Sequence record: ON286972
Source: Escherichia phage A4
DNA: 64,000 nucleotides
Direction: 5' to 3' (one strand)
Shown: one piece after another, positions 1 through 64,000 of the stretch
Numbering within the stretch: the stretch's first letter is position 1
Layout of the letters: every line of letters begins with the position of its first letter
Program-made: the position numbers and the translations under genes
The notes under the pieces: generated by a model
The model's input: only the letters and a program-made list of their open reading frames with translations
The model's database searches: none
Told to the model about the DNA's origin: nothing

Positions 1-2
1 AG

Positions 3-239
3 TTGTTGGATGTTGAAATTGCATCATATACTGTCACAAATCAATACGTTATCGAAGATGAACTTCGCAACAAATTTGATATAACACTGTACAGTACTGA
101 AGAAGAGTTGTTTCAGTTAAGTACTATCAGTGATGTGTGCACAACTGTCGAAGAGTTAGCAGACGTTAAGAAAATTATTGACACTGTGTACAACAAGATA
201 TACAATACATTCCATATCGAGAAACAATTGAAAGGGTAA
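3..239 (+). CDS. hypothetical protein, EE-x-Y-F-Q motif family (probably 5'-truncated at window edge)
   Basis: ORF runs from window start; C-terminal TEEELFQLS motif shared with many paralogs. Confidence 0.5.
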   Translation: MLDVEIASYTVTNQYVIEDELRNKFDITLYSTEEELFQLSTISDVCTTVEELADVKKIIDTVYNKIYNTFHIEKQLKG

Positions 240-243
240 CACA

Positions 244-504
244 GTGACTACAGTAGTTCGTAAACGCCACATGATGAACATGGATGAATTCCGTACATTT
301 GACAAATATCGCACTATGTTTCGTATGCTGACACAGGGGCGACCAATTGTCATTGTAACAGAAAATTACATGTCACCGGAAATCATGTTTGGTAATTATG
401 AAAAGGTTTTCATGTTGTATGTGAAGCGTGGATTATTAACTATCAAGACCTTAGCAGAAGCAACTGATGAAGACATGGATGGTGATAACACATTCACTAT
501 GTGA
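244..504 (+). CDS. hypothetical protein
   Basis: ORF (GTG start in track) in same-strand gene train. Confidence 0.4.
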   Translation: MTTVVRKRHMMNMDEFRTFDKYRTMFRMLTQGRPIVIVTENYMSPEIMFGNYEKVFMLYVKRGLLTIKTLAEATDEDMDGDNTFTM

Positions 505-580
505 GGAACTATGAGCGAAAAACCAAAAGAACCATTAGACCGTGATGATGATTACTACGACGAACGTTATGGTGATAAAG

Positions 581-832
581 ATGAGTGAACATAGTGCAGT
601 ACTAAAAAAGATTTTAAATGATATGGGTAGTGAATTTGAAGTTTCAGACGAAGAATATGAATTTTGGAAAAAGGATTTTGAACAACTGTCCGAGAGTGAT
701 AAAGTGTTCAATATGATTGGTGTGGTCAGTCAGTACATATTAGGCGGTGGTCGTGCTAGTGCTTCAATCCTTGCATCGGCAATCATCTGTACTGCCCGAT
801 GGTGTCAAGAAAAAAGTATTGACGATTTCTAA
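581..832 (+). CDS. hypothetical protein
   Basis: ORF 542..832 trimmed to in-frame ATG (MSEHSAVLKK); start uncertain. Confidence 0.4.
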   Translation: MSEHSAVLKKILNDMGSEFEVSDEEYEFWKKDFEQLSESDKVFNMIGVVSQYILGGGRASASILASAIICTARWCQEKSIDDF

Positions 833-890
833 ATTAGGAGATATAATGTTTGTATCAGAGAGAAAGAATGTATAAGGAATTATATTTTGC

Positions 891-919
891 TTGACAATGG
901 AGCAATAATATTATACAAT
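891..919 (+). promoter_or_regulatory. sigma70-type promoter (TTGACA-N17-TACAAT)
   Basis: -35/-10 hexamers with 17-nt spacer about 200 nt upstream of methyltransferase gene. Confidence 0.4.
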
Positions 920-1066
920 TAATCAATCTTATACAACGAGGAAACTCCAATTGAAATATGTAATGATCCTTATCCCAGTGGGGTCATTCCATGAAATTCT
1001 ACCTACTGATGTACTGGATGGTCTTAAAAAGAGAAATCCACATAAGTTTTAAATAGTATTAAAAAG

Positions 1067-1094
1067 GACAATACTGGGCGAATATTCGTCCAGT
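1067..1094. promoter_or_regulatory. 28-bp near-perfect palindrome AATACTGGGCGAATATTCGTCCAGTATT (operator or leader hairpin)
   Basis: dyad symmetry followed by T-rich run, immediately upstream of the methyltransferase SD. Confidence 0.4.
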
Positions 1095-1118
1095 ATTTTA
1101 TTTTATAAAGGATTATAG

Positions 1119-3017
1119 ATGGAACCGATACGTGTACTATCACTATTCAATGGGATGAGTGTTGGGTATATGGCCTTGCAAAGTGCAGGAATACCAGTTG
1201 AAAAGTACTACTCATCTGAAATTGATAAATTTGCTATAGCTGAATCCCAGGCTAACTTTCCTGATATCATCCAATTGGGTGATGTAACTAGATGGAAAGA
1301 ATGGGATATCGAATGGGACAAGATAGATCTTCTGATGGGTGGTTTTCCTTGCTTCCCAGCAGGAACCATGATCATGACAAATGAAGGTCATAAAGATATA
1401 AAAGATATAAAAATTGGTGATATGGTTCTTACACACACTGGACAATACCAAAAAGTATTGAGTATTGGTAGCAAGATTGCACCAACAAGAATCATCACAG
1501 GTCAGGGACATATACCAATTGAATGCACTGATAATCATCCATTTTATGCGAGAAAAATGAGCAAGAAGTGGGATAATGAAAAACGACAATATGTTCGTGA
1601 ATATACAGAACCTACATGGATCGATGCACATGAACTCACAGAAGAACATGCTATATGTAATGTTCGTTGTAATGTGAATTTTCAACATAACAAGAGTGAA
1701 AGCTTTTGGTATTTCATGGGTAGATTTATGGGTGATGGATGGACTTACAAAGTAAAACGACAAAATAGAAAAAATAGTTATCAATATCGTGTTTTTATTT
1801 GCTGTGCTCATGATGAATTTGATGAATTGGTTTCATGTTTTGATGGTATGAATATGAAATATAATTTTGTTAAAGAAAGAACATCTTATAAATTCTATAT
1901 TTGTTCAAAAGAACTAGTTGAATTTTGTGAACAAATGGGTAAGGGTGCTTCAAATAAACAAGTACACCCCACACTTTTCACTGAAAGTATCGCTAATCAG
2001 AAAGCATTCATTGATGGTTATTTTGACGCAGATGGTCACCATGACAAGAAAGATGATTGTTTAAAATTTACATCAACATCAAAGAATGTTATTCTTGGTA
2101 TACAACAACTAATTATGAATGTGTATGGTCGTCATTCTAACATAACATACTTTAAACCGTCTGAAACAAAAGTTATAGAAGAACGTGTTGTTAATCAGAA
2201 GCCGTATTACGTATTAACATACAAAAAAGAAAAGCACCGAAAAGATGAAGCATTCTATGATGATGGGTCATATTCATGGGTAAAAGGTGTTAAATCGAAC
2301 ACCACAACCGGAGAATGGAAAACCGTTTACAATATTGAAGTTGCAGTAGATAACACATATACGGCGAACAATATTGTAGTTCATAACTGCCAAGCGTGGT
2401 CAGTTGCTGGGAAACAAGGCGGTGTGAATGATCCTCGTGGTATGTTATTCCATACAATGGTTGATATTTACCAGCACATAAAAAGTCTCAATCCTAACTT
2501 GAAAGTTCTTTTTGAGAATGTTAAGATGAAGGAAGATTTCAAGGATTATATCAATGGCGTGTTGGAAATGACACCAATTTTGATAAATTCACAAAATTAT
2601 ACAGCACATTATCGCCAACGTTACTACTGGTATAGCTCGGATAAGTTGTTTATTCCAAAACCTCTTATTTTAGCACCAAAATTACAAGATATACTAACTG
2701 GTAATTGGTATACTGATCGTGATAAATCATATTGCATTGACGCAAACTACTTCAAGGGTGGAGATCCGAATCAGTACTTCAATAAGTCAAGAAGACAAAT
2801 CGTTTTCAAAGACCCTGATATCAACAGGAACTTCCTGATTGAGAAGGGTAAACGAAATGTGGACTATCGTCATTTAACAGTACAAGAGTGTTGCATGTTG
2901 CAAGGAATTGATGTAAACTACTTCAAAGTTAGTAGTTCAACACAAGCGTACAAAATGCTTGGTAATGGCTGGACAGCACCTGTTATAGAACATTTACTAC
3001 GTGATATATTCTTTTAA
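1119..3017 (+). CDS. DNA (cytosine-5)-methyltransferase precursor interrupted by an intein
   Basis: N-extein ends ...LLMGGFP, C-extein starts CQAWSVAG (together motif IV GGFPCQ); ENV, RHLTVQECCMLQG and GNGW motifs in C-extein; SD AAGGA upstream. Confidence 0.85.
   Translation: MEPIRVLSLFNGMSVGYMALQSAGIPVEKYYSSEIDKFAIAESQANFPDIIQLGDVTRWKEWDIEWDKIDLLMGGFPCFPAGTMIMTNEGHKDIKDIKIGDMVLTHTGQYQKVLSIGSKIAPTRIITGQGHIPIECTDNHPFYARKMSKKWDNEKRQYVREYTEPTWIDAHELTEEHAICNVRCNVNFQHNKSESFWYFMGRFMGDGWTYKVKRQNRKNSYQYRVFICCAHDEFDELVSCFDGMNMKYNFVKERTSYKFYICSKELVEFCEQMGKGASNKQVHPTLFTESIANQKAFIDGYFDADGHHDKKDDCLKFTSTSKNVILGIQQLIMNVYGRHSNITYFKPSETKVIEERVVNQKPYYVLTYKKEKHRKDEAFYDDGSYSWVKGVKSNTTTGEWKTVYNIEVAVDNTYTANNIVVHNCQAWSVAGKQGGVNDPRGMLFHTMVDIYQHIKSLNPNLKVLFENVKMKEDFKDYINGVLEMTPILINSQNYTAHYRQRYYWYSSDKLFIPKPLILAPKLQDILTGNWYTDRDKSYCIDANYFKGGDPNQYFNKSRRQIVFKDPDINRNFLIEKGKRNVDYRHLTVQECCMLQGIDVNYFKVSSSTQAYKMLGNGWTAPVIEHLLRDIFF
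1350..2387 (+). mobile_element. intein (346 aa) with LAGLIDADG homing-endonuclease domain
   Basis: starts CFPAGTMIM, TDNHPF (block B), two LAGLIDADG-like motifs (FMGRFMGDGW, FIDGYFDADGH), ends NNIVVHN followed by Cys +1. Confidence 0.8.
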
Positions 3018-3032
3018 CCATCAGAGGCACAA

Positions 3033-4417
<1,385 letters not shown>

Positions 4418-4421
<4 letters not shown>

Positions 4422-4861
4422 CAGTACTGCACCAATTAAAGAAAGTTAAACATCCGGTAGTTTATAATGATTGGCTACGCCAGAAGGAGATGGGGGACTT
4501 TTACTACCCAAAGTCTAAAGTACTGGCAACGTCAAAAACTATATACCTGAAATATAACGATGAAGATTGTTTGTGTATTCAAATGGGATTCCATCCTAAA
4601 GTTGGATTGTTTACATCAAATCAAACATTTTATAAATTTAGAATTCAAAAAGATACATTTAGTATTCACATTGAAAAGCATGACGTAGAAGATACAATAT
4701 ATCGTGTGGAAAGTGAGCCTTTGAATCTTGTTGGGATTCCGTACAATAATTTAGAAGAAATGTACTTTCAGCAGTTGACAATACAAGAAGACTTTGGTAT
4801 GATAGGACTTCAAGAGTTAGAGATGATTAAACAAATTCGTGATATCTACTTTAAGGAGTAA
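4418..4861 (+). CDS. hypothetical protein, EE-x-Y-F-Q family (EEMYFQQ)
   Basis: track ORF starts with TTG; ATG at 4418 overlaps upstream stop (ATGA). Confidence 0.55.
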
Positions 4862-4862
4862 T

Positions 4863-5006
4863 TATGCCAGTGCGTAACAGTACATCACGCTTTACACTTC
4901 AACAGAAAGCAGATCTTCTGAATATGGCTAATAAAGATTCTAATTTTTACTATCTAGTACTTGGTGGTTCAGTTGAAAAGATTGATCTACGCGAGTGTAT
5001 GAAATA
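4863..5006 (+). CDS. small hypothetical protein (about 47 aa)
   Basis: short ORF with AAGGAG SD, not in track (<60 aa); coordinates approximate. Confidence 0.4.
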
Positions 5007-5019
5007 ATAAGGGGACAAA

Positions 5020-5190
5020 ATGAGTCTGAGTGAATCCTGGAAACAGTTCAAAGAAGAGATTGGTTATCGTGGTGTATCGAGTGAACCAATCAATCGTACT
5101 GAAAGCATTAAGGCCAGTACTAACGGTACTACCTATGACCGATATGACCCACGTTACGGGTTACATGAAGAAGTCAAAAAAGAAGATTGA
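5020..5190 (+). CDS. small hypothetical protein (about 56 aa)
   Basis: short ORF with AAGGGG SD; preferred over overlapping track ORF 5030..5230; coordinates approximate. Confidence 0.35.
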   Translation: MSLSESWKQFKEEIGYRGVSSEPINRTESIKASTNGTTYDRYDPRYGLHEEVKKED

Positions 5191-5253
5191 CAATATATCG
5201 AGAGTGTGTGATAATACTCTCGTCTTTTAATTAAACAAAAAGGTAAAATAAAA

Positions 5254-5820
5254 ATGGCTGGATGTGAAAAGATTTGTGAATACAGTGATGAATATGTTGG
5301 ACATGAAATGTATCACCATAAACGCAATCATATTCAAGTACTATCTAAGCACAGAAAACATTTCCGTGGTAAAGAGGCAACTCTTTTTGTTTTTGAAAAT
5401 GGTTTGAAAGAAGTTTGGAAATCAGGTGGTCAATCCGACGCATCATTGGAATGTGTGAATCCCAATCCAACAGAAGAGAATTGGGATAATTATGAATACT
5501 TCCGCATGTTTAAACGTACACCGTGGGGTAAATCCGAATGCTATGCTGTGTTTTTTGAAAACCTCGATGAATACAAAGCTGCACTGAAACAGTTCCAGCA
5601 ACGACTGGTAATGGAATATGCATATTACCTGTACGTACCAGATGTACCAGGTAAAGTCGGTGGTATGTATCTTAACTTCTCAACTGATCTGAGTGCAGTT
5701 AAGCGTCGTTTGCGTCGTCTGGTAGGAACACGCAATCTTAAAATCAAATACATGAAAGGTGATTTCTGCGATTTCTATAATGAACAGAAATTGATTAGAA
5801 TCGGTTCAGAGGACATGTAA
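5254..5820 (+). CDS. hypothetical protein
   Basis: ATG ORF with AAAGG SD. Confidence 0.6.
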   Translation: MAGCEKICEYSDEYVGHEMYHHKRNHIQVLSKHRKHFRGKEATLFVFENGLKEVWKSGGQSDASLECVNPNPTEENWDNYEYFRMFKRTPWGKSECYAVFFENLDEYKAALKQFQQRLVMEYAYYLYVPDVPGKVGGMYLNFSTDLSAVKRRLRRLVGTRNLKIKYMKGDFCDFYNEQKLIRIGSEDM

Positions 5821-6074
5821 TGGAACATCTTAAAACTATATGGGAACAAGTGAAAATCATCGTTGAAGGTGTTGTATTCGCTCTTATGACCTTAATCACA
5901 ATTGTAGTTGCTTTGATTCCATCCATCATTTATCAATATAATGGTGGAACTAACACTGATATTGACTTAGCATTGCGTATATTAGGTTTTGTGATTTGGT
6001 TACTATTTGTTGTTTGGGTGATGAACCGCAAAAGTCCATATGAGCAAGATGAGAAATCGGATAATGAGTATTGA
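5820..6074 (+). CDS. small membrane protein
   Basis: ATG overlapping upstream stop (TAATG); two hydrophobic segments. Confidence 0.55.
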   Translation: MEHLKTIWEQVKIIVEGVVFALMTLITIVVALIPSIIYQYNGGTNTDIDLALRILGFVIWLLFVVWVMNRKSPYEQDEKSDNEY

Positions 6075-6858
6075 AAAGATATTAAAAGATAACTTAACAA
6101 AGTACTTGATGAATTGCGACCGTGATGTACGCCGTAAATTTAACGGGTACTTAAAACGTTATCCTTACATCATGTTTTGTCCTATTAAAATTAATAACGA
6201 GGAAGAACACGATTGTCTTCACATTGGATTCACAAATCGTGTACTGAAAAAAAGTGAATTGTCTGAATCGGACGTATGGATTGAAACAGATGCACATGAG
6301 ACTAATGTTTTCTATCTGTATACTCCATATGCAGAGATTGTACATAACATATGTGATGCTGTATTCATTAGTACTGATGAGTTTCCAAAACTTTATATAA
6401 AGCCAGCACCACTTAAAGTTGCTATCAATGCACCATCTGTCGGGGAGGATGTATTTGGTACAATACAGTACTGTGTAGAAGAACATTTGGATCGTGAGAT
6501 TTCAATTGAAATGGCAGACATGCTTGCTGATGCTGTATCTGAATGTACGGCCCTTGAAAGTTACCTTATATATGATAAATCGTATTATAATTTGAATAAC
6601 ATTGTTGAAGGTGAAATCACAGTATGTATCAAATACAACAGTGAAGTTATTGGGTTTGTTCATTGTAAAGGGCATGATTTGTACCGTAAAAACATATCAG
6701 TGGTTGATCTACAGAAATGGAATCAGGTGATGGATTTAATCATTGACAACAGCGGTGTAAATGATATACTCGTTAAACAATATAGAGTAATCAACCCTAA
6801 AGATGACTGTGATTTGTACTTCCCAGTACAAGGTGTAACTGACGAGGATAAGCGATGA
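6064..6858 (+). CDS. hypothetical protein
   Basis: track ORF 6040..6858; start placed at in-frame ATG 6064 (6040 also possible). Confidence 0.5.
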   Translation: MSIEKILKDNLTKYLMNCDRDVRRKFNGYLKRYPYIMFCPIKINNEEEHDCLHIGFTNRVLKKSELSESDVWIETDAHETNVFYLYTPYAEIVHNICDAVFISTDEFPKLYIKPAPLKVAINAPSVGEDVFGTIQYCVEEHLDREISIEMADMLADAVSECTALESYLIYDKSYYNLNNIVEGEITVCIKYNSEVIGFVHCKGHDLYRKNISVVDLQKWNQVMDLIIDNSGVNDILVKQYRVINPKDDCDLYFPVQGVTDEDKR

Positions 6859-7118
6859 AAATTTTAGAATACGTATATGGCAGTGAACATCAAAGCACTC
6901 TTTATGTTGGTAATGAATTCAGTCCAGACCCTCTGGATATGTTACAACGCATTCAAGGGTTGAAGAAAGATATCAGTACTAAGGAACCGTTTGTTAAGCG
7001 TGTTGACGTTCAATCACGCAATCCAGAAGAATATATTACCACAGATGCTGATATTAAAAAACTTCTTGCAAAGAATGGTTATGTTGAGTATAATCCTCAC
7101 ATCGTCAATCTTCAATAA
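6855..7118 (+). CDS. hypothetical protein
   Basis: ATG with GAGGA SD, ATGA overlap with upstream stop. Confidence 0.5.
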   Translation: MKILEYVYGSEHQSTLYVGNEFSPDPLDMLQRIQGLKKDISTKEPFVKRVDVQSRNPEEYITTDADIKKLLAKNGYVEYNPHIVNLQ

Positions 7119-7128
7119 GGGAAAGCGA

Positions 7129-7404
7129 ATGACCGAATCAACAGAAGTACTGAAAGAACGCCTATCTAAACTCCGTGAAGAACGCCGCATTGTTCGTCTG
7201 GATTGGGATATTCTTAACCGCAAGGATGAACAATCCTATGCCAACTGGAGTTCAGATAAAGTTCGTAACGAACGTTCTAAAGAAGATGCTAAACAATTTT
7301 CAGCACTGTCCAAGCGTCTATCATGTCTGAATAGTGAGATTACTGGAATTCAAAAAGAAATCACTGAGCGTTTACTATCTGAACTGAGATCAATGTATGA
7401 ATAA
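7129..7404 (+). CDS. hypothetical charged/coiled-coil protein
   Basis: track ORF 6991..7404 trimmed to ATG after upstream stop, SD AGGGAAAG. Confidence 0.5.
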   Translation: MTESTEVLKERLSKLREERRIVRLDWDILNRKDEQSYANWSSDKVRNERSKEDAKQFSALSKRLSCLNSEITGIQKEITERLLSELRSMYE

Positions 7405-7693
7405 ACATGAAGTTCTAGTTTTTGATAATAAGTTCTATGTACCAACATGTGGAAGTACTGAATCATATTATCTAATTAATAATATCATGTCAGCAACCCA
7501 AACGTGTTGCCGTCAACGTCCAGGTGAGTACGAGTTCAGCCAGACTATCGGGTATTACCGTTATACTGAGTTGGAAAGTTTCACAATTGATTCTAAAAAA
7601 GTTATTGACGTTCTTATCAGTAACGGTTACAATGAACAAGAATCAAATAACACTGATTTACCTGTAGTTGAGATTGTTCTAAAAAATTCTTAA
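7397..7693 (+). CDS. hypothetical protein
   Basis: ATG ORF overlapping upstream stop. Confidence 0.5.
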   Translation: MNKHEVLVFDNKFYVPTCGSTESYYLINNIMSATQTCCRQRPGEYEFSQTIGYYRYTELESFTIDSKKVIDVLISNGYNEQESNNTDLPVVEIVLKNS

Positions 7694-7812
7694 GAAGTTG
7701 TGGAACAATTTCGAATCCAATGATATAATGTTTTCATCGGCAGATGTTAAAATGCAAATCACTTCCTCAATGATTGAGGGTTCTATAAAAAAGAAATAAA
7801 AGGGTATTAACA

Positions 7813-8022
7813 ATGGCACAAGAAATTAAAGCACAAGTACTAGACGTAACTGATTTTGACCGCACTGTAAACTACATTCAGTTCCAAATTCACCAAGCGG
7901 AAGAAGCACTTGCTCAATTCCACGGTACTGGTGCTAAGCCAATCATGTTCGCTCATCTCATCACTTGGAAGAAAAATCTCCAAGAAGAACTACACGAACT
8001 GCGTAAAGCAAATCGTAAGTAA
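7813..8022 (+). CDS. hypothetical protein
   Basis: ATG ORF, SD-like AAAGGG, extended -10 (TGATATAAT) upstream, terminator downstream. Confidence 0.55.
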   Translation: MAQEIKAQVLDVTDFDRTVNYIQFQIHQAEEALAQFHGTGAKPIMFAHLITWKKNLQEELHELRKANRK

Positions 8023-8028
8023 TTAGGG

Positions 8029-8058
8029 TTTATGCCCTGTCCATATGGATGGGGCTTT
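8029..8058 (+). terminator. rho-independent terminator
   Basis: GC-rich hairpin around CCATATGG followed by CTTTTT. Confidence 0.5.
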
Positions 8059-8087
8059 TTAATCAAAAGTATAGAGGAAAAAAGAAA

Positions 8088-8627
8088 ATGGGTGTAGAAT
8101 ATTATTTTTTATTTGGATGCCTTAGTGTTCTGGTGTTGATAACAGTAGGATTAATTATTAATACATGCATAAGTGGTTCTAAATATTTTCGTTCTTTCCA
8201 GTTTCTTATGTCAGCTATGTCATATAATAAAGAAGCTGATACAGCCATTAATCTATTACTAGATAAGACTGAAGCTGGAATACTTATTGCGAAATTATCA
8301 CCATCTGATGACACGATTATGTTTGTCAATCCAAACGATGAAGAAACAACACTTGTAGCAAATCAATATCGCACTAGTCATGCAGATCCACGTTATGTTA
8401 AAGTTCTTAATTCAGAAGGTGAAATCTGGATTGGTTCTAAATACTATGCTTATGGATACATCCATCGTTACTACGGTCAACGAAAGGAAGAATTTTATAA
8501 GAAACGTCCAAGTTTAAATACATTTAAACGTATTCTAAAACTTGAACACGAGTTAAAGAAACCAAGTTCAGAAAACGCAGCACCAAATCATGTGCATAAG
8601 CGTGATAGTGATATCGTGGAGTTATAA
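8088..8627 (+). CDS. membrane-anchored hypothetical protein
   Basis: track ORF 8049..8627 trimmed to ATG after AGAGGA SD; N-terminal hydrophobic helix. Confidence 0.55.
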   Translation: MGVEYYFLFGCLSVLVLITVGLIINTCISGSKYFRSFQFLMSAMSYNKEADTAINLLLDKTEAGILIAKLSPSDDTIMFVNPNDEETTLVANQYRTSHADPRYVKVLNSEGEIWIGSKYYAYGYIHRYYGQRKEEFYKKRPSLNTFKRILKLEHELKKPSSENAAPNHVHKRDSDIVEL

Positions 8628-8923
8628 TGTCACCAGATGAAGCAAGTAAAGTCCTCGTTGAAGTTCAAAATCGACTTCTACACGTAATGGACGCAGTAAA
8701 AGATTTACCACAAGGATATCAGTATAAGGTTCGCGAAATGCTTTCTTGTGCTGAAACCGTAGTCTCGATGTATTGTGATGTTCAACACGGAATTATCCCT
8801 GAAGTTCTGAAGAAAGATGTAACAGAAGAACGAGAAATCCCTGAAGAAGTTCAGGTAACACAAGTTGTTAAACAAAAAACAATCCTTGATATTAGTGATA
8901 TCAATCTAGACTTAGGAGATTAA
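8627..8923 (+). CDS. hypothetical protein
   Basis: ATG ORF, SD GGAG. Confidence 0.5.
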   Translation: MSPDEASKVLVEVQNRLLHVMDAVKDLPQGYQYKVREMLSCAETVVSMYCDVQHGIIPEVLKKDVTEEREIPEEVQVTQVVKQKTILDISDINLDLGD

Positions 8924-8926
8924 AAA

Positions 8927-9069
8927 TGAGTTCACAGAAAGTTGATTTGGTTTTAAAACTCCAAGAGATTCAAGCACTTGCAAAAAATCTCGATGAAAAA
9001 AGTACTAAAATGGTAGACGACCTCTGTGCATCTATTTTAGTAGTGTTTGCTGAAGCAGAAAAGAAATAA
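8927..9069 (+). CDS. small hypothetical protein (about 47 aa)
   Basis: short ORF with AGGAG SD followed by terminator; coordinates approximate. Confidence 0.4.
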
Positions 9070-9080
9070 AATATATTACC

Positions 9081-9107
9081 CAGTACTTAGATACTGGGTA
9101 TTTTTTT
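9081..9107 (+). terminator. rho-independent terminator
   Basis: hairpin CCCAGTACT-TAG-ATACTGGG followed by TATTTTTTT. Confidence 0.6.
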
Positions 9108-9118
9108 AAGGAAAATTC

Positions 9119-9511
9119 ATGACTGATACTGACTTACAAAAACTCATTGATTACATCTATGAAATGGTTCAAGATAAAAACAATATAAATTACATAGCTT
9201 CCGGCTCAAAACCAATTGGAAATGTAATGACATATTCTTTGTCTTTGTGGTTACATCAGTACTATAAGGTTGATTGTGTGTATTATCGCCCAGATATCAA
9301 TGCATTTTATTTTGTGAACCCAGCAGTATTGTTTGACCGAACAAAGAAGCTTCCAGATGATGAATCATTTATACCTAGTCCATTCTATGTATCCGAATCA
9401 GACGAAGACGAGTTCCAAAAAAATACTTCTTTAGAGCGTGATGCGGGATGTATCCCTTATAAACTCAAAGATAAAATTGATTTCATTGTAGAAGTTATGA
9501 AAACATGTTGA
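9119..9511 (+). CDS. hypothetical protein (DEDEFQK variant motif)
   Basis: ATG ORF with AAGGA SD. Confidence 0.55.
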   Translation: MTDTDLQKLIDYIYEMVQDKNNINYIASGSKPIGNVMTYSLSLWLHQYYKVDCVYYRPDINAFYFVNPAVLFDRTKKLPDDESFIPSPFYVSESDEDEFQKNTSLERDAGCIPYKLKDKIDFIVEVMKTC

Positions 9512-9537
9512 TAAGTACAGTGAAACTCTGATATAAT
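9508..9537 (+). promoter_or_regulatory. sigma70-type promoter (TTGATA-N18-TATAAT)
   Basis: hexamers upstream of gene 9562. Confidence 0.4.
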
Positions 9538-9561
9538 ACTATGACTTACTAAGGAGAACAT

Positions 9562-10131
9562 ATGAACTTTATTAAATTCAACACATATGAGTCAGAAGCA
9601 TACTTTAATACAAATAATAAATTTAATATTATTCTTAAAGACGGAACGGTTGTTATCGGAGTATCATTGCTTTCATTTGATGGCGAAAAACTCAAAACTG
9701 TTTATAAATTCACCAATCTTGATGGTGATTACTGGGATACGTCAGATGTATCTAAAATTTGCACACATTATGTATTTGAATCTATTGAAGTTGGTGATGG
9801 CTGGGCATTGACCTGTAATGGTAATAAAGTATTTTCTGGTAACATATTTGGAGTAATTTCCAGTAAAGAAATCGTAGACCATCATCTTCATGTTCTCAAT
9901 AATAACGCCAACACTTATACACCTGATAATATCAAAATTCACGATATTGTAACATACACTGATTATAATGGTTTCAGACATAAAGCAATCGTAACTGAAG
10001 TTAAAAAACCAAAAAATTATTTCGACCACGGTTTAATTGAAGTATATATGGTAGGTGGCGAAAAACAATACTTTGATCATTTCACTTATACTGGTTGGGA
10101 TAGATTCCTAACCGTTATTGAGGAATACTAA
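9562..10131 (+). CDS. hypothetical protein
   Basis: ATG ORF with AAGGAG SD. Confidence 0.6.
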   Translation: MNFIKFNTYESEAYFNTNNKFNIILKDGTVVIGVSLLSFDGEKLKTVYKFTNLDGDYWDTSDVSKICTHYVFESIEVGDGWALTCNGNKVFSGNIFGVISSKEIVDHHLHVLNNNANTYTPDNIKIHDIVTYTDYNGFRHKAIVTEVKKPKNYFDHGLIEVYMVGGEKQYFDHFTYTGWDRFLTVIEEY

Positions 10132-10132
10132 C

Positions 10133-10609
10133 ATGCCGATTCGTGGTGTGCCAGAACCATTAAGTGAAGTTCTTAAGAATGTCAATGTTGGAACACGAGA
10201 AGTTAATCAGCGACGTGGTAATATATATTACTTTAAAACTACAGGAATGAGTTCTATACAGGTTGTTATTGGCACATCTATTACGGTCACGCGTGTTCTT
10301 GATGGTAGTACTGACTTCGTTGGATACAATGTACTTACTAATAAAGTAACACATACATATAAATGGAGTGGTTATAAAACCATCACATATGAGTTTGACT
10401 TAGCTAGAACTGAAGAAGAACGATTTATGTTGAGTACTATTAATCCAGCAAACTATCCTGACCTTGATGCATTTTTGCTAATTTTAAAATTGTATAATGA
10501 AGCAAATGAGAAAGCTAAAGAGTATGATAGAATCATGTATGAACGTAGAAAAGAACGTTCTCAAAAAAGTTATGATCTGTATGAAAGTTACATTCATAGA
10601 TCCAAATGA
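10133..10609 (+). CDS. hypothetical protein
   Basis: track ORF starts TTG; ATG at 10133 after GAGGAA SD. Confidence 0.5.
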   Translation: MPIRGVPEPLSEVLKNVNVGTREVNQRRGNIYYFKTTGMSSIQVVIGTSITVTRVLDGSTDFVGYNVLTNKVTHTYKWSGYKTITYEFDLARTEEERFMLSTINPANYPDLDAFLLILKLYNEANEKAKEYDRIMYERRKERSQKSYDLYESYIHRSK

Positions 10610-10647
10610 AATAAATAGTTACCTATAGATTAATCTAAGGAGTAACT

Positions 10648-10998
10648 ATGTTTAAAAGTAATCTTAAAGTAGAATTAATTAATAACGAAGGTCAACGTTG
10701 GAAAGTTCTAGAAGATCTAGAATACGAGTATAACGGTATTAAAATTGTTGTTCCCGCAGGTTTCAAAACTGATTTTGCAAGCGTCCCACGTATTCGTGGT
10801 ATATTTGAACTAGTCGGTAATATGGGTCACGCCGCAGCAACAATACATGACTACTTGTATAGTACTGGTATGCTATCCCGTAAAGATAGTGATAAGGTGC
10901 TACTACAGGCTCTACGTGCTACTGAAGTTGGTAAGCCACGTAGTATGATTATGTATGCTGGTGTTCGTGTATTCGGTTGGTTGTTTTACAAAAAATAA
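10648..10998 (+). CDS. conserved phage protein with GFKTDFASVP motif (resembles DUF1353-type proteins; from memory)
   Basis: ATG ORF, SD AAGGAG; motif recalled from memory, not searched. Confidence 0.5.
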   Translation: MFKSNLKVELINNEGQRWKVLEDLEYEYNGIKIVVPAGFKTDFASVPRIRGIFELVGNMGHAAATIHDYLYSTGMLSRKDSDKVLLQALRATEVGKPRSMIMYAGVRVFGWLFYKK

Positions 10999-11007
10999 AA
11001 CTATTTA

Positions 11008-11037
11008 TGAGTACTGCTTGCAGTACTCATATTTTTA
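11008..11037 (+). terminator. rho-independent terminator
   Basis: hairpin TGAGTACTG-CTTG-CAGTACTCA followed by TATTTTT. Confidence 0.55.
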
Positions 11038-11050
11038 CTCCGAGGTACAT

Positions 11051-11266
11051 ATGAAAGTTATTATTAATCCAGCATCAAACTTTTTTGGTGAGGTTTTCGG
11101 TGCAGACAGTATTGTGCATAATTTTCCACGAATTGAAATCGACGGAATTGAAGTCCAACGATATGGCAACCTGTACTATGTAATAGATGAAAATGGTTCT
11201 ATTGTACACGACAGTGCATTCTTTACTGAAGAAGAGATGAAACACTTGATAGTACTGGACAAATAA
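11051..11266 (+). CDS. hypothetical protein
   Basis: track ORF 10955..11266 trimmed to ATG after CGAGG SD. Confidence 0.45.
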   Translation: MKVIINPASNFFGEVFGADSIVHNFPRIEIDGIEVQRYGNLYYVIDENGSIVHDSAFFTEEEMKHLIVLDK

Positions 11267-11267
11267 A

Positions 11268-11453
11268 ATGACACTAGATGAATGGCATAAAAGAAACGAT
11301 AAACTGTATGAAAATGATATTTTCTTCTTCGCATTCGGTGGTCTTGGAAGTATTTTACGTGATAGTGATGATTATTACAATTCGATCATTAGCTATTATG
11401 ATTGCTATGGGACTATGTACGCTATAGCACGAACAACGGGATGTTACACATGA
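11268..11453 (+). CDS. small protein, MT-x-x-EW family (MTLDEWHK)
   Basis: ATG ORF; N-terminus related to MTHEEWL paralogs. Confidence 0.45.
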   Translation: MTLDEWHKRNDKLYENDIFFFAFGGLGSILRDSDDYYNSIISYYDCYGTMYAIARTTGCYT

Positions 11454-11632
11454 CACATCAAGAATGGTTAGATGAATTAAAATTCAAACATGATCATTTT
11501 GGCTTTGGTGTACGCCAGGGTCATTATGATATTTTAAAAGATAAGAACAAGTTCAAATCATTTGTCTTGGATGAGGATAGTAATCGCTGGTTCATCTATG
11601 AGCTTGCGGTTAGAGGTAAAAAAATTGACTAG
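11450..11632 (+). CDS. small protein, MTHEEWL family
   Basis: ATG overlapping upstream stop (ATGA); MTHQEWLDELKFKHDHFG...GHYDIL. Confidence 0.5.
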   Translation: MTHQEWLDELKFKHDHFGFGVRQGHYDILKDKNKFKSFVLDEDSNRWFIYELAVRGKKID

Positions 11633-11677
11633 TACTGATATATATGCTATTCTTTTGTTTTAAACAGGAGTTCAATA

Positions 11678-12177
11678 ATGCTCATTACGCATGTACCGGA
11701 AAGTATTACTGAAATTTTAAATAAAATTAATGTTAATGAGTTTGAACGAACAGTTCGAAAACAGGGTACTTATCACTATAAGCACAAAGATGGTGATCAT
11801 CAAATAAGCTTAGATCAGAATTATCAAACTCTAACAATTAAAATGGTTACTCGTTGGAATTTTGTTCGTAAAGACACTATTATCTGTGATTTTGGTAAAA
11901 GTCTACTTAGAAAATGTTTCTCTGAAACAAATGGTATCTATCCAAACCCGAATAGAATTTTTACATATCGATACATCACAGATGAAGATGCACATTTCCA
12001 AGAGAGCTTGGTATGCGATAATAAGTACTTTCCCGCATTTTCTGATAATTTGAAATTAAAAGAACTATATGACTATTTCTTGAATGACAATATCCTGTGG
12101 GATGAAGAATTAAAAAAACGACAGATAGAACGTGAAAAGAAAAAAGTATGGACTGGCTCACATTGGATGCAACGTAA

Positions 12178-12181
<4 letters not shown>
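11678..12181 (+). CDS. hypothetical protein (DEDAHFQES variant motif)
   Basis: ATG ORF with CAGGAG SD. Confidence 0.55.
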
Positions 12182-12671
<490 letters not shown>

Positions 12672-12688
12672 TAATTAAAGGTTAAACC

Positions 12689-13067
<379 letters not shown>

Positions 13068-13068
13068 C

Positions 13069-14083
<1,015 letters not shown>

Positions 14084-14086
14084 TTC

Positions 14087-14242
<156 letters not shown>

Positions 14243-14270
14243 CAAAACGAAATGATAATAGGAAATTAAA

Positions 14271-14456
14271 ATGCAACTTTTAATTCTTTCAATATTGTAT
14301 ATTATTATAATGGTTCCTATATCAATACGTTTAATTATACTTGAACGATTTTTATCGAAACATGGAAATAGATCTATGATATTTGTACCAATCGGGCTTA
14401 TATTGTTTGGTATATTTGCATTTATAATGGGAATTAACGCTACATTCATTTCATAG
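14271..14456 (+). CDS. small membrane protein
   Basis: ATG ORF with AGGAAA SD; two hydrophobic helices. Confidence 0.5.
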   Translation: MQLLILSILYIIIMVPISIRLIILERFLSKHGNRSMIFVPIGLILFGIFAFIMGINATFIS

Positions 14457-14465
14457 GAAACAAAT

Positions 14466-14947
<482 letters not shown>

Positions 14948-14954
14948 AAGAACG

Positions 14955-14987
<33 letters not shown>

Positions 14988-14988
14988 C

Positions 14989-15044
<56 letters not shown>

Positions 15045-15045
15045 T

Positions 15046-15231
<186 letters not shown>

Positions 15232-15295
15232 TCATTGAATGGGGTGTATTATGGTTCAAGAAGAAAACTGGGGTTTTTAACCTAACGAGGTCAAT

Positions 15296-15438
<143 letters not shown>

Positions 15439-15439
15439 A

Positions 15440-15570
<131 letters not shown>

Positions 15571-15571
15571 T

Positions 15572-16006
<435 letters not shown>

Positions 16007-16014
<8 letters not shown>

Positions 16015-16378
16015 TCTAATAGTACGTATAATGCAAGATGTTCGAAAGAACCTTTATACAGGCAATTTTGACGATTCGAACATTAAACTATTATGTTATG
16101 ATGGTTTTACCTTGGTACATCCATCTGAATCAAATAATATATACATATCATATACTTCCAAAAATCAATTATATCAATTATATCAATTTGATATATATAG
16201 CACAATGGCTAAAATAACTTTGGACGTATCCAAGCAGCCTATCCTTATCGCTGTACCAGAATGCAATTACACTGAAGAATCACTGTTTCAGTACTCAATG
16301 ATAAATGACATTGGCGACTTGACATTAGAAGAGATTAACGCTATACTAGATGTATCACGTTTGATTAATGCCTACTAA
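16007..16378 (+). CDS. hypothetical protein, EE-x-Y-F-Q family (TEESLFQYS)
   Basis: ATG ORF overlapping upstream stop; C-terminal tail similar to 15577 gene. Confidence 0.5.
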
Positions 16379-16391
16379 TTTGGAGATTAAT

Positions 16392-16583
16392 ATGTTCTGG
16401 AATTTGTTATGTCTTTTTGGTCGTACCTTTGTTCTTGCAATTATCCATACACCAGGTATTCGTAATTTTGTTTCTTATGAATTTAAGAAAAATTATCACA
16501 ACAATACTGAAGTTCGTGCCACTAAAATGTGCAAAGACTTCAATGTAACAGTACCACCATTTAAGAAGTACGAGGATGAATAA
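16392..16583 (+). CDS. small hypothetical protein
   Basis: track ORF 16368..16583 trimmed to ATG after GGAG SD. Confidence 0.4.
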   Translation: MFWNLLCLFGRTFVLAIIHTPGIRNFVSYEFKKNYHNNTEVRATKMCKDFNVTVPPFKKYEDE

Positions 16584-16861
16584 TGGAATTCATTGTAGCT
16601 CCTGAAGAACTCAAGACCTTTAAGTTCAAAGATAATTATACGTATTCAAATCATTCCTTGAATTCAATTCATGTAATTGCAATGGTTGCATCTGAATATA
16701 AAGATAACCCGTGTATTGATTTTAAAACCACTGATGGTGAATATACATGGGTGATCCCACGAGATAAATATAGTTATCAAGGGGCAGTAGAAATTCGTGA
16801 CTCGATTCTAAAACAAATCGAAGATGGACATACTCATCCTAAACTAAACATTCAGTACTGA
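16583..16861 (+). CDS. hypothetical protein
   Basis: ATG overlapping upstream stop, SD GAGGA. Confidence 0.5.
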   Translation: MEFIVAPEELKTFKFKDNYTYSNHSLNSIHVIAMVASEYKDNPCIDFKTTDGEYTWVIPRDKYSYQGAVEIRDSILKQIEDGHTHPKLNIQY

Positions 16862-17111
16862 AAATGTTATACCGATAGCTTCTGGAGCAGTACTGAATCC
16901 TCCTTTTTCTTTCAGAAGCTATCACATATTTTGTCGTAAAATGGTACTGTGAGTGGTTTGTCTTTCCATTCTCTCCAGGTCCAGTACCTATCATTGTAGT
17001 TCTGGAGAGATATAACATGTATAATGTTTTTTACCTCCTGTTTATCATTATATATGTCACTAAACGAGTAATAACTACCCTCCCTCTAGGTTATTACTTT
17101 TGATTTTGGTA

Positions 17112-17140
17112 TTGACTTTCAATGCCGCAAATGTTATACT
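17112..17140 (+). promoter_or_regulatory. sigma70-type promoter (TTGACT-N17-TATACT)
   Basis: hexamers in 330-bp noncoding region upstream of gene 17191. Confidence 0.45.
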
Positions 17141-17143
17141 TAA

Positions 17144-17172
17144 GGCTGATTCAAATTGAATCGGCCTTTTTT
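17144..17172 (+). terminator. terminator-like hairpin in 5' leader (GGCTGATTCAAATTGAATCGGCC + T-run), possible attenuator
   Basis: hairpin plus TTTTTTCTTTTT between promoter -10 and the SD of gene 17191. Confidence 0.4.
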
Positions 17173-17190
17173 CTTTTTAAGGAGAACACC

Positions 17191-17586
17191 ATGAATTTGG
17201 TTGTAGAAGACGATATCTTTTCCGATGCTATTGAGTATATGTACAATCTTGTTAGACTTAATGAATTTGTACAACGTCATACATTGACACATAAGGATGG
17301 GATTATTACTGTTGGTGCATACATTAATGGATACTTAACCGAGTTTTACAATTGTGATAACATTTTTATAACCATTGATAACATCACTACGACTAATGAC
17401 ATATCCATTGATTTATTCAAAGATCATATTGAAATTGATATAGACAAGATGATTGCCATCGATATCGATCCTGTAATGTATGAGTTACAAGAAGAAATGT
17501 ATGAGCAATTATGCTTTGTGTATGATTTGAGTAAAATTTCATTCTTTGACTTACGCAGAATCTGTTACGTAGTAGGTAAGTTATGA
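17191..17586 (+). CDS. hypothetical protein
   Basis: track ORF 17122..17586 trimmed to ATG after AAGGAG SD. Confidence 0.5.
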   Translation: MNLVVEDDIFSDAIEYMYNLVRLNEFVQRHTLTHKDGIITVGAYINGYLTEFYNCDNIFITIDNITTTNDISIDLFKDHIEIDIDKMIAIDIDPVMYELQEEMYEQLCFVYDLSKISFFDLRRICYVVGKL

Positions 17587-18056
17587 CAAATATACGTGAT
17601 GTATTAATGCAGTACGGTATCAGTGCTGAAATGCTTTCAGATGAAATTATTAAAAACTCTAAGATAGAATTTATGTTTAATAGACACCGTTATCCAGGTG
17701 TTTATATTAATCGATCCTGTTCATTAATTTACTTTGAATACATGGATGAATATGTTATCATTGAAGAAATCAAACTCAATGGATGGCACTGTACAATTGA
17801 GTTAACGAAACCAAGAACCAAGAACAAAATAGTGATTAGTATTAATATCTATTACGATATTAGTACTGAAGATGGAGCCTCACACTTTGTTCGAGTTTTG
17901 TCATCTGATGATAATTTAAAGTTAGATTATAAATCAGAAGAAGAATACTTTCAGGAAAGTTTAATCAATGATTTAGTTTTTGATTATAACTTTTATAAAG
18001 AACTATCAAAAAACTTCGTTGAATGTATCAAACTATATGAGGAAGAGGACGAATGA
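17583..18056 (+). CDS. hypothetical protein, EE-x-Y-F-Q family (SEEEYFQES)
   Basis: ATG overlapping upstream stop (ATGA). Confidence 0.55.
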   Translation: MTNIRDVLMQYGISAEMLSDEIIKNSKIEFMFNRHRYPGVYINRSCSLIYFEYMDEYVIIEEIKLNGWHCTIELTKPRTKNKIVISINIYYDISTEDGASHFVRVLSSDDNLKLDYKSEEEYFQESLINDLVFDYNFYKELSKNFVECIKLYEEEDE

Positions 18057-18472
18057 AAAATTATAAGTTAAGTACAGAATACAATGAAATGATCATCAAT
18101 GCACTTGATAATCATGGTGAGTTTCGTTATCCAGGTGAAGGATTGAACGTTTACTTCGGAGATGAAAACTGGTGCTATCTGAATAATGGTGTTCTGACTA
18201 TCCATATTCAGGATATTAAAAGTGATGTATCATTTGGAATTCACCTAGTTCCCGGTACATTGGTTAATGACGCACGTATCAATGTTATTGTCAATGAGAA
18301 CGAATTCTTTCATGATGATTTTGAAGATGTTAAAATGGCAGCTAGTAAGTTGTATACTACTGAAGAAGAGTACTTTCAGGATAGCACTGTGAAAGATATG
18401 CGAATCCCTTATGAGTTGATGGTTTCAGTACAGAAATTTATTGAGGATTTCAGATGCGATTTGATCAAGTAG
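18053..18472 (+). CDS. hypothetical protein, EE-x-Y-F-Q family (TEEEYFQDS)
   Basis: ATG overlapping upstream stop. Confidence 0.55.
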   Translation: MKNYKLSTEYNEMIINALDNHGEFRYPGEGLNVYFGDENWCYLNNGVLTIHIQDIKSDVSFGIHLVPGTLVNDARINVIVNENEFFHDDFEDVKMAASKLYTTEEEYFQDSTVKDMRIPYELMVSVQKFIEDFRCDLIK

Positions 18473-18921
18473 TTAATCGTGAGTACTTGGGTCGTATGGT
18501 GGGTGCTGCAATTGACATGATGGTAAAAAAGATGTGCCGTTATCATCCATCACAATGGAATGCTTCATATAGCATTGAGATATATGCATATAAACTTCAT
18601 GGGGCTGCAACTTCATTTGAGAAAATTCACTCATTGAGGCTTCACATGTACAGGGGAACCGAACGTACATACACTGTAATTGTGAATTCCGGTGGTGTTA
18701 CATTACATTTAACACCATTTAATGCTGTTAATTTGGATTTAAGTTCAGTTATTGAGAGCACAGAAATCTGTCACATTGAAGTTGGTGCTAATTATCATCC
18801 ATTAACCGAAGAACAGTACTTCCAGATTCAAACTCTACATGATATCCATGACTTGACATATGAAGAAATTCGTGATTTAATAAGATTAAGTGCAATGATT
18901 CCAAATAAGGGTACAGTGTGA
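18454..18921 (+). CDS. hypothetical protein, EE-x-Y-F-Q family (TEEQYFQIQ)
   Basis: ATG with GAGGA SD. Confidence 0.5.
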   Translation: MRFDQVVNREYLGRMVGAAIDMMVKKMCRYHPSQWNASYSIEIYAYKLHGAATSFEKIHSLRLHMYRGTERTYTVIVNSGGVTLHLTPFNAVNLDLSSVIESTEICHIEVGANYHPLTEEQYFQIQTLHDIHDLTYEEIRDLIRLSAMIPNKGTV

Positions 18922-19024
18922 ACGACCACATAACTGTCTGATTTGAATGGGTTGACATTTAACCAATGTAAAAGAATTGTTTCTATATGTAATCGAATTA
19001 CATATGAGTACACGGAGATATAAA

Positions 19025-19471
19025 ATGGCATTTGGTAACATTGAAGAAGTACAACTAGTATTTGAAAACTGTGAAGTTCAAAACTTCAAGTTCACTGACA
19101 TTCTGTACATGTATGTTGGTGATGAATCGCAACGTGCATATCGTTATGCTAATGGTTTGTCAATTGAATCAGTACTGAAGAAGTTTGCTATTGTCTTTAA
19201 GAAAGACACGGAGGCTGATTTTTACAACGGAACTTCATTGGTAGATCGCCTGTCAGAGCGTGATGTTACTCATGTTGTGTTCTTCGGTGCAAATGACAAA
19301 ATGGCATCATATGTCATTGACTGGGGTGAATATGATTCATGTAATATGCAGTACTCAATCAATCAGAGGTTGCAATTTACACCTGATGGACATATCATCT
19401 TCACAAGCAGTACAGAAGATATGATTAAGATTGATGCAGAAGAGATTGATTCTTTTGCGAGGTACATGTAA
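19025..19471 (+). CDS. hypothetical protein
   Basis: track ORF 18977..19471 trimmed to ATG after GGAGAT SD. Confidence 0.5.
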   Translation: MAFGNIEEVQLVFENCEVQNFKFTDILYMYVGDESQRAYRYANGLSIESVLKKFAIVFKKDTEADFYNGTSLVDRLSERDVTHVVFFGANDKMASYVIDWGEYDSCNMQYSINQRLQFTPDGHIIFTSSTEDMIKIDAEEIDSFARYM

Positions 19472-19935
19472 TGCGTCCAGTACTGAAAGATATTAAATCC
19501 AGGAAATATTTTCCTGGGTTTATGGAGTACATCATTGGGTTAGCTGAATCCAAGACTGGACAGAAAGTTGATATCCAACTCGGTGATGTACTGATTTGTG
19601 CAAGATCTTATCGTAATAATTTCATGGACATTTTTGAAAGATCCAATTCGATTCTTGCCTCTCTTGATTTAGAGGGCTATTTAAATGCTAAATTCGTATT
19701 GGATATATACAGTCATGGGTTTTCAATAAGACCTTATAATTCACATTACAATGATGATCCCAAAAACTTCTTTGTGCATGTAGAAAATGTTGACCAATTC
19801 ACTGACCTTAGTGATGAAAGTTACTTTCAGATGCAGGTGGCATATGACCTACAGGACTTGACACGTCAAGAAATCAATGCTATCCTCTATGTATGTTCTA
19901 AATTGAAAGAAAATGAGGTAAGCGGTCGTGTCTAA
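19471..19935 (+). CDS. hypothetical protein, EE-x-Y-F-Q family (SDESYFQMQ)
   Basis: ATG overlapping upstream stop (TAATG). Confidence 0.55.
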   Translation: MRPVLKDIKSRKYFPGFMEYIIGLAESKTGQKVDIQLGDVLICARSYRNNFMDIFERSNSILASLDLEGYLNAKFVLDIYSHGFSIRPYNSHYNDDPKNFFVHVENVDQFTDLSDESYFQMQVAYDLQDLTRQEINAILYVCSKLKENEVSGRV

Positions 19936-20356
19936 TACAGCAAAGATTAAAGTTCATTTTCGTGACACATGGAAAGACGTAGATACTGGTAACGTACTAA
20001 ATGTAGAATACAGTACAGAAACAGTTCATGCCGATGATATGGGAACGGCTAAAGCTCAAGCACAGAAACTGAAAGAAACCGAAGGTGTTGCCATTTTTGA
20101 AGGTGTTGAGCATACTCGTGAATGTATCAATGTAGATGTGATTACTGAAAATGTCACAGTACTATCAAAGGAACAGATGTTTGATTTCATTTTAAATCAC
20201 ACTGTATCTATTACACCAGACAACACACTTTGGACCAAAACTGATGGCACAAAGGTACGTAATAAGTACAAAGTTATAATTGATGGTATTAACTATCAGG
20301 GTTATGACCTGGTAGATGCAATAAATGAACATACTAGTAAGAGTAGAGGTTATTGA
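19928..20356 (+). CDS. hypothetical protein
   Basis: GTG start after GAGGTAAG SD. Confidence 0.5.
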   Translation: MSNTAKIKVHFRDTWKDVDTGNVLNVEYSTETVHADDMGTAKAQAQKLKETEGVAIFEGVEHTRECINVDVITENVTVLSKEQMFDFILNHTVSITPDNTLWTKTDGTKVRNKYKVIIDGINYQGYDLVDAINEHTSKSRGY

Positions 20357-20359
20357 AAA

Positions 20360-20683
20360 ATGTATGCTATAATTATCACTGTAATTTGTTGTGCTACTAT
20401 AATCATCTGCCGTTGTATTGAAAAGAATGCACACATTCGTGGTATGGAAATTGAAAAAGACCTATATACTGAAAACATAGCAGAAAAGAAACCACAATCT
20501 CCATATAAACTTCAGAGAGATATGCATAATGAGTCAAAAACATGGGGTTATTGCATTACTCAAAACGGTAGTCGTCTAACATCAAGTTCTGGACATTATC
20601 AAATCATCCATAACATTGATGAAGCAAAAGAACTTGTTTGGGAACTAGAGGATCTTGGTGGCTATGAAAGAACGAAATTTTGA
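20360..20683 (+). CDS. small membrane-anchored protein
   Basis: ATG ORF; N-terminal hydrophobic segment. Confidence 0.5.
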   Translation: MYAIIITVICCATIIICRCIEKNAHIRGMEIEKDLYTENIAEKKPQSPYKLQRDMHNESKTWGYCITQNGSRLTSSSGHYQIIHNIDEAKELVWELEDLGGYERTKF

Positions 20684-20867
20684 AATTTACAAAACAATTC
20701 AGGAATTAAACGTAAAGCATGATATAATGCTAGATGTAGACAATAAGATTGCTTACATGAAAAAAGAAACTGTTTCAATGCTTCAGAGATTTTCACAAAA
20801 AGCATTTTTAATGAAGTTCTGTGCAGATGAGCATCTCACGGGACGAAAACTCTATAACGAGGCATAA
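20664..20867 (+). CDS. hypothetical protein
   Basis: track ORF starts TTG; trimmed to ATG. Confidence 0.45.
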   Translation: MKERNFEIYKTIQELNVKHDIMLDVDNKIAYMKKETVSMLQRFSQKAFLMKFCADEHLTGRKLYNEA

Positions 20868-20868
20868 T

Positions 20869-21210
20869 ATGGATTTAAGCTCAACAATTAATTTTTTGAG
20901 TGATAATTACGAAAAGGTCATATCAAGGGGTGGTATTATTATCCACCCTGTAACAAATGAAATGTTCATGGTTCGCTTTGATGCAAATTCATATGACCAA
21001 GTACTTGTAATATCACAATTTATCGATTATAATGAAGTTGTTCAATTTTGCTGTACTGAATTCGGAATCTATCTTAAAGATGCGGAAACTAATGAGATTG
21101 GTCATTACTTATATCAAACTCTGATGGTTACTCTAGATTTTGGACTTACTTTCGAAAATCTGGTACAATGTCACTATATGTTTAAAAACTTTCCCGCGTC
21201 TGGGAATTAA
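20869..21210 (+). CDS. hypothetical protein
   Basis: track ORF 20821..21210 trimmed to ATG after CGAGG SD. Confidence 0.5.
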   Translation: MDLSSTINFLSDNYEKVISRGGIIIHPVTNEMFMVRFDANSYDQVLVISQFIDYNEVVQFCCTEFGIYLKDAETNEIGHYLYQTLMVTLDFGLTFENLVQCHYMFKNFPASGN

Positions 21211-21220
21211 TGGAGTTCAA

Positions 21221-22063
21221 ATGTCAAACATTATCGTATTCAAAACTGTATCATTCAATAAAGATCTTTATTCTCATTCTTATGTGTCTTCCAATAATCT
21301 CATCATTGAGTTGACAAATGGGGCAACGTTGGCGGTAGAATTCGATTCTAGTATTGAATCTAACGCTGCACTAAAAGAACTAGCAATGGTATTAAATGGT
21401 GAACCAGTAAACAAATCCAAACCAACTGATGGGTTGGATATGTTGGTCAATAAGATCCTAAATGGCAAATCTTCTGAAATTGTTGAACTTCTTAAAAATT
21501 GTACTGATAAAATCACTGAAACTGTTAGTACTGCAAAATCTAAGGCTGAAGATAAGCTTTATGAAGAAGCATTTAAAGTCGTGGGGGCCGCAGCAGAATC
21601 TAAGTTAAATGGTATGATTAATAATCTTGACCAAGTGCTGTCTCATATGTTCACAAAAGAATATGAAACTGAAGAACCTGAATCCCAAGAACAACCTTCC
21701 AAAAAAGAAGATGTAAAATCTAAAGTGAAATCCGCATTTACTGGTGCTAAAAAGAAATTTGGTCTATCTGAAGATATCTTTGGATATTCTGATACCACAG
21801 CACAAACCGATGATGATTCACAGTCAGATGATATTCTGATTGGTGATATGCTTGATCGCCAGTTGCGTGCTGAAATTTCAGCATTCGTTGACAGTGTTGT
21901 TAGTTCTGAACGTGCACAAGATATGTTCGAAAGTATCAGTAAGAATTTTGGTGAAGAAGAATCGAAAGCTGCTATTGATGGATTTAAAAATCTAATTTAT
22001 TCCGTTGCAGTGCAGCACCAAGATAAAACATTAGAATATGTGATTCGCAATTACTTTATGTAA
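21221..22063 (+). CDS. hypothetical acidic protein
   Basis: track ORF 21140..22063 trimmed to ATG after GGAG SD; followed by bidirectional terminator. Confidence 0.55.
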   Translation: MSNIIVFKTVSFNKDLYSHSYVSSNNLIIELTNGATLAVEFDSSIESNAALKELAMVLNGEPVNKSKPTDGLDMLVNKILNGKSSEIVELLKNCTDKITETVSTAKSKAEDKLYEEAFKVVGAAAESKLNGMINNLDQVLSHMFTKEYETEEPESQEQPSKKEDVKSKVKSAFTGAKKKFGLSEDIFGYSDTTAQTDDDSQSDDILIGDMLDRQLRAEISAFVDSVVSSERAQDMFESISKNFGEEESKAAIDGFKNLIYSVAVQHQDKTLEYVIRNYFM

Positions 22064-22071
22064 TGAGAACG

Positions 22072-22100
22072 AAAAAGCCTCCATATGGAGGCTTTTTTTA
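22072..22100. terminator. bidirectional rho-independent terminator between convergent genes
   Basis: hairpin AAAGCCTCC-ATAT-GGAGGCTTT flanked by A-run and T-run. Confidence 0.65.
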
Positions 22101-23255
22101 TTGTTTGTCATAACCAATCACTACAATCTTAGCATCAAATGCTTCGACAGAAGTAATTGTAACATTCTCATCATCATCAAGCTGAATTTCACATTGAACT
22201 GCATCATTGTTAATATCATATACTTGAACAAAAACAAATTCTTTCAAGTGTCCAGTACTGGATATATTAATTTCATACATTTCACCATTGCGTGTCCATT
22301 CAGAAGAAGAGACATTTTGTACATATGGAGATGTTTGTAATGTACTACCCAATATACTTAGTTTTATAGGTGTATTATCATATATTGTTACTGTAATATC
22401 ACCAGTGGAGCTAACATTAATGCCAGCAGATACCAAATTATTATGATTATCATATACCTGAATAGCTAAGTTATTACCACGCCCATGTACATCACCAGGG
22501 ATTCTTGCACTATACACATCACCAGGCCCAGTACTGAATGTAGTTACTGATACAGTAGTGGTAAAGCCGTCATCATCACCAACATCTAATATATTAAAAT
22601 TAACGCTTTTTGTATTATAAAAATCAGACGTAAGAGTTATAGTTGCAGTTCCGGTTGACATAATTTCCGGTACTGTTATAATGAATTCATCATTGACTAT
22701 TGTACTCGTTGAATACTCGGACCCATCTGAAAATTTTACAGTAATTGTCATTCCTGTTGTGTTGATGGTTTGTCCAGCATTGAACAGTTTACCCGATATT
22801 TCAGTATCCCCAACATGAACCGGATTAACTAAAATATTATCTATATCACGATCAATAATTGAACAAGTTGGTGTGTACATATCAAAAGTAACATCGGAGT
22901 TTCCAAATATCGTTTTGTGTAATTGGAATTTAGTTACAAACCCTGTTGGATCTGTAGGTTTCAATTGATTAGTGTATCCACGAACAAAGAAAGTATTCTT
23001 TGCAATAACATCCAATAATTCATCATCGGATTTTTTATAGTTAAGTAAATTTCCTACCTTATCATAAGAAGTAATTTGTACGCGTCTATATATTTTGTTT
23101 GTTACAGGATCTATAATATCAAATAGTTTATAACTACGCTGTCTGTAAATTCTTATATTTTTTAATTTGGTTCCATCGATTAGTAAAGCACCATCCACGA
23201 TATAACCACATTCACCGAACTTGTATTCTCCGGCATCAGCTATGGTTCTAGACAT
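22098..23255 (-). CDS. beta-rich, Thr/Ser-rich protein (candidate virion/structural protein)
   Basis: 385-aa minus-strand ORF with GAGGGG SD, isolated among + strand genes; composition typical of fibre/Ig-like domains (inference). Confidence 0.6.
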   Translation of the reverse strand: MSRTIADAGEYKFGECGYIVDGALLIDGTKLKNIRIYRQRSYKLFDIIDPVTNKIYRRVQITSYDKVGNLLNYKKSDDELLDVIAKNTFFVRGYTNQLKPTDPTGFVTKFQLHKTIFGNSDVTFDMYTPTCSIIDRDIDNILVNPVHVGDTEISGKLFNAGQTINTTGMTITVKFSDGSEYSTSTIVNDEFIITVPEIMSTGTATITLTSDFYNTKSVNFNILDVGDDDGFTTTVSVTTFSTGPGDVYSARIPGDVHGRGNNLAIQVYDNHNNLVSAGINVSSTGDITVTIYDNTPIKLSILGSTLQTSPYVQNVSSSEWTRNGEMYEINISSTGHLKEFVFVQVYDINNDAVQCEIQLDDDENVTITSVEAFDAKIVVIGYDKQ

Positions 23256-23320
23256 AAAACAAACCCCTCATTGTTGAAATGCTTATAAAATATTTATGAT
23301 AAGGAGGGTGAAAATCGGCC

Positions 23321-23348
23321 TTGACAGACCTGTATTTTTGAGTATAAT
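23321..23348 (+). promoter_or_regulatory. sigma70-type promoter (TTGACA-N16-TATAAT)
   Basis: hexamers upstream of gene 23377. Confidence 0.5.
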
Positions 23349-23376
23349 GTACATTAATAGTGAAAAGGAGTATTTT

Positions 23377-23961
23377 ATGAATGTATTAGAAAATCGTTTA
23401 ATTGTTAAAAATGGCAAGATGACTGTGAAACTATACTCTGATGAAGCAGATTCTTTCATGGCTAAAGCAATCGAAAAGTCTGAGCGATATCAAGTTCTTG
23501 CACCTGAAAACAAATCACCTTATGGGTTTAATCACGCTCATAGTCATTTTGTTGGAATGGTTTGTGAACACGCATCGTTTGTATTGTTCTCTGAAATTGA
23601 AGCCAGTACTGGTATTAAGTTAAACATTGATCCAGCATTCCAATGTGATGGACGTGATGGTGAATGTGACATTAAAGTAAATGGGTTGCGTATAGAAGTA
23701 AAAGGTATTAAGTATAAATCATGGAAAGACTTTGGTCCATGTGTCAGTACTCGACAATTGAAAAACATTCAGAAAAAAGCTGATGTTATTCTGTGGGTCT
23801 TGTATAATGAGAAAAAACAAGAATTTACGTTTGAGGGATTCAATTACGTAAAAGACATTAGTTCGATTCCAGTAGTATTAACAGGTGTACCAGGTCGTCC
23901 ATTAATTGAGAATCACCCAGTTATTAGTATTCTTAAGCCACTACAGGAGCTACCACTATGA
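23377..23961 (+). CDS. hypothetical protein (weak D...EVK nuclease-like motif)
   Basis: track ORF 23296..23961 trimmed to ATG downstream of promoter, AAGGAG SD. Confidence 0.5.
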   Translation: MNVLENRLIVKNGKMTVKLYSDEADSFMAKAIEKSERYQVLAPENKSPYGFNHAHSHFVGMVCEHASFVLFSEIEASTGIKLNIDPAFQCDGRDGECDIKVNGLRIEVKGIKYKSWKDFGPCVSTRQLKNIQKKADVILWVLYNEKKQEFTFEGFNYVKDISSIPVVLTGVPGRPLIENHPVISILKPLQELPL

Positions 23962-24197
23962 TTAAATGTAATATTGAAGTAAATGAATACACTACTAATC
24001 AATATAACGGTGAGAAAGAGTTTTCATTTAGTACAGTACAACATGTATTGAATTTCCCAGTACTTCCATCTATTGGTTCAGTACTGACAATCACAAATAC
24101 GTATGATACCCAGTACGAGATCCTTGATATTGAGTACAGAGCAAATCTTAGTTCCAGTGCAGATGTTGAAATCTATATCATCGTAGAAGAGGTATAA
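23958..24197 (+). CDS. hypothetical protein
   Basis: ATGA overlap with upstream stop. Confidence 0.5.
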   Translation: MIKCNIEVNEYTTNQYNGEKEFSFSTVQHVLNFPVLPSIGSVLTITNTYDTQYEILDIEYRANLSSSADVEIYIIVEEV

Positions 24198-24523
24198 TGA
24201 TGTTCAAGAACTTCATTGCTATAGTAGCAGTACTATTCTTAACTACGTGCTTCATCAATCCAGTTTATGCTGATAAAGTGCGATGGAAGGATGTTAAATC
24301 ACCATCCTATTGTGCTGGTTATGCTAAGGTAAAGGATGAACAACACAATAAGCAGTACTATAAGGATATGTTTTCATTTTACAATTCTATGATTTCAGAA
24401 ACTGACTTGATGGCAAAGAGAGTTGATCGTGAAGATTTCCTTCAAGGCTATGACATGAATGATGATGAAAAAACATTAGAATGCGTAGAAGTTTTTAATT
24501 ACATACGAGGGTTTGATGAATGA
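24197..24523 (+). CDS. secreted small protein (signal peptide)
   Basis: N-terminal MMFKNFIAIVAVLFLTTCFINPVYA. Confidence 0.55.
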   Translation: MMFKNFIAIVAVLFLTTCFINPVYADKVRWKDVKSPSYCAGYAKVKDEQHNKQYYKDMFSFYNSMISETDLMAKRVDREDFLQGYDMNDDEKTLECVEVFNYIRGFDE

Positions 24524-24984
24524 CAGCACTGATATGTATTAGTCTATTTGTTATTGTATATCAATTGATTTTTTCTATCATTGATGATGTTGAACATATT
24601 GCATATAGTAAATCTATATCTAAGTTTGAGGGCAATCTTGCTTTTTTTAAATCATTATTTTGGACATATTTGTTACCAAAAGAATTTTTAGTTGTGTCTT
24701 CATATTATTCATCATATAATCTAAACTATAGTATTAGTGATTTAGCAAACATTGAACTGGTTTGTCGAAATGCTATCAACAATGTTAATGGATACAAAGT
24801 TGTGATGAAAAATCCAGGGGTGATCCATTTTATAGAACCAGGTAACAGCAGTTCTGAACTAAAACTTAGTGATATGTATCTTTCATATAACTCAATGGAA
24901 AGATTCGTTTTACCACCGTACTATATTCGTTTGATCCTAAAAGCACTACAAAATAAAACTACAGATGTTCTTGACAGGCTATAG
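24520..24984 (+). CDS. membrane-anchored protein
   Basis: ATGA overlap; N-terminal TM helix. Confidence 0.5.
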   Translation: MTALICISLFVIVYQLIFSIIDDVEHIAYSKSISKFEGNLAFFKSLFWTYLLPKEFLVVSSYYSSYNLNYSISDLANIELVCRNAINNVNGYKVVMKNPGVIHFIEPGNSSSELKLSDMYLSYNSMERFVLPPYYIRLILKALQNKTTDVLDRL

Positions 24985-25048
24985 GTGAAGTGATAAGATA
25001 GTACCAATGAAACACAACACTAATTTATAATCTAATGAGGAACCAACC

Positions 25049-25507
25049 ATGACAGTATTAGCTACCCAATTTAAACGAAATACAGAGCAACGTGAAGGTT
25101 ACTTGAGTATCAGTGAAGTGGTTGAAGGAAACTTCAAACAGTACATTTTCAATGCTTCTATTAAATTAAAAGCGACAAAATCTGATAAAGATCGTGGCTT
25201 TACTAAGTGGGTGGCTTACTGGGAAGATTCACCTGTTGCAATTGAAATGACAGTAATGACAACAGTACTGGAAACTGGATACATTAAAGCGACCATTGTA
25301 GATAAACAAGTACGAACCATTGATGAGATTGGTCCTTACCCAGCACGAAATTCTAAAGTATTTGGTAACTTGATTGATGGTAAGTTTATGTTGGATAAAG
25401 ATGCACAAGTTTATGTGATGGATAAGGTAGAAAAAGCGGCAGCTAAAAAAGAAGTTGTAAATCAAAGTCAAATTGACTTAATCAAACAAGCATGGGGTTT
25501 AAAATGA
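25049..25507 (+). CDS. hypothetical protein
   Basis: ATG ORF with GAGGAA SD. Confidence 0.55.
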   Translation: MTVLATQFKRNTEQREGYLSISEVVEGNFKQYIFNASIKLKATKSDKDRGFTKWVAYWEDSPVAIEMTVMTTVLETGYIKATIVDKQVRTIDEIGPYPARNSKVFGNLIDGKFMLDKDAQVYVMDKVEKAAAKKEVVNQSQIDLIKQAWGLK

Positions 25508-25947
25508 TTTCTATCAAATCCGTAAAATACATTTATCTTCTTGGTATTTTGTCTTGGTTTGCATTACCAGTACTGGACTTCTTTCAAGTCACAGATGATA
25601 ACAAGTACCAAACAGTAGTTTCAGTGTTTTCACTTTTATTTTTTCTTGGTGTCTTTTTTTCTAGTGCTTTTATGATCTTTAGTGATGAAGACGATGCAAG
25701 ACGTTTCTATGCAGTAGTTTTTGAATTTAAACACTATGGGTGGTATCTAACACTCCCGTTCATTCCATGTATCATTTATGCTTTCAACTATGAATACTAT
25801 TCATATATGGGCATGGCAATGATTTTGTTTATTATCCTTGAACGTATGCGAACGGTTCAAAACAAGTTTGCACAGGAGTACGAAGACATGCAAACTGCGG
25901 AAGAGATACGTAGGAAGTCAATTCCAACAACAAAGGTAGATTTATAA
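25504..25947 (+). CDS. multi-pass membrane protein
   Basis: ATG overlapping upstream stop; several hydrophobic helices. Confidence 0.5.
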   Translation: MISIKSVKYIYLLGILSWFALPVLDFFQVTDDNKYQTVVSVFSLLFFLGVFFSSAFMIFSDEDDARRFYAVVFEFKHYGWYLTLPFIPCIIYAFNYEYYSYMGMAMILFIILERMRTVQNKFAQEYEDMQTAEEIRRKSIPTTKVDL

Positions 25948-26372
25948 TGAGAACATACTATAAACTATTACTCGCTCCCTTTTCATTTGGTATTTTATGT
26001 CTAATCGACGTATTATGCACAAAGTATTCGATTAGTACAGTACTTAATCCAGCTTGGTTTACTATTGCTATTGTTGGATACTGCCTGTGTGCGGGTATGG
26101 CTGCTCTTATTACGTTACTAACAATTGCAATGGATAATGACGAGAAAGATAAAAACAGCTTTGCGAATGACTTTGGGTGGAAAACGATCAGTTCAGTAAC
26201 TATTGTACCATTTGCATTACTGACAGTTTATTTCATTCAAATGGGTGAGATCATTCCTGGTGTTGCATCATCAATACTTTTGTTAATGACAATAGTTGTT
26301 CGTTCACGACAAAATTCAATAATCCAAGAGTTTCTTGAACGAGAGGCAAGGGAAGGAACAAAAACATCTTGA
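25947..26372 (+). CDS. multi-pass membrane protein
   Basis: TAATG overlap; hydrophobic helices. Confidence 0.5.
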   Translation: MRTYYKLLLAPFSFGILCLIDVLCTKYSISTVLNPAWFTIAIVGYCLCAGMAALITLLTIAMDNDEKDKNSFANDFGWKTISSVTIVPFALLTVYFIQMGEIIPGVASSILLLMTIVVRSRQNSIIQEFLEREAREGTKTS

Positions 26373-26426
26373 CATAAAATGTGTTAAGGGATATAATTAT
26401 TTTATCAAAACAAAGGAGGGACACAT

Positions 26427-26678
26427 ATGAATCTCGAGGTGGTGAAATCATTAACTGAAGCTTTACAGAAAAATGAAGTCCAATGTCAAGAACTACGTGA
26501 CACTATTAAGGTTGAATACGCACGACTCCAAGGTATGCTTCAAGAATCAGAATGGGTAGTTACTAAAAGCATCGAAGGTATCTACAAAGATATCGAATCA
26601 ATGTTCAATAAGAAAAGTAAGATTGAATCAGATTCTTTTAACAAACGTAAAGAACTAAATGCAGTTTTAGGTATCTAA
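26427..26678 (+). CDS. hypothetical coiled-coil protein
   Basis: ATG ORF with AAGGAGG SD. Confidence 0.55.
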   Translation: MNLEVVKSLTEALQKNEVQCQELRDTIKVEYARLQGMLQESEWVVTKSIEGIYKDIESMFNKKSKIESDSFNKRKELNAVLGI

Positions 26679-26751
26679 GTACTTGACAGTACTGAAATAT
26701 AGGAGTACAATGTACTCCTACTTTAATTGAAAACCAAAAAGGAAAAACACA

Positions 26752-27027
26752 ATGAACTCTATTCTAGTAGCAGTAAACCTGGTTGCTTCTCCGTCTTTTG
26801 ATTTTAAAAAAGTTATTTCTAATAATCTTAAAAACATTTGCCCTGATACTGAACTTACTTTTTGTGTATTCGATTCTGAAAAAGTTACTAAAGTAGATCT
26901 TAATTATCTCATGAACGATGTTAAGAGTGTTCAAGGTAAAACTAATTTAGATGTAGTACGTTCTGTTGCTGACGACTACGATGATGCTCTGATCATTTCT
27001 GAATCTTTTGAAGAGGGTGTACTGTGA
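26752..27027 (+). CDS. hypothetical protein
   Basis: ATG ORF with AAAGG SD after TTGACA-N17-TACAAT. Confidence 0.55.
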   Translation: MNSILVAVNLVASPSFDFKKVISNNLKNICPDTELTFCVFDSEKVTKVDLNYLMNDVKSVQGKTNLDVVRSVADDYDDALIISESFEEGVL

Positions 27028-27491
27028 ATAAATTAGTTCAATGGGTAGAAAAAACTAAGGTCTATCCACCGTCTGAATTGTTTTTCCAAGCAGACTCTAA
27101 GCAAGCCAAGGCAGAAAAACGCGTTGTAGCCATTTGTGAAGACCTTTATAAACTTGAAGTACATACTCTTAGTGATATGCATACTGCGTTCACAGTGCTT
27201 GCCAACGCAGCTAAACGCGATATTCATAACATGAAGATGAAGTACATTGAAGAACTATGCGGTGTGCTTGCATTCCATGTTGAATATTCGGTTAATGCAT
27301 TAGATGCTATGCATAAGAAAGATCCCATCCTCCAAGCTTATTACAAAGGATGGTCAGTAAAAGCTAAAGAGCTAAAGGATGAAATCAAAGCATTACTTAT
27401 TGAATCATTCCCTGATATTGATAAGGCAATGTTACTTTCGGAGATGCAGTACTATTATGATTCTGAAAAAGATAAGGTACTTTCTAAGTAA
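27024..27491 (+). CDS. hypothetical protein
   Basis: GTG start overlapping upstream stop, SD GAGGG. Confidence 0.5.
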   Translation: MNKLVQWVEKTKVYPPSELFFQADSKQAKAEKRVVAICEDLYKLEVHTLSDMHTAFTVLANAAKRDIHNMKMKYIEELCGVLAFHVEYSVNALDAMHKKDPILQAYYKGWSVKAKELKDEIKALLIESFPDIDKAMLLSEMQYYYDSEKDKVLSK

Positions 27492-27888
27492 ACTAATTCT
27501 AAGTAAGCCCAAAGTACAAATACAAGCTCAAGAGGCTTTTGATATATACGAGGCATTGAATAATTGTAATTATGATTTACTCAATAAGCATTGTAGATCC
27601 AAAGTAGCTGTTGATTTGATATGTGAACAAATGGCAGTTAGTAACTTTTCAAAAAATTACAACATTCACTATTTTGGATTTGATGGTTCACCTACAAAAT
27701 TTGATTATAATTATGCTTATGCAGAATTGGTTAAGAGTAAGGAAAACATCAAAATAACTGAATTCATTGCCTTGTATTTTTTCACAAAACTTGGTATAGT
27801 AACTGGATGTAAAGATCCCTTCCCATTTGATAAGGTATTGAAAGGAAGAGAACTTGATATATATTCCGCATTCTTAGATAAGGTGTAG
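27457..27888 (+). CDS. hypothetical protein
   Basis: track ORF 27379..27888 trimmed to internal ATG; start uncertain. Confidence 0.4.
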   Translation: MILKKIRYFLSKLILSKPKVQIQAQEAFDIYEALNNCNYDLLNKHCRSKVAVDLICEQMAVSNFSKNYNIHYFGFDGSPTKFDYNYAYAELVKSKENIKITEFIALYFFTKLGIVTGCKDPFPFDKVLKGRELDIYSAFLDKV

Positions 27889-27889
27889 A

Positions 27890-28387
27890 ATGACTACAGT
27901 ATATGTTGACAAGCGTGTTGGATTATTGCTCACTGATTCACGAGTAACAACCACTACTGAGAGGTACTTTCTCGGATTATTCCCGTTAAAACCAAAAAAA
28001 CAATATGGTGTAGTTACTCAAAAATCATTATACATTCATGATCGTCTGTTTAGTGCCGCAGGTTCAGTGAATGAAATCAATAAAGTCTTGATGTATTTGA
28101 TATATGGTGATATAGTACTGCCCAGTAGAAAAGAGAACTGCCATTGTGTCTTGTTGTCCAAAGATTATTGTATTCACTTAGGAACAAAGAACGGGAAGTT
28201 TTTTAAGTACCTTGAGTTCATGCATGAGGAATATGTGTTCTTCATGGGGAGTGGTGGAGAGTACATGGTTGATGCTGCTGTGCATGAGAACCAAGACACA
28301 CTACTTCAAAAAATATTCAGTACTTTCAAAGAGGTAAAAAACCACGATGAATATACTGACGACAATATTAATGTATACCAATTTTGA
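27890..28387 (+). CDS. hypothetical protein
   Basis: ATG ORF. Confidence 0.55.
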   Translation: MTTVYVDKRVGLLLTDSRVTTTTERYFLGLFPLKPKKQYGVVTQKSLYIHDRLFSAAGSVNEINKVLMYLIYGDIVLPSRKENCHCVLLSKDYCIHLGTKNGKFFKYLEFMHEEYVFFMGSGGEYMVDAAVHENQDTLLQKIFSTFKEVKNHDEYTDDNINVYQF

Positions 28388-28408
28388 TTTTTTCATTAGG
28401 AGAAGTAA

Positions 28409-29371
28409 GTGAAGAAACTAGACTTAAACGCAATTTCCGAAGAAGTACTGGATGAATGTTTTGCGAATGAAGAAGTCAATCCATTGGAAGCAATTGAACC
28501 ATCAGAAGTTATTGAAGATGATATTCCACATAAAGTTCGTAGTAAAAGTAACATTAGTCTCAAGCGTCCAGTAGGTGTGACTAATGAATCCATCATCGAA
28601 GAGATTCGTGCTGGAATTAATGTAAAAAAGAACACTGACCTATTACTTCGTTATAACTATGGTATGATCGTTGATGTTGCTTCAAAGTGTACATGTTATA
28701 TTCCGTTTGAAGATAAAATTGCATATGGTGTAGAAGGTTTTATGCGAGCACTTAAAACCTTTGATCTTAGTAAGAATGTCAAATTCATTACATATGCAAC
28801 AACGTCCGTTTATATGACTATGTATAATGAAAGTTCAGATGCAAATTACATGGTGTACTTACCACGTTATATGAGCGTTCATAACATCCAAGTACGTCGA
28901 TTTAATGAATCATATCAACGTGAACACGGTAAGCGACCTACACCAGAATTAATCTCTGAGAGTACTGGTATCGAGCTTCAGCACGTTAAGAACTGTTTGT
29001 TATACCAGAATGCATATACGACTCTTGATGCACAACTGGGTTCAGATTCAGACGGAACCCTTGGGGATATTCTGAGTTCATCTGCTCGTGATTATAACCT
29101 TAATGTTGATAGCATTTGTAATCCATTACGTTATGCAATCACAGAAATCATTGACGAATTGAGTACTAAAGAACGAGAAATTATCATGCGTGTTCATGGT
29201 CTTGGGGATTACAAAGCAGAAACCCTTCGTGAAATTTCTGATAATGGATATGTTGATGATAAAGGAAACATTGTTAAGTCCCGTTCATCTGTGCACCGAA
29301 AATATAGTGAAGCTATTCAAAAGCTTAAAAAAATAGTACTTGAAAAAGGGTACGAATACGAAGATTTCTAA
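28409..29371 (+). CDS. sigma-70 family RNA polymerase sigma factor
   Basis: region 2-like LLLRYNYGMIVDVA...GVEGFMRALKTFD...KFITYATTSVYM and region 4-like HTH TKEREIIMRVHGLG...TLREIS; GTG start after AGGAG SD. Confidence 0.75.
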   Translation: MKKLDLNAISEEVLDECFANEEVNPLEAIEPSEVIEDDIPHKVRSKSNISLKRPVGVTNESIIEEIRAGINVKKNTDLLLRYNYGMIVDVASKCTCYIPFEDKIAYGVEGFMRALKTFDLSKNVKFITYATTSVYMTMYNESSDANYMVYLPRYMSVHNIQVRRFNESYQREHGKRPTPELISESTGIELQHVKNCLLYQNAYTTLDAQLGSDSDGTLGDILSSSARDYNLNVDSICNPLRYAITEIIDELSTKEREIIMRVHGLGDYKAETLREISDNGYVDDKGNIVKSRSSVHRKYSEAIQKLKKIVLEKGYEYEDF

Positions 29372-29378
29372 AGAAAAA

Positions 29379-29406
29379 GGGTTGACTTAGGTCAGCCCTT
29401 TTTTTA
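29379..29406 (+). terminator. rho-independent terminator (GGGTTGAC-TTAG-GTCAGCCC + T7), same stem family as downstream cassettes
   Basis: hairpin plus T-run right after sigma-factor stop. Confidence 0.65.
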
Positions 29407-29929
29407 TGGGACAAAATGGATGTTCATGATACAATGATATTGTACAATTCTGTTGGCATGGATGACATGAACCTGATCCACTCGAAAATGTAGAGGGCAG
29501 TTGAGCAGTCCAGCAGTGCGAAGTGCAGAAGAAACCCGTCAGATGTGGGCATATTATGAACCCCTCACGGCAATGCGGCACTATAAAGAACCACGTTAGG
29601 ATGGCTGGTGGTTCCTCGATAGACATATAAGGATAACACCTTACGAATTATCTAAGGGAGAGTTATCAAATTTTGTACAGGAAAGTTGCGTCCAAAATTT
29701 GAGTACTCACATTAAGTATTTGATTGCATAGATACTTAATGAAGATACACTATGTTTAAAAGTGTAGACCGTCATATGAAACTGAAGTAGAGAGAAACAG
29801 GATGACCCGCTTTCGTACTCATTAAGAGTAATCTTCAATGCAATAGCTCTGATACCATCAGCGTCAAATTCCCCTCCCAGCGGGGGGAAGAAAAATCCCT
29901 TCCTCAAATCCCGTCAATATTAAAAGTCC

Positions 29930-29958
29930 TTGACAGTTATTAATCATTCGCGTAGAAT
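29930..29958 (+). promoter_or_regulatory. sigma70-type promoter (TTGACA-N17-TAGAAT)
   Basis: hexamers upstream of gene 30023. Confidence 0.5.
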
Positions 29959-30022
29959 ACGTAGTATTAGAAGCGAACAGACATCTCGAAGAGATGGATG
30001 ACTAACTATTAAGGAACATTCA

Positions 30023-30232
30023 ATGAATACTACAATCTTTTTAATTGTTGCTCTTTCAATGCAATCCGGTGTACAAATTACCCCTATGAATTCATTAAAC
30101 CAATGTTTTTCTGTACGTGATAGTACATACGAACAAGTAAACAAAAATTCTTGGATGACAGTTAGTGAAGAACAAATGTGGTGTTACAAAAGTGATATTA
30201 AAGCGAAATTTATTGTAGGACAAACTCAATGA
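30023..30232 (+). CDS. secreted small protein (signal peptide)
   Basis: ATG ORF with AAGGAA SD; N-terminal hydrophobic signal. Confidence 0.55.
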   Translation: MNTTIFLIVALSMQSGVQITPMNSLNQCFSVRDSTYEQVNKNSWMTVSEEQMWCYKSDIKAKFIVGQTQ

Positions 30233-30423
30233 TTTATCGAGTGAGGTTTGAAGTTTGTAAAATTGTTTTCAATAGCAAAGGTGAAGCCTCACTAGATGAA
30301 ACTATGCACATATATAATCTCCAATTTAGGGCAAAAACAGAAGCTGATGCATTAGTAAACATGTTTAATTTCAACCATAGGTGCGGGTATCATTTAGTAA
30401 GAGTTATAGAGGTTAAAAAGTAA
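30229..30423 (+). CDS. hypothetical protein
   Basis: ATGA overlap with upstream stop. Confidence 0.5.
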   Translation: MIYRVRFEVCKIVFNSKGEASLDETMHIYNLQFRAKTEADALVNMFNFNHRCGYHLVRVIEVKK

Positions 30424-30453
30424 TCACCGAATGCAGTGAAGAGGAAATCTAAA

Positions 30454-30717
30454 ATGAGTACTATCAATGCATTCAAGCACTTAGACAAAGGTATCAAACA
30501 CTTTGATGTTGAATGTTTAAATTCAGGTATGAATCGTTTAGTACAAATTTACATGAAATCGTTTATAGGTATTGACAGTGCACGACTACCAGTATATAAT
30601 TACTTTATTGAAAGCGTAGAAGGTGAATCACTTCGTGATTATGGTGAAAGATTTAATAAGAAAGTTTTCACTGCAATAGCAAATGAGATTCATTACTATA
30701 AACCCTATGTAATTTAA
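30454..30717 (+). CDS. hypothetical protein
   Basis: track ORF 30436..30717 trimmed to ATG after GAGGAA SD. Confidence 0.5.
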   Translation: MSTINAFKHLDKGIKHFDVECLNSGMNRLVQIYMKSFIGIDSARLPVYNYFIESVEGESLRDYGERFNKKVFTAIANEIHYYKPYVI

Positions 30718-30731
30718 TTAGAGGAACTATC

Positions 30732-30899
30732 ATGCAAATCATTATCTTAATCGTTGGTATCGGTTTGGGCATCTATGGACATTCATGGGTAACTGAGAAG
30801 TTTCCTGACACCCGTCCAGATTACTGTACAACTAAAACAGAAAGTACTGAAAGTATTGGAACTAAGATCGATAAAGTAATCGAGGTGATTAAACAATGA
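30732..30899 (+). CDS. small membrane protein (about 55 aa)
   Basis: short ORF with AGAGGAA SD, N-terminal TM helix; not in track; coordinates approximate. Confidence 0.4.
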   Translation: MQIIILIVGIGLGIYGHSWVTEKFPDTRPDYCTTKTESTESIGTKIDKVIEVIKQ

Positions 30900-30987
30900 T
30901 GAAACTTAATATATTTCTGGTTGTATTCACTGTCGTTGTTATCGGTATTGGTGCACTGGCATATATCCAACCTTAAAGGAAAAATAA

Positions 30988-31188
30988 ATGTTTAAATCGA
31001 ATACAAATGTTGGTAAGCAGGTTCAATTACTTGAAGACGTATCCACTATGAGTGGAACCTTCACTAAAGGTCACATCATGACTATTATTGCCGAAACATC
31101 CCGTGGCTGGGACTTGGAAGATGCTGATGGTAATCGCATCCTTGAGGCTGGCTTCTATGGTCATCGTGAATATAAAATTATCGATTAA
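30988..31188 (+). CDS. hypothetical protein
   Basis: ATG ORF with AAAGGAAA SD. Confidence 0.55.
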   Translation: MFKSNTNVGKQVQLLEDVSTMSGTFTKGHIMTIIAETSRGWDLEDADGNRILEAGFYGHREYKIID

Positions 31189-31284
31189 GGATATAACATG
31201 ATGTTAGAGGCTATCGTTGGTATTATTAGTTTAGTCGTCTGTGTAGGTTGGTTTGGGTATCTGATGATTTTTGGCGATTAATAC

Positions 31285-31312
31285 TTGACATAAGATATCA
31301 GTACTGTATAAT
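31285..31312 (+). promoter_or_regulatory. sigma70-type promoter (TTGACA-N16-TATAAT, CAGTACTG before -10)
   Basis: shares CAGTACTGTATAATGTTTAT with promoters at 13025, 13435, 42875. Confidence 0.55.
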
Positions 31313-31356
31313 GTTTATATCAACGACACCCACTTTAACAAATAATAGGAAATATT

Positions 31357-31635
31357 ATGTCTTTTACCAAAGAAGAACGTGACCTTATTAAAAAAGCAAT
31401 CTGGTTTTATGCTAATGAAGGGGAGTGCGATGAAGAAAAAGCACGTGAACTGTGTAATATCCTTGAGCAGAAACAAGAACTGAAAGTTTATCGTATCCGT
31501 GTTTTGGATGACGGGGATCGTATTGTCCTAGCTGAAACAAAAGAAGAAGCAGAACAAATCTTCACTGATAAAAACGAAAATCCACATTGGATGGAAGAAG
31601 TCTGTGAAGTAAAAAAAGGTACTTATATCGATTGA
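31357..31635 (+). CDS. hypothetical acidic protein
   Basis: ATG ORF with AGGAAA SD. Confidence 0.55.
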   Translation: MSFTKEERDLIKKAIWFYANEGECDEEKARELCNILEQKQELKVYRIRVLDDGDRIVLAETKEEAEQIFTDKNENPHWMEEVCEVKKGTYID

Positions 31636-31660
31636 CTGTACTGAATAATAGCAGTATAAT
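31632..31660 (+). promoter_or_regulatory. sigma70-type promoter (TTGACT-N17-TATAAT)
   Basis: -35 overlaps the stop codon of the upstream gene. Confidence 0.5.
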
Positions 31661-31672
31661 GTTTATATCAAA

Positions 31673-31723
31673 GGGAATGCAGTGAAAGGAAAGACAGCAT
31701 AATCGTACTCGTCACTGCGTTCC
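31673..31723 (+). promoter_or_regulatory. long 5'-leader hairpin (13-bp stem GGGAATGCAGTGA / TCACTGCGTTCCC)
   Basis: inverted repeat between promoter -10 and SD of gene 31754. Confidence 0.4.
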
Positions 31724-31753
31724 CGCCCTTTTAAATTAAATGAGGAATTAACT

Positions 31754-32062
31754 ATGTTTCAAACTAACACTCAAGGTTTTGTAATCATCGATTTGAATCA
31801 AAACAGCGGTTATTGGATGAAACCTACTGACGCATGTATGCAGTTTGATTTCTTAGGTTACAGAATTAGTGTAAGTACTGGTGCTTCTGTACTGCGTGGT
31901 GGTTGTATCGTTGAACATCTGGTAACTGATCCAGAAGGTCGTGAGTATGAAATCGCAGGTTCAGTACAAGATGCCATTATGTTTGTATGTCAGCGTGAAA
32001 TGAATGGTTCGAATTCAAATGCACTGACTCATGCTCTTTCTCAAGAAGTGGAGGTTCGTTAA
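31754..32062 (+). CDS. hypothetical protein
   Basis: ATG ORF with GAGGAA SD. Confidence 0.55.
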   Translation: MFQTNTQGFVIIDLNQNSGYWMKPTDACMQFDFLGYRISVSTGASVLRGGCIVEHLVTDPEGREYEIAGSVQDAIMFVCQREMNGSNSNALTHALSQEVEVR

Positions 32063-32307
32063 TGAAATATATTGTAGCAGTACTAATTGCTTTCCTACTC
32101 ACTGCATGTGATGCTTCAACAAAAGAACGAACTGGTGAGTTTGTTTTACCAACTGAACTCAAAGAAGCAGGGTGTAAGATTTATCGTATGCAACAGGAAG
32201 GTGCAGGTGCAACTTTGTACACTGTTTACTGTCCTAATGCAAACACTACTACGTCTTATATGAGTGGTAAAGTTCGCGTGGATACATCTGTGGTTCATGG
32301 AGAATAA
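32062..32307 (+). CDS. putative lipoprotein
   Basis: signal peptide with lipobox-like LTAC (MKYIVAVLIAFLLTAC). Confidence 0.55.
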   Translation: MKYIVAVLIAFLLTACDASTKERTGEFVLPTELKEAGCKIYRMQQEGAGATLYTVYCPNANTTTSYMSGKVRVDTSVVHGE

Positions 32308-32309
32308 CA

Positions 32310-32678
32310 ATGAGTCTTGATACTACTCGTTCGGCAAATATCTTGGAACGTTTGAATGATGAAGAATATCTTGCTAATGCAAAATATCAGCTTGAAAAAC
32401 TCATTCGAAATGTAAAATATGTTGATATCACTACACAGCTTCCACTAGATGAATATCACAAGTTAAACGAAGATATTGTATATCACCCAAATGAAATTTG
32501 GATTGAGTGGGAATCATGGACTCATTCGGTTCTCCGTATCGAAGGATATTGTGTGAAATATGAAAGTTCACCAGGTGATTTTACAAAAAAACTGTCGATA
32601 TTGTGCACTGACACACATGAAATAGTTGAGGTGAATTTGAATCATATGAAGGGTTGCCGTTGGGGAGATGTTAAATGA
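32310..32678 (+). CDS. hypothetical protein
   Basis: ATG ORF with GGAGAA SD. Confidence 0.5.
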   Translation: MSLDTTRSANILERLNDEEYLANAKYQLEKLIRNVKYVDITTQLPLDEYHKLNEDIVYHPNEIWIEWESWTHSVLRIEGYCVKYESSPGDFTKKLSILCTDTHEIVEVNLNHMKGCRWGDVK

Positions 32679-32950
32679 TTAAAAAACTCTTGACGGTGTT
32701 TGTTGTATTCTGTACAATGTTTCTTACAGCATGTAATGATGACGGCAGGTTCAGTGCAAAAGACTTAGTTCGTCAGGATTGTACATTCACAGGTAAGTCT
32801 TTTATTAACGAATATGAAATATGTACACAAGCAGGACGTATTTGTGGGGGTTGGGAAAAACGTCAGGAGCGTCTGTATGTATATGATTGTCCAGGACACC
32901 TCAACAAAGTACTAAGCACACACAAACTTGTTTATGATAAGGTTGAATAA
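32675..32950 (+). CDS. putative lipoprotein
   Basis: signal peptide with LTAC lipobox (MIKKLLTVFVVFCTMFLTAC). Confidence 0.55.
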   Translation: MIKKLLTVFVVFCTMFLTACNDDGRFSAKDLVRQDCTFTGKSFINEYEICTQAGRICGGWEKRQERLYVYDCPGHLNKVLSTHKLVYDKVE

Positions 32951-33159
32951 TGACTACCAATGAAATGATGCAGGTTATTTGGAATAAAGGTTGTGATATT
33001 AAAATCACTAGTACTGATGTTCGTGTATTCAAAACTGAATACATGGAATACTTGGACCTTGATACTTATAATAATATTGTATCAATTGAACACAAAGGTG
33101 CAGTACTGGAAACAATTGACGTTGTTCTCAAGAAAGCAACGGATTTATTGGGAGCATAA
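32950..33159 (+). CDS. hypothetical protein
   Basis: TAATG overlap with upstream stop. Confidence 0.5.
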   Translation: MTTNEMMQVIWNKGCDIKITSTDVRVFKTEYMEYLDLDTYNNIVSIEHKGAVLETIDVVLKKATDLLGA

Positions 33160-33160
33160 G

Positions 33161-33307
33161 GTGAACAATAAAGAATGGGAAGAGTACCGCAAGAAGTGCC
33201 GAGAGTTTGATAAAGAACTCACTGGTACTGTGAACGCAGTAATGTGGGTATCTGCAATAATTGCAGTACTGGGACTGTTTGCAGTTATCATTAATAAGTT
33301 TTTTTGA
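33161..33307 (+). CDS. small membrane protein (about 48 aa)
   Basis: track ORF 32993..33307 trimmed to GTG after GGGAG SD; C-terminal TM helix. Confidence 0.4.
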   Translation: MNNKEWEEYRKKCREFDKELTGTVNAVMWVSAIIAVLGLFAVIINKFF

Positions 33308-33316
33308 GGAATACAC

Positions 33317-33517
33317 ATGTTTACTTTATATCTAGCTGTAGTACTAACAAATGGTGAAATCACACGTACATTCGGTGATGGTGTATATAAAACACCTGAG
33401 CAGTGTTATTCTGCGACACACTGGCCTCGTGATGCTGGTGACGAAACTCGTACCGAATACAAATGTATGAAGGTCAAAGGTGACTTTGTTAACCTTAAGG
33501 TCATTGAGGTGAAGTAG
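33317..33517 (+). CDS. small secreted/membrane protein
   Basis: ATG ORF, N-terminal hydrophobic stretch. Confidence 0.5.
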   Translation: MFTLYLAVVLTNGEITRTFGDGVYKTPEQCYSATHWPRDAGDETRTEYKCMKVKGDFVNLKVIEVK

Positions 33518-34023
33518 TGAATCTTAGTACTGATAAGTTTGTAAAGTTCATAGAGTTTATCAATTTCAATGAGAGCTACAATGGTACGTACAATACTATG
33601 AATATTGTATCTGATAAAGTATTTGATAGTACAATGTTCTATTTGTATGATACAAACGGTGATAAGCTGTGTGATGTTACATTCGGTATTGGTGATCTTT
33701 TTGAATCTGCGGTTTATCTATCTAAACCAACGGTGCGTGATACATATGAAATTCACTTTCATAATAGACCGAATCACAAAAACATTGTAGAATATGATAT
33801 ACCATCATCACACGAACTGTTCATTGTAGATTACAGTACTGAAGAGGGTGTATTTCAAAGTTCATTGCTATACAACTTTGAACTACACGATCCTGATATT
33901 CCTAAAGTACTGGCAATTTCGAATAAGGTATGTGAATTGCCATATAACATATACATGTCAGTTCCTGGTAAAAGAGTAGGTAATTTCTGTAAAGCCTTTG
34001 ACATACAAGCGGATGATAAATGA
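33517..34023 (+). CDS. hypothetical protein, EE-x-Y-F-Q family (TEEGVFQSS)
   Basis: GTG start after GAGGTGAAG SD. Confidence 0.5.
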   Translation: MNLSTDKFVKFIEFINFNESYNGTYNTMNIVSDKVFDSTMFYLYDTNGDKLCDVTFGIGDLFESAVYLSKPTVRDTYEIHFHNRPNHKNIVEYDIPSSHELFIVDYSTEEGVFQSSLLYNFELHDPDIPKVLAISNKVCELPYNIYMSVPGKRVGNFCKAFDIQADDK

Positions 34024-34244
34024 ACAGATACGTGATTGAATACGTGGGTATATCTGAATTTGATAACATTCGTGGCTATGAAAAGGTCATGAGTGAACGC
34101 ACGATATATGTTAGGGGTCGCGATGAAGCCCATGTTCTCTCTTTACTGTTAAATGACCTGACAAAGTTCAATACAACAAAGACACAACGTTATATTGAAA
34201 CAATTAAATCTATTAAACTTTTAGACGAGGATGATGAAGAATGA
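34020..34244 (+). CDS. hypothetical protein
   Basis: ATGA overlap. Confidence 0.5.
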   Translation: MNRYVIEYVGISEFDNIRGYEKVMSERTIYVRGRDEAHVLSLLLNDLTKFNTTKTQRYIETIKSIKLLDEDDEE

Positions 34245-34453
34245 ATTTATATCTAGTAGAAGGTACAGTGCAGGTTTTCCGTTTTGATGGTGATCGTGGT
34301 ATGCGTTTCTCACATGTTGAAGAATTTAAATTTGTCGTACATGCAGAAGGTGAGTACGAAGCTGAGATTAAAGTATCTGAATCCTTTGATAAGAAAGAAA
34401 CCGTAGATGTACAGTATCAGCAACTACAATTTAAAGTGTGGCCTACGCTTTAA
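34241..34453 (+). CDS. hypothetical protein
   Basis: ATGA overlap. Confidence 0.5.
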   Translation: MNLYLVEGTVQVFRFDGDRGMRFSHVEEFKFVVHAEGEYEAEIKVSESFDKKETVDVQYQQLQFKVWPTL

Positions 34454-34457
34454 AAAC

Positions 34458-34486
34458 TTGACACGCATGTAAAAAGCGAGTATTAT
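34458..34486 (+). promoter_or_regulatory. sigma70-type promoter (TTGACA-N17-TATTAT)
   Basis: hexamers upstream of gene 34518. Confidence 0.5.
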
Positions 34487-34517
34487 ATCTGTATTATGAA
34501 TTAACTGAGGAATACGT

Positions 34518-35183
34518 ATGCTCGCCAATTTAAGTTACATTATTAGTGATGATATGGTACAAAGTCGTGGGATGTATCTTGAGAAAGTTCCATACGATAG
34601 CGATGGTATCAAAGGAACTTTATACGAAAGTCGTTTTGACAGAAAGCATCCATTCTGGGAAAAGGCTAATCTAACGGAAGAAGATAGTAATCGTTTATTT
34701 TGTGCTGTGCAGACACCTACACCTGGTATATTAGCGGGTTATGGTATAGATAAAGTCATTAACTTTATGACAGACTATGAAGTTATTGAACGTCTTCAAT
34801 ATATTAATACGAACAATGGTGAGTTCTATAATTCTGATGATTTTCTTGCTATGTGTAGTGCTTCATATGAGAGTGAATTATTGCCAAGTGGTAGACCATT
34901 CCCATTGTCAACACATTGTAATTCCCCTTACGGTGTAGCTGACAACTTACAGCAGATCCTTAAGAAACATAAGAATGTTCTTACATCTGAAATGGAAGTT
35001 GTTATTGGATTTCATCCAGTGTACAAGGAAGATCAACCTGAACATGGTGGGTGGCGTTGGCATAAGCACGGCACATACATTGGTACTCATAAGAAAAAGC
35101 ATGAGTACTTGTATGATGAAGAAGGTATTGATGTTGTTTATTGTTACGAACTAATCCCAGTAAAGAAAAAGGAAACACTATAA
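34518..35183 (+). CDS. hypothetical protein
   Basis: ATG ORF with TGAGGAA SD. Confidence 0.6.
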   Translation: MLANLSYIISDDMVQSRGMYLEKVPYDSDGIKGTLYESRFDRKHPFWEKANLTEEDSNRLFCAVQTPTPGILAGYGIDKVINFMTDYEVIERLQYINTNNGEFYNSDDFLAMCSASYESELLPSGRPFPLSTHCNSPYGVADNLQQILKKHKNVLTSEMEVVIGFHPVYKEDQPEHGGWRWHKHGTYIGTHKKKHEYLYDEEGIDVVYCYELIPVKKKETL

Positions 35184-35425
35184 TGTTAATTTTATACGTT
35201 GTACTGATTTTATTAGTTAACTTTTCTCCAACTATTTTAACTTTAGTATGGGGTAAATTTTATGATGCTGTAAAAGTATTTCTCTTGAATACTGCATGGG
35301 TATTGGTAAGTCTGACTCTTTATTGGTCTACTGATTGGATGATGATTGTGAGTCATATACTACTATATATTTCATTCCTAATGTTGTTCCAAGAAAAAGA
35401 AGTACTTGACAAACTTGAAGGTTAG
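35183..35425 (+). CDS. small membrane protein
   Basis: track ORF 35141..35425 trimmed to ATG after AAGGAAA SD; hydrophobic helices. Confidence 0.5.
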   Translation: MLILYVVLILLVNFSPTILTLVWGKFYDAVKVFLLNTAWVLVSLTLYWSTDWMMIVSHILLYISFLMLFQEKEVLDKLEG

Positions 35426-35434
35426 ACCTATAAT
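35406..35434 (+). promoter_or_regulatory. sigma70-type promoter (TTGACA-N17-TATAAT)
   Basis: overlaps 3' end of upstream gene, precedes gene 35458. Confidence 0.5.
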
Positions 35435-35457
35435 ATCCTTCTACTAAGGGGGATATT

Positions 35458-35718
35458 ATGGCAGTAGGTTTTGGTTCACCTGATAACCACCAAGAAACAA
35501 TACAAGCAACAATTGATAATGCTATTGACTTTGCTCGCTCAAATCTGTATAGTGGTGAGTCTGAAGAGTACTGCATCGACTGTGACTGTGAGATACCAGA
35601 GAAGCGGAGGTTAGTACTGAAGGGTGTAAAACGATGTGTTCAGTGTCAATCAAAGGTTGACAAGGTATATCAAGAGCGTTATAATAGACGTGGAAGTAAA
35701 GACAGCCAACTCCGTTAA
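35458..35718 (+). CDS. DksA/TraR-family C4 zinc-finger protein
   Basis: C-x2-C...C-x2-C-Q pattern CIDCDCEIPEKRR...RCVQCQ typical of TraR/DksA; SD AGGGGG. Confidence 0.6.
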   Translation: MAVGFGSPDNHQETIQATIDNAIDFARSNLYSGESEEYCIDCDCEIPEKRRLVLKGVKRCVQCQSKVDKVYQERYNRRGSKDSQLR

Positions 35719-35738
35719 ATTAATATGAGGAACTACTA

Positions 35739-36071
35739 ATGTTATCATTTATTCTTTCTATCCCTTGTTTTGTTCTTCTTTTTGTATTACTTTTTGAAGC
35801 ATTCCAGAAAGATGAAGAAGTTAAAAATGACCTACGTAAACTATTCAATCTGGATAGTCCAGTAGTTAGGATCTTTTATGTTTTAGTATGTGTGTATGCG
35901 GTTGTGTGGCTATTGGGCTTTTTATTACCACTATCTACTGTACTTGCATGGATTTCCGTTGTTGAAAATTTAGTAGCTATTGTATGGTTTATTCAATGTT
36001 TGTTTAGTGGTTTGGTTTCTGATTGGATTTTCTTACTTAAAATGAAGTTTAAATCAAAATCTGATAAGTAA
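35739..36071 (+). CDS. multi-pass membrane protein
   Basis: ATG ORF with GAGGAA SD; hydrophobic. Confidence 0.5.
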   Translation: MLSFILSIPCFVLLFVLLFEAFQKDEEVKNDLRKLFNLDSPVVRIFYVLVCVYAVVWLLGFLLPLSTVLAWISVVENLVAIVWFIQCLFSGLVSDWIFLLKMKFKSKSDK

Positions 36072-36109
36072 TAACCAAGTACTCATATAAAATACAGAAT
36101 AGTATTAAA

Positions 36110-36145
36110 TACTTGTGTACTAGTTAAGTACGCAAGTATTTTTTT
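36110..36145 (+). terminator. rho-independent terminator
   Basis: hairpin ACTTGTGTAC...GTACGCAAGT followed by TTTTTTT. Confidence 0.5.
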
Positions 36146-36162
36146 ATTATTTTGAGGTTAAT

Positions 36163-36528
36163 ATGGGAAAGCTTACAATTATAATAGCCATGATAATGGC
36201 ACTTAATGTTATGCCAGTTGAAGCTAACGAGGACGTTGCGTGGTTCGATTGCATAGGAAATGATGGACAGTGGCATACGTTTTCCAGTGATCCATATAAT
36301 GGTACTGATATACTAATAGATGGTGAAAATTATCGTTTTGTTAGTGAAAGTAAAATTGGCAACAAAAAGGTATCGACATTTAGAACTGATTCTGGTATAA
36401 TTGCTAATGTCATAATGATAGTTGATCCTGAAAATAATACAGGGGATATATATGTAGTGGTTTACCGTGATCATTCCAATAAAAGAAGTCTGGATCTTGA
36501 TAAACTTCATTTACATTGTCAAATATAA
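36163..36528 (+). CDS. secreted protein (signal peptide)
   Basis: N-terminal MGKLTIIIAMIMALNVMPVEA; SD GAGG. Confidence 0.55.
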   Translation: MGKLTIIIAMIMALNVMPVEANEDVAWFDCIGNDGQWHTFSSDPYNGTDILIDGENYRFVSESKIGNKKVSTFRTDSGIIANVIMIVDPENNTGDIYVVVYRDHSNKRSLDLDKLHLHCQI

Positions 36529-36542
36529 TTTAAGGTAAATCT

Positions 36543-36917
36543 ATGTTCAATAGTATCATTGGGTTCTCATTAGTACTTCCACAAATCATTTTTGGTATTT
36601 GTTTTGTAACTTTTATGATGGGGTCAATCTATGGTATATGGTATTACATTTTAAAACAATCAGATGGAATCATTTTAAAAATAACAATGCATTTTGATGT
36701 GGATTCACCAGCATGGAATTCATCTATTATTACCAATACATTGTATTTTATGATGATCATTTTGGAACAATTGGGATTTGTATCTAATAGTAATGTTTCT
36801 ATGACCGCAGGTATGGCAAGTATTTGTTGTTTGTGGTATATTGTTTATAAGATTGATGTGTTGTATAATATGTATCGTGAAATGGTATTGAACAGAGATA
36901 TGCAGAGGAAAAAATGA
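36543..36917 (+). CDS. multi-pass membrane protein
   Basis: ATG ORF; hydrophobic helices. Confidence 0.5.
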   Translation: MFNSIIGFSLVLPQIIFGICFVTFMMGSIYGIWYYILKQSDGIILKITMHFDVDSPAWNSSIITNTLYFMMIILEQLGFVSNSNVSMTAGMASICCLWYIVYKIDVLYNMYREMVLNRDMQRKK

Positions 36918-37267
36918 TGAAAGTTATATTATTTTTTATGTGTATTATTATGTGTGGTGTCTCTTATGCTGCACCCTTAGCCGGATTGCTTTGTAAAGAG
37001 AATTCTGAACAACACATATTCCAAGGGGATTCAGATGACCTTGATATCATTTACATCGATGGTACTGAATATACATACGTTAAAGACCATACTGTTGGTG
37101 ATATCAGTTTCACTGAATATGCAAAAACAGGTGACACTGATTATAGAGCCTACCTTCAAGTGAATATGATAGAGGGTGAAGACGGAACACAAGAAGTCAA
37201 ACTCGTACTTAAACGTATTGGAGATAAGGAGGCTGATTTTGGAGGTGAGTGTACATATGATGATTGA
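36914..37267 (+). CDS. secreted protein (signal peptide)
   Basis: ATGA overlap; N-terminal MMKVILFFMCIIMCGVSYA. Confidence 0.55.
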   Translation: MMKVILFFMCIIMCGVSYAAPLAGLLCKENSEQHIFQGDSDDLDIIYIDGTEYTYVKDHTVGDISFTEYAKTGDTDYRAYLQVNMIEGEDGTQEVKLVLKRIGDKEADFGGECTYDD

Positions 37268-37275
37268 TTAAAAAA

Positions 37276-37308
37276 GGTTGACTAACGTCAGCCTTTTTTG
37301 TTATACTG
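37276..37308 (+). terminator. terminator-promoter stem-loop cassette (stem contains TTGACT; T-run; then TATACT)
   Basis: GGTTGAC-TAAC-GTCAGCC TTTTTTG TTATACT; TTGACT to TATACT spacing 18. Confidence 0.6.
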
Positions 37309-37316
37309 ATCCCAAT

Positions 37317-37442
37317 ATGCTTGCATTTCTTCAAGTTGATGTATATGAAGAAAGTAATGGCGAACAGTATGTTAAACTTGTGATGATGCGTAAGGCAGCA
37401 AAACAGGCAACATTCGGTGGCTTGTGTAAATATGAGGACTAA
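37317..37442 (+). pseudogene. 41-codon ORF paralogous to the C-terminus of gene 36914..37267 (partial duplicate)
   Basis: LQVDVYEESNGEQYVKLVMMRKAAKQATFGGLCKYED vs LQVNMIEGEDGTQEVKLVLKRIGDKEADFGGECTYDD; directly after cassette. Confidence 0.45.
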
Positions 37443-37446
37443 ACAT

Positions 37447-37638
37447 ATGTTGATTTATCAATGTGATAACATTCGTGTTATACAGCATCCCTACTTACAA
37501 ATCTTTGATGTGCAGCAGTATATGGAAGGTGATGACCCAAGAACCTATGGTCGTAAGTATGATTACTTCACTGTAAAGCAGTGTCGTAACATCAAAGAAG
37601 TACGACAATTAGTTCAAGAACTTCAAAATAAAGGTTGA
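37447..37638 (+). CDS. hypothetical protein
   Basis: track ORF 37417..37638 (GTG) trimmed to ATG after GAGGA SD. Confidence 0.5.
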   Translation: MLIYQCDNIRVIQHPYLQIFDVQQYMEGDDPRTYGRKYDYFTVKQCRNIKEVRQLVQELQNKG

Positions 37639-37664
37639 CTTCGGTCAGCCTTTTTTGTTATAAT
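37633..37664 (+). terminator. terminator-promoter stem-loop cassette
   Basis: GGTTGAC-TTCG-GTCAGCC TTTTTTG TTATAATCATTTCATC. Confidence 0.65.
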
Positions 37665-37693
37665 CATTTCATCTACTACTGGGGATTTTAATT

Positions 37694-38134
37694 ATGTATG
37701 TATATCGTTTTGAACTTAAATTCAGTTATATTGAACCTAACTTAGATCCTGCAAAAACAGTAGGACCGTTCGCACGGTACTCTTCGCGATACAGTACTAA
37801 AAATGGATTTGAACGTTTGTGTATGACTACACCTTCGCAATTCCAACCTGAGCCAACTGAAGATGGGATATATTCAATCAAACGTGGCTGGGTATTTGGT
37901 TGTCAGAGTTTGAATGATTTGTTTAAGTTCTTTACTATGGACTTGGGTAAATTACATCGTGCAGGGTTCGCTGTATCAGTATATGAAGTTCCTGATAACC
38001 ATGTAGACATTGGACATAACCAAGTGCAGTACTATTGTGGTAGTGCAAAACTACTTCGTATTATGTCAGTAAAGGAAGCTAAAGAAGAATTTCGTGCTAC
38101 AAGATTTAATAAGGAAGAGATGGCATATGAATAA
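37694..38134 (+). CDS. hypothetical protein
   Basis: ATG ORF downstream of cassette. Confidence 0.55.
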   Translation: MYVYRFELKFSYIEPNLDPAKTVGPFARYSSRYSTKNGFERLCMTTPSQFQPEPTEDGIYSIKRGWVFGCQSLNDLFKFFTMDLGKLHRAGFAVSVYEVPDNHVDIGHNQVQYYCGSAKLLRIMSVKEAKEEFRATRFNKEEMAYE

Positions 38135-38483
38135 AACATCAACACGATTTGCAAAGTACTTGAGTTATGAAATACCACAAGATCCGTATTTCGACCAACG
38201 TGACGATGAAGATTACATAAAGTTAACTCGTGAACTACGAAATAAGTTCCAACAGATTTTAAGTTCATACACTAATACACATCCACATTTAAAGTACTTC
38301 ATTAAGGCAGATATAGATTCAGATGATTCTGAACTATCATTCCTTGAATACACAGTTGAGTGTGTTGGGTATGTACCTGATAATAGTGTAATTAATCACA
38401 ACAAAATAAAGTTCGACTTGTACGTTATTTGTGTTATAATGAACTTAATTGCACAAATGAACAACTATTCAATAGGGGATTAA
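38127..38483 (+). CDS. hypothetical protein
   Basis: track ORF 38094..38483 trimmed to ATG after AAGGAAGAG SD. Confidence 0.5.
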   Translation: MNKTSTRFAKYLSYEIPQDPYFDQRDDEDYIKLTRELRNKFQQILSSYTNTHPHLKYFIKADIDSDDSELSFLEYTVECVGYVPDNSVINHNKIKFDLYVICVIMNLIAQMNNYSIGD

Positions 38484-38747
38484 ATGAAACTGAAATTGAA
38501 CTATCATGGTTTTCGTCTGCGTGATGATGTGGAGTTCCTTCGTCGCACACCAGGTGCTGAATTGTTTTTAACTGAAATGGGTGTCCCATTTAAAGTCGAG
38601 CACATTGGTGACAATGACTGCCTGGTATATGATAATCAACCAGATATCAACGTTCCGTGGTATTCTGAACATATGTACATTGATATGGCGGCTCGCTACA
38701 ACTGTACGTTTGAAATTACATCTAAAGGTATTGCTATTCAATTCTAA
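38484..38747 (+). CDS. hypothetical protein
   Basis: ATG ORF with AGGGGA SD. Confidence 0.5.
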   Translation: MKLKLNYHGFRLRDDVEFLRRTPGAELFLTEMGVPFKVEHIGDNDCLVYDNQPDINVPWYSEHMYIDMAARYNCTFEITSKGIAIQF

Positions 38748-38768
38748 TAGTCTGATGGACACGAGTAA

Positions 38769-38993
38769 ATGAAATACATGCTGGTGGCATTAATGTTTGT
38801 GAGCACTATAGTACAGGCCAGAATCAAGTACTTTGTGAAGTGTACAAACGTTAGCGGTGGCTACACAGAGACATATCAGGGTAAGTCGGTTAAGATGGCA
38901 ATACACAATGATAGAGGAACAGTGATTTTCCTTGTGAATGATATAATCATTTTGTACAAACCAGATGTACCATGTGAAGTAAAAAGATATTAA
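38769..38993 (+). CDS. secreted small protein (signal peptide)
   Basis: N-terminal MKYMLVALMFVSTIVQA. Confidence 0.55.
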   Translation: MKYMLVALMFVSTIVQARIKYFVKCTNVSGGYTETYQGKSVKMAIHNDRGTVIFLVNDIIILYKPDVPCEVKRY

Positions 38994-38999
38994 ACTACG

Positions 39000-39030
39000 G
39001 GGTTGACATAAGTCAGCCCTTTTGTATAAT
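39000..39030 (+). terminator. terminator-promoter stem-loop cassette
   Basis: GGGTTGAC-ATAA-GTCAGCCC TTTTG TATAAT. Confidence 0.6.
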
Positions 39031-39038
39031 GGTGACTT

Positions 39039-39617
39039 ATGAACCGTAAAGGTAAGTTTAAAGTATCAAAGAAGAATAAAAGTGGAAGGTTCAATGATAT
39101 ATGCTTAGGTTTTATCAAAGCACACAATAAACTTTCTGCCCTGAGTAGAAAGATAGTATCTAACAAGATTGATATTAGATATATAAGTACTAACAATAGT
39201 ACAGGGAAAGATGCACATCCAACTGAAAATATTATTTCAGTATCCTTCGTATACGATGGTCTGGACATTACGATAGATGATTACAGACGATACGGTACTG
39301 GGTTTATACGTATCTATTGCAGAGATGCATCTGATAAGCCGGAACGTATTCGTATTATCGGTACATTGAGTGCTGGTATATTTGAGTGGGAGATTGTTCA
39401 ACTTAAAACTATCGATGAGTACACCACAAGTTCTAATATTATTGAGTTGAATTGCAATGTGAAAGACCTCCCAAACTTGAGCGAAGAAGAATATTTTCAA
39501 GAAAGCTTGCTAACGCCAAATTTGGATGATATAATTAAACAATATAAGACGATGGTGTACTTCTTCAAATGTATCAAACCTAAGACTTGTTTGATGAATA
39601 TTGTCCGTGATCTATAA
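39039..39617 (+). CDS. hypothetical protein, EE-x-Y-F-Q family (SEEEYFQES)
   Basis: ATG ORF just downstream of cassette. Confidence 0.55.
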   Translation: MNRKGKFKVSKKNKSGRFNDICLGFIKAHNKLSALSRKIVSNKIDIRYISTNNSTGKDAHPTENIISVSFVYDGLDITIDDYRRYGTGFIRIYCRDASDKPERIRIIGTLSAGIFEWEIVQLKTIDEYTTSSNIIELNCNVKDLPNLSEEEYFQESLLTPNLDDIIKQYKTMVYFFKCIKPKTCLMNIVRDL

Positions 39618-39628
39618 CAGGAAAAAAT

Positions 39629-40060
39629 ATGTGGGTTAACGTTAATAGTACTGAACTTAATGAAATTGATATCTTTGCATTTGTTAATCTGGAAACTGAT
39701 ACCTTTGTTCGTGGACGTTTGTTCATGAGTTCTGCCTGTGTTCGCAGTATTGCAGTTATGGATGAACTCGGTCAGGTAATTGAGTGCCTACCATTACCTG
39801 CATGGGCATATAGCAGTACTGAAGAAGATGTAATGCAAAAGATCTTTGAAGGGATCAATAAGCTACCAGGTGCAGATGTGAAGAATAAGATATTCAACAT
39901 TGAGAATAAGAACTACAGTGCAGATGTATTGCGTCCTTTAGTGGATTCAGTACTACAAGCTGCATTAGCTAAACCTAAGTGCATTATTTTAAAGTACATT
40001 CCAGAACTTTCCCTAACTAAAGAGGATATGAAAGGATTTATATTCTCATCGGAGTTGTGA
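39629..40060 (+). CDS. hypothetical protein
   Basis: ATG ORF. Confidence 0.55.
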   Translation: MWVNVNSTELNEIDIFAFVNLETDTFVRGRLFMSSACVRSIAVMDELGQVIECLPLPAWAYSSTEEDVMQKIFEGINKLPGADVKNKIFNIENKNYSADVLRPLVDSVLQAALAKPKCIILKYIPELSLTKEDMKGFIFSSEL

Positions 40061-40284
40061 TGAAAAGGTATAAAATTGAATACCTACTTAAAGTAAGAGA
40101 GAAAAGTATTAGTAGTGAGAAATACACCAGTGAGATATTCGTCAGAGATGAGTATTACATTGGTGAAAATGAAGTTGAAGTACTGTTACAATGCATAGAA
40201 AATGAATTTCAAGATATGACACGTTATATGTCATTTGAGATATCGTGTGCAAAAGTTACATTCTTGAACAATACTTCATATTAA
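40057..40284 (+). CDS. hypothetical protein
   Basis: ATGA overlap. Confidence 0.5.
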   Translation: MMKRYKIEYLLKVREKSISSEKYTSEIFVRDEYYIGENEVEVLLQCIENEFQDMTRYMSFEISCAKVTFLNNTSY

Positions 40285-40288
40285 AAAA

Positions 40289-40313
40289 GGGTTGACTTTT
40301 GTTGACCCTTTTT
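40289..40313 (+). terminator. terminator stem-loop of the cassette family (GGGTTGAC-TTTT-GTTGACCC + T-run)
   Basis: hairpin with wobble pairs followed by TTTTT. Confidence 0.55.
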
Positions 40314-40320
40314 GCTATTC

Positions 40321-40328
40321 TATAAATA
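40321..40328 (+). promoter_or_regulatory. TATAAATA box (exact T4-type late-promoter consensus)
   Basis: TATAAATA about 47 nt upstream of the ATG of gene 40375, no -35 element. Confidence 0.4.
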
Positions 40329-40374
40329 TAGACATAGAGAATATATAACATGAAATCTATGGAGAGAAATCAAA

Positions 40375-41913
40375 ATGCCAGGTAAATTCACTGACAAAAA
40401 CGGCGGCAATATGGCTGGACACTCTGATAAATGGAGTGATGAGAATCGTCGCAAAAATAGTTTCCAAGCGGGGCAAGGTTCCCGTGGCTCTCGCAACCAA
40501 GGAACGGGAGAAGCTGGGAAAGCAAACACAGTTGCATCACAGGGTCTTGATACTTCAAACATGTCCCAGCATGAAAAATTGAAGTACTTCAATAGTCTTG
40601 GTCTTTTAAATCCGCAGCAGAAGCAACAACTTGCTGCACTGGATAAAGCACAAGAACAACCTAAAGCAGCACCAGAAGCACCTGCACAGCCTAAAGCGGC
40701 TAATCCGGTAAAAGAACTAAGTGATAAACTTGGGAAGATCTTTGCTAACAAACCACAACTAATTCAAGGTATCGTAAAAGCACTTCAAGCGGTTCCTAAA
40801 GAACAACTCAAGGATAAAGCACAAGCTGTTCTTGATAGTATGAAAGGGAATACCAGTACTGAACCAACTGAAGTATTCAGTACTATCATGCGTGCACTTG
40901 AAGGTAAGCCACAGGCTGATGATGATATTGAGTTTGATGAACCTGCACAAGAAGTAGCAAATCTTGACTCAATCGTTTCTACATTTGGAAAAATTGGTGC
41001 AGAAGATAAGACTAATGCACAACAAGTTAAGAATGTACAAGCTAAGTTACAAAATCGTCTTGAAGGTAAAGATGAAAAGATTAAACTTGCAGCAGATGCG
41101 TTGAAGAAAGCATTAGAATCATATAAACCTGGTGAGAAATCTCGCTTCATTACTGCAATGAATGCAGTATTCGGTGCAATGAAGAAGTATGAAGCTGAAC
41201 ACGGTGAGAAAGTAACTCCTGATGGATATCTCCTTCGCAAAGATGAAGAAGGTGCTGTTGACCAGAAGGACGCTGAACCAGACTATGGTAATTTACCAGA
41301 TACAGTTGATATGGATGGTTACATTCATCGTCCTGATATGCAAGAATTTGGTTCAGACAAAGAAGGTTTTGAACATGCTATGGCTGTGTACAAAGCATTA
41401 GTCGATAATCCACAATATGCAAATAGTTTTGTAGATGAGTTTGATAGTGCATGGAACAACTACCAAGACAAAGGATATGATTTCCCAGCAGAAGCAGCAT
41501 TCTTTGAACTAGGTAAACTTCTTGCTAAAAATGGTATTAATGTTGGTTCTAATGGTGAAGCAAACACTTCAGAAATGGACGCTGAATTGGCTAAAGATCG
41601 TGAAATGACTGATAAGTCAATTCATGAACTACAAAAGCTAATGATGTGGATTGCTGAAATTGGCAAGAAAGCTGGTGCAGATCCTAAGAGCATTAACAGC
41701 AATATTAGTTGGATTAAACATAAGGTTGATAACAATGCCCGTAAATTACAAAAGGCATGGACCGACCTAGTGAATGGTGCAGACGATGTTGATATCGATT
41801 CACCAGAAGCATACGAGTACGCATTGAACACACTTGATAACTCTTTCAAGGATTACGAAAATGGTAACGTAACTGATTGGGAAAAGGATATCATGCATAA
41901 GTACGGTAAATGA
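40375..41913 (+). CDS. large low-complexity Lys/Glu/Ala-rich protein (candidate late/internal virion protein)
   Basis: 512-aa ORF with GGAGA SD; Gly/Gln-rich N-terminus, PKAAPEAPAQPKAA linker; function inferred only. Confidence 0.6.
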   Translation: MPGKFTDKNGGNMAGHSDKWSDENRRKNSFQAGQGSRGSRNQGTGEAGKANTVASQGLDTSNMSQHEKLKYFNSLGLLNPQQKQQLAALDKAQEQPKAAPEAPAQPKAANPVKELSDKLGKIFANKPQLIQGIVKALQAVPKEQLKDKAQAVLDSMKGNTSTEPTEVFSTIMRALEGKPQADDDIEFDEPAQEVANLDSIVSTFGKIGAEDKTNAQQVKNVQAKLQNRLEGKDEKIKLAADALKKALESYKPGEKSRFITAMNAVFGAMKKYEAEHGEKVTPDGYLLRKDEEGAVDQKDAEPDYGNLPDTVDMDGYIHRPDMQEFGSDKEGFEHAMAVYKALVDNPQYANSFVDEFDSAWNNYQDKGYDFPAEAAFFELGKLLAKNGINVGSNGEANTSEMDAELAKDREMTDKSIHELQKLMMWIAEIGKKAGADPKSINSNISWIKHKVDNNARKLQKAWTDLVNGADDVDIDSPEAYEYALNTLDNSFKDYENGNVTDWEKDIMHKYGK

Positions 41914-41923
41914 TAAAAAAAGA

Positions 41924-41955
41924 GGTTGACTTCGGTCAGCCTTTTTTGCTATAAT
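41924..41955 (+). terminator. terminator-promoter stem-loop cassette
   Basis: GGTTGAC-TTCG-GTCAGCC TTTTTTG CTATAAT. Confidence 0.65.
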
Positions 41956-41983
41956 ACTCTCATAACCTAAAAGGAGAAACTCT

Positions 41984-42259
41984 ATGAACACATACGAACG
42001 TTTAGTTGGCTCAATGCGTTATGAAGAAATTTTAAGTGATATTGAAGAACTGAAAGACTCTAAAAGTTACATCCACTTAGATGAACTTATCGTGAAGTAT
42101 GGGGAGGTTGGTGCAAAAGAATTAATTTGCTTTATGGTTCATGTTCGAAATTTAAATTACTTTGATCTTTCATCGAAGAACGGTGAACCGAATCTTTATT
42201 ATCTATATTATTTGAAACATAAAGATGCATGTAATAAATTATTCTTAGAACTTTTATAA
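41984..42259 (+). CDS. hypothetical protein
   Basis: ATG ORF with AAGGAG SD. Confidence 0.55.
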   Translation: MNTYERLVGSMRYEEILSDIEELKDSKSYIHLDELIVKYGEVGAKELICFMVHVRNLNYFDLSSKNGEPNLYYLYYLKHKDACNKLFLELL

Positions 42260-42272
42260 CTGGAGATATCTA

Positions 42273-42533
42273 ATGCAAAACCCTGAATTGAAAATGTTTA
42301 CACAAATCCGTCTTGCTCGTGTTGAACATGACACTAACTATGTACTGAACGATGGTCCTCCACAACGCGTTGAAGTTGGTTATATTGACGTTGATAATTC
42401 ACAATCTCTTCTGATTACCATTGGTTCTAACTCTTACAGTGTTGCTACACTGGAGAGTGTATTGTCCCTGGCACAATCCGCAAGGATTGCCCGTAACGCT
42501 CTTATGAACTGTGATGAACCTGATAATGAATGA
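42273..42533 (+). CDS. hypothetical protein
   Basis: ATG ORF with TGGAGA SD. Confidence 0.55.
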   Translation: MQNPELKMFTQIRLARVEHDTNYVLNDGPPQRVEVGYIDVDNSQSLLITIGSNSYSVATLESVLSLAQSARIARNALMNCDEPDNE

Positions 42534-42537
42534 TTAT

Positions 42538-42864
42538 ATGTATGAATTAAACCTGGTATCGTTTATCGTATCAGGACTAGGATGGATGTACTATATGCTT
42601 GGGTATATTTTATTATTCTTCCGATACAATACATTCTACAAACGCTATTGGGATGATGCACCAATTCACTTCTTCGCATTTGTATTCTTAACTATGGCAG
42701 TGGGTGAAGTACTGCTAACTGGTATCCAAAGTACTGGTGGAATGATGTGCACACTAACAACATTCTTTGTTGTTTTTGGGACTGTAGTTTGGTTTTTCGC
42801 GTGGGGACTCTTCTCTTTGATTATGAAACTTGAGAAACTCCGAGACAAATTACCAGAGCGTTGA
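42538..42864 (+). CDS. multi-pass membrane protein
   Basis: track ORF 42511..42864; several in-frame starts (GTG 42511, ATG 42514/42526/42538); start uncertain. Confidence 0.4.
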   Translation: MYELNLVSFIVSGLGWMYYMLGYILLFFRYNTFYKRYWDDAPIHFFAFVFLTMAVGEVLLTGIQSTGGMMCTLTTFFVVFGTVVWFFAWGLFSLIMKLEKLRDKLPER

Positions 42865-42874
42865 TGAAAAGTAT

Positions 42875-42902
42875 TTGACAAACTCAACTAGTACTGTATA
42901 AT
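42875..42902 (+). promoter_or_regulatory. sigma70-type promoter (TTGACA-N16-TATAAT with CTAGTACTG before -10)
   Basis: same family as 13025 and 31285. Confidence 0.55.
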
Positions 42903-42949
42903 GTTTATCAAGGGGATGAACTTCTCATCCCTACAATCGAGGAACTACC

Positions 42950-43501
42950 ATGATTACTTTTAAGAAAACTGCCAACCACATCCATGAAATTTACATTAAC
43001 GGTCACAAAGCTGGCCTTCTTCGTTTACTCGCCCATCATCCTGATGTTACCGTATCTGATAATGAACCTAAAGATTGGCGTGTATTTTTCTTTGGAAAGT
43101 ACAGTGATTTTCAAGTATCAAACCTGAAGAACATTCGTTCAGTATGCACGTTAACTGAAATTAAAGAAAAGTTAACCAAAGCATTGAAAACTAATCCAGA
43201 TGGTGTTCTTCCACCTGATAACTTTGTAGAGAAAGGATATGCCTTAGCTCATTTCAAAGATGGTACTATTCAATCTATCAGTACTGAATATGAATACCAA
43301 TGGACTGAGTACTTCACTTATGGCTCCCGTAATACTTTGATGGCTTCACGTAGTAAATTGGAAGAAGTACTGACTCGTATGAATGAACGCGAGCGTCAGT
43401 ACTATGAACCAGAAATGTGGAGTTCAACTTACATTGACCGTATTGACTATGTTATGATGACTCCAATCTTTGACACTGCTTACTATGATTCTTTGAAATA
43501 A
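42950..43501 (+). CDS. hypothetical protein
   Basis: ATG ORF with GAGGAA SD. Confidence 0.6.
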   Translation: MITFKKTANHIHEIYINGHKAGLLRLLAHHPDVTVSDNEPKDWRVFFFGKYSDFQVSNLKNIRSVCTLTEIKEKLTKALKTNPDGVLPPDNFVEKGYALAHFKDGTIQSISTEYEYQWTEYFTYGSRNTLMASRSKLEEVLTRMNERERQYYEPEMWSSTYIDRIDYVMMTPIFDTAYYDSLK

Positions 43502-43512
43502 GGATAACTTAT

Positions 43513-43689
43513 ATGAAACTACGTACTCGCAATCGACTGATGGATGCCCTATATCATGAACAGTGTTCATTAAATGAAGTAAAGCGTCAGTTAATGTACA
43601 CATATCAGTTACCCGCTCGTGTTGCAAAACAACGTGCTAACGAATTGCTGAAAGAAGCAATCGAGTACTGGGAATCTGATTCGTACTAA
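43513..43689 (+). CDS. small basic protein (about 58 aa)
   Basis: short ORF with AAGGA SD; not in track; coordinates approximate. Confidence 0.4.
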   Translation: MKLRTRNRLMDALYHEQCSLNEVKRQLMYTYQLPARVAKQRANELLKEAIEYWESDSY

Positions 43690-43728
43690 TATTACGTGAT
43701 ATGTCACGTTAATTAAGTGAGGCGATAA

Positions 43729-43980
43729 ATGAAAATATTATTAGTTCTAATACTACTAATTGTTTTACCATTTACTTTAGTATCCCCTGAACTTGCATGG
43801 AATGTGTTTGTGTACTTAGTATGTACTATTGTAGTAAATGGTATCTTGTTCTTAGTTCTATTCATAAATGGAATAGGACACGGTGGAGGATGGACCAGTA
43901 CTGCTGATATTGTACATAAAACCACTATGTCTTTATTTGTAGTGTGGAATTTATTCTGGACTTGGTTTGTGTTCTTCTAA
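43729..43980 (+). CDS. small membrane protein
   Basis: ATG ORF with GAGG SD; hydrophobic helices. Confidence 0.5.
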   Translation: MKILLVLILLIVLPFTLVSPELAWNVFVYLVCTIVVNGILFLVLFINGIGHGGGWTSTADIVHKTTMSLFVVWNLFWTWFVFF

Positions 43981-43989
43981 TTAAAAAAT

Positions 43990-44361
43990 ATGAATATAGA
44001 TTTGAAAGGTGCAACACGAACTGTCATACTCATTGGGGAATATGCTATCAAGATTCCAACCTTCAAAAGCTGGAAGTTATTCCTAACTGGAATGATAGCT
44101 AACCTCAATGAACGCTCATGGATGCAGTACTCCAAGCGTAGTGACAGTGGGATATGTCCTACTCTGTGGTCATCGCGAACTGGCTTAATAACAGTACAGA
44201 AACGTTGTAAGCCAGTACAACATAGGGGTTTGTTTTGGGTGGAGTTGAGTGCATTAGCATTGAATTCAGAGTTGAGTACTGACTTCTTCTATTCAGATGC
44301 GAAGCCAGAAAACTTTGGATATTTGAATGGTAAGTTAGTTAAGCTTGATTATGGAGATTAA
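43990..44361 (+). CDS. protein-kinase-like mini protein (catalytic-loop DAKPEN and DYG motifs)
   Basis: AIKIP (beta3 Lys-like), YSDAKPENFG (HRDLKPEN-like), KLVKLDYGD (DFG-like) with kinase-like spacing; ORF ends right after the DYG motif. Confidence 0.45.
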   Translation: MNIDLKGATRTVILIGEYAIKIPTFKSWKLFLTGMIANLNERSWMQYSKRSDSGICPTLWSSRTGLITVQKRCKPVQHRGLFWVELSALALNSELSTDFFYSDAKPENFGYLNGKLVKLDYGD

Positions 44362-44388
44362 TATGTACGCATTGTATAATAAAGAAAA

Positions 44389-44422
44389 GGATTGACTTCA
44401 GTCAGCCCTTTTTTCTATAATC
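44389..44422 (+). terminator. terminator-promoter stem-loop cassette
   Basis: GGATTGAC-TTCA-GTCAGCCC TTTTTT CTATAATCATTTCATC. Confidence 0.6.
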
Positions 44423-44449
44423 ATTTCATCGAAACGAGAGGATGAATAC

Positions 44450-44887
44450 ATGACACGCATTAACTTAGTACATGTTAAAGAACTTGCTGACCAACATCTG
44501 ATGGCTGAATATCGTGAACTTCCACGTGTGTTTGGTGCTGTACAAAAACATGTTCAAGCACGTAAGCGTGTACGTGATTTCAAAATTAACAGTACTTATC
44601 TGTTAGGTTCAGGTCATGTAACATTCTTCTACGACAAGTTACTATACTTACAGAAGCGTCATATTGATATTGTTAACGAATGTTTGCGTCGTGGTATGAA
44701 GATTCAAAACACTGAAGTAAACGACATTAGCGGCTTCCCTGCTGAGTTTTGTAATGACTACGTACCATCGGAGTCCGAGATTAAAACATCACGCGAGCGT
44801 TTGATTGAGAAGCTTCAGATGAAGCCTAAGTGGTATAAGTTTACTGATGTTGAGCTACCTATATATTATGTTGATATGATACAATGA
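44450..44887 (+). CDS. denV: pyrimidine-dimer DNA glycosylase (T4 endonuclease V homologue)
   Basis: N-terminus [31 protein letters not shown] closely matches T4 endonuclease V as I recall it; SD GAGAGG. Confidence 0.9.
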
Positions 44888-45111
44888 ATGATGAAGAATT
44901 CAAAAAATATGCGATTGCGAAGCTTGATTCATACAAGTCACGCGAAACGTATAAATTTAATCCTGATAAAACAAAAGCATCTATAAGATGGATGATTAAT
45001 TCACCCAAATATACATTTGACGAAAAATATTCATGGATAGTGCAATGTAGTGATTATGAGGATTTGGTATATAATATTAAACTGTGTTGGTATGAATACA
45101 ACAATAAATGA
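44884..45111 (+). CDS. hypothetical protein
   Basis: ATGA overlap with denV stop. Confidence 0.5.
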
Positions 45112-45116
45112 TATAA

Positions 45117-45150
45117 GGGGTTGACTTCGGTCAGCCCTTTTTGCTATAAT
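45117..45150 (+). terminator. terminator-promoter stem-loop cassette
   Basis: GGGGTTGAC-TTCG-GTCAGCCC TTTTTG CTATAATCATTTCATC. Confidence 0.65.
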
Positions 45151-45176
45151 CATTTCATCAAATTAAGAGGTGATAC

Positions 45177-45416
45177 ATGAAACTATCTTTTATACGTTTA
45201 GCAGAATTCTTCGGTACTGATATAATTACTTTACAACAAATTGCAGACAATACTTCATTAAGTACACAAGAAGTACTTGACTTAGATGTGATAGAGTGTG
45301 ATAATACTTCTATCGATTATAAAGAAGGTCTTGTCGAAAAAGATAAGATTCAGGCTAAGATTAATGGTGCTGGACGGGTTCAGTACTGGAAAGGAGTTTT
45401 AAGTCATGCCAGCTAA
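45177..45416 (+). CDS. hypothetical protein
   Basis: ATG ORF with AGAGG SD. Confidence 0.55.
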   Translation: MKLSFIRLAEFFGTDIITLQQIADNTSLSTQEVLDLDVIECDNTSIDYKEGLVEKDKIQAKINGAGRVQYWKGVLSHAS

Positions 45417-47103
45417 ATTAACCCCTAAACAAGCAAAAGAAAAATTCAACAAAAAAGTATTAGAACATAACGTTCCAATTGAAGCTGATTATAGTAAGTA
45501 TGAAAATGCCAAATTAAAAAACATCCAAGTAGTTTGCAATGATGTATTAAAACACAAATCAGGCATATCACAAATATATCTTATGGATCACGCAAACCTC
45601 ACACACCCATCCAAAAAATTTGGTTGTCCTGAATGTGAAGACTGGTATAATGGTCATGCTAAAAGTTTAGATATTTTAATTGTTAGGGAAAGAATTAATT
45701 CTTGGATTAGTACTTATGGCGGGATTATTGATACGGTTAGTGGTGAAGTTGAAGTTTATAAAAATAATTCATCCAAAATACCATATATTTGTAAAAATGG
45801 AACTAAAAAAACGCTTACTATTTCTTCACTTGGCGATGAAATCGGTTGTAATTGTTCTAAATGTAAAGCTGAATTAATATCAGAAATCGAAGATAACAAT
45901 GAATATACATCCATGACTACTGTTGATGATTGTGTTACAATTTCCCATTTTAAATTTGGGGATGATGTTGCATTCTCGTGGATTTCACCATTGGAAATGA
46001 AAAAACATGGTTACTGTCTTGCCGAAAAAATGAAAGAAAAAGCATTGTCGGTTGGTAAAAATATTATTGGATATGCAATATCATCTCTTAGTGAATGGAA
46101 AAATGAAAAAACTCCTGTAATAACCGAACACGAAGGAGTATTATATCGTATTTCCAAAGCATCATATTTGATCAATAATAATATAGTACATAGACCACAT
46201 TATACAAAAAATAATTTTTTATATTATTTTTACAAATGTTCACCTAACAATCAACTTATTACACCAATCCTAATACCTGATGATATTGGTACAAAAAAGA
46301 AAATTAAAGTATGTTATAAATCATGTGGGTGTGAATATGATATATCTGTGGACGTTATAATGAACAGAAATTTAAAAACTTGTGGAAACTGTAAAAATAT
46401 AGATACTAATAAATTTATAGAACAGTGCTTGGAGTTCACTTCAAGTGGAGATTATATCTATGATAGAGTAAACTATATAAATCAAAGTACACCTGTAACT
46501 ATAGTTCATAAAATTTACGGCGAATTCAAAAGTACACCACAAAATCACTTAATACATTTAAAAAACGGTTTGAAATATGATACAGCTAACTTTAAAATAA
46601 AAAATTTAACTCAATTTAAAATTAAAGCAAATGAAGTTCATAATAACTTATATAATTATGATAAAGTTGATTATGTAAATTCTTCAACGAAAGTATTAAT
46701 AACTCATCCAGTATATGGAGACTTTTGGCAAACTCCAGCAAGTCACCTTGGTGGGTGTGGTCATCCACTTGCGGCTGGTCATTCTCAGCAATATGCATAT
46801 ATTCATAATATTTTGGATGGTGTTTTATCTGTAGCATTGAAATATGGGATTGAAAAGCAGAAAGGTAAGAGGGTGATGCAGCAAAATAAAAAATCCATGT
46901 TTCAAGTTCAATCTCTGTATACTTATTTTTTTCCATCTGTATACGAATGTAAGCAAGCTGAAAAAGAATGTAAGAAACTATTTGGTAAAGGTGTTTTAAC
47001 TAAACAAGAAATGCCAGACGGGTATACTGAAACAACTACACCAAACAACATAGATAAAATTATTGCCATCTATGAAAAATGGGGTGGGGTGAAACAAAAC
47101 TAA
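45406..47103 (+). CDS. Cys-rich protein with tandem internal repeats (candidate zinc-binding/DNA-binding protein)
   Basis: 565-aa ORF; multiple C-x2-C pairs (CPECEDW, CNCSKCKAE, CGCEYD, CGNCKN); repeated Y-D-x-V-x-Y-x-N-x-S-T-x-V-x-I-x-H-x-x-Y-G-x-F module. Confidence 0.6.
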   Translation: MPAKLTPKQAKEKFNKKVLEHNVPIEADYSKYENAKLKNIQVVCNDVLKHKSGISQIYLMDHANLTHPSKKFGCPECEDWYNGHAKSLDILIVRERINSWISTYGGIIDTVSGEVEVYKNNSSKIPYICKNGTKKTLTISSLGDEIGCNCSKCKAELISEIEDNNEYTSMTTVDDCVTISHFKFGDDVAFSWISPLEMKKHGYCLAEKMKEKALSVGKNIIGYAISSLSEWKNEKTPVITEHEGVLYRISKASYLINNNIVHRPHYTKNNFLYYFYKCSPNNQLITPILIPDDIGTKKKIKVCYKSCGCEYDISVDVIMNRNLKTCGNCKNIDTNKFIEQCLEFTSSGDYIYDRVNYINQSTPVTIVHKIYGEFKSTPQNHLIHLKNGLKYDTANFKIKNLTQFKIKANEVHNNLYNYDKVDYVNSSTKVLITHPVYGDFWQTPASHLGGCGHPLAAGHSQQYAYIHNILDGVLSVALKYGIEKQKGKRVMQQNKKSMFQVQSLYTYFFPSVYECKQAEKECKKLFGKGVLTKQEMPDGYTETTTPNNIDKIIAIYEKWGGVKQN

Positions 47104-47109
47104 ACAAAA

Positions 47110-47143
47110 GGGTTGACTTCGGTCAGCCCTTTTTGCTATAATT
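47110..47143 (+). terminator. terminator-promoter stem-loop cassette
   Basis: GGGTTGAC-TTCG-GTCAGCCC TTTTTG CTATAATTATTTCATC. Confidence 0.65.
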
Positions 47144-47170
47144 ATTTCATCAACTGATGAGGACAACGAA

Positions 47171-47941
47171 ATGACCAGAGAAGCACGCAGCATTCAAATT
47201 CAGAAAAACTTCAACTCCATGATGGTTGCTCTTGAGTGTTTGCTCGATGATAGCAGTACTGTAAAAAGTATGGTTGTCAGCGGTGCTCCTGGTGTTGGTA
47301 AGACTTACACCCTCTCTAAACGCCTCCAGAAAGCACATGACGCGGCAGAATGGAACGTAGCTACCATCAGTGGTAAAATGACCACTCTGGCTCTGTACGA
47401 AGTTCTGTACAAGAATCGTCATAGCACCAACGTGTTAGTACTGGATGATATGGACAGCATCTTTGATTCAGAAGACGGTATGAACCTGCTCAAAGCAGTA
47501 CTGGATAGTGGCAAGCGTACTGTTTCTTATATGACTAGCTCGAAGTATCTGAGCAGCAACGGTATCCCTAACAGCTTTGATTTTAATGGTCGCATCGTAT
47601 TCATTACTAACAAAGATTTAGCACTGAATGCTAAAGCTAAAACTAAAATGTCTGCTCACTATGCTGCTCTTATGTCTCGCTCTGTATACGTTGACTTACA
47701 GATCCAGACCAAAAGCGATATCATGATTCACATTGAGAACGTGATGAACCAGACCAACATTCTGGAATCTAAGGGTATTAACAGTAATGGTAGTAAAGCA
47801 ATCCTGAACTGGATGTTGAAGCACGAAGATTCACTTCGTTCACCTTCACTGCGTATGCCACTGTTGATTTCGGCAGTATATAACAACAACCCATACGATT
47901 GGGAAGAGCAATGTGAAAACTTGTTCCTGGAGAAAAATTAA
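47171..47941 (+). CDS. P-loop NTPase (AAA-like ATPase)
   Basis: Walker A GAPGVGKT, Walker B-like VLVLDDMD; ATG with GAGGA SD. Confidence 0.7.
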   Translation: MTREARSIQIQKNFNSMMVALECLLDDSSTVKSMVVSGAPGVGKTYTLSKRLQKAHDAAEWNVATISGKMTTLALYEVLYKNRHSTNVLVLDDMDSIFDSEDGMNLLKAVLDSGKRTVSYMTSSKYLSSNGIPNSFDFNGRIVFITNKDLALNAKAKTKMSAHYAALMSRSVYVDLQIQTKSDIMIHIENVMNQTNILESKGINSNGSKAILNWMLKHEDSLRSPSLRMPLLISAVYNNNPYDWEEQCENLFLEKN

Positions 47942-47968
47942 TTGATAACACATAACATCGATAAGGTC

Positions 47969-48160
47969 ATGTTATTATATGCATGTATTAACATGATTGT
48001 CGTTTTAGTTAAAGTTTATGGATGGTTTCATACACTTGATATTGATACTGAAAAGGAGTATAATCCTCAAGAAGCATCTCTTGGATTAAAAATTATTGTT
48101 TTAATTAGCGTAGTATCCGTATACATGGTATTACTATCAACTATGATTAAGTTCACTTAA
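47969..48160 (+). CDS. small membrane protein
   Basis: track ORF 47942..48160 (TTG) trimmed to ATG after AAGG; two TM helices. Confidence 0.45.
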   Translation: MLLYACINMIVVLVKVYGWFHTLDIDTEKEYNPQEASLGLKIIVLISVVSVYMVLLSTMIKFT

Positions 48161-48170
48161 CGAGGAACAT

Positions 48171-48503
48171 ATGATTAATTTATTTTCAACTGAGGTTATG
48201 ATTAAAATTACATTAGTATACATATGTCTATTCGTATACTACCACGCTCTCATCGGAATCTTGTGGTTCTTTAAGAAAGGTCGTATTCTTGAGAAATTGT
48301 ACCCAGACTATATGATATTGTATACAATTGTCCAGGGTGTAGGAATAGTACTGGGAATTCTAGTGCACTTGATATATTTGTTTGAACCACACCTTCCGTG
48401 TATTACACAATACATTGTATTCGGAACTACTATTATGTGGCTTGTAATGATGGGTGTGTATGGTCTGTATTTGTACAGGAAACGTATAGTGGGAGATTTC
48501 TAA
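48171..48503 (+). CDS. small multi-pass membrane protein, tandem array member 1
   Basis: ATG with GAGGAA SD; 3-4 hydrophobic helices. Confidence 0.55.
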   Translation: MINLFSTEVMIKITLVYICLFVYYHALIGILWFFKKGRILEKLYPDYMILYTIVQGVGIVLGILVHLIYLFEPHLPCITQYIVFGTTIMWLVMMGVYGLYLYRKRIVGDF

Positions 48504-48856
48504 TGCAAGAGGTTATTAAATGGTTGACAACCAGTGATATTGCTAGTACACTGAACTATGTACTCATTATCTTATATCCGTTTTTGATGGTTCTAAACTT
48601 CATTGGATGGTATTTCAAACGTCCAATTTACTACAAGATTAATAATTCAGAGTACTATGAAAGTGTTGTAATTGCAACCTCAATCACGTATACTATGGGT
48701 GCGGTTCTTACAGTCATAGGATTAGGTCAAGGTGATAATCTTAACTTTATGCTATGTACCTTTGTTATGATATGTATTCCAACACTAATTGTAATTCTAT
48801 CGAATATTGTGTGGAAAAAAATGTTATTTGCACGCAACAAAATACCGGAGGCATAA
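48503..48856 (+). CDS. small multi-pass membrane protein, tandem array member 2
   Basis: track ORF 48398..48856 trimmed to ATG overlapping upstream stop (TAATG). Confidence 0.5.
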   Translation: MQEVIKWLTTSDIASTLNYVLIILYPFLMVLNFIGWYFKRPIYYKINNSEYYESVVIATSITYTMGAVLTVIGLGQGDNLNFMLCTFVMICIPTLIVILSNIVWKKMLFARNKIPEA

Positions 48857-49191
48857 TGGAGTACTTTATCAGTTTACTACCGTGGTACTTGAAAGTAAGT
48901 ACAATTTACTACATCATTTCCGCTGGGTTTTATTTCTTGATGTGGTTCTTTAAACGTCCAATCAGTGAATTCATCGATAATCATATGATGAGTTTTAAAC
49001 TTCACTGCTGGTTTTGGTCATCGTCAGTGATGCCATTCATCCATTACGGAATTATCAGTACTGGTAAACGTTCTAATGGTGAAATCATTTCCTTGGGTTT
49101 TTACTGGATATCGACTATTGTTTACATTGGTGTGCTTTTGTATCCATTTGTAGTTAAACTACGAAACTCTATCCCAGATCACAGGAAATAA
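48856..49191 (+). CDS. small multi-pass membrane protein, tandem array member 3
   Basis: track ORF 48754..49191 trimmed to ATG overlapping upstream stop; FKRPI motif shared with member 2. Confidence 0.5.
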   Translation: MEYFISLLPWYLKVSTIYYIISAGFYFLMWFFKRPISEFIDNHMMSFKLHCWFWSSSVMPFIHYGIISTGKRSNGEIISLGFYWISTIVYIGVLLYPFVVKLRNSIPDHRK

Positions 49192-49192
49192 T

Positions 49193-49513
49193 ATGAAGAT
49201 TCAATTTATTCTTTTCACAGTAAGTGCATTCTACTTTTGGGTTTGCTGGATTGGTTTTCTCTTTGCACTAAAACCATTTGACTTCTATGCAAAGCAGTGT
49301 AAAAATGCTGCTGTTGGTAATGTAGCTTTTACATTGCTTAGTACATTATGGGTAGTACTGATTATATTCAATCCACCTGATAATGATTTGGAAATGTCAT
49401 TGTGTACATTATTTGCAGGACTGTGTGTATTCGCAGCATTCTGTAGTTATATTGGAAAGTTATGTTCTTTGGTATCAAATTTCCATCGTAAACAAAAAGA
49501 TAAGAGGGTATAA
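49193..49513 (+). CDS. small multi-pass membrane protein, tandem array member 4
   Basis: ATG ORF, hydrophobic. Confidence 0.5.
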   Translation: MKIQFILFTVSAFYFWVCWIGFLFALKPFDFYAKQCKNAAVGNVAFTLLSTLWVVLIIFNPPDNDLEMSLCTLFAGLCVFAAFCSYIGKLCSLVSNFHRKQKDKRV

Positions 49514-49896
49514 TGTACACAACAATATATGTTATTCTTAATATCCTAAGTGCATGTCTAACAATAGGTGCATTAATATACATTGGAAAGTTCTTTTGTG
49601 TAAAGTTCGTCGAAGATGTGTATGAGGATATTGAATCCGACTACGAATCTAAGTGCTTCTTCCATGTTGGATATATCATTTGCTTAGTAACCACTATCTT
49701 CACATGGATTGTATACGTATTCGGGATTGGAATCACTTCAATTGGTGAACCAGTACTGTGCATTATTGGATTAGTGTTTTCTTCAATATTCGGGTTATTG
49801 TTCATGATTATTCTTATGTATAATTTAATCTGTACTGCTATTGTTCCTTTCTTTTATGAAATTCACAATAACATTAAACGTAAGAAACGAGGTTAA
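49513..49896 (+). CDS. small multi-pass membrane protein, tandem array member 5
   Basis: TAATG overlap, hydrophobic. Confidence 0.5.
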   Translation: MYTTIYVILNILSACLTIGALIYIGKFFCVKFVEDVYEDIESDYESKCFFHVGYIICLVTTIFTWIVYVFGIGITSIGEPVLCIIGLVFSSIFGLLFMIILMYNLICTAIVPFFYEIHNNIKRKKRG

Positions 49897-49898
49897 TT

Positions 49899-50252
49899 AT
49901 GTTTTCTCCTGCTGGACAAGTTATATTCATGGTATGTACACTGGTATTCTTTATGTTGTCTGTACTATTTGTGATGAAATTCTTTCACATGAAACCATTC
50001 AGTACTTGGTATGATAATATTGTGTACTATATTGGTAATGCTATAACACTCTTTTCAGTTGCATACTATTTCGGTTATTTTGCAATGCTATTTGGGTTAT
50101 TACTTGAAGCTCGTGCATTGCTTGTAGCTGGTATGGTGGCAGATTTAATGTGTCTAACACTAGCTTGTATTGGATTTACTGTATGTATGTCGTTAACCAT
50201 TTTTGACAAATTATGTAAACTACACAAACGTTTAGGTGAGAGGATGAAATAA
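49899..50252 (+). CDS. small multi-pass membrane protein, tandem array member 6
   Basis: ATG ORF, hydrophobic. Confidence 0.5.
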   Translation: MFSPAGQVIFMVCTLVFFMLSVLFVMKFFHMKPFSTWYDNIVYYIGNAITLFSVAYYFGYFAMLFGLLLEARALLVAGMVADLMCLTLACIGFTVCMSLTIFDKLCKLHKRLGERMK

Positions 50253-50635
50253 TGACTTACCGTGATTACTTTTGTATTTTTGAAATTGCAGTATTCGCTT
50301 TAGGTTCAGTCTGGTTACTTCTATACTACTTCTGTATTAATCCAGTATTCAATTGGGTTCGTCGTGCTGAACAAAGTAGTGCTGGACAAATAGCAGTTGT
50401 TATGGGTATGACATATTATATGTTCGCCGTGGCTTCTGTTGTTATTGAAGTAATATTTGGTGGCATGAATGGTGATGATGGGGCAACGTTCTATGGATTC
50501 GTAACATTCTTTAGTGTGCTGATTCCGTGTGGTGCTCTTATTATTACTGCGTTCTATTGGCTATATCGTGGTGTTAAGAAGCTGGAATCAATTCACGTAG
50601 ATATGCGTTCAAAACGAATGGGGATTGACAAATAA
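50252..50635 (+). CDS. small multi-pass membrane protein, tandem array member 7
   Basis: TAATG overlap, hydrophobic. Confidence 0.5.
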   Translation: MTYRDYFCIFEIAVFALGSVWLLLYYFCINPVFNWVRRAEQSSAGQIAVVMGMTYYMFAVASVVIEVIFGGMNGDDGATFYGFVTFFSVLIPCGALIITAFYWLYRGVKKLESIHVDMRSKRMGIDK

Positions 50636-51186
50636 TGAAACGAAGTTCTAATGTCATTCGCGAACGATTTCGTAAAGTAAAAACTATTAAGTACGGGACT
50701 ATTGCTCTTGTACTTAGTAGTACTTTTATTATGACAGGATGTGAACGCTCTGAAGATATTTCTGTATATCAGAATGTGGACCAATGTAAAAGAAGTGGTA
50801 GCAATCCGGTACAGTGTGAAGATGATTATAAAAAAGCACTAACTGAATCGGAAAAGGTAGCACCAAAATATAGTTCACAAAGTGATTGCTCTAGTGATTT
50901 TGGTAATCAGTGTCAACAGCATAGCTCTGGATTCTTTTGGATGCCAATTATGAGTGGATTCCATAGTAGTGGTAATGGGTTTGCTAGTCAACCACTATAC
51001 AACTCTAAAGGGAACTACTATGATGCTGGTGGTAACTCCTACGGTAGCAGTACTGCAAAAGGTACAACACGTACTGTATCAAGTTCCGCATTAGCTCCAA
51101 AACCTCCTACAACGACCACAATCACCCGCAATGGGTTTGGGTCTTCAGTAGCCAGAAGTGCCGCTCACACGAGTTCTGGTGGATAA
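50635..51186 (+). CDS. putative lipoprotein with Gly/Ser/Thr-rich C-terminus
   Basis: signal peptide ...ALVLSSTFIMTGC with lipobox-like MTGC; ATGA overlap. Confidence 0.55.
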   Translation: MKRSSNVIRERFRKVKTIKYGTIALVLSSTFIMTGCERSEDISVYQNVDQCKRSGSNPVQCEDDYKKALTESEKVAPKYSSQSDCSSDFGNQCQQHSSGFFWMPIMSGFHSSGNGFASQPLYNSKGNYYDAGGNSYGSSTAKGTTRTVSSSALAPKPPTTTTITRNGFGSSVARSAAHTSSGG

Positions 51187-51189
51187 TAA

Positions 51190-51216
51190 AAAAGCCCACA
51201 TTAAGTGGGCTTTTTG
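51190..51216. terminator. bidirectional rho-independent terminator between convergent gene blocks
   Basis: hairpin AGCCCAC-ATTA-GTGGGCT flanked by AAAAA and TTTTT. Confidence 0.65.
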
Positions 51217-53241
51217 TTATTTGTGTTTTATGTGTAAAGTGTCTAATATTGTATTGAACAATGATTTAGCAGAAATCATGATTACTTGATCAAAATCTTT
51301 AGTATAAGAAATATTAGCAGTACTGGAAGAATCTTTCACCTCATCCGGTAATGCATCAAACTCTTCTTTTTCCATAATCTTTTCAAGTTCTTCACGAGAA
51401 ATGGCTTTTACGTTTTCAATAGTCCTTAGTTGTATATTATAATCTTTATAATACGAAACTAAGTTCGTTGCGTATGAACCATCTTTAGATGCTGTTCCAG
51501 TAAAATCATAACATCCTGTATCAGTACTAACCCAATCGATTTTCCCTGAACTACCACTATATACACCTTTGTTGAACTTAATGTTAACAACATCACCAAT
51601 AGTTTTCAATATACCACCTTTACATTCATTAAATGCGTTTAATTGATAACTTGTAGTCATATAGAATTTCGGTTCTAATGTAACAGTATCACCTACAGTT
51701 GCTTTCATATCAGAAACACTTAAGAACAATTCATTAAATCCTTTTGAATAAGTCTTGGTAATTGTTGTTCCATCCCTGTTAGTTACTGTGTATTCTAAGT
51801 CCAATTCACAAATACTATTCAATGATAAGTAAGGGATATCAAATTTATCAGTACTAGCATCATAAGGACATCTTGAGGATGGTAGTATACCAGTAGGGTT
51901 TGGTACGTATTGAACTTTTGTTAACTCATACCCGCTTGCATTCGCTGGTGTAACTGTAATAGACGGTGTAGATATTCCTTTCATTCCACAGAAGTATATG
52001 TTATCTGGAAAATCATTTATTACGAAGTCAGTGACAGGAATATCATAAGTATCTTTATCAGTCCAATTAAGAACAACATTAGAACTGGTTGGATCAACAA
52101 TATGTTCACTAGAACCACAGAAATATACTGATTTGGTATTAGTAATCATTAGTAATGTTTTGGATGATGAGTTCAATTCAAGAACATCTTTCACTTCAAG
52201 ACCAGATGGTAATGTCAATGGTAACTTCGTAAATGATGTTAAATCTTGTTCATCTTTAACACCACTAGTCCCCGCCGGAAACTTACCTGAACCATAGAAA
52301 ACACCTTTATTCGTCATGAAATACATGAACGGGGTTGATGTTCCTTTGTCAAATAGTTGAATGTCATCACATGTTAAACCATCAGGTAAATCCACTTTAG
52401 ATGGAGTTCTATAAACACCAGGCTTAATACCACCTTCACCATTACTTACATCACCTAGTACATATAAATCTTTACCTAGTTTCAAGAACATTGATTTATT
52501 TTTAGCACACAAGAATGTATCATATGATTTATCATCAATTGGTAGCTTGGTATATTCGGTGTATGTAGGCATTGAATCATCAATCCACGAACTATCACCA
52601 CTAATGTAAATGTGATTGTTTCTGTCAATATAATATGAATACACATCAGTACTGTTCATATATAAAGCATTTAGTGCATTTGTTTTCACTAAGTGATTGA
52701 ACTTAAGAACTTGTTTTCCATCGTACTTATGGGAGTTGACACCAATATCACCATTTAGGCTACTACCAATTGAATATATATGACCACGTGGTAATAGAAC
52801 TTGAACACCACTTTTGGTTAAATTATATTTGGAGTGCAAGAGATCGTTATATACAACTCTAACTTTCTTAAAGATATCAGTACATTCAATCCACGATTTA
52901 GATGGTGTACCATCCATTCCTATTATTGCCGGATCACCATAATAATAAGCTTTATTTTCATATGATATTTTAAAAGATGATTTACCATCTTTTGTATTAG
53001 CACTGAAGTACACATCTTTACTATCTTTAATTGGATAAGTACTATTCTCTACAAAAGTATTATATGAGATATCGTTGTTAGCACTATTAAGAACAAAAGA
53101 AGTAGATGTACTATTGGACTTATAGACTGCTACGGAAGATGTATCACTGAAATCAATTTTAGTGAACGTATCTTTGTATGTTTCGTTTAATAATCCTACA
53201 TAAAAAACATCAGTGCCATCCATCAGTAACGAATATAGCAT
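51217..53241 (-). CDS. large beta-propeller-like protein with RCC1-type motifs (array member 10, no MLPFVRM leader)
   Basis: 674-aa ORF; motifs such as KDLYVLGDVSNGEGG; start may be the in-frame ATG at 53223. Confidence 0.6.
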   Translation of the reverse strand: MLYSLLMDGTDVFYVGLLNETYKDTFTKIDFSDTSSVAVYKSNSTSTSFVLNSANNDISYNTFVENSTYPIKDSKDVYFSANTKDGKSSFKISYENKAYYYGDPAIIGMDGTPSKSWIECTDIFKKVRVVYNDLLHSKYNLTKSGVQVLLPRGHIYSIGSSLNGDIGVNSHKYDGKQVLKFNHLVKTNALNALYMNSTDVYSYYIDRNNHIYISGDSSWIDDSMPTYTEYTKLPIDDKSYDTFLCAKNKSMFLKLGKDLYVLGDVSNGEGGIKPGVYRTPSKVDLPDGLTCDDIQLFDKGTSTPFMYFMTNKGVFYGSGKFPAGTSGVKDEQDLTSFTKLPLTLPSGLEVKDVLELNSSSKTLLMITNTKSVYFCGSSEHIVDPTSSNVVLNWTDKDTYDIPVTDFVINDFPDNIYFCGMKGISTPSITVTPANASGYELTKVQYVPNPTGILPSSRCPYDASTDKFDIPYLSLNSICELDLEYTVTNRDGTTITKTYSKGFNELFLSVSDMKATVGDTVTLEPKFYMTTSYQLNAFNECKGGILKTIGDVVNIKFNKGVYSGSSGKIDWVSTDTGCYDFTGTASKDGSYATNLVSYYKDYNIQLRTIENVKAISREELEKIMEKEEFDALPDEVKDSSSTANISYTKDFDQVIMISAKSLFNTILDTLHIKHK

Positions 53242-54154
53242 TTCTATTATTACATAAAGAAGTAATATTTTTTACTACTTTATTTGAATTATAGTTTGGT
53301 AACTTCTTTAATCCACGAACAAAATTATCACAAATAATACCAGTACCATAGAAGTTATAATCTTTATCACAGTATATAAATGCTGTATCATATGGTGAAG
53401 TACTTAAATTCTTATAGAATGGGAATGGAGTGAATGTGAATTGTAGAACCTTACGCAATTCCCCTACTGTCTCTGTTGGGAATTGTCTGTTTTTATTATT
53501 ACCAATAAAAACAACTCTATCTGTTAGGAATGTGTACATAATTCCATATGGTTTTACGTACAAATCATTATATCCCAATGATAATTTAGTTGGTGATGTT
53601 AGTGGTCCTGAGTTTATTTTGGTTTGATTAATTGAAAACTCATTAGAATTATAACCAGCCCCATATGTATTACCATTAGTACTTAAATAATATACAGTAG
53701 CTTCCCCTGCTCCAAGAAAAGTCTTTACATCAGTTGCTAACGTTTTTTGGAAAGTTGGATAAAATTTATTATATGTTCCCGTTCCCATCATCAGTTCACC
53801 ATTGCGGTTATGACCACGAGCATATAGAATACCTTTGTCTGTATCTAAGAAGAACATACCATTATATGTTTTGTAAATCTTACCTTTTGTAATATCGAAA
53901 TTGGAAAAATCATCACTAATATCAATGAATATTGTCTCAAGATTATCTTCAAGGGAGTTTAGAGATTTACCACAATACCATACTGAGTTATCTTTTTTAA
54001 CAGCAACACAACCACACGGACTGGCATCAAAATATGTTACATCGGAAAGAACCAGAGATAAGTTCTTTGTACTGCAATAGTTATCCATTGCATATAAATC
54101 GGAATCTTTAAGTATATATACGGAATTCCCAACCGCTTTAATCGAATTTATCAT
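53210..54154 (-). CDS. RCC1-like beta-propeller protein (array member 9, no MLPFVRM leader)
   Basis: track ORF starts TTG at 54244; trimmed to ATG (MINSIK) after GAGGA SD; motif GILYARGHNRNGELMMG. Confidence 0.55.
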   Translation of the reverse strand: MINSIKAVGNSVYILKDSDLYAMDNYCSTKNLSLVLSDVTYFDASPCGCVAVKKDNSVWYCGKSLNSLEDNLETIFIDISDDFSNFDITKGKIYKTYNGMFFLDTDKGILYARGHNRNGELMMGTGTYNKFYPTFQKTLATDVKTFLGAGEATVYYLSTNGNTYGAGYNSNEFSINQTKINSGPLTSPTKLSLGYNDLYVKPYGIMYTFLTDRVVFIGNNKNRQFPTETVGELRKVLQFTFTPFPFYKNLSTSPYDTAFIYCDKDYNFYGTGIICDNFVRGLKKLPNYNSNKVVKNITSLCNNRNAIFVTDGWH

Positions 54155-54373
54155 GTTTATATCCTCATAAATTGATACCAATTCTAATGTATTTACCCAC
54201 TTAAAGTACAAAAAATGATCAATTAAATGGGGAATCTTTAACAAATGAATTCATGATGTACTTGATGAATTGCCCATACCAACGGATTCCTCAGTCCCAG
54301 CATACCACATGGTATTATCGAACTTTTTATCATTGTAGTATCATAACCACACCAAACATCATCAACATTAGTA

Positions 54374-55726
54374 TTACAACAATTGTATTTCTGTGAGTGT
54401 TTGATATGTTGTACCGTTGTACACACCTCTCCAATATACCCTACCTTCAGTACTAACCACTAATAATCCATATGTTGTAAACCCAAGAGTACCACCAACA
54501 TACATAGCATCTTTAATTCGAATACCAATGTCTTCATATGTAAATGAAGCGACTGCTCCCGCTTGCCACGAAGGACTAGCGTAGTAATCACTATAAACAC
54601 CATGTGCTTTATATATTGATGTTGTTCCTGGTTCAAAAATTACAGTTCCACAGTAGTTCATTCGTATTTTAGTACTGGATGAAGTCGGTACATTTATACC
54701 TATGCCATCTTTTATCCCTGTAGTTAGGACGTTAAAACCACCCGCCACACGGTTGACGTCATTCTCACCGATTAAAAACATACCAACGTTGTAGCCCATA
54801 TAATATACACTGCTACTGCCATTCCAGAAAGAAAAACCACCACCATTACCACAGCGATATAGTTGTGAATTTGAGCAGTACATCATACCTTCGTTTGTCG
54901 CATCAAATTCATCTGCTGTTCCTATTGTAGCTACAGTAGTCCACGTTTTAATCACTTGGTTTGTACTAGCTGGTGTTTGTATACCATATCGTATATTATA
55001 TCCCTTACCAACGATTGTACCATCTTCTAATTTAGCATAAAGTACAGGTCTATTACCAACAAAATACATATTATTGTGTGACATGTCTATTGTGCATCTT
55101 AATGAAACTACTTTTTGTGTCAATTGATTATCTTTAGTAAAAGAAGTAAAGTAGTAATCCGATGTTGAGTTGTTTATTAAACCTTGTATTGACAATCCCA
55201 TATACCAGATTTCACCATTGCTGTTTAATGCTGCCAAAATACAACTATATTTTGAAGTGTATGCTGGTGATGTTGTTGAAGTTGCTGGTCCTTTATCATA
55301 TCCACCACAGAATACCATCTCCACAACTTCACCTACGTTCGAAAAATAAGAAGATACATTGATAAAACCATTTGTTATAAAAGGTGCTGTATTCATACTT
55401 GAATGTGTGAATATCCCATTTGCATATACACCACAAAAATGATATGAACCATCATTATCTTGGACTATTATTCCATTTGATAGTAACCAAAAATTGTTTA
55501 CATTTTTTCTTACTAATTCAACTCCTGCACCATTGGTTGGTGTTATACCAAAAGAAACATATTTTGTTTGACCAATACCATATAAATTTCCATTAGTTGC
55601 TAGTATTGCACCAAACCAGTTCCCACCACCATTCCTATCATGACCCATACCAATGGAGTCAAATTTCTTCACAGTAGGGACTTCAACTTTATTCCCATAC
55701 TCTAGCATTCTAACAAAAGGTAACAT
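54374..55726 (-). CDS. RCC1-like beta-propeller protein with MLPFVRMLEYGN leader (array member 8)
   Basis: SD AGGAGG then ATG MLPFVRMLEYGNKVEVP; motif GNLYGIGQTKYVSFG. Confidence 0.7.
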   Translation of the reverse strand: MLPFVRMLEYGNKVEVPTVKKFDSIGMGHDRNGGGNWFGAILATNGNLYGIGQTKYVSFGITPTNGAGVELVRKNVNNFWLLSNGIIVQDNDGSYHFCGVYANGIFTHSSMNTAPFITNGFINVSSYFSNVGEVVEMVFCGGYDKGPATSTTSPAYTSKYSCILAALNSNGEIWYMGLSIQGLINNSTSDYYFTSFTKDNQLTQKVVSLRCTIDMSHNNMYFVGNRPVLYAKLEDGTIVGKGYNIRYGIQTPASTNQVIKTWTTVATIGTADEFDATNEGMMYCSNSQLYRCGNGGGFSFWNGSSSVYYMGYNVGMFLIGENDVNRVAGGFNVLTTGIKDGIGINVPTSSSTKIRMNYCGTVIFEPGTTSIYKAHGVYSDYYASPSWQAGAVASFTYEDIGIRIKDAMYVGGTLGFTTYGLLVVSTEGRVYWRGVYNGTTYQTLTEIQLL

Positions 55727-55801
55727 ATATCCTCCTTTATTCATTATATTATATTTAATCAAAAAAGAAAAGCCAGTACAGAGTACTGGCATTTAAAATA
55801 A
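55727..55801 (-). repeat. conserved intergenic cassette (terminator hairpin GCCAGTAC...GTACTGGC + T-run, AT-rich TATAAT-containing promoter-like segment, AGGAGG SD)
   Basis: minus-strand reading TTTAAATGCCAGTACTCTGTACTGGCTTTTCTTTTTTGATTAAATATAATATAATGAATAAAGGAGGATAT-ATG; recurs 6 times. Confidence 0.65.
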
Positions 55802-56977
55802 TCAAAATGTAGGAAGTTTGAATTCTCTCATAACAGATGAACTGCTTGCAGATACATTATCTGGTGATTTCCCTGCGTAGTATAATTTATTATCAATGAA
55901 CATATACAATGTTGCATCATTTCCTGCTACAAGTGATTCACTTTTCTTAAATTTAACACCACTAGGTAAAATTGCTTCAACAAATGAACCTGATTCTCTT
56001 GTAGTATTATTTGCCAATTGACCATTGTTATTATAACCAGTACTATAAATTTTACCTGAACTATAATATACGAGTCCACGAGTACTAGTGTTTTCTATTC
56101 GAATGAATTCACTATCATCTGGGACTGTAGTTGATAGAACTGGGTTTAACTTATAAGCAGATGATACATTATTATTACCCAATTGACCATAACCTTGAAA
56201 GCCTAGTGTATACATAGGACATGATTCTGGTGTGCCTTTTGTTATAATACCAATATAATTCACACTACAAAAAATGTCTATTGCTTCTGTAATAGGTGTA
56301 CCCTTATATTGAACCCAAGGGAATACATACGATTGTTGCTTACCATTTCCCAAAGTACCGGAAGTTGTTGTCCCAGTACGCCACATTGTATCATCAAGTT
56401 TAATAATCCAGTTAGCTGTCGTTATCGATGAACAGAATTTTTTAACATTATCCACTAAAAATGTAAATTGATTATAATATGATGCAGTGTTTATACCAAA
56501 CTTAGCACCAGTATTATCACCTAACAAATATAAACTATTATCTGTACCTAAAATCAAAGCATAATCATAACCCACGTATATATCTTTAATTCTTGAAATT
56601 CCAAATTGTGTAAAATAGCTTGTACATTCTGTGAATGTTGTTATATTATTGGTTGTATTATTACCTAGCCATTTATCTAAACCACTATAAAAGAATCTAT
56701 CATCATTTGTGCGTATTAGACAAAAAGCGTTCATTGTACTGCACCAAAAATCTTTAACATTGCTATATATTTTTGTCCATTCAGTTACTGCATTAGTATG
56801 ACCTAAACCAAAAATTCCACCATTCTGAAGACCAATAGCCCATATTGAACCATTTTTATCAAGCATCATTGTACATGTATGTGAATAACCACCCGATGGT
56901 GTAACTAATTTAACAAAATTGGGAATATATGGTAAAACTTTATTTCCATAATCCAACATTCTAACAAAAGGTAACAT
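55802..56977 (-). CDS. RCC1-like beta-propeller protein with MLPFVRMLDYGN leader (array member 7)
   Basis: SD AGGAGG + ATG; motifs GSIWAIGLQNGGIFGLG, GKIYSTGYNNNGQLANNT. Confidence 0.7.
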   Translation of the reverse strand: MLPFVRMLDYGNKVLPYIPNFVKLVTPSGGYSHTCTMMLDKNGSIWAIGLQNGGIFGLGHTNAVTEWTKIYSNVKDFWCSTMNAFCLIRTNDDRFFYSGLDKWLGNNTTNNITTFTECTSYFTQFGISRIKDIYVGYDYALILGTDNSLYLLGDNTGAKFGINTASYYNQFTFLVDNVKKFCSSITTANWIIKLDDTMWRTGTTTSGTLGNGKQQSYVFPWVQYKGTPITEAIDIFCSVNYIGIITKGTPESCPMYTLGFQGYGQLGNNNVSSAYKLNPVLSTTVPDDSEFIRIENTSTRGLVYYSSGKIYSTGYNNNGQLANNTTRESGSFVEAILPSGVKFKKSESLVAGNDATLYMFIDNKLYYAGKSPDNVSASSSSVMREFKLPTF

Positions 56978-57048
56978 AATTCCTCCTTTATTCATTATAC
57001 TATATTTAATCAAAAAAGAAATGCCAGCATCAAGTACTGGCATTATTG
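56978..57048 (-). repeat. conserved intergenic terminator/promoter/SD cassette
   Basis: hairpin ATGCCAG...CTGGCAT + T-run + ATATAGTATAATGAATAAAGGAGG. Confidence 0.6.
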
Positions 57049-58239
57049 TTATAGTTGTCTTGGTGTATCAAGTACATATCTATTTGTACTAGGACCACCA
57101 TCATCATACGTTCCGGTTGAATATATATTTTTCATATCAGCAGTTAGAAAAGTACGATACGAACCGCGATATATTTTTATTTTATCATACATAGAATATG
57201 ATATTTCTGCTGGCATTGGACATATAGTAAATCTACCAATAGTAACATTAGAACCAACACCCAACGAACCAGCATAACTACTCGCATTTAAACCAGTTGC
57301 ATATACACCAGTACTCGTAACTAGTATACTAGATTGTGTTGGGTATCCTGTATGAATTGAATACAAAGTTCCAGTTGGTAATGTCGTACTATTGCTCCCT
57401 AATACAGCAAGTGCCGAACTGGTTGTGGTATTGTTACCCCATGCACCATTACTCGCTAAACCACCAACTAGAAACTGACGTGCACCAGTACTTGGATTCT
57501 CAACCAAAGCACTGACTGCACCACTTGAGCATCCAGTGTATTGTAACGTTTTTGTGTATGTTGTACTTGGTTTATATAAAGTATATTCATTAAATGGTGT
57601 CCATGTGGTACTGGTACTTATACCTGACGTACCACCACCAATATATAAATTATTTTGTGTATCAAAAAACATTACACAGTTATTTGTTGACTGTATTTGT
57701 GCAATATCAACATTAGGCGTGACAGCTTTTACAAATGATCCATCTGTTATTTGTTGAGTACTACCAGTACCATCAGCGAATTGTCTAGCCCCACTCCAAC
57801 CAGTACTCCATATTGTATTATTATCCATTAATACCGTAAACCACGTAGTACCTCCATACATCTGTTTAATTGAAGTACTTGAACTTTGCGTGTACAAATT
57901 TTCAATATATTGGTTATAACTTAAAAACGTAGTAGTACTAGTTGGTAAACCAATATGATCACCATATCCACAATAAAAATAATTTGAGTCATTATCTTGT
58001 ACTAACAAAGTTCCTTGTGACACCCAGAAATCTTTAACATTTTCTCTAATTAAGGTCCATGACTTTACTGCATTACTATTTCCTATACCAAACTTCCCAA
58101 AACTATTATTTCCACGTGCGTATAGTTGACCATCCGTATAAAGAACGACAACATCTAAATCAGTTGGTGTTATTTTCTTAATTTGAATAGGGACTGGTGT
58201 TATATTCCCATAATCAAACATTCTAACAAAAGGTAACAT
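57049..58239 (-). CDS. RCC1-like beta-propeller protein with MLPFVRMFDYGN leader (array member 6)
   Basis: SD GGAGGG + ATG; motif GQLYARGNNSFGKFGIG. Confidence 0.7.
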   Translation of the reverse strand: MLPFVRMFDYGNITPVPIQIKKITPTDLDVVVLYTDGQLYARGNNSFGKFGIGNSNAVKSWTLIRENVKDFWVSQGTLLVQDNDSNYFYCGYGDHIGLPTSTTTFLSYNQYIENLYTQSSSTSIKQMYGGTTWFTVLMDNNTIWSTGWSGARQFADGTGSTQQITDGSFVKAVTPNVDIAQIQSTNNCVMFFDTQNNLYIGGGTSGISTSTTWTPFNEYTLYKPSTTYTKTLQYTGCSSGAVSALVENPSTGARQFLVGGLASNGAWGNNTTTSSALAVLGSNSTTLPTGTLYSIHTGYPTQSSILVTSTGVYATGLNASSYAGSLGVGSNVTIGRFTICPMPAEISYSMYDKIKIYRGSYRTFLTADMKNIYSTGTYDDGGPSTNRYVLDTPRQL

Positions 58240-58310
58240 ATTTCCCTCCTTTATTCATTATACTATATTTAATCAAAAAAGAAAAGCCAGTATCAAGTAC
58301 TGGCCTATAT
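58240..58310 (-). repeat. conserved intergenic terminator/promoter/SD cassette
   Basis: same cassette family (GCCAGTACTTGATACTGGC hairpin). Confidence 0.6.
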
Positions 58311-59480
58311 TTAAACTGGTGAATCTAATACAAATTCTAAACTACTAATGCCACCATATGTGACATTTGTCCCTGTGCTATATACAAAATTACCATCAGT
58401 TATATAAGTTCGGTTATACCCACCTGCCATCTGCGACTTACTATAATCAAACCCATCAGGAACGATTGCTTTGGTATATACTAATGCATTATTAGATGTA
58501 CCAATACCTAACATACCAGCTCCTGAAGATTTATTGTAGCCGCAACAATATATACCATCTGTTGTAGCAATAACTTGGTTATAATATGAAGTAATGTTAG
58601 CAATGCTTACTACATCACCGGGTGGCATTAGTGAAGCAGTTTGAACCTCAAATGCTCTATAATCACTGAGAGAACCATTTATCCCATCTGCTTGTGCACC
58701 AAATATTCTCGAACCGCCATTTGCGATGATGGTTTTACCAGTGGGATCAGTACCAATTGCCATTGCCATTGAAGTACTATTCTCCATATAGTACTTGATA
58801 TTAATTGTATTTCTTAAGCTGGTAGGAGCACCATAATATATAGTATATAACTTACCTCCTGAACTTGTAACTGCATTTACTCTTCCTGTATAAAATAGCC
58901 ATCCTTGGTTTGTAACATAACCGTGCATTAAATTACTTGCAAACAATTTAACAGGTAATTGATCTGCTGCGGTCGGAACAGTACTTTTGACGAATTTTCT
59001 AGCAACATTGTTAGTTGTTGTCCCATCACCCAACTGACCATCACCCCCTGCTCCAGTACTCCATATTGTTTGGTCTGTTAGTAATACACTTGTAGTCTGA
59101 TAACTAACTGCTATATCTAATATTGGTAATGTTAACGTATCGAATGTTGGCATAGCAGAAGTCCATATTGATACTGCTGCCCCTGGCATACCAACAGTTG
59201 TTGAACTTCCACTGTACCATATTTCATCATTGCTTTTCTTAATAACTATCGACGTGGCTCCCATCCAAAAATCTTGAACATCAGAAGTGCTAAAAGTCCA
59301 TGTAGTAACAATATTTTTGTGACCTAAACCCAAAAGACCATTTGTATTCTCACCACGCACATATAAATCACCACTGTTTGTTAAAACAGCAACATTATAG
59401 TTGTTAGCTAGTATTTTTTTAATATTTGGTTTAGCAGGTGCAATATTCCCATACTCTAACATTCTTACAAAAGGTAACAT
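58311..59480 (-). CDS. RCC1-like beta-propeller protein with MLPFVRMLEYGN leader (array member 5)
   Basis: track ORF extends upstream into cassette; trimmed to SD-proximal ATG; motif GDLYVRGENTNGLLGLG. Confidence 0.7.
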   Translation of the reverse strand: MLPFVRMLEYGNIAPAKPNIKKILANNYNVAVLTNSGDLYVRGENTNGLLGLGHKNIVTTWTFSTSDVQDFWMGATSIVIKKSNDEIWYSGSSTTVGMPGAAVSIWTSAMPTFDTLTLPILDIAVSYQTTSVLLTDQTIWSTGAGGDGQLGDGTTTNNVARKFVKSTVPTAADQLPVKLFASNLMHGYVTNQGWLFYTGRVNAVTSSGGKLYTIYYGAPTSLRNTINIKYYMENSTSMAMAIGTDPTGKTIIANGGSRIFGAQADGINGSLSDYRAFEVQTASLMPPGDVVSIANITSYYNQVIATTDGIYCCGYNKSSGAGMLGIGTSNNALVYTKAIVPDGFDYSKSQMAGGYNRTYITDGNFVYSTGTNVTYGGISSLEFVLDSPV

Positions 59481-59550
59481 AATTCCTCCTTTATTCATTA
59501 TATTATATTTAATCCAAATAAGAAAGCCAGTATCAAGTACTGGCATTGTG
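59481..59550 (-). repeat. conserved intergenic terminator/promoter/SD cassette
   Basis: same cassette family. Confidence 0.6.
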
Positions 59551-60660
59551 TTATTTCGGTAAATCAATTTTAGTAAAGACTGCAACATCCTCGCTTGCAC
59601 CGGGAATGGCGTAATACGTTCCAGTACTATATACATCTCCATTTTTGGTTAATATTGAAGTCAAACCATCACTAAAAAGAACATCCCTAATCTCACTAAC
59701 TTCAACGGGTAATTGTAAATTTGTAGCACTATATATAGCACCAGTTTGAGAATTGTTTAATCCCAAACCACGGTTCGCCCCAACACCCTTCTGATATGTA
59801 CTGGTAATTACCATTTGTGTAGCAGTATTTAATGCAGGTGAATTCGTCATAAACAACGGAGAACTATTAGGCAAAGTACTTACAGGAACTGCACGGAATG
59901 TAGTCGTACCTGAACTAAGAAAGTTTGGAGTTTGACCACATACGAAATATGATGTACCATTATAGTAATTAAATGCATTACCACCAATCGCTGCATCGAT
60001 TACACCAGAACTACGTAATCCCCAAGTGTTAATTTGTGTTTGGTCCCCTGTACCATGCTGCCCACTGCTATTCCATCCAGAACTATATAGCTTATTATCT
60101 AATGTAATATACATACTATCATTTGCATTAGTCATTACTTTACGCACGTTAGTAGCACATTGAGTTAATGTGTAAATCGATGATGAGCCAATACCTAAAG
60201 AACCACGATATCCATTATCTCCTGCACCATAGAGTACTGAACTAGTGCTAAGTACAAATATTAAACCATTTGTACATACAATATTAGCAATTTCACTCAC
60301 TGGTATAGCATTGGTAAACCAATTAGTCCTTTCAACTAATATAGTACTGTAAGAAGTAGTTGTAGAAGATGAGAACCAGTACGTTTCACCCGATGTCCAT
60401 ATCGTATTATCATTTTTAATAATAACAAGTGTACGACCACCCACGAAAAAATTAGAAACATCTGAACTTACTAATATCCATGAAGATACCGTGTTGTTAT
60501 TACCATTTCCAGATTCACCACCTTGATTTCTACCTATGTAATATAAATCATGTGAATCAGTCAATAAGAATTGACCCTGTGTAGAAGCACCAACTTTAAT
60601 TATATTTTTAGGACCGGGTACAATATTCCCGTACACTAACATTCTTCCAAAAGGTAACAT
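59551..60660 (-). CDS. RCC1-like beta-propeller protein with MLPFGRMLVYGN leader (array member 4)
   Basis: SD AGGAGG + ATG; motifs HDLYYIGRNQGGESGNG, NKLYSSGWNSSGQHGTG. Confidence 0.7.
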   Translation of the reverse strand: MLPFGRMLVYGNIVPGPKNIIKVGASTQGQFLLTDSHDLYYIGRNQGGESGNGNNNTVSSWILVSSDVSNFFVGGRTLVIIKNDNTIWTSGETYWFSSSTTTSYSTILVERTNWFTNAIPVSEIANIVCTNGLIFVLSTSSVLYGAGDNGYRGSLGIGSSSIYTLTQCATNVRKVMTNANDSMYITLDNKLYSSGWNSSGQHGTGDQTQINTWGLRSSGVIDAAIGGNAFNYYNGTSYFVCGQTPNFLSSGTTTFRAVPVSTLPNSSPLFMTNSPALNTATQMVITSTYQKGVGANRGLGLNNSQTGAIYSATNLQLPVEVSEIRDVLFSDGLTSILTKNGDVYSTGTYYAIPGASEDVAVFTKIDLPK

Positions 60661-60733
60661 AATTCCTCCTTTATTCATTATACTATATTTAATACAAAAA
60701 AGAAAAGCCAGTACTCTGTACTGGCATATTACA
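60661..60733 (-). repeat. conserved intergenic terminator/promoter/SD cassette
   Basis: same cassette family (GCCAGTACAGAGTACTGGC hairpin). Confidence 0.6.
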
Positions 60734-61876
60734 TTATTTCCACGGTAGAAGTGAATCAGGAACTCTGGTTGGTACTCTAACGGCTGGAACATTTCCAAGT
60801 TCAGGTAAACCACTCATATACAAATTGTTATTTTCATCAATTATCATTGAATAGAAATTATCAATTACGAAGCCTGAAATTCGTCTTCCTTCTAATGCAT
60901 CAAGAACCATTTCGGTGAAAGTTAGTATATTTTCGGATGTTTGATTAACACCACATGCACCATAGGTATTTCGACCACAAGTATATAACTTATTATTATT
61001 TTTAACAACACATCCATTCCCTTCGTTGTTGGATAAACCACCCACCAACTCTATTTCACCTTGGAATGATAAATTGGGAATTAATGTACTCATTGGTACT
61101 GCTGATACTGTACCTACACCAGCTTGACCATATGCATTTGGTGAAGCAACCTTCACTGAACCATCATTAAGAAATATATATGAAGTACGGTATGTATTTA
61201 CAGCTTGTATAGCATTGGTGATAGTATTGTCTTTTGTAAAACTTAATATATTTGATGTTTTTGTACTACCAGGAGCAACAGTATTTCCTGCATACCAATA
61301 GGAGCCATCATCAAGTACTAACCCAGTACTGAGCAAAGAACAGCCATAACTTTTAACATTTTCTATAGTGCTGTATCTGAACGATGTGACATTAGCTGTT
61401 GACGCGTTACCAAATACACCACCTTCGCCAGAACCACAGTAGAACCATTTTCCATTTTTTAAAAATACACGCAAATTCTGCCCAACAGCAATACCATCAA
61501 TATCATCAGCACTGACACCAAAATCAGTGAAGTACTGGGTTACATCAATCCAAACCCCATTTGTATTTGTTCCGATTTGTGGCATTACTATACTAGCACC
61601 TGTGAACCAAATAGTTCCATCATTCTTAATGGCAATGGAACCAAGAACACCACCCCAGTAACGTTCAATATTATTATTCACACGGGTCCATACGGTGGAT
61701 GATTGTAATGAACCATTACCACCTTGTCCAAATGAAGATGAACCATACCAGTACAAGTCACCATTAACATGCAAATAAAAACGAGTATTATAATTTGCTT
61801 GTAATCTATTTTTAAATAGAGGTTTTGGTTCCGGTGCAATATTCCCGTACTCTAACATTCTAACAAAAGGTAACAT
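60734..61876 (-). CDS. RCC1-like beta-propeller protein with MLPFVRMLEYGN leader (array member 3; near-duplicate of member 2)
   Basis: 380 aa; N-terminus MLPFVRMLEYGNIAPEPKP and C-terminus ...VPTRVPDSLLPWK shared with 61949..63091. Confidence 0.75.
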   Translation of the reverse strand: MLPFVRMLEYGNIAPEPKPLFKNRLQANYNTRFYLHVNGDLYWYGSSSFGQGGNGSLQSSTVWTRVNNNIERYWGGVLGSIAIKNDGTIWFTGASIVMPQIGTNTNGVWIDVTQYFTDFGVSADDIDGIAVGQNLRVFLKNGKWFYCGSGEGGVFGNASTANVTSFRYSTIENVKSYGCSLLSTGLVLDDGSYWYAGNTVAPGSTKTSNILSFTKDNTITNAIQAVNTYRTSYIFLNDGSVKVASPNAYGQAGVGTVSAVPMSTLIPNLSFQGEIELVGGLSNNEGNGCVVKNNNKLYTCGRNTYGACGVNQTSENILTFTEMVLDALEGRRISGFVIDNFYSMIIDENNNLYMSGLPELGNVPAVRVPTRVPDSLLPWK

Positions 61877-61948
61877 AATTTCCTCCTTTATTCATTATAC
61901 TATATTTAATACAAATAAGAAATGCCAGTACTCTGTACTGGCATTATA
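61877..61948 (-). repeat. conserved intergenic terminator/promoter/SD cassette
   Basis: same cassette family. Confidence 0.6.
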
Positions 61949-63091
61949 TTATTTCCACGGTAGAAGTGAATCAGGAACCCTTGTCGGTACATTTGTAGTA
62001 GACACCCCATCAAGATTTGGTACACCGCATGTATATAAATTATCAGCATCGTCAACTAACATCGTATAGTTATATCCCCTACAAAAACTACTAACATTAC
62101 GACCTTCTAATGCAGTAAGAATCATTTCAGTGAATGTTGTTATATTTGTCGAGGTTGAACCAACACCACATTGTCCATTTGAATTAAGACCACATAAAAA
62201 TAACTTATTATCATTTTTAATTATACAGGATGGTCCAGTAAGGTTTGTACCAAGCTCACCCACTAACTCTATTTCACCTTGGAATGCTAAATTTGGAATT
62301 AATGTACTCATAGGGGCTGGTGTTGTATTCCCAGTACCTGCTTGACCACGTTCGTTGGAAGATGCAACTTTAACTGTTCCATCACTAAGAAATATATAGG
62401 AAGTTTCAATTGTATTGACTGCTTTAATTGCAGTGCTGATAGAAGTTTCTTGTGTAAATCTTAGCACGTTTTGTGCTGACGTTCCCGATATAAACGTATT
62501 ACCTGCATACCAATATGTACCATCATTGAGTACTAATGCAGTACTTCGAATTGCACAACCAGCACTTCGAACATTTTCTATAGTACTGTACGTGAATTGT
62601 GAAACGCTTGCCGATGAACCATTTCCGAATACACCACCACTCCCAGCACCACAGAAGAACCACTTTCCATTTTTCAAAAATACACGCATACACGCAGATA
62701 TAACAATACTATCAATATCATCAGCACTGACACCGAAATCAGCAAAGTGCGATGTCACATCAACCCAAACACCGTTAGTGTTTGATGCAATTACTGGAAT
62801 AACAGAACTTGTACCAGTGTACCAAATAGTACCATCTTTCTTTATCGCTATTGTTCCTTGAACACCACCCCAATATCGTACAACATTTGTATTGACGAGA
62901 GTCCATGCGGTTGAAGAGTTCAATGAACCATTACCACCTTGACCATATGATGAAGAACCAAACCAATATAGATTACCATTGGTGTGTAAATAAAATTTGG
63001 CATCTGCCGAGCATTGTAACCTATTTTTTAATCGTGGTGCGGGTTCCGGTGCAATATTCCCGTACTCTAACATTCTAACAAAAGGTAACAT
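61949..63091 (-). CDS. RCC1-like beta-propeller protein with MLPFVRMLEYGN leader (array member 2)
   Basis: 380 aa; motifs GNLYWFGSSSYGQGGNG, NKLFLCGLNSNGQCGVG; only 12 bp (GGAGG SD) after upstream gene. Confidence 0.75.
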   Translation of the reverse strand: MLPFVRMLEYGNIAPEPAPRLKNRLQCSADAKFYLHTNGNLYWFGSSSYGQGGNGSLNSSTAWTLVNTNVVRYWGGVQGTIAIKKDGTIWYTGTSSVIPVIASNTNGVWVDVTSHFADFGVSADDIDSIVISACMRVFLKNGKWFFCGAGSGGVFGNGSSASVSQFTYSTIENVRSAGCAIRSTALVLNDGTYWYAGNTFISGTSAQNVLRFTQETSISTAIKAVNTIETSYIFLSDGTVKVASSNERGQAGTGNTTPAPMSTLIPNLAFQGEIELVGELGTNLTGPSCIIKNDNKLFLCGLNSNGQCGVGSTSTNITTFTEMILTALEGRNVSSFCRGYNYTMLVDDADNLYTCGVPNLDGVSTTNVPTRVPDSLLPWK

Positions 63092-63103
63092 AATTCCTCC
63101 ATA

Positions 63104-64000
63104 TTATTTAAAAACATACTGCGTATTAACACGAGTGCCATTGTCAAAACCAAGTACATAAAATATCTCAGCACTATTCTTAGAACCAAATAACGCACCA
63201 GTACTACTACTCAAAGTAGTATTAACCGCTAAGGGAATCCATATGTCTTCTTCTGCATCGTATCTCAATAAATTTAATGCACCATACGACACTGCATATA
63301 TATTTTTATCATATGTACTGTAACATATTTTACTAGGGTTATTACCACCAACTGGTGCTATGTTAGACCACACCGCACTTTGTATATGATATTTTTGTGC
63401 AGTACTAGTACCTTGACCAGTAATATATATGTAAGTACCATCCGTACACATATCACCACCTCCATTGTTATTTGTTCCATCACTTGTACCTAATGATGAC
63501 CATGTATTAGTACTTGGAGTATAACTGTATAACGAATTATTAGTAGGCGAACCCCACAAATATATCTTATCCCCAGCAGTAATCATCTTACTATACGCCA
63601 GTTGACTAGGCTTCCCAATACTGTTAGTGTTCAGAATCCATGTATTTGTACTTATATTATATACATAAAAATTATTACTACTATTACCTGAACCACCAAA
63701 CAAATATATTTTTCCCTGATAAGCACATAACGCACTACCAAATGTAGATACAGGTGCATTGGCTAATTGTGACCACGTTCTTGTAGTTAAATTAAAACTC
63801 CATAACTGATTATCCGTCTGCACCGCATTCTGTATACCACCAAATATATAAGCAATATTACTTTCCGCATCATACGTATAACCAAAGTTATTTCGTGCTG
63901 AAGGTACTGGTGATGTAGTAAATTGTGTTCGTACTCCACCATTTGGGCCAGGTAATGGACCTACATTCCCGAACTCAAACATTCTTACAAAAGGTAACAT
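63104..64000 (-). CDS. Kelch-like beta-propeller protein with MLPFVRMFEFGN leader (array member 1)
   Basis: start codon is the last 3 nt of the window; repeated ...TNTW/TRTW... blade motifs (STNTWILNT, STNTWSSLG, TRTWSQLA). Confidence 0.7.
   Translation of the reverse strand: MLPFVRMFEFGNVGPLPGPNGGVRTQFTTSPVPSARNNFGYTYDAESNIAYIFGGIQNAVQTDNQLWSFNLTTRTWSQLANAPVSTFGSALCAYQGKIYLFGGSGNSSNNFYVYNISTNTWILNTNSIGKPSQLAYSKMITAGDKIYLWGSPTNNSLYSYTPSTNTWSSLGTSDGTNNNGGGDMCTDGTYIYITGQGTSTAQKYHIQSAVWSNIAPVGGNNPSKICYSTYDKNIYAVSYGALNLLRYDAEEDIWIPLAVNTTLSSSTGALFGSKNSAEIFYVLGFDNGTRVNTQYVFK

Follow-up and report, generated by a model that had tools for sequence, protein, structure and literature searches.

In Escherichia phage A4, a giant (jumbo) phage of E. 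coli, the gene for an ATPase is followed by a row of genes for small membrane proteins and by a lipoprotein gene, and this arrangement raises the question of whether these genes form one unit and what purpose the row could serve. All coordinates refer to the window, that is the whole stretch of 64,000 nt analyzed, and all genes described lie on its plus strand unless stated otherwise. The genes are arranged in the order NrdC.10-like ATPase, doubtful reading frame m1, m2-m8 (106-127 residues each) and DUF1190 lipoprotein. Very probably, we are dealing with a single transcription unit for a AAA+ ATPase, seven paralogous inner-membrane proteins and a YgiB/DUF1190 lipoprotein that has been kept across the RaK2-like jumbo phages, a group counted here as the four genera Asteriusvirus, Alcyoneusvirus, Mimasvirus and Eneladusvirus.

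Boundaries and transcription signals of the operon

The operon is headed by a PeSL-like composite element (47106-47142, plus strand), a terminator-type hairpin (GGGTTGAC-TTCG-GTCAGCCC followed by a T-run) with a sigma-70-type promoter inside. The -35 (TTGACT, 47113-47118) and -10 (TATAAT, 47137-47142) boxes of this promoter are separated by an 18-nt spacer with TG and match the sigma-70 consensus at 11 of 12 positions, and the sequence was also read directly. Five such PeSL-like patterns are present on the plus strand of the window as compared to 0.07 expected, and an identical element heads the corresponding operon in the closest relative, L016. At the other end, the operon is closed by a strong intrinsic terminator (51189-51215; AAAAAGCCCAC-ATTAA-GTGGGCTTTTT, 11 pairs, flanking A/T runs) that also faces a convergent minus-strand gene (51217-53241). 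Shine-Dalgarno sites are present in the operon. A preliminary description of the locus had noted overlapping stop and start codons of the TAATG and ATGA types; the former were found at five junctions (m2/m3, m3/m4, m5/m6, m7/m8 and m8/lipoprotein) and are kept in relatives, the latter at none, and two further junctions are gaps of 1-2 nt.

A motif scan of the operon revealed no T4-late-type promoter motif. Phage CBB has many RpoD promoters in its homologous region, which is presumed to be an early, host-takeover region (PMC5259590). As far as timing can be judged, which is from the promoter consensus only, the A4 operon is apparently early and transcribed by host RNA polymerase.

The three-helix protein family

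Eight consecutive small multi-pass proteins had originally been proposed. Seven of them (48171-50635) exhibit three hydrophobic windows each, in agreement with the transmembrane helices expected, whereas the eighth, m1, is a weak candidate. Three such windows are present in 50 of 57 family members, and the homologs in GAP32 are annotated with three transmembrane segments (TMHMM and Phobius). The first gene, m2 (A4_228; 48171-48503; 110 aa), is the ortholog of 121Q gp224/225 and RaK2 'c' and matches phrog_19454 (E 8e-21). It is followed by m3 (A4_229; 48503-48856; 117 aa), with a C-terminal RNKIPEA, and by m4 (A4_230; 48856-49191, its start corrected from 48853; 111 aa), which matches phrog_27396 (E 2e-45) and is the best conserved member (67% identity to 121Q gp227). 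In the 121Q record, the ortholog of m5 (A4_231; 49193-49513; 106 aa) is divided between two entries, gp228 and gp229. The next protein, m6 (49513-49896; 127 aa), is marked by an acidic loop 1 and by HNNIKRKKRG at its C-terminus, and m7 (A4_233; 49899-50252; 117 aa) is the member most divergent from 121Q (25% identity). Finally, m8 (50252-50635; 127 aa) combines the three helices with a cytoplasmic helical extension. Its AF2 model (pLDDT 71.5) contains three long helices and one short amphipathic helix (residues 3-26, 30-41, 43-69 and 80-122), and a fold search with this model against the PDB returned no match (all E >1). A link of m8 to DUF350 was rejected, as the hit was sub-threshold (E 0.0036) and confined to one of eight m8 orthologs.

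FKRPI-type motifs, already pointed out for several members, follow the first helix (YFKRPIY, that is the YFKRP loop, in m3; FFKRPIS in m4; FFKKGRI in m2). Across the family, Lys and Arg residues number 27 in the N-terminus, 155 in loop 1, 38 in loop 2 and 265 in the C-tail, so that an N-out/C-in topology is predicted by the positive-inside rule. Characteristic of the family are two basic cytoplasmic elements, the first loop (W-F/Y-F-K-R-P) and the C-terminal helix (h-H/R-N-x3-K-R-G).

When ortholog groups were compared by hhalign, 24 of 66 pairs outperformed all reversed-sequence controls and formed one connected network (for example m3-m4 with 96% probability and E 2e-9; m6-m8 with 75% probability), which statistically supports m2-m8 as true paralogs of one family and bears out their earlier designation as paralog-like. 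That they are separate genes and not one fused reading frame is confirmed by gap-free boundaries in L016, 121Q, slurp01, RaK2 and L014. An exhaustive profile search among 1.84 billion (1.84e9) representative proteins yielded no more than 21 relatives, which agree in size and motif and include none of bacterial origin.

Class I holins of the lambda S105 type are proteins of about 100-130 residues with three transmembrane helices, N-out/C-in topology and a basic cytoplasmic C-terminus. The family members (101-130 aa, three helices, predicted N-out/C-in, very basic C-terminus) resemble them, and it could be argued that they are holins and antiholins of class I type that time lysis, while the lipoprotein serves as an outer, spanin-like component; the word 'holin' is never used in the CBB genome paper (PMC5259590). 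We consider this very unlikely. Neither sequence nor profile searches connect m2-m8 with S105-type holins, a dual-start motif is absent, and the 183-aa YgiB homolog is not a short spanin and lacks an inner-membrane spanin partner. The endolysin of the group (CBB_187, 121Q gp532) has its own N-terminal membrane anchor and is encoded far away (PMC5259590), and a separately annotated holin has been reported for fEgEco12 (PMC13070987). Because the upstream promoter is of the sigma-70 type, a late motif is missing, no endolysin gene adjoins and 6-12 paralogs stand in a row, unlike in any lysis cassette, the holin role considered in the preliminary description is disfavored and an early envelope function favored. 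Furthermore, phAPEC6 gp011c-gp018c are missing from the 62-protein virion proteome of that phage, which argues against the array products being virion proteins.

In L016, each of the seven genes is intact and aligns without gaps, and dN/dS from this comparison is below 1 everywhere, ranging from 0.07 to 0.50 (m2, 0.50; m3, 0.14; m4, 0.22; m5, 0.29; m6, 0.44; m7, 0.14; m8, 0.07), next to 0.011 for the ATPase and 0.08 for the lipoprotein. Judged by these ratios, selection on the membrane-protein genes is purifying but relaxed compared with the ATPase. These genes also diverge much more quickly than the ATPase: m2-m8 share 26-67% of their residues with their 121Q counterparts beside an ATPase that is 98.8% identical to 121Q gp223. 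The first helix and the following loop are most conserved, the second and third helices least; as substitutions are not focused in the periplasmic loops, a signature of an outward-facing arms race is not apparent.

Genes of this kind could also be largely dispensable 'ORFan' filler, a family of a hyperplastic region that persists by duplication and drift with marginal selective value. The region is indeed mosaic, with many neighbors only 25-55% identical to relatives and PeSL-bounded indels next door, m1 decays in L016 and the 121Q record has m5 in two pieces. Nevertheless, filler is hardly credible as an explanation given seven intact genes with low dN/dS, conserved sequence motifs, and orthologs and a gene order that have outlasted the divergence of genera with ATPases of only 45-70% identity. 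The profile-profile network, the dN/dS values and synteny across four genera together place the array beyond chance.

The doubtful m1 (47969-48160; 63 aa, or 72 aa from TTG at 47942) has two hydrophobic segments and reaches only E 0.056 with the family HMM. It is deposited as USL83894.1 under the wrong name 'endonuclease V', contains a promoter-like site (48036-48064) and has no counterpart in 121Q, slurp01 or RaK2. A 59-nt deletion leaves no m1 frame in L016, while four other A4-like assemblies keep it. Possibly, m1 is a paralog in decay or a truncated one. On the other hand, the family extends beyond the coordinates first given, since a further member of 116 aa with a C-terminal KLRDKLPER (42514-42864; family HMM E 1.6e-9, 32.7 bits; 36% identity to 121Q gp207) is encoded about 5.3 kb upstream of the operon in another PeSL-delimited unit.

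ATPase, lipoprotein and synteny in related phages

The ATPase (47171-47941; 256 aa; USL83893.1) contains the Walker A (GAPGVGKT) and Walker B (VLVLDD) motifs attributed to it earlier. It belongs to phrog_1250 (E 1.1e-103), exceeds the Pfam AAA cut-off (23.3 versus 21.2 bits) and is modeled by AF2 as a AAA+ core with a helical lid (pLDDT 93.1). Foldseek aligned the model with NrdC.10 of Aeromonas phage 25 (TM 0.93) and, at TM ~0.5, with the generic AAA+ proteins RuvB, ORC/Cdc6, Bcs1 and RFC. Residues G38, G41, G43, K44, D92, D93, N147, R170 and R228 are invariant in 44 homologs. While the A4 protein agrees with T4-type NrdC.10 in sequence and predicted fold, it lacks the N-terminal extension of about 75 residues, the profile match beginning at position 77 of 327.

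The lipoprotein (A4_235; 50635-51186; 183 aa) matches PF06693 (E 4e-32, 112 bits, cut-off 22) and phrog_3739 (E 6e-55). It has a conserved basic N-terminus (MKR..RFRK), the lipobox IMTG|C with Glu at +2, four more invariant cysteines and the Gly/Ser/Thr-rich tail noticed at the outset. It is 49% identical to Salmonella YgiB, the invariant cysteines and motifs align and every conserved YgiB feature is kept; with 154 bits it stays below the NCBIfam equivalog cut-off of 223. Its sequence marks it as a true DUF1190/YgiB homolog and a copy of that host envelope lipoprotein in its full length. Among phages, DUF1190 recurs in 144 records, most of them from Enterobacterales jumbo phages.

Such a protein bears the possibility that the whole operon is a host-borrowed envelope-stress or homeostasis module that stabilizes the membrane over a long infection and does not serve the exclusion of competitors, similar to YjfL (DUF350)-YjfM (DUF1190) or tolC-ygiBC. 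The bacterial contexts of DUF1190 are tolC-ygiBC and the PspA-linked yjfIJKLMC. In bacteria, DUF1190 lipoproteins are linked to small multi-pass YjfL/DUF350 proteins in PspA-associated operons (bioRxiv 10.1101/2020.09.24.301986), so that there, too, a small multi-pass membrane protein adjoins the lipoprotein. This origin appears quite improbable, as the three-helix family is not DUF350 and has no bacterial relatives in the exhaustive profile search, and the A4 operon contains neither a PspA-like gene nor the ATP-grasp partner (YgiC/YjfC). In addition, DUF1190 occurs without array or multi-pass neighbor in Ea35-70 and SA002, 121Q-type phages have kept the array although they lack DUF1190, and YgiB is itself a protein of unknown function (PMC11762307).

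The layout of ATPase, 6-12 family genes and usually DUF1190 is found in RaK2, GAP32, CBB, the Yersinia phage fHe-Yen9-03, L014, L015 and metagenomic contigs, with lineage-specific duplicates. Homologous arrays are deposited as 121Q gp224-232, PBECO4/slurp01 PSLUR01_00129-135, phAPEC6 gp012c-017c, eight genes of RaK2, GAP32 gp522-527, CBB gp434-440 and fHe-Yen9-03 g526-531. They share with A4 the protein family (BLAST, hhalign), the place after an NrdC.10-like ATPase and the three-helix build, and a DUF1190 gene ends the array as in A4 in RaK2, GAP32, CBB, fHe-Yen9-03 and L014; 121Q-type phages carry an unrelated 219-aa gene in its stead. The A4 alleles are 26-67% identical to those of Asteriusvirus arrays in the phage collection, and RaK2 is about equally distant. 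No functional study of these arrays was found in the literature, the records stating only 'hypothetical' or 'membrane protein'.

Seven paralogs of defined stoichiometry might form a fixed hetero-oligomeric, channel- or scaffold-like complex in the inner membrane, an early trans-envelope machine with the ATPase docked on the basic cytoplasmic tails and the YgiB-like lipoprotein on the periplasmic side. This would agree with orthologs that remain one-to-one and collinear between Asteriusvirus and Alcyoneusvirus, with the retained TAATG overlaps, with the conserved cytoplasmic motifs in loop 1 and C-tail and with an ATPase immediately upstream in every RaK2-like lineage examined. We nevertheless deem it unlikely, because arrays comprise anywhere from 6 to 12 copies and individual lineages have duplicated or lost members, an unrelated 254-aa gene splits Mimasvirus arrays, DUF1190 is missing from 121Q-type phages and L015, and no array accompanies the ATPase homologs at 33-42% identity, T4-type NrdC.10 or the homolog of a Roseobacter siphovirus. 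The three parts, implicitly taken as a unity in the preliminary description, do constitute one syntenic transcription unit in the RaK2-like group, but each also exists without the others, so that this unity is only partly supported and an obligate machine is hypothetical. The ATPase is best described as a separately conserved early gene heading the operon; its partnership with the array is hypothetical.

Proposed function and comparison with known systems

The preliminary description had offered superinfection exclusion, immunity, holin-like control and membrane remodeling side by side. Our best guess, put forward tentatively and by analogy, is that the array is an early envelope-guarding or superinfection-exclusion battery. 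Host RNA polymerase would produce the operon early, the three-helix proteins would enter the inner membrane and the lipoprotein would reach the envelope's periplasmic side. In concert, these proteins would condition the infected cell's envelope and guard it through the long infection cycle of the giant phage, with a separate target for each paralog. Candidates are DNA entry by superinfecting phages and membrane-acting host defenses or envelope-stress triggers, and the mode of action could follow T4 Imm/Sp, P22 SieA or T5 Llp. Gene birth and death, along with rapid divergence, would drive the evolution of the family. In the records of some relatives, genes for superinfection immunity and for a lytic-conversion lipoprotein are annotated in the upstream portion of the array region; the family members themselves gave no hits in Pfam, PADLOC or NCBIfam and have no homology that ties them to exclusion or defense. 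The one-to-one orthologs ordered alike across genera and the overlaps of stop and start codons are explained no less well by a multi-subunit complex of fixed composition than by a battery of independent effectors.

T4 Imm and Sp, P22 SieA and T5 Llp differ from the proposed battery in that they are encoded by single genes, whereas A4 possesses a conserved, ordered paralog array, and none is homologous to the A4 proteins. What they would have in common with the A4 array is that they are small early envelope proteins of virulent phages encoded by genes of variable regions, and in the case of T5 Llp the resemblance extends to the lipoprotein component that the A4 operon contains as well.

Layout and transcription signals of the operon

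The block can firmly be described as an operon of envelope proteins, apparently early, that a whole jumbo-phage group has retained; at its core stands a private family of three-helix paralogs of the inner membrane. All ten proteins encoded there are identical to deposited proteins USL83893-USL83902 (locus tags A4_228 to A4_235) of Escherichia phage A4, the genome of which comprises 355,528 bp. A4 belongs, as a divergent representative, to the Asteriusvirus-like jumbo coliphages, and only 40-50% of the DNA flanking the operon can be matched to 121Q, PBECO4 and slurp01, at about 88-90%.

ORF listing and translation place a 256-aa ATPase at 47171-47941, an array of seven genes for proteins of 106-127 aa (m2, 48171-48503; m3, 48503-48856; m4, 48856-49191; m5, 49193-49513; m6, 49513-49896; m7, 49899-50252; m8, 50252-50635) and a 183-aa DUF1190 lipoprotein at 50635-51186, all on the plus strand. 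The preliminary description had counted eight small membrane proteins joined by TAATG and ATGA overlaps. Seven of these genes are solid; TAATG occurs at five junctions and two others have gaps of 1-2 nt, whereas ATGA is found at none. Overlaps and short gaps alike are preceded by a Shine-Dalgarno-like purine run. A single fused ORF broken up by sequencing errors was ruled out, as the gene boundaries are retained in many independent assemblies.

The eighth gene, m1 (47969-48160, plus strand), encodes two hydrophobic segments and is doubtful, because it matches the family profile with an E value of 0.056 only, has no counterpart in 121Q, slurp01 or RaK2 and has lost its ORF through a 59-nt deletion in L016, the closest relative. 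Four further assemblies of the A4 type retain the ORF, which may represent a paralog in decay. In the public record, the TTG-started form of 72 aa (47942-48160, plus strand) has the accession USL83894.1 and bears the name "endonuclease V [Escherichia phage A4]", apparently an annotation slip, since the real endonuclease V is encoded at 44450-44887.

Directly upstream of the ATPase gene, AAAAGGGTTGACTTCGGTCAGCCCTTTTTGCTATAAT at 47106-47142 forms a terminator-type hairpin with a built-in promoter, the -35 box TTGACT lying in the 5' arm and TATAAT, with an extended TG, following 18 nt on. Downstream of the lipoprotein gene, a strong hairpin bordered by runs of A and of T (51189-51215) faces a convergent minus-strand gene. 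The T4-late-type motif (TATAAATA or ATAAATA) does not occur between 46900 and 51300. In phage CBB, RpoD-like promoters abound in the corresponding region, where the authors of the genome paper suspect early, host-takeover genes (PMC5259590). Taken together, the sigma-70-type promoter, the missing late motif and the situation in CBB suggest that the operon is probably expressed early by host RNA polymerase.

The composite of GGGTTGAC-TTCG-GTCAGCCC, a T-run and TTGACT-18-TATAAT is present in five plus-strand copies in the window (37635-37664, 41926-41955, 44392-44421, 45121-45150 and 47113-47142), as compared to 0.07 expected by chance. It is thus a repeated intergenic stem-loop with a near-consensus sigma-70 promoter and is associated with module indels, as is characteristic of the promoter-early stem-loop (PeSL) cassettes described for T4-type phages (PMC2839356, PMC4122927). 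The A4 element carries its -35 box inside the stem and is likened to the T4-type PeSL by general concept. Between the copies at 44392 and 47113 lies a segment of 2.7 kb (44392-47142) that contains the endonuclease V gene, two small ORFs and a homing-endonuclease-like ORF of 565 aa (45406-47103). This segment is missing in L016, where the region 6960-7060 has a single PeSL surrounded by identical flanks; the difference is a clean example of PeSL-bounded module insertion or deletion. Megablast of 47000-51400 returned high-identity matches in 18 Vibrio, six Erwinia, three Aeromonas and other phage records, which do not stem from the array but probably from a short shared element, e.g. a terminator or PeSL hairpin.

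The three-helix membrane proteins

BLAST identifies one-to-one orthologs of m2-m8 in the same order in 121Q and slurp01 and, with the exception of m7, in RaK2. The 121Q counterparts are gp224/225 (m2), gp226 (m3), gp227 (m4), gp228+229 (m5), gp230 (m6), gp231 (m7) and gp232 (m8). That these genes are paralogs, as had been proposed, was borne out by comparing profiles for twelve groups of orthologs, four of them from Mimasvirus and Eneladusvirus: 24 of the 66 pairs score above the best of 66 reversed-sequence controls, the alignments are mostly full-length and in register, and all twelve groups join one network. An exhaustive family-profile search of 1.84 billion representatives yielded only 21 proteins, all of 104-128 aa and with common motifs, and a word-indexed search of 5.8 billion proteins gave nine family matches. 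None of m2-m8 matches a Pfam, NCBIfam or PADLOC family; each ortholog group has its own small PHROG without assigned function, m7 matching none. By these comparisons, m2-m8 constitute one clade-restricted family of paralogs. An isolated member is encoded at 42514-42864 (plus strand; 116 aa, C-terminal KLRDKLPER, family HMM E value 1.6e-9). Its identity to 121Q gp207 is 36%; as gp207 adjoins the similar-sized gp208 and gp209, a second small array may exist in relatives.

The array diverges far more rapidly than the ATPase. Protein identity to 121Q amounts to 93-99% in the 5-kb upstream block and the ATPase and drops to 26-67% in the array, the drop relative to 121Q and slurp01 falling exactly at the ATPase stop codon (47941/47942). 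Another stretch, 33598-40284, is only 24-63% identical to slurp01. Mosaicism of the genome is strong, and its boundaries are sharp and resemble recombination points. Apart from m2 and m4, the distance of the A4 array to that of 121Q is about the same as to that of RaK2, and tblastn against 50,697 phage records found no array above about 44% identity to the A4 array; the A4 allele type is present in several Escherichia coli-associated assemblies and metagenomes.

The seven array genes and the lipoprotein gene align without gaps to those of L016, with dN/dS values of 0.07-0.50 at dS values of 0.12-0.30. Hence, the array genes are real and constrained, albeit less so than the ATPase gene, and these selection data contradict the idea that the array is neutral filler, which is scarcely probable. 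The first helix and the first cytoplasmic loop are the best conserved parts of the proteins, the second and the third helix the least conserved. An arms-race signature in the periplasmic loops was sought by per-region conservation and rejected, substitutions not being concentrated there.

All seven proteins exhibit three hydrophobic 19-residue windows, in line with the multi-pass character ascribed to them, and the FKRPI-type loop motifs are indeed present after the first helix (YFKRPIY, FFKRPIS, FFKKGRI). Among 57 family members, lysine and arginine are distributed such (N-terminal stub 27, loop 1 155, loop 2 38, C-terminal tail 265) that the positive-inside rule predicts an N-out/C-in three-helix topology. 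Three transmembrane segments are also noted by the depositor of the GAP32 homologs on the basis of TMHMM and Phobius (GenBank record). In an AlphaFold2 model of m8 (pLDDT 71.5), helices span residues 3-26, 30-41, 43-69 and 80-122, the last extending into the cytoplasm; its comparison with the PDB gave no match with an E value below 1 and is uninformative, as expected for a three-helix protein. Promoter consensus and topology, both of them sequence predictions, agree with early, inner-membrane proteins.

Three predicted transmembrane helices, N-out/C-in orientation, small size and a charged C-terminus (57 members and the AlphaFold2 model) fit class I holins. Against such a function, which we consider highly unlikely, speak the sigma-70-type promoter together with the absence of the late motif, a copy number unlike that of holins, and the lack of an endolysin gene in the operon, the endolysin of the group being encoded elsewhere (CBB_187, 121Q gp532).

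The ATPase, the lipoprotein and the block in related phages

The ATPase carries both motifs ascribed to it, Walker A (GAPGVGKT, residues 38-45, matching GxxGxGK[ST]) and Walker B (VLVLDD, residues 88-93, matching hhhhD[DE]). Residues G38, G41, G43, K44, D92 and D93 are invariant in 44 homologs, and so are N147, R170 and R228, which may represent sensor-1, Arg-finger and sensor-2. An AlphaFold2 model built on 44 homologs (pLDDT 93.1) displays an alpha/beta AAA+ core with a C-terminal helical lid. Foldseek returned 225 PDB matches at E values of 1e-3 or below, led by ORC/Cdc6, RuvB, Bcs1 and RFC and also including NSF; these are generic (TM about 0.5) and single out no specific AAA+ subfamily. 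Sequence searches of the PDB gave nothing below an E value of 0.1. Several AAA Pfam models are matched. The protein belongs to phrog_1250 (NrdC.10-like; E value 1.1e-103, residues 2-253 on profile positions 77-326 of 327), and among viral models (BFVD) it superposes on NrdC.10 of Aeromonas phage 25 with a TM score of 0.93 and also on AAA+ proteins from unrelated phages, among them a Roseobacter siphovirus. Beyond the AAA motif, nothing is remarked on NrdC.10 in PMC1524935. The family is wide (187 matches in a protein search, covering more than 40 ATPase-anchored lineages), and dozens of arrays occur in Logan and ENA contigs. With 98.8% amino acid identity to 121Q and a dN/dS of 0.011 versus L016, the gene is under very strong constraint.

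The lipoprotein scores 112.2 bits against Pfam DUF1190 (PF06693; cut-off 22, E value 4.1e-32) and is 49% identical to Salmonella YgiB. In an alignment with the latter and phage homologs, C36, C51, C61, C85 and C93, the motifs QPLY, DAGGN.YG and TR.GFG and the basic N-terminus are invariant, and the predicted lipobox cysteine follows a hydrophobic segment. Since the score for the YgiB equivalog model NCBIfam PRK11653 (154.1 bits) lies below the cut-off of 223, the protein is best classified as a DUF1190 family member and not as a YgiB equivalog. Tblastn detected DUF1190 genes in 144 phage records, nearly all of them jumbo phages of Enterobacterales. The residue following the lipobox cysteine is Asp in RaK2 (L004, 11054-11650), GAP32, CBB and Yersinia phage fHe-Yen9-03 (L005, L008 and L009, 6001-6624) and the metagenomic contig L014 (9343-9909); it is Glu in A4 (50635-51186), L016 and host YgiB. 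Asp in this position is a classical inner-membrane retention signal, so that the phage lipoprotein may be sorted to different membranes by lineage.

YgiB is a predicted outer-membrane lipoprotein co-transcribed with tolC, and its function is given as unknown (PMC11762307). Its paralog YjfM is encoded in PspA-linked operons next to a DUF350 membrane protein (bioRxiv 10.1101/2020.09.24.301986). This yjfL-yjfM adjacency in bacteria, together with a match of m8, made a relationship between m2-m8 and DUF350 (YjfL family) look promising. The link was dropped: m8 reaches 17.8 bits (E value 0.0036) versus a cut-off of 26, only one of eight m8 orthologs matches, and the exhaustive profile search contained no bacterial proteins. 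With this failure, a host-like envelope-stress module, for which the homology to YgiB is the one argument, is rather unlikely.

The contexts of ATPase homologs were taken from GenBank phage records and from contigs encoding homologs; an ATPase-anchored IMG/VR scan yielded nothing beyond 121Q and RaK2. The order ATPase, array, DUF1190 is widespread among relatives. RaK2 (ATPase 70% identical) has eight three-helix genes and a DUF1190 protein 58% identical to that of A4, GAP32 (46%) has six plus a gene with one transmembrane segment, CBB (46%) four plus a split one and fHe-Yen9-03 (45%) five plus a 94-aa gene, the latter three all with DUF1190. Among metagenomic contigs, L014 (82%) carries seven and a DUF1190 protein of 67% identity, and L015 (59%) carries twelve and lacks DUF1190. 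Phages of the 121Q type possess the array and an unrelated 219-aa gene where DUF1190 stands elsewhere. The arrays of Mimasvirus and Eneladusvirus contain an interrupting gene for a conserved, soluble protein (about 255 aa) that is unrelated to the ATPase by BLAST (L005, 3416-4180, GAP32_524; L008, 3731-4501; L009, 3404-4183), and a small acidic protein with one transmembrane segment is encoded just before DUF1190.

The block is followed in every case by convergent RCC1/Kelch-like virion genes. In A4, 51217-64000 (minus strand) is a long run of large paralogous ORFs of 298-674 aa, the relatives of which are annotated as RCC1/Kelch/WD40_RLD-like. Identity to relatives ranges from 23% to 93%, and some are virion proteins in phAPEC6 and CBB; these ORFs make up a second paralog family in expansion and are oriented towards the operon. 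None of phAPEC6 gp011c-gp018c, i.e. array, ATPase and following 219-aa gene, occurs in the 62-protein virion proteome of this phage.

An obligate partnership of ATPase and array was rejected as a general rule, since the ATPase homologs of L011 and L012 (42% and 33% identity) have only soluble neighbours; one of DUF1190 and array was rejected, since Ea35-70 and SA002 possess DUF1190 without multi-pass neighbours. This separability of ATPase, array and DUF1190 and the varying copy number speak against the main rival explanation, a fixed hetero-oligomeric complex that possibly includes the ATPase. Ordered one-to-one orthology and overlapping stop and start codons argue for such a complex, which we regard as unlikely on balance.

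Possible role and significance

We tentatively favour, with somewhat less than even confidence, an early envelope-conditioning or exclusion battery as the role of the operon, because of the promoter type, the non-virion status and the predicted inner-membrane location of its products, the birth-and-death changes in copy number with fast divergence, and the company of a captured envelope lipoprotein. Furthermore, superinfection-immunity and lytic-conversion-lipoprotein genes are annotated upstream in the same region in some relatives' records. For m2-m8 themselves, Pfam, PHROG, NCBIfam and PADLOC contain no match to Imm-type or Sie-type exclusion families. Membership in a defence system was rejected, as PADLOC matches were limited to P-loop noise in the case of the ATPase and absent for the other operon genes.

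A more elaborate proposal, quite improbable in our estimation, is that the seven paralogs would be subunits of an early heteromeric inner-membrane assembly, which the NrdC.10-like AAA+ protein would power or regulate via the basic tails and the YgiB-like lipoprotein would link to the outer envelope. If true, it would be a phage-specific trans-envelope machine of an undescribed kind and provide the first function for both the NrdC.10 and the DUF1190 families. Should the operon instead be an ordinary exclusion battery, this would be a useful, unsurprising result.

GenBank already lists the array genes as encoding hypothetical or "membrane" proteins, and our literature search found no paper treating the block as a unit or testing it. 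RaK2-like jumbo phages, more than 80% of whose genes are without function, are under development as therapy against E. coli, Klebsiella, Cronobacter and plant pathogens. Few multi-gene blocks are conserved in four genera of this group, the operon being one of them; it includes ygiB, a gene captured from the host, where it stands next to tolC. Its function would cover a clade-wide family of about ten genes per genome, could account for how therapeutic jumbo phages behave in exclusion and host range and could give a handle on YgiB/YjfM and NrdC.10 biology. The operon has no homology to any characterised system, and its likeness to phage small-membrane-protein modules is one of general design only.

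Follow-up and report, generated by a model that had tools for sequence, protein, structure and literature searches.

A shared N-terminal tag and a repeated intergenic cassette in the propeller-gene array of an Asteriusvirus-like jumbo phage

The closest described counterparts of the locus analysed here are the arrays of Rak2-like phages (121Q genes 234-248; phAPEC6 gp001-010 and gp549/551; CBB_548-554). In the relatives' records the array genes bear the names RCC1-like or 'DNA condensation'; eleven RCC1-like proteins are mentioned explicitly in the phAPEC6 paper. Our window, the whole 64,000-nucleotide stretch of Escherichia phage A4 (ON286972), comes from a 350-kb jumbo phage of E. coli that is Asteriusvirus-like (121Q/PBECO4/phAPEC6). 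A previous, sequence-only reading knew of no comparable array in characterised T4-like phages, but the same array is present in 121Q, PBECO4, phAPEC6, G17, Turkey5 and about 35 other records, and the source is no classical T4-like phage: it belongs to the Rak2-like jumbo phages, and its T4-type core genes are distant. Like the Rak2-like arrays, that of the window lies beside small membrane-protein genes and a DUF1190 gene, matches phrog_4219 and phrog_12615, and carries the tag and cassette described below; most of its genes have orthologues at 65-99% identity. It differs from them in its own combination of gene types, in a rare untagged 977-aa gene that is frameshifted, and in the deletion of a 307-aa neighbour.

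T-even internal proteins (IPI, IPII, IPIII and polymorphic relatives) combine a short conserved N-terminal leader with hypervariable bodies (PMC3012670). The array resembles them in placing a short conserved leader, in their case the capsid-targeting sequence, on otherwise unrelated hypervariable virion proteins. Unlike the T4 leader, however, the array tag has no conserved Glu cleavage site and no sequence similarity to that leader, and the array bodies, as propellers or lectins, are large and neutral, whereas the T-even internal proteins are small and basic. Repoila et al. reportedly found in 1994 that the shared 5' region of the T-even internal-protein genes also mediates gene replacement, and Arbiol et al. 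are said to have described in 2010 promoter/stem-loop cassettes (PeSL) through which modules of T4-type genomes are shuffled. In PeSL, as in the array, a repeated stem-loop and promoter unit flanks single genes of a hyperplastic region, and recombination takes place at these cassettes. The array cassette, in contrast, belongs to one gene family only, reaches into the tag-coding part of the gene and would have a late-type TAAATA core where PeSL have an early promoter.

In phages with several receptor-binding proteins (Klebsiella KP34/K64-1-type, G7C, CBA120), an N-terminal docking element fixes the bodies to a common adaptor. The array shares with them differing bodies behind a common N-terminal element, but theirs are trimeric tailspikes or fibres at the baseplate, whereas the array encodes apparently monomeric propeller or lectin domains. 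The gene 40 product of Salmonella phage PVP-SE1 (phrog_11922, 'tail protein') contains a phrog_4219 RCC1-like propeller (1.5e-40) and is structurally like the array protein g9 (TMq 0.69); g6 and g7 match phrog_11922 weakly. Unlike the array proteins it has 604 aa, in which the N-terminal propeller is followed by an Ig-like domain (Big_2) and a further C-terminal portion, and its gene lies beside tail-fibre genes and lacks the MLPF tag. Eukaryotic RCC1-like domains (RLDs; RCC1, UVR8, HERC2, RPGR) share seven blades and RCC1 signatures with the array proteins (TM 0.65-0.76), but identity is only 13-20% and the phage host has neither Ran nor chromatin. Nothing supports an exchange-factor or DNA-related activity of the array propellers.

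Gene content and predicted folds

Ten minus-strand ORFs are listed for the window between 51217 and 64000. The array of beta-propeller genes of about 13 kb that had been proposed here is real and is confirmed by profile searches, but its ten genes become nine, one of them disrupted, because ORFs 53210..54244 and 51217..53241 are the halves of one gene. Eight genes are intact, seven RCC1-like and one Kelch. ORFs 54374, 55802, 58311 and 59551 were called too far upstream, with spurious in-frame extensions; translation truly begins at the MLPF... ATGs, so that the products have 450, 391, 389 and 369 aa, respectively. A bidirectional terminator-like hairpin (51189..51215) closes the array against converging plus-strand genes. 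At the other end, the start codon of g10 reaches the final base of the window, and the array probably continues beyond it, since close relatives have one or two extra genes upstream of the Kelch gene.

Profile searches back the predicted propellers far above chance. The gathering scores of Pfam RCC1 or RCC1_2 are passed by ORFs 55802, 58311, 59551, 60734 and 61949, and phrog_4219 is matched by all nine non-Kelch ORFs (E 1e-14 to 1e-114). The RCC1 motifs quoted earlier are present (GKIYSTGYNNNGQLANNT in ORF 55802, NKLYSSGWNSSGQHGTG in ORF 59551), and structure prediction agrees: the AF2 model of g9 (pLDDT 87, pTM 0.85) is a predicted RCC1-like propeller with seven blades, which Foldseek aligns to UVR8 and RLDs with TM 0.74-0.76. 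The strong divergence of the paralogues also held, but not its restriction to their central and C-terminal parts; the proteins differ over their whole length except for the first 12-17 residues, with 24-40% identity in alignments and g8/g9 (65%) as the exception. The array proteins have a pI of 5-8, 10-15% charged residues, 45-52% S/T/N/G/Q/Y and 5-8% K+R.

The Kelch gene g10 (63104..64000, minus strand; 298 aa, tag MLPFVRMFEFGN) was assigned by Pfam and phrog_12615. The earlier Kelch call is borne out by strong Pfam matches, with Kelch_1 at 62.6 bits (cutoff 20.1), a KLHDC2-type domain at 1e-24, and Kelch_1, Kelch_6 and KLHDC2-type matches from 1e-24 to 2e-17, all over their cutoffs. Its likeness to the RCC1 paralogues is limited to residues 1-19. 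After 12 nt, the spacing reported before, follows g9 (61949..63091, minus; 380 aa, tag MLPFVRMLEYGN), an RCC1-like propeller gene with Pfam RCC1_2 and RCC1 over cutoff. Because this gap holds only a ribosome-binding site, g10 and g9 are probably co-transcribed; the pairing of a Kelch with a following type-A gene is kept in Turkey5 and in L008, a close relative that is 97% identical.

The genes g8 (60734..61876; 380 aa, tagged; Pfam, phrog_4219, alignment), g7 (59551..60660; 369 aa, tag MLPFGRMLVYGN; Pfam, phrog_4219), g6 (58311..59480; 389 aa, tagged; Pfam, phrog_4219), g5 (57049..58239; 396 aa, tag MLPFVRMFDYGN; profile searches) and g4 (55802..56977; 391 aa, tag MLPFVRMLDYGN; Pfam RCC1 40.7 bits and RCC1_2 28.3 bits, phrog_4219 4e-114) are likewise RCC1-like propeller genes on the minus strand. 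g6 is the orthologue (65%) of the virion-detected phAPEC6 gp003. The tagged g3 (54374..55726, minus; 450 aa) is a divergent RCC1-like family member that matches phrog_4219 over residues 1-444 (2.4e-16) and gave no match in the Pfam search; it is kept in L008, L009 and Turkey5.

The tag, the cassette and gene exchange

The most informative features of the array, an N-terminal tag common to its intact genes and an intergenic cassette that recurs between genes, were both missed by the sequence-only reading. All eight intact genes start with 12 residues of the form MLPF(V/G)RM(L/F)(E/D/V)(Y/F)GN, behind which comes a linker rich in proline. The tag occurs 6-15 times per Asteriusvirus genome and also in CBB, BF, GAP32 and jumbo phages of Erwinia, Salmonella, Klebsiella and Xanthomonas; the domains behind it in relatives are Kelch, RCC1, ConA-like lectin (Laminin_G_3, 2e-12) and glycine-rich. 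We found no description of the tag, of its spread over several folds, or of its disordered place outside a modelled seven-bladed propeller. MLPF is unchanged in 81 of 81 genes compared while the tag codons vary synonymously across genera (P3 CCA/CCT/CCG/CCC; Y10 TAT/TAC), which argues for selection on the tag peptide; the conserved Y10, G11 and N12 likewise have mixed codons. Within Asteriusvirus, codons 1-4 and 6 are nucleotide-identical in 65 of 65 genes, an invariance that could partly reflect gene conversion or a constraint on translation initiation. At position 9 the residues E, D, K, N and V occur. In the g9 model residues 1-20 have a pLDDT of about 50, and the tag is predicted to be a disordered extension outside the propeller. 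Compared by identity, tags are more alike within a genome (0.86 for different types) than between orthologues of different genomes (0.81); for the protein bodies the values are 26% and 86%, respectively.

A cassette specific to the array, made up of a terminator hairpin, a promoter-like box and a ribosome-binding site, stands ahead of six genes. The earlier view of the genes other than g10 and g9 as individual units thus holds for most, which are separate, six of them with a cassette of their own. The cassettes lie on the minus strand at 61877..61948 (hairpin terminator 61942-61924 with a T-run, box AAATATAGTATAATGAATAAAGGAGG at 61907-61882, then the ATG), 60661..60733 (hairpin 60725-60707, box 60690-60665), 59481..59550 (59544-59526, 59510-59485), 58240..58310 (58306-58284, 58270-58245), 56978..57048 (57044-57020, 57007-56982) and 55727..55801 (55790-55772, 55756-55731). 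Exact copies of the 26-nt box were found six times against none expected by chance, and the hairpin is confined to these arrays. The tag peptide is also kept in CBB and BF, where the upstream box of Asteriusvirus is absent. In phAPEC6 a late sigma factor is annotated and structural genes have (T/C)ATAAATA or TTAAATA upstream; the window cassette holds ATTAAATA. Each array gene probably forms a late transcription unit by itself, the promoter class being read from short AT-rich motifs only.

Alignments indicate that close relatives differ by whole-gene swaps with breakpoints in cassette and tag. In L008, g6 is replaced by a gene of another type, with breakpoints at window positions 59436 and 58308, and genes of 269 and 130 aa are inserted between g4 and g3. 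The genes of the seven loci compared fall into 41 types; the six Asteriusvirus-like loci account for about 25 of these, and their order is partly shuffled. A gene unit would start with the promoter-like box, with its TAAATA core, and a strong ribosome-binding site, and end in the array-specific hairpin. About 110 nt of conserved cassette and tag may provide the homology for whole-gene swap, insertion, deletion and homogenisation, which would account for a repertoire that differs even between near-identical phages. The common tag and a control cassette that can be swapped suggest that the genes encode interchangeable, putative virion-mounted binding proteins. Nor did we find a description of the array-specific cassette, of swaps bounded by cassette and tag, or of the within-genome likeness of tags.

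Virion association and the proposed role of the tag

Eight family members were identified by mass spectrometry in purified phAPEC6 virions (PMC7247149), with low counts of 1-5 peptides, below those of the 12-copy portal. Seven of the nine tagged CBB proteins were detected in CsCl-purified virions at 9.5-51% coverage (PMC5259590), and four of the six CBB structural proteins absent from GAP32 fall within a tagged-gene cluster of about 10 kb (CBB_534-553). In JP4 virions three members were found, at the low count of 1 peptide and in a list that includes non-structural proteins; the JP4 and phAPEC6 lists both contain enzymes, e.g. topoisomerase, PhoH and a ClpP-like protein. W70 virions contained three phrog_4219 proteins at spectral counts akin to those of baseplate proteins. 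The virion-protein part of the earlier idea of decoration or host recognition fits the data for phAPEC6, CBB and JP4. Hair-like fibres are present on capsid and sheath of 121Q, phAPEC6 and CBB, and an inner body was shown in 121Q and phAPEC6.

The tag, the several folds bearing it, its position outside the propeller, the virion association in relatives, the repeated cassette and the cassette-bounded swaps are direct observations. Going beyond them, we tentatively propose that the tag serves to attach interchangeable binding domains to the virion, with the surface hairs as the probable site (probability about 0.45). The product of each intact gene comprises the 12-residue tag (MLPFxRMxxYGN), a short linker rich in proline and a single globular, putative binding domain. 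The tag would be a common signal placing all array proteins at one kind of virion site, most likely the external hair-like fibres of capsid and sheath, where structures on the host surface would be the targets of the variable domains. No propeller of 40 kDa could by itself make up a 119-nm hair, so it would be a tip or ornament at most. A surface role fits the pI of 5-8, the low charge and the lectin-type and glycine-rich tagged partners better than DNA binding does, and the fusion of a phrog_4219 propeller to an Ig-like Big_2 domain beside the PVP-SE1 tail-fibre genes also counts for it, as do the hairs of 121Q, phAPEC6 and CBB and the place of the four CBB structural proteins absent from GAP32 in the tagged-gene cluster. 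Against it count the inner body and the low counts in phAPEC6 and JP4, as well as the T4-type head-assembly genes of these phages, which make an internal location plausible.

Such an internal location would make the proteins ejected cargo, e.g. anti-defence binders entering with the DNA, and the tag a counterpart of the T4 capsid-targeting sequence that loads the scaffolding core. A short common leader on unrelated bodies follows the same logic as the T4 internal proteins, Rak2-like phages have gp20/gp21/gp23 homologues, the inner body is a possible site for virion-associated family members, and hypervariability among near-identical phages would also suit an arms race with host defences. We nevertheless consider this reading unlikely. 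The T4-type leader ends in an (L/I)-x-E cleavage site, whereas position 9 of the tag is variable and in Asteriusvirus most often K, so there is no conserved Glu; the bodies are neutral folded propellers or lectins of 30-50 kDa instead of small basic proteins; the lectin-type and glycine-rich domains and the PVP-SE1 tail-module protein point outward; and peptide counts under those of a 12-copy portal ill suit a bulk inner-body component. That the proteins condense or organise packaged DNA, a reading prompted by database names ('DNA condensation protein', 'regulator of chromosome condensation') and put forward in the phAPEC6 paper, is poorly supported and in our view highly improbable. The RCC1-like fold is real and members are in virions, and the phAPEC6 authors, pointing to the chromatin binding of eukaryotic RCC1, suggested RCC1-like proteins as inner-body components; but the name is borrowed from a Ran exchange factor, the nearest structures (UVR8, HERC/RPGR RLDs) are protein-binding modules, the pI is near neutral with K+R at just 5-8%, the Kelch, lectin and glycine-rich domains at the same tag and locus have no link to DNA, and strain-to-strain variability of the repertoire is unexpected for a core packaging function.

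It is also doubtful, to a greater degree than for internal cargo, that the common N-terminus is functionless at the peptide level and is kept only as part of a recombining or translation-initiation cassette, the proteins reaching the virion or acting in some other way. The codon identity within Asteriusvirus, the within-genome homogenisation of tags and the breakpoints at the tag would be expected then, but MLPF stays constant across genera under synonymous change, as do Y10, G11 and N12 with mixed codons, the peptide is kept in CBB and BF without the upstream box, and it stands, with a linker behind it, on at least four unrelated folds. Only a slight chance is left for non-structural, host-manipulating proteins carried over into virion preparations, an explanation that the low counts and the enzymes in the phAPEC6 and JP4 lists would fit; it is countered by independent detection in three phages, by the coverage of seven members in CsCl-purified CBB virions and by the baseplate-like counts in W70.

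The split gene and the adjacent deletion

The untagged 977-aa gene (51217..54154, minus strand) was recognised from intact relatives and phrog_4219, which its two ORF halves match at E 1e-18 and 1e-14. It is weakly RCC1-like over the initial 700 residues and has a C-terminal region without an assigned fold. The family is very rare, and none was found in deposited phage records; intact copies in P0021, P0022 and P0023 have 977, 977 and 969 aa and 99, 79 and 65% identity to the g1 query, respectively. A 4-nt tandem duplication splits the gene (CTGATGGATGGCAC in the window, CTGATGGCAC in an intact relative), and the alignment places the frameshift at 53216..53224 on the minus strand (GATGGATGG in the window, GATGG in the relative). 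Between this gene and g3, alignment to L009 revealed the remnant of a 307-aa gene (54252..54373, minus), which is called in L008 and L009 and of which about 811 nt are missing from the window relative to its relatives. Window positions 54378-54252 correspond to 2894-3021 of L009, where the next aligned block is at 3833.

Gene content and predicted folds of the array

Sequence similarity places the window with Asteriusvirus-like jumbo phages of E. coli, in the group of 121Q, PBECO4, phAPEC6 and G17; a comparison with complete E. coli genomes gave no match. GC skew changes sign at 51217-64000, where the sequence-only reading had placed ten consecutive minus-strand genes for beta-propeller paralogues. 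Ten open reading frames (ORFs) are present there, but the two lowest are parts of one gene. Its 977-aa product is intact and 99% identical in relatives, whereas in the window a 4-nt tandem duplication at 53216-53224 (GATGGATGG versus GATGG) splits it; the duplication may be a genuine pseudogenising mutation, or it may stem from an error in sequencing or assembly. Approximately 811 nt carrying a 307-aa gene in relatives are also missing from the window. Four ORFs had been called with too early starts; the true start of the eight intact genes, which we call g3 to g10, is MLPF(V/G)RM(L/F)(E/D/V)(Y/F)GN. The 977-aa gene lacks this MLPF tag. It has no homologue among deposited phages and is very rare, with three matches below 1e-30 among 1.84 billion representatives. 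Its AlphaFold2 (AF2) model, built from a 4-sequence alignment, had a pLDDT of 47.5, and we claim no fold for the C-terminal 280 residues. A 148-aa ORF antisense to g9 (62415-62861, plus strand) has no supporting evidence and was taken as chance.

At the DNA level, any deposited phage covers at most 38% of the array region, at 86% identity, and the adjoining 21 kb is also mosaic (coverage at most 46%, identity about 90%). The array probably extends past the end of the window, because the Kelch gene g10 is preceded by one further RCC1 gene in a relative of 97% identity and by two further genes in Turkey5. Window position 64000 is the A of the g10 start codon, and therefore the upstream cassette and further array genes are not visible.

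The beta-propeller assignment held, both in profile searches and in a confident structural model. Five ORFs (g4, g6, g7, g8, and g9) passed the Pfam gathering scores for RCC1 and/or RCC1_2, g5 fell slightly under the cutoff (18.9 versus 22), and g3 and the 977-aa gene showed an RCC1-like match through phrog_4219 only, a family matched by all nine non-Kelch ORFs. The product of g10 (63104-64000) is a Kelch protein with all scores above the curated thresholds: 62.6 bits for Kelch_1 (cutoff 20.1), 71.5 for Kelch_6 (25.3) and 87.6 for a KLHDC2-type domain (50). Among the RCC1-like array propellers the structure of g9 alone (61949-63091) was modelled, giving a seven-bladed beta-propeller with a pLDDT of 87 and a pTM of 0.85. 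Foldseek matched this model to UVR8 (E 1e-21, TM 0.74-0.76), followed by HERC2, RPGR and RCC1, and superposition on the four propellers gave TM scores of 0.65-0.76.

A shared N-terminus, an intergenic cassette and gene exchange

The tag is present in all of g3 to g10, even though the paralogues share just 24-40% identity (65% for g8 and g9) and the similarity of the Kelch protein to the others is confined to residues 1-19. With the N-terminal 23 residues as query, tblastn found 6-15 sites per genome in Asteriusvirus and also matched CBB, Serratia phage BF, GAP32, and jumbo phages of Erwinia, Salmonella, Klebsiella and Xanthomonas. The MLPF start in CBB and BF precedes Kelch propellers, RCC1 propellers, Laminin_G_3 (ConA-like lectin) domains, 220-aa phrog_6011 proteins and a glycine-rich protein that is found in 121Q and G17 too. 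Two further searches returned little: a 40-aa profile search for folds carrying the tag gave four short fragments only, and a scan of IMG/VR for exact matches to the tag DNA gave 121Q only. MLPF is unchanged across 81 genes, and its codons are identical within Asteriusvirus but differ synonymously between genera, indicating selection on the peptide itself. In Turkey5 two variants of the tag occur next to each other, so that positions 5-9 are unlikely to be critical.

The propeller of the g9 model is closed by residues 25-28; the tag and a following proline-rich stretch, with a pLDDT of about 50, lie outside it. The architecture is a tag, a linker and a globular domain. The closure by residues 25-28 and the low pLDDT of the tag, together with its occurrence on non-propeller folds, ruled out that the tag is the 'velcro' strand closing the propeller. 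A signal peptide was ruled out on inspection, there being no long hydrophobic core.

Upstream of each of g3 to g8 we found a 70-75-nt unit, giving six cassettes. Each consists of a hairpin with an 8-bp stem (GCCAGTAC-loop-GTACTGGC) followed by a T-run, the exact box AAATATA(G/A)TATAATGAATAAAGGAGG, and a spacer of 4-5 nt before the ATG. Six copies of the box are present versus zero expected; the hairpin has no further copy in the window, and its occurrences found in related phages all lie inside their arrays. The 12-nt gap between g10 and g9 holds a ribosome-binding site (RBS) alone, and the pairing of these two genes is kept in relatives. Late, gene-by-gene transcription of the array is plausible from short AT-rich motifs, because a late sigma factor is annotated in phAPEC6, where TATAAATA, CATAAATA or TTAAATA precedes the structural genes, and the cassette holds ATTAAATA some 30 nt ahead of the ATG as well as a TATAAT. 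A scan for sigma-70 promoters found 69 sites versus 74 expected and is uninformative in DNA so rich in AT.

Most of the differences between near-identical phages fall in the array genes. A 357,761-bp contig (AATHYQ020000001.1 of GCA_012813795.2), from an assembly labelled Escherichia coli, is a complete-looking lytic jumbo-phage genome with 97% identity to the window over g10 to g7. The two are collinear across these genes; a different type then replaces g6, one breakpoint lying about 45 nt inside the gene and the other at the hairpin that follows, the match resumes from g5 to g4 at 92.6%, and two additional genes are inserted before g3. Breakpoints between the two genomes thus fall at cassette and tag. 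In this respect the array resembles PeSL-like shuffling, in which repeated stem-loop and promoter units flank the genes and breakpoints lie at the units.

Clustering of the tagged genes from seven loci gave 41 types, about 25 of which occur in the six Asteriusvirus-like loci, at 8-13 per genome and in partly shuffled order. Tags of different types within a single genome were more alike (identity 0.86) than those of orthologues across genomes (0.81), the reverse of the protein bodies (26% versus 86%), in a comparison whose pairs are non-independent and whose p-values are indicative only. This homogeneity of tags within a genome points either to gene conversion acting through the cassette or to co-evolution with a single partner.

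Virion presence in relatives and possible roles

The sequence-only reading knew of no comparable array in characterised T4-like phages. The array is real, but its kind is already annotated in related phages, where GenBank records carry the name 'putative DNA condensation (RCC1-like)', and orthology and synteny with the array genes of 121Q, phAPEC6 and Turkey5 are established. The tagged proteins of these Rak2-like jumbo phages fall into phrog_4219, phrog_12615, phrog_6011 and phrog_4474. Neither the tag nor the cassette nor the gene swaps came up in the literature searched, and the modular tag-and-cassette system appears to be undescribed so far.

Published mass spectrometry (MS) locates the family in virions, as seen in relatives only. 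In phAPEC6, eleven RCC1-like proteins were counted and eight detected in virions (PMC7247149); g6 is 65% identical to one of those detected, gp003. In CBB, seven of the nine tagged proteins were present in CsCl-purified virions at 9.5-51% coverage (PMC5259590). Three family members are listed in the JP4 proteome, and virions of the unrelated W70 (Vequintavirinae) contain three phrog_4219 proteins. The count of eleven and the phAPEC6 MS database may have missed members, because three full-length tagged genes in the phAPEC6 record MK817115 (10599-11333, 11405-12595 and 15115-16224, encoding 244, 396 and 369 aa) are unannotated, with a wrong-frame 100-aa CDS in their place. Hair-like fibres on capsid and sheath have been described for 121Q, phAPEC6 and CBB, and an inner body for 121Q and phAPEC6.

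On the best-supported reading, the tag serves as a shared signal by which interchangeable binding domains are incorporated into the virion, and their shuffling is driven by the cassette. For the location we favour the surface hairs, where the proteins would act as adhesins, because they are neutral, charge-poor and rich in S/T/N/G/Q/Y, and because the partner folds are lectin-like or glycine-rich. Two observations from other phages point the same way: a phrog_4219 propeller of PVP-SE1, fused to an Ig-like domain, adjoins tail-fibre genes, and of the six structural proteins of CBB that are absent from GAP32, four map to the tagged-gene cluster. In its fullest form, MLPFxRMxxYGN would be a universal docking tag by which any globular domain is mounted at a common receptor site on the virion, and the terminator-promoter-RBS-tag cassette a recombination handle for exchanging display modules as whole genes. 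Such a natural and evolvable phage display, which would explain the hairs of 121Q- and CBB-like phages, is tentative, and we put its probability at about 0.3.

The main rival is that the proteins are internal or ejected head cargo, by analogy with the internal proteins of T-even phages. These have just a capsid-targeting sequence in common (PMC3012670), much as the array joins a short conserved leader to diverse proteins without sequence similarity to them, and the head-assembly genes of these jumbo phages are T4-like (PMC5259590). However, a prohead-protease site, (L/I)-x-Glu, terminates leaders of the T4 type, and the tag has no such conserved site: position 9 in 65 Asteriusvirus genes is K in 31, D in 15, E in 11, N in 6 and another residue in 2, and CBB and BF have no conserved Glu either. 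Protein size and charge are also wrong for such cargo. We therefore rejected membership in the T4-type leader system and retain it as a functional analogy. A role in DNA condensation, as in the proposal that RCC1-like proteins of phAPEC6 might organise the inner-body DNA (PMC7247149), finds little support: the name was carried over from eukaryotic RCC1, a chromatin-bound exchange factor for the GTPase Ran, the pI is neutral with K+R at just 5-8%, and lectin and Kelch domains share the tag and the locus. This suggests a fold-based mislabel. Dozens of jumbo-phage genomes, several of them proposed for therapy, use 'DNA condensation' or 'regulator of chromosome condensation' labels, and some papers build upon them.

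If the virion-incorporation reading of the tag is true, it would reveal which proteins decorate the unexplained hairs or are loaded into the unexplained inner body, account for near-identical phages that diverge chiefly in this locus, and offer a 12-residue handle to display or package foreign proteins on a very large phage. If the proteins are surface adhesins, array variation could affect host range.

Genes adjoining the array

Five consecutive small plus-strand ORFs (48754-50635; 145, 106, 127, 117 and 127 aa) abut the array, four of which encode 3-4 hydrophobic, transmembrane-like segments. The syntenic position in CBB holds a run of annotated 'membrane protein' genes, and the neighbouring region in related coliphage records includes genes annotated as 'immunity to superinfection' and 'lytic conversion lipoprotein'. 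The next gene (50635-51186, plus strand) encodes a 183-aa DUF1190 (PF06693) protein, the family being that recorded for the near-identical copy in the relative L009, with a lipoprotein-like N-terminus (…FIMTGC…). Like the membrane-protein genes, it flanks the array in both the window and CBB. On the far side of the array, the opposite strand in 121Q (11046-14675) and G17 (5835-9838) holds a long tandem run of some 20 ORFs, each of about 60 aa, which form another paralogue array.

Follow-up and report, generated by a model that had tools for sequence, protein, structure and literature searches.

Among the closest described systems is the capsid targeting sequence (CTS) of phage T4, an N-terminal peptide of ~10-12 residues common to the internal proteins IPI, IPII, IPIII and Alt of the polymorphic T-even IP locus (PMC3012670). 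Constant N-termini with exchangeable binding parts are also found in tail fibre and tailspike anchors of branched receptor-binding systems (e.g., RaK2 gp526-534), which are usually domains of 30-150 residues offering one docking site for several bodies. RaK2 has a multi-tailspike array, with its own shared N-termini, at the same end of the genome as the locus described here. In the adenovirus fibre, the tail motif FNPVYPY docks into the penton base and likewise precedes a variable receptor-binding part. The inner-body and ejection families of phiKZ and SPN3US are paralogous jumbo-phage virion proteins believed to be targeted to the head by their N-terminal regions, with long propeptides removed at S/A/G-X-E by the prohead protease.

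We analysed a window of 64,000 nucleotides from Escherichia phage A4, a jumbo coliphage that resembles Asteriusvirus and has 121Q, phAPEC6 and G17 among its relatives. As in the T4 system, proteins of a single phage that are otherwise unrelated have just a short N-terminal peptide in common, the locus is variable and multi-gene, the proteins occur in the virion (here according to mass spectrometry, MS, of relatives), and the prohead core and protease of the lineage are of T4 type. However, the leader consensus, M[LI]PFxR[MI]hxYGN, has no sequence resemblance to the CTS and, as far as sequence goes, no conserved [L/I]-x-E prohead-protease site. Whereas T4 internal proteins are small and basic, the bodies here are neutral, beta-rich binding folds of 20-50 kDa. 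Like the fibre anchors, a single leader precedes exchangeable bodies, here of four folds, and is proposed to give them one docking site, but it spans only ~12 residues, and structure prediction points to monomeric, compact, single-domain propellers or jelly-rolls rather than trimeric beta-helices or shafts. The phiKZ and SPN3US phages belong to an unrelated lineage, and the leader-bearing phages have no conserved motif like their cleavage site. We found no prior description of the leader in the literature searched.

A degenerate DNA pattern for MLPF(V/G)RM matched the window exactly eight times, always on the minus strand, against 0.01 matches expected by chance (100 shuffles). These matches are the starts of the eight array genes in Table 1, confirming the original prediction, made from sequence alone, that eight genes share a near-invariant start ahead of divergent bodies. 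The four 17-residue variants it listed were all found in the window, and MLPFVRMLEYGNIAPAK, MLPFVRMLDYGNKVLPY and MLPFVRMLEYGNKVEVP add to them. Within its module of 12-17 residues, residues 1-12, MLPF[V/G]RM[L/F]x[Y/F]GN, are almost constant, while residues 13-17 are only semi-conserved ([I/V/K][A/V/T/G]P.P). From residue 18 onward, pairwise identity between paralogues is 16-29%, with a single exception at 64%.

According to Pfam, six bodies are RCC1-like; that of 63104-64000 is Kelch and not RCC1, and gene 54374-55726 is recognised as RCC1 through a PHROG profile only. PF00415 and PF13540 exceed their gathering cut-offs in most paralogues, excluding 54374-55726 and 57049-58239, and PF25390 scores below its cut-off. 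The two distal genes lack the leader, as predicted. One of these, 53210-54244, is probably a 5'-decayed paralogue, because an out-of-frame fragment of an RCC1 blade lies immediately upstream. In both the A4 window and CBB, the array borders a cluster of small membrane proteins and a DUF1190 protein.

Table 1. Features of the leader-bearing array and its surroundings in the A4 window.
Feature	Coordinates	Strand	Evidence or remarks
Array of eight leader-bearing genes	54374..64000	-	Pattern matches (starts at 55726, 56977, 58239, 59480, 60660, 61876, 63091, 64000) and domain profiles
Leader codons 1-12, MLPFVRMLEYGN	55691..55726	-	Gene 54374-55726; body 450 aa, RCC1-like by PHROG only
Leader MLPFVRMLDYGN	56942..56977	-	Gene 55802-56977, RCC1-like propeller
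Leader MLPFVRMFDYGN	58204..58239	-	Gene 57049-58239, RCC1-like propeller
Leader MLPFVRMLEYGN	59445..59480	-	Gene 58311-59480, RCC1-like propeller
Leader MLPFGRMLVYGN	60625..60660	-	Gene 59551-60660, RCC1-like propeller
Leader MLPFVRMLEYGN	61841..61876	-	Gene 60734-61876, RCC1-like propeller (modelled by AlphaFold2)
Leader MLPFVRMLEYGN	63056..63091	-	Gene 61949-63091, RCC1-like propeller
Leader MLPFVRMFEFGN	63965..64000	-	Gene 63104-64000, Kelch propeller; start codon is the window's last three bases
Cassette	55731..55790	-	Hairpin and T-run 55772-55790; promoter-like/SD 55731-55759
Cassette	56982..57044	-	Hairpin 57020-57044; promoter-like/SD 56982-57010
Cassette	58245..58306	-	Hairpin 58284-58306; promoter-like/SD 58245-58273
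Cassette	59485..59544	-	Hairpin 59526-59544; promoter-like/SD 59485-59513
Cassette	60665..60725	-	Hairpin 60707-60725; promoter-like/SD 60665-60693
Cassette	61882..61945	-	Hairpin 61921-61945; promoter-like/SD 61882-61910
Leaderless RCC1-like ORF	53210..54244	-	No cassette
RCC1-blade remnant, other frame	54245..54373	-	Directly 5' of leaderless ORF 53210-54244
Leaderless 674-aa protein	51217..53241	-	RCC1-like domain at residues 152-380, long C-terminal extension

Had the true starts been downstream, the leader would be an artefact of annotation, but the starts are genuine. An AAGGAGG ribosome-binding site lies 4-6 nt before the leader ATGs (GGAGG only for gene 61949-63091), and this Shine-Dalgarno (SD) site, together with six identical upstream cassettes, rules out mis-called starts. 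Each cassette, preceding one of six leader genes, runs from terminator to promoter-like element to ribosome-binding site: a hairpin, GCCAGTACnnnGTACTGGC, with a T-run is followed by ATTAAATATA(G/A)TATAATGAATAAAGGAGG, which contains a -10-like TATAAT and the SD site. Longer open reading frames over array genes (e.g., MPVLDTGF...IKYNIMNKGGIMLPF) are read-through of the stop-free cassette. Gene 61949-63091 has no upstream cassette and is probably co-transcribed with the upstream Kelch gene. Each array gene would be its own expression unit, with terminator, promoter-like element, strong ribosome-binding site and leader, and the constant ~100-nt cassette plus leader would supply homology for gene conversion.

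The leader is conserved at protein level in relatives: with the wider consensus M-[L/I]-P-F-[A/V/G]-R-[M/I]-[L/V/I/F]-x-Y-G-N, it recurs in Rak2-like jumbo phages that infect Escherichia, Klebsiella, Erwinia, Cronobacter and Pectobacterium. Genes with the same leader number 11-12 in phAPEC6, 11 in 121Q, 12 in G17, 12 in Klebsiella phage fENko-Kae01, 10 in Erwinia phage Hallingskeid and 9 in CBB, and GAP32 has 2 in the genome stretch read. A hidden Markov model (HMM) of the N-terminus, covering 30 positions, was searched against 1.84 billion cluster representatives and matched 127 of them, nearly all at residue 1, in proteins of 195-460 aa. M[LIFV]PF occurred within the first 60 residues of 124 of the 127, placing the leader on ~120 protein clusters. 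Among the 115 matches scanned, Pfam assigned 101 to RCC1-like and 3 to Kelch, the remainder being of other types. Across the 124 clusters, M1, P3, F4, R6, Y10, G11 and N12 are fixed or nearly so, whereas position 9 varies (E in 41, K in 36, N in 12, Q in 11, D in 8, and others, including S and T). In distant phages the codons vary (Pro CCA/CCT/CCG, Phe TTT/TTC, Arg AGA/AGG/CGT, Tyr TAT/TAC and all four Gly codons), and this synonymous variation implies selection on the leader as a peptide.

Within a genome, all leaders are of one type. The A4 window has V5/L8/E9, and 121Q, phAPEC6 and G17 have A/G5, V/I/M8 and K/N/R9. Orthologues with bodies 93-99% identical differ at 3-4 of 12 leader residues, and their first 36 nt differ by 14-19% versus 1.5-4.3% over the remaining gene sequence (P between 8e-3 and 8e-7). 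Because near-identical orthologues bear different leader types, the leader evolves concertedly and tracks the genome rather than the gene, as these sequence comparisons show. The switch in type could be neutral gene conversion instead of co-evolution with a partner, and the invariance of synonymous sites inside Asteriusvirus fits homogenisation at the DNA level equally well.

Propeller bodies had been predicted throughout, which is correct for the seven RCC1-like genes and one Kelch gene here but too narrow for relatives. Four kinds of body carry the leader, namely RCC1 propellers, Kelch propellers, ConA/LamG lectins (Laminin_G_3/ConA, PF13385; phrog_6011 'virion structural protein') and a glycine-rich domain (Gly_rich_2, PF21722). 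The LamG bodies match domains within giant virion and baseplate proteins. The RCC1 profile matched the solved structures of UVR8 and RCC1 (E = 1e-46 to 1e-26), and no homologue was found in solved phage structures. AlphaFold2 modelled the RCC1 gene 60734-61876 as a seven-bladed propeller (pLDDT 91.7, pTM 0.89) whose first strand spans residues 25-28, with residues 1-20 in coil (pLDDT 50-63). For the LamG-type CBB_549 (pLDDT 89, pTM 0.85), residues 1-10 formed a detached short helix (pLDDT 56). The leader therefore stands outside both predicted folds, propeller and lectin.

The phage proteins have their body fold in common with eukaryotic RCC1-like proteins (RCC1, UVR8, HERC2, RPGR), but they have no chromatin-binding tail, are near-neutral and carry few charges. 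In the array, pI is 5.3-8.0 (about 6), 10-15% of residues are charged (~12%) and ~40% are S, T, N or G, versus 26% and 23%, respectively, for other open reading frames in the window. Relatives' name of 'DNA condensation protein' is an annotation inherited from the fold, and the near-neutral pI and scarcity of charged residues argue, as a matter of composition, against a DNA-binding 'condensation' role. Low charge and richness in S, T, N and G typify the exposed fibres and adhesins of phages.

Published proteomes of relatives associate the leader-bearing proteins with virions. In phAPEC6, virion MS detected 8 of the 11 annotated leader-bearing proteins versus 54 of 540 other proteins (Fisher P = 2e-6). 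In CBB, 7 of 9 were detected (P = 2e-6), several at 25-51% sequence coverage, and in GAP32, 3 of 4 (GAP32_001, 530 and 531). Signal was weak in a crude preparation of fENko-Kae01, where the glycine-rich member alone was well detected (17 spectra), three RCC1 members had 2-3 spectra and eight leader-bearing proteins were absent. Virion proteomes also list non-structural proteins (RecA, SSB and thymidylate synthase), so co-purification is possible.

We tentatively favour, at somewhat under an even chance, the reading that the leader is a portable, fold-independent peptide that docks small proteins of ligand-binding type into the virion. The conservation, the four folds, the exclusion from predicted folds and the proteomes favour the original prediction that variable bodies carry a constant module for targeting or attachment, and from them we infer the attachment itself. 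The grounds it named for its own refutation (starts called wrongly, absence from virions, no conservation in relatives) do not hold. Its other suggestions fared worse. An export signal is not supported, as the hydrophobic core is missing: the 12 conserved residues include R6 and, at position 9, a polar or charged residue, with neither a hydrophobic run nor a lipobox, unlike a Sec, Tat or lipoprotein signal, which has a positive n-region, a core of 10-15 hydrophobic residues and a peptidase site. A processing site is unlikely given that there is no conserved Glu or other cleavage motif in the leader. Under the favoured reading, the leader would dock single-domain proteins (RCC1 and Kelch propellers, ConA/LamG lectins and glycine-rich domains) to a shared phage component. 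In the version we prefer, the modules would be accessory adhesins outside the particle, carried by its tail, baseplate or fibres, and would compete for limited sites such that each is present at low copy. The basis for an external location is the composition and the usual roles of the body folds. Gene conversion would hold one genome's leaders to a single type matching its docking site while the bodies diversify.

A different destination, the head interior, is unlikely in our view. In the manner of the T4 CTS or the phiKZ and SPN3US propeptides, the leader would deliver the paralogues to the prohead core, making them inner-body or DNA-ejected proteins, for example a diversified set of anti-defence binders. 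The architecture is that of the T4 CTS (a constant N-terminus of ~10 residues, unrelated bodies and a polymorphic locus), a T4-like prohead core protease is encoded (phAPEC6 gp227c, CBB_255), the phAPEC6 authors proposed RCC1 proteins as components of its inner body, and the MS evidence applies equally. However, the leader is dissimilar to the CTS (MKTYQEFIAE), and T4-type processing is not conserved because position 9 is variable, as described above, and the leader is not followed by any conserved Glu or [L/I]xE. The near-neutral, charge-poor, S/T/N/G-rich bodies do not resemble internal proteins that are basic and embedded in DNA, fibre and baseplate proteins on the outside of phages repeatedly use lectin and propeller folds, and rigid 40-kDa propellers would presumably have to unfold to exit via the tail tube. 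Detection in virions would be incidental, through co-purification of late proteins made in abundance, if the leader instead acted in the infected cell, as a short amphipathic element for recognition by membranes or by a chaperone or protease (Clp), or as a handle for paralogue assembly. This reading, to which we give a small chance, is supported by the weak helical character of the leader in the CBB_549 model, the membrane and DUF1190 proteins beside the array, the contaminants in virion proteomes and the barely detectable RCC1 members of fENko-Kae01. Yet enrichment is strong in three independent virion proteomes, with high coverage of several CBB members, and 12 residues with Arg6 and a polar position 9 make neither a transmembrane nor a signal segment. 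The rarity of RCC1 members in the crude fENko preparation, despite plentiful cytoplasmic proteins, also disfavours plain contamination by highly expressed proteins.

It would be surprising if the leader had no function as a peptide and were kept through the ~100-nt expression cassette, by gene conversion or by selection for translation initiation. The first 21 nt are almost invariant in Asteriusvirus, synonymous sites included, the cassette is near-identical among copies and genomes, leader type goes with the genome, and RNA around the initiation site lacks structure (fold z-score +1.1), which is what a strong start of translation would show. On the other side, copies without the cassette retain the leader (63091 here, phAPEC6 gp003 and gp009, and most fENko, Hallingskeid and CBB genes), distant genera keep the amino acids while varying the codons, and differences between genomes are mostly non-synonymous, at positions 5, 8 and 9, with seven residues near-fixed in the 124 clusters. 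In RCC1 and Kelch propellers, it is often an N-terminal strand that closes the ring, and the leader lies directly before the first repeat, where it might act as the 'velcro' strand of the last blade. That role is close to excluded: the AlphaFold2 propeller is complete from about residue 24 with the leader left as low-confidence coil, lectin and glycine-rich bodies bear the same leader, and Vequintavirinae RCC1 paralogues have an unrelated N-terminus (MLEMLNLG-like).

If the leader is indeed a docking tag, it would explain why jumbo coliphages retain 10-14 'RCC1' genes annotated with DNA condensation on no evidence, why Kelch, lectin and glycine-rich proteins appear in virion proteomes, and why the array ranks among the most variable regions in genomes that are otherwise alike. 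Such a tag would, in addition, be a short, portable handle to display or package foreign proteins in jumbo phages, as the CTS is in T4. The genome-specific leader types, acidic versus basic at position 9, would be a built-in genetic test for the docking partner. A bolder version, which we regard as speculative and somewhat improbable, is that the leader alone may suffice to load any protein onto or into Rak2-like virions. The array would be a diversifying 'binder library' whose modules compete for few docking sites, so that particles carry differing random subsets, a form of bet-hedging of adhesion, host range or counter-defence in which gene conversion keeps a lineage's leader type matched to its docking site. 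The unrelated Vequintavirinae leader, which precedes bodies of the same types, would then represent a separate, independent instance of this system.

Eight minus-strand genes of the array begin with a shared 12-residue peptide, MLPF[V/G]RM[L/F]x[Y/F]GN (the leader). The degenerate pattern MLPF(V/G)RM matched the window eight times, always on the minus strand, against 0.01 matches expected from shuffles, which bore out the original prediction of a common N-terminus on eight array genes. Our translations agreed with the leader sequences quoted there, and we found three further variants. Conservation was nearly complete across residues 1-12 and partial across residues 13-17; past that point (the body, from residue 18) identity among paralogues was 16-29%, with one pair at 64%. 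Six of the eight bodies were RCC1-like by Pfam, that of gene 54374-55726 was RCC1-like solely through a PHROG profile, and gene 63104-64000 encoded a Kelch propeller. The two distal ORFs lacked the leader, as had been claimed. Because ORF 53210-54244 has no expression signals and an RCC1-blade-like fragment (NVDDVWCGYDTTMIKSSDNTMWYAGTEESVGMGNSSSTS*) lies directly upstream in another frame, this region looks like a decayed paralogue whose 5' end was lost. Matches of positions 54000-64000 to Asteriusvirus jumbo coliphages of about 350 kb (121Q, PBECO4, phAPEC6, G17 and others) were patchy, at 85-96% identity, any single record covering at most 48%. The window therefore comes from a relative of Rak2-like Asteriusvirus phages, and the leader array is among the variable parts of this phage.

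Features of the leader array and its surroundings in the window
Feature	Coordinates	Strand	Observation
Leader starts	55726, 56977, 58239, 59480, 60660, 61876, 63091, 64000	-	Degenerate-pattern match
Leaderless ORF	53210-54244	-	No cassette
Apparent decayed copy	53210-54373	-	ORF plus upstream fragment
Leaderless 674-aa protein	51217-53241	-	RCC1-like domain at residues 152-380; C-terminal extension of ~290 aa, type unknown; start overlaps end of preceding ORF
148-aa ORF	62415-62861	+	Antisense within gene 61949-63091, without signals; most likely spurious
Terminator-like hairpin	51189-51215		Bidirectional
DUF1190 protein	50635-51186	+	Pfam E = 4e-32
Membrane-protein paralogues	48171-50635	+	Six in tandem, small, multi-pass
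Short ORFs	1-48000	+	Dozens on the same strand, none with the cassette motif

Aligning upstream regions revealed a repeated cassette in six leader genes. It comprises a G+C-rich hairpin GCCAGTACnnnGTACTGGC with a T-run, scored as terminator-like, followed by ATTAAATATA(G/A)TATAATGAATAAAGGAGG at 4-6 nt from the ATG. Longer, mechanically listed ORFs (MPVLDTGF...IKYNIMNKGGIMLPF) are in-frame readings of the stop-free cassette. In gene 61949-63091 the cassette is absent, yet GGAGGAATT-ATG and the leader are kept. The motif occurred nowhere else within the window. This arrangement shows that the leader-gene starts are real and not mis-called, the artefact against which the original prediction had cautioned. 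A sigma-70 scan of the cassette found TATAAT without a convincing -35, and promoter-like sites in that scan were no commoner than in shuffles. Folding the RBS with the first 40 nt showed no RNA structure at the initiation region (-5.3 kcal/mol, z = +1.1), which ruled out the leader as an RNA-level element.

Conservation of the leader extended well beyond Escherichia phages. Leader-headed genes numbered 11-12 in phAPEC6, 11 in 121Q, 12 in G17, 12 in Klebsiella phage fENko-Kae01 (in the form MIPF[ATS]R[ILM]..Y[GA]N), 10 in Erwinia phage Hallingskeid, 9 in Pectobacterium phage CBB, and 2 within the stretch examined of Cronobacter phage GAP32; Xanthomonas phage XaC1 has a diverged form, MFPIP[IV]IS.YGN. 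When 1.84 billion cluster representatives were searched with a profile built on residues 1-30 (E <= 1e-3), 127 proteins of 195-460 aa were retrieved, almost all matching at residue 1. The 124 matches with M[LIFV]PF near the N-terminus gave the consensus M124, [L65/I58], P124, F124, [A76/V28/G11], R122, [M75/I40], [L64/V25/I15/F14], x, Y122, G120, N123. Among 115 matches scanned with Pfam, 101 were RCC1-like and 3 Kelch. Neither these matches nor the consensus contained a conserved Glu or T4-type cleavage site after the leader. A T4-type site was therefore rejected, and the proposed role as a processing site is unlikely for want of a conserved cleavage motif.

The leader was also found in front of unrelated folds. 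Laminin_G_3/ConA-like lectin bodies follow it in ENKO_515c, GAP32_002, Hallingskeid CDS0082 and CBB_548, 549, 551 and 553, and they belong to phrog_6011, a family labelled 'virion structural protein'. Gly_rich_2 bodies follow it in ENKO_525c, 121Q gp243 and one unannotated phAPEC6 gene. AlphaFold2, given an alignment of 41 paralogues, predicted a confident propeller for gene 60734-61876 (pLDDT 91.7, pTM 0.89), with the first strand at residues 25-28 and residues 1-20 as coil (pLDDT 50-63; <50 at residues 6-8). In the model of lectin-type CBB_549 (pLDDT 89, pTM 0.85), residues 1-10 formed a detached short helix at pLDDT 56. With the leader at low confidence in both models, the family's most conserved segment is the one that its own fold determines least, as expected of a short linear motif binding something else. 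A 'velcro' strand closing the last propeller blade was ruled out by the AlphaFold2 model and the non-propeller carriers. A search of solved structures matched only eukaryotic RCC1-like proteins and no phage particle entry; the database name 'DNA condensation protein' derives from the RCC1 fold alone.

Published mass spectrometry (MS) of relatives supported the suggested virion association. The 62 virion proteins in Table 1 of the phAPEC6 study include gp003, 005, 006, 007, 009, 010, 549 and 551 (PMC7247149), and all eight carry the leader. Detection thus reached 8/11 annotated carriers against 54/540 other proteins (Fisher P = 2e-6). CBB virion MS identified CBB_536, 537, 548, 549, 551, 552 and 553 at 9.5-51% coverage (PMC5259590), that is, 7/9 carriers (P = 2e-6), and the CBB supplement reports GAP32_001, 530 and 531 as MS-positive. 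Results were weaker for fENko-Kae01, from a preparation that was ultrafiltered, not gradient-purified: glycine-rich CDS_525 had 17 spectra, three RCC1 members had 2-3, and eight carriers were absent. Peptide counts of RCC1 members in virion proteomes were low, suggesting a low copy number per particle.

Leader type followed the genome rather than the gene. The body of gene 60734-61876 is 99% identical to 121Q gp247 and phAPEC6 gp001 and 98% to G17_75, and its leader differs at 3/12 residues from the 121Q and phAPEC6 copies and at 4/12 from G17_75. There were 6-7 differences from these orthologues in the first 36 nt, compared with 1.5-1.9% divergence across the 1104 nt that follow (P = 6e-5 to 8e-7), and two further orthologue sets had the same pattern. 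All eight window leaders are of the type V/G5, L/F8, E/D/V9, and almost all in 121Q, phAPEC6 and G17 are A/G5, V/I/M8, K/N/R9; none of these three complete genomes has the acidic type. In the metagenomic set, V5 and an acidic position 9 went together (Fisher P = 2e-8, uncorrected for relatedness). Genomes of either type share the same upstream cassette. These comparisons show concerted evolution; the constant cassette and leader supply a homologous stretch of about 100 nt through which paralogues can undergo gene conversion. The switch may be neutral or may track a changed docking partner, and genome-specific leader types offer a handle for finding a candidate partner.

Constant N-terminal anchor or targeting peptides on variable bodies are known from the T4 capsid targeting sequence (CTS), fibre and tailspike anchors, and the adenovirus fibre tail. 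The best-supported reading is that the leader is a putative fold-independent N-terminal tag bringing small binding-type proteins into the virion, where it would dock to a component shared among them. The evidence favours the core of the original prediction, a constant attachment or targeting module, but not its processing-site or export-signal variants. We prefer a location on the particle exterior, because the bodies have lectin or propeller folds and their composition (~12% charged, ~40% S/T/N/G, pI near 6; other window ORFs, 26% charged and 23% S/T/N/G) is unlike that of DNA-embedded internal proteins. Two further observations indirectly point the same way: giant fibre and baseplate proteins contain domains homologous to the bodies, and RaK2, in which the MLPF leader is absent, has a multi-tailspike/depolymerase array (gp525-534; 12765-35683 of stretch L010) at the corresponding genome end. 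The N-termini of the RaK2 array are of two other types, M.N.LIQPKGSVSKE... (gp526, 527, 529, 530) and MSLSNLS.SN... (gp531-534).

The main rival to an external tag is a CTS-like signal directing proteins to the head interior: these phages encode a prohead protease of the T4 type, and phAPEC6 has an inner body of unknown composition. However, the leader has neither sequence similarity to the CTS nor a conserved cleavage motif. There are two smaller rivals. The leader's role could be intracellular and virion detection incidental co-purification, and the proteomes of relatives do contain evident non-structural proteins alongside the enriched carriers. Alternatively, leader codons could hitch-hike in an expression cassette that is kept homogeneous. 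In distant phages, however, synonymous codons vary at the fixed residues (Pro CCA 15, CCT 5, CCG 4; Arg AGA 12, AGG 10, CGT 1; Tyr TAC 12, TAT 11; four different codons for Gly), which indicates that selection acts on the peptide and not on DNA alone.

In the papers searched, neither this 12-residue motif nor its occurrence in ~120 protein clusters and on four folds is described, and the same holds for its concerted evolution. A literature search by motif strings gave no relevant match, papers on phAPEC6, CBB, Sharanji, XacN1 and jumbo-phage comparison do not mention the leader, and no description was found in literature on RCC1 in Asteriusvirus. Three RCC1 paralogues of Vequintavirinae phage W70 (L006 6001-9499) begin MLEM[L/M]NL[G/S] (e.g., MLEMLNLG), and lectin-type proteins of phage 4MG (L009 5953-6603, 10936-11589) begin MEEMLLVG and MLEAMLTAG. 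These N-termini may represent an independent leader system. That the body types recur behind another shared N-terminus suggests a 'leader plus variable binder' design of wider use than this one peptide.

The membrane-protein and DUF1190 genes converge on the leader array across the hairpin, and the same block (CBB_538-547) flanks the array in CBB. The ORFs of 1-48000 seem to be of another transcription class than the array. GenBank annotation of phAPEC6 (L001, record 1-15657; L012) has several problems: the start of gp002 is placed ~36 codons too far upstream, within the cassette; gp004 is called in the wrong frame where a leader gene with a Gly_rich_2 domain (244 aa) lies; two paralogues of full length (L001 12115-13224, 8405-9595) are unannotated; and the record ends duplicate one another (gp550/551 are the same as the record start and gp001). 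Several 121Q paralogues among gp234-240 (L007 22123-23302, 24463-26944) are split or truncated, for example gp240, a 68-aa leader-bearing stub followed by gp239, so the array accumulates frameshifted copies.

Follow-up and report, generated by a model that had tools for sequence, protein, structure and literature searches.

Could a single intergenic sequence both govern the expression of a phage virion gene and provide the joint at which that gene is exchanged? This question is raised by an array of paralogous genes in the window analysed here, that is, the whole stretch of 64,000 nucleotides from Escherichia phage A4 (sequence record ON286972), which belongs to an Asteriusvirus-like (121Q/phAPEC6) jumbo coliphage. 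The array genes, located on the minus strand, encode beta-propellers of the RCC1 or Kelch type with only 22–32% protein identity among the gene bodies, and orthologues of eight array proteins are present in phAPEC6 virions according to mass spectrometry (PMC7247149). The initial annotation proposed that six of the gaps in the array share a unit of roughly 70 bp, composed of a terminator hairpin, an AT-rich promoter-like box and a Shine-Dalgarno (SD) sequence. We found no description of such a cassette and no Asteriusvirus or Rak2-group transcriptomics in the literature, and an Rfam scan of 50–64 kb (E ≤ 1) returned only sub-threshold chance matches, which places the cassette outside the known RNA families.

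Anatomy of the Cassette

Six minus-strand gaps do contain the hairpin GCCAGTAC-loop-GTACTGGC, followed by a T-run, the box TTAAATATARTATAATGAATAAAGGAGG and an ATG (Table 1). The motif GCCAGTA-N7-CTGGC is observed six times against 0.04 expected from dinucleotide-preserving shuffles, and the 28-mer TTAAATATARTATAATGAATAAAGGAGG occurs in six perfect copies, all on the minus strand, against an expectation of 0. Each unit wholly occupies the gap of 70–75 nt between a stop codon and the next ATG, with the SD sequence AAGGAGG placed 5–6 nt before the ATG. However, the unit is longer than the proposed 70 bp, since in the alignment of the six cassettes the conserved block spans about 115 nt and reaches about 39 nt into the coding sequence (ATGTTACCTTTTGTTAGAATGTTAGAGTAYGGGAAT); the cassette DNA is about 95–100% identical among the units. 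The loop, described earlier as 3 or 4 nt, has 3 nt in the three hairpins with 8-bp stems and 5 nt in the three with 7-bp stems, and is 4 nt long in none.

The claim that every paralog has its own cassette holds for only 6 of the approximately 10 propeller genes in the window. The Kelch-type gene is followed after 12 nt by gene 63091-61949 without any cassette, and no hairpin was found in the window at the two RCC1-like genes downstream of 54374. Note that the Kelch-type gene has its ATG at the final base of the window, which puts any cassette 5' of this gene outside. Most of about 40 genomes have 8–16 cassette copies each, and several array junctions in Asteriusvirus are also devoid of the cassette.

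Table 1. Coordinates of the propeller genes, cassettes and associated elements in the window.
Feature	Position	Strand	GCCAGTA-N7-CTGGC	Remarks
Kelch-type propeller gene	63104..64000	-		N-terminus MLPFVRMFEFGN, same as in the RCC1-like array genes
RCC1-like gene, module F	61949..63091	-		Upstream only a 12-nt gap with SD; cassette absent
Cassette 6	61835..61948	-	61924-61942	Hairpin 61945-61921 (11 bp, -15.3 kcal/mol), T-run, TAAATA 61908-61903, SD, ATG 61876
RCC1-like gene, module A	60734..61876	-		Window-specific N-terminal codons
Cassette 5	60619..60733	-	60707-60725	Hairpin 60725-60707, T-run, TAAATA 60691-60686, predicted transcript start near 60681-60679, SD, ATG 60660
RCC1-like gene, module B	59551..60660	-
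Cassette 4	59439..59550	-	59526-59544	Hairpin 59544-59526, T-run, TAAATA 59511-59506, SD, ATG 59480, conserved N-terminal codons
RCC1-like gene, module G	58311..59480	-
Cassette 3	58198..58310	-	58286-58304	Hairpin 58304-58286, T-run, TAAATA 58271-58266, SD, ATG 58239, conserved N-terminal codons
RCC1-like gene, module C	57049..58239	-
Cassette 2	56936..57048	-	57023-57041	Hairpin 57041-57023 (one U.G pair), T-run, TAAATA 57008-57003, SD, ATG 56977, conserved N-terminal codons
RCC1-like gene, module J	55802..56977	-
Cassette 1	55685..55801	-	55772-55790	Hairpin 55790-55772, T-run, TAAATA 55757-55752, TATAAT, SD AAGGAGG, ATG 55726, conserved codons 1-13 of gene 55726-54374
Module P gene, last with MLPF N-terminus	54374..55726	-		Weak match to RCC1 PHROG
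Late-promoter-like site without hairpin	54154..54195	-		GTAAATAcatTAGAAT and SD, before ATG 54156 of the next RCC1-like gene
Bidirectional terminator-like hairpin	51189..51215	.		Closes the array against convergent plus-strand genes

The Hairpin as a Putative Terminator

On the transcribed strand, the hairpins start 6–12 nt past the stop codon of the upstream gene, and the U-tract UUUUCUUUUUU or a close variant lies directly 3' of each. Folding energies of the six hairpins lie between -10 and -15.3 kcal/mol (z-scores -2.8 to -4.9), and all six have the geometry of an intrinsic terminator, namely a stable G+C-containing stem-loop and a U-tract. The records of G17 (by ARNold), UE-S1 and Munch list the same hairpins as terminators. 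Compensatory changes in the stem are observed from G-C to A-U in the type II cassettes of EJP2/UE-S1 and from C-G to A-U in Munch, and the wobble variants mostly pair as G.U on the sense strand. In front of the first genes of arrays, where there is nothing to terminate, the hairpin has decayed (-2.7 kcal/mol), with the promoter box and SD kept. What counts against a terminator is that a few relatives have weakened hairpins and better folding on the antisense strand. On balance, the geometry and the annotations in relatives agree with the earlier proposal of a terminator for each cassette-bearing paralog.

The AT-Rich Box and the Predicted Late Promoter

The earlier reading of the box as a late promoter without a -35 element can be retained, with one change: the core of the predicted promoter is likely to be TAAATA, not the TATAAT emphasized before. 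TAAATA is invariant in every hairpin-bearing cassette aligned from five phages and is also found in the cassettes of Munch and EJP2, whereas TATAAT drifts in relatives to TATAAC (four cases) and TATGAT (two cases). Neither a -35 element nor a TG-extended -10 is present in the cassettes, the best -35 candidate being CTGGCA (4/6) in two of them. However, as the six cassettes are mutual copies, the TAAATA they share counts once and not six times, and the sequence identity comes largely from concerted evolution, so that conservation alone is no proof of function.

The clade core TAAATA was derived from the upstream regions of 30 virion genes in phAPEC6, where it lies within 70 nt upstream of 30 of the 51 non-array virion genes verified by mass spectrometry (P = 4e-37). 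In the phAPEC6 genome it is about 4-fold depleted (229 copies against about 890 expected), and the window shows a similar, about 4-fold depletion. In the window outside the array, TAAATA precedes two virion structural genes situated among early genes, at 23296 (minus strand) and 40323 (plus strand). At the late sites of phAPEC6, A is enriched 6 nt past TAAATA and a TATA-like element is common; the enriched A hints indirectly at a transcript start at about this distance. The T preceding TAAATA in the cassettes is rare at the non-array late sites (2/30). The longer pattern TATA[AG]TATAAT was rejected as a general late motif, since all of its 12 copies in phAPEC6 are inside the array; only the TAAATA core generalises.

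The cassette element ATTAAATA (TTAAATA) matches 6/8 positions of the T4 late consensus TATAAATA and contains the clade core without mismatch. ATAAATA has been predicted as the late motif of the Rak2-like phages CBB and GAP32, and CBB has a gp55-like sigma factor (PMC5259590). A late sigma factor is annotated in phAPEC6 (gp237c), and a gp55-like sigma gene of the present phage would lie outside the window. The predicted promoter would resemble the gp55-dependent late promoters of T4 and the ATAAATA of CBB/GAP32 in being a single AT-rich element without -35 before structural genes, in a clade that encodes a gp55-like sigma. Unlike the late promoters of T4, the cassette adds a conserved TATAAT 3 nt downstream, and the promoter here is a predicted one.

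The N-Terminal Leader Peptide

The conserved unit covers the first 12–13 codons, which encode the peptide MLPFVRMLEYGN; the shared leader of 12 codons reads M-L-P-F-x-R-M-x-x-Y-G-N, and residues 1–12 hold 8 of the 12 invariant columns of the alignment. The leader is also present on the Kelch-type protein, and is kept in Munch and Kaldavass with different codons. Virion proteins that are otherwise diverged have a short N-terminal peptide in common. The internal-protein locus of T4 encodes polymorphic virion proteins that are alike in a short capsid-targeting sequence at the N-terminus. The array is comparable, in that highly diverged virion proteins of a variable locus share only an N-terminal peptide of about 12 residues; unlike in the T4 internal proteins, the L/I-x-E cleavage motif of the prohead protease is not conserved here (MLE in the window versus MVK or MIK in 121Q/phAPEC6).

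An AlphaFold2 model of gene 60734-61876, based on an alignment of 8 sequences, has a mean pLDDT of 65.5 with values below 50 for residues 1–27, which is compatible with a flexible N-terminal extension and too weak to settle its role. A PDB sequence search gave only distant UVR8/RCC1 matches and no phage virion structure. It is conceivable, but rather doubtful, that linker and leader together form a plug-and-play system of virion display, in which MLPFxRMxxYGN would dock any propeller, be it RCC1, Kelch or another type, at one shared site of the particle, and the linker would be the joint for horizontal exchange of entire propeller modules between co-infecting jumbo phages, perhaps helped by a factor recognising CAGTACTG, the palindrome found genome-wide of which the hairpin is made.

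Signs of Module Exchange among Related Phages

The order and content of the array vary among phages, and insertions, deletions and replacements are bounded by the cassette. With one letter per module, the order is O F A B G C J P in the window, D A B F C E R H I N in 121Q, S L B G D A C E M T I in G17 and D U V B H E C J F in UE-S1. Near-identical orthologues bear genome-specific N-terminal codons. For example, the body of module A shares 98.9% protein identity with its orthologues in phAPEC6 and 121Q, and compared with the 121Q orthologue it differs by 1.2% in the body and by 22% in codons 4–12. The alignable parts of the neighbouring early region (30–52 kb) are about 12% diverged from 121Q. 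Among non-orthologues, the N-terminal codons differ by 0.125 within a genome versus 0.163 between genomes, and none of 5000 permutations was as extreme. Breakpoints fall inside the cassette, in the hairpin loop and near nt +40.

Judged from these comparisons, the N-terminal codons are in concerted evolution within each genome, and the cassettes appear to act as recombination joints for swapping virion genes between related phages, which supports the earlier reading of the repeats as homology for recombination. The genome-specific codons could also partly reflect co-adaptation with a common partner, and not recombination alone. A K-A-K-A duplication in the phAPEC6 record, considered as a sign of unequal crossing-over, was set aside because it looks like an assembly artefact.

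A Probable Composite Late-Gene Linker and Its Alternatives

We consider it probable (about 0.7) that the cassette is a composite late-gene linker, which combines terminator, late promoter, SD and leader codons with a patch of homology. The hairpin of GCCAGTAC and the U-tract would end the transcript of the upstream propeller gene, and the T4-type late promoter (TAAATA, 3 nt, TATAAT; no -35) would start the next one about 20 nt before the ATG, read probably by host core RNA polymerase with the phage gp55-like late sigma. With the strong AAGGAGG and the leader codons downstream, each virion propeller gene so equipped would be a self-contained late expression module. The recurrence of about 115 nt at module borders would create the patch of homology, at which recombination and gene conversion would homogenise the linkers within a genome; by both processes modules would also be gained, lost, rearranged and traded between phages. 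We infer that such shuffling may be of selective value.

Could the cassettes instead be inert leftovers of tandem duplication that only gene conversion keeps alike, in an operon transcribed from its first promoter, where the hairpins at most stabilise or process RNA? The concerted evolution described above and the array junctions without cassette agree with this view, and Erwinia phage Kaldavass carries the same family as a compact operon with gaps of 9–12 nt and zero cassettes. We regard it as improbable, however, since the architecture is conserved across genera in three sequence-divergent types (type I, EJP2 type II and Munch) that share the functional elements only, namely the stem, the T-run, TAAATA-N3-TATAAT and SD. 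Moreover, the hairpin decays only where an upstream gene is absent, and a hairpin and T-run followed by TAAATA also precede the unrelated late genes gp035c, gp158c, gp244, gp245, gp274c and gp323c. Alternatively, the box might be an ordinary -10 element of host sigma-70, or a site for a phage RpoD-like sigma, with early or constitutive expression of the genes. A perfect TATAAT does lie 17–18 nt upstream of every cassette ATG, in two cassettes a consensus scan pairs TATAGT with the CTGGCA in the 3' arm of the hairpin, and an RpoD-type sigma factor is encoded in the window (28409-29371). This reading is nevertheless quite improbable: besides the missing -35 and TG elements, sigma-70-like matches in the region are no commoner than in shuffles (69 versus 74), the critical final T is lost in the TATAAC of four cassettes in relatives while TAAATA stays constant, a start 7 nt past TATAAT would leave almost no leader before SD, and the array products are virion proteins.

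The hairpin might also be mainly a DNA site for a sequence-specific protein (recombinase, nuclease or other), that is, a targeted recombination site like integron attC. The palindrome CAGTACTG, the building block of the stem, is over-represented about 50-fold genome-wide, which leaves room for a function other than termination; the stem core CAGTAC/GTACTG is constant in all cassette types although terminators need no specific sequence, and the loops occur in both orientations (TCT/AGA and CTTGA/TCAAG). However, the palindrome is scattered through coding regions in all reading frames and is therefore not cassette-specific, the tolerated G.U variants point to RNA structure, and short patches of homology suffice for T4-like recombination (PMC2839356), which makes a dedicated DNA site highly improbable as the main role.

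Relation to Known Cassettes

The nearest known kind of element for the composite linker is PeSL, the promoter-early stem-loop cassettes of T4-like phages (Arbiol et al., 2010, PMC2839356; Comeau et al., 2014, PMC4122927), of which the present one is a late-promoter variant extending into coding sequence. Both are small conserved intergenic composites (up to about 100 bp for PeSL) of a stem-loop terminator, promoter and SD in many copies; both flank variable genes, bound insertions, deletions and replacements between related phages, and have crossovers mapping to the loop and the AT-rich/SD/ATG region. They differ in the promoter, which is the strong sigma-70 early type with -35 and -10 in PeSL and the predicted -35-less late type (TAAATA) here, and in the conserved block, which here runs about 39 nt into coding sequence. 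In PeSL, recombination between neighbouring motifs yields mini-circles. In addition, PeSL is associated with early ORFans in hyperplastic regions of T4-like phages, while the present cassette serves one tandem array of paralogous virion propeller genes in a jumbo Asteriusvirus. A further similarity exists to integron gene cassettes and lambdoid morons, which are likewise movable units of one gene that either carry their expression signals with them or find them at the new site; unlike integron cassettes, those described here have no integrase or attC, and exchange would proceed by general homologous recombination.

The PeSL idea of a regulatory cassette that doubles as a recombination linker would thus be extended from the early ORFans of T4-like phages to the late structural genes of jumbo phages, and would explain why, in Asteriusvirus genomes that are otherwise similar, mosaicism is strongest in the array annotated as "RCC1 / DNA condensation". 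The cassettes supply testable positions of late promoters and terminators for a phage group without a published transcript map. Should the leader peptide act as a docking tag, foreign domains could be displayed on jumbo phage particles with the array as a natural scaffold. Finally, the cassette repeats are likely to cause breaks in the assembly of these genomes.

The repeated cassette and its genes

The same order of elements, namely an inverted repeat (GCCAGTAC-loop-GTACTGGC), a T-run, a 28-mer (TTAAATATARTATAATGAATAAAGGAGG) and an ATG, was found in six gaps of the array, each of 70-75 nt, as the initial annotation had described. The hairpin pattern occurs six times in the window against 0.04 expected, and the 28-mer is present in six exact copies against 0 expected. 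The length of about 70 bp assigned to the unit holds for its intergenic part; however, the conserved block in the alignment passes the ATG into about 39 nt of coding sequence, and therefore the repeat measures about 115 nt. Among about 40 Asteriusvirus genomes, most have 8-16 copies of the 116-nt unit. The window itself comes from a jumbo coliphage that is Asteriusvirus-like, diverged, and of the group of 121Q, PBECO4, phAPEC6 and G17, with patchy identity (84-96%) to its relatives.

The cassettes lie in the minus-strand end of a tandem gene array, all of whose genes start with MLPF-x-R-M-x-x-Y-G-N. In the protein alignment of the array genes, residues 1-12 hold 8 invariant columns out of 12, and past codon 13 the gene bodies share 22-32% protein identity, with the exception of one pair (64%). 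Residues 1-27, which include this leader peptide, have low confidence in the AlphaFold2 model. The array products are RCC1-like beta-propellers, plus one propeller of the Kelch type (see table), and no match to a solved phage structure was found in a PDB sequence search. The ATG of the Kelch-type gene ends exactly at the last base of the window; therefore, the array continues outside, possibly with a seventh cassette. Eight orthologous array proteins have been found by MS in phAPEC6 virions (PMC7247149), and the array genes are therefore late structural genes.

Features of the window outside the six cassettes
Feature	Position	Strand	Remark
Early promoter, sigma-70-like (TTGACTAAATAGTTCAGTACTGTATAATG)	13025-13053	+	CAGTACTG in -35/-10 spacer
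Early promoter, identical to the former	13434-13462	+	CAGTACTG in -35/-10 spacer
TAAATA site	23296	-	Before virion structural gene 22098-23255 (-), embedded in early genes
RpoD-type sigma factor gene	28409-29371	+	PHROG 351, E = 2e-50; early region
TAAATA site	40323	+	Before virion structural gene 40375-41913 (+), embedded in early genes
Kelch-type propeller gene	63104-64000	-	N-terminal peptide in common with RCC1-like genes

Predicted terminator and putative late promoter

The cassette hairpin and T-run constitute a predicted terminator. The six hairpins have energies of -10 to -15.3 kcal/mol, far lower than shuffled controls, and are directly followed by UUUUCUUUUUU. Existing records annotate a terminator at the cassette hairpins in G17 and Munch, and a terminator as well as a repeat_region in UE-S1. 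The literature search found no paper treating the cassette. The structure is common to sequence-divergent types, i.e., the type II cassettes of EJP2 and UE-S1 and those of Salmonella phage Munch, with pairing kept by compensatory changes, and the majority of wobble variants in the stems pair G.U on the sense strand. At the first gene of each array, which has no other gene upstream, decay has left a hairpin of -2.7 kcal/mol, and the promoter box and SD are still present.

The 5' part of the AT box corresponds to the predicted late-promoter core of the clade, TAAATA. In phAPEC6, where the exact AT box is found only in the array, there are 229 copies of TAAATA where about 890 would be expected, yet the motif lies at most 70 nt upstream of 30 of the 51 non-array virion genes (P = 4e-37), often directly 3' of a hairpin and T-run; 6 nt downstream, A is enriched and a TATA-like element is frequent. 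This pattern fits the ATAAATA late motif and gp55-like sigma described for the related phage CBB (PMC5259590), as well as the late sigma factor annotated in the phAPEC6 record. The gp55-like late sigma of related genomes is located elsewhere than at the RpoD-type gene. The window has 37 copies of TAAATA against about 156 expected, a depletion of about 4-fold. Outside the array, copies are found before two virion structural genes amid early genes and before the next RCC1-like gene; where the motif is present, it marks likely late promoters, those of the two structural genes among them. Every hairpin-bearing cassette in the five phages compared keeps TAAATA unaltered, which is also contained in the Munch and EJP2 cassettes. 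By comparison, TATAAT has changed to TATAAC four times and to TATGAT twice in the cassettes of relatives, and the spacing is altered once. The absence of a -35 element noted by the initial annotation was borne out; there is no TG extension either, and a sigma-70 promoter scan gave no enrichment. Because of the motif enrichment, the constancy of TAAATA, the drift of TATAAT and the missing -35 and TG elements, we read the promoter as a putative TAAATA-N3-TATAAT of T4 late type, with the start predicted about 20 nt 5' of the ATG.

Module order and probable shuffling

When gene bodies were grouped into modules at a threshold of at least 70% identity, module order varied among the four arrays compared: O F A B G C J P (window), D A B F C E R H I N (121Q), S L B G D A C E M T I (G17) and D U V B H E C J F (UE-S1). 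Modules B and G carry a cassette in some genomes and an 8-12 nt gap in others, and there is no fixed gene-to-cassette association. Orthologues with near-identical bodies have discordant N-terminal codons. For example, comparison of module A (60734-61876) with that of 121Q gives a difference of 1.2% for the body and of 22% for codons 4-12. The N-terminal codons are more alike within than between genomes (0 of 5000 permutations equalled the observed difference), and the breaks in identity lie, on the 3' side, in the hairpin loop and, on the 5' side, close to nt +40. Divergence from 121Q is about 12% in those parts of the adjacent early region that can be aligned, and module A is much closer, which points to its recent exchange with the cassettes as borders. 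In Erwinia phage Kaldavass, genes of this family with the same leader peptide form a compact, cassette-free operon; the cassette is thus an optional, lineage-specific addition.

Hairpin loops occur in both orientations in the window, TCT (55772-55790) versus AGA (60707-60725, 61924-61942), and in G17 (CTTGA versus TCAAG), pointing to flip inversions between the two arms of the stem.

Related elements

The cassette matches the promoter-early stem-loop (PeSL) cassettes of T4-like phages in architecture and evolutionary behaviour (PMC2839356, PMC4122927). However, the sigma-70 early promoter that defines PeSL is missing from the Asteriusvirus-type cassette, whose conserved block includes a coding leader. 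On these two grounds we file it as a late-type variant of the PeSL kind, outside PeSL membership; the roles in termination, initiation and exchange are predictions from sequence comparison.

A sequence-distinct type II cassette of the same layout (ACCAGTAC-TGAAATAC-GTACTGGT, T-run, GTAAATAcatTATAAT, GGAG) is the one used throughout the EJP2 array, and it also occurs twice in UE-S1, within an array that is of type I apart from these copies. A 100% identical K-A-K-A repeat, involving positions 1-2430 and the end of the sequence, is present in the phAPEC6 record (MK817115.1), and its junction cassette has no SD. One unit measures 2,423 bp, exactly the amount by which the record (352,598 bp) exceeds the genome size as published (350,175 bp), and the repeat is probably an assembly or circularisation artefact at the repeated cassette.

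The palindrome AGTACT / CAGTACTG is strongly over-represented throughout the window, as well as in the loci of phAPEC6, Munch, EJP2 and Kaldavass; no paper mentioning it was found in the literature. AGTACT occurs 176 times in the window against about 22 expected, and CAGTACTG 38 times against 0.75 (for example, 13039-13046, 31299-31306 and 61324-61331). The phAPEC6 genome has 194 copies of CAGTACTG, with 3.5 expected, evenly spread over its length. Within early genes it occupies all three reading frames, and it is therefore a DNA-level signal. The halves of the palindrome word are the two arms of the cassette hairpin.
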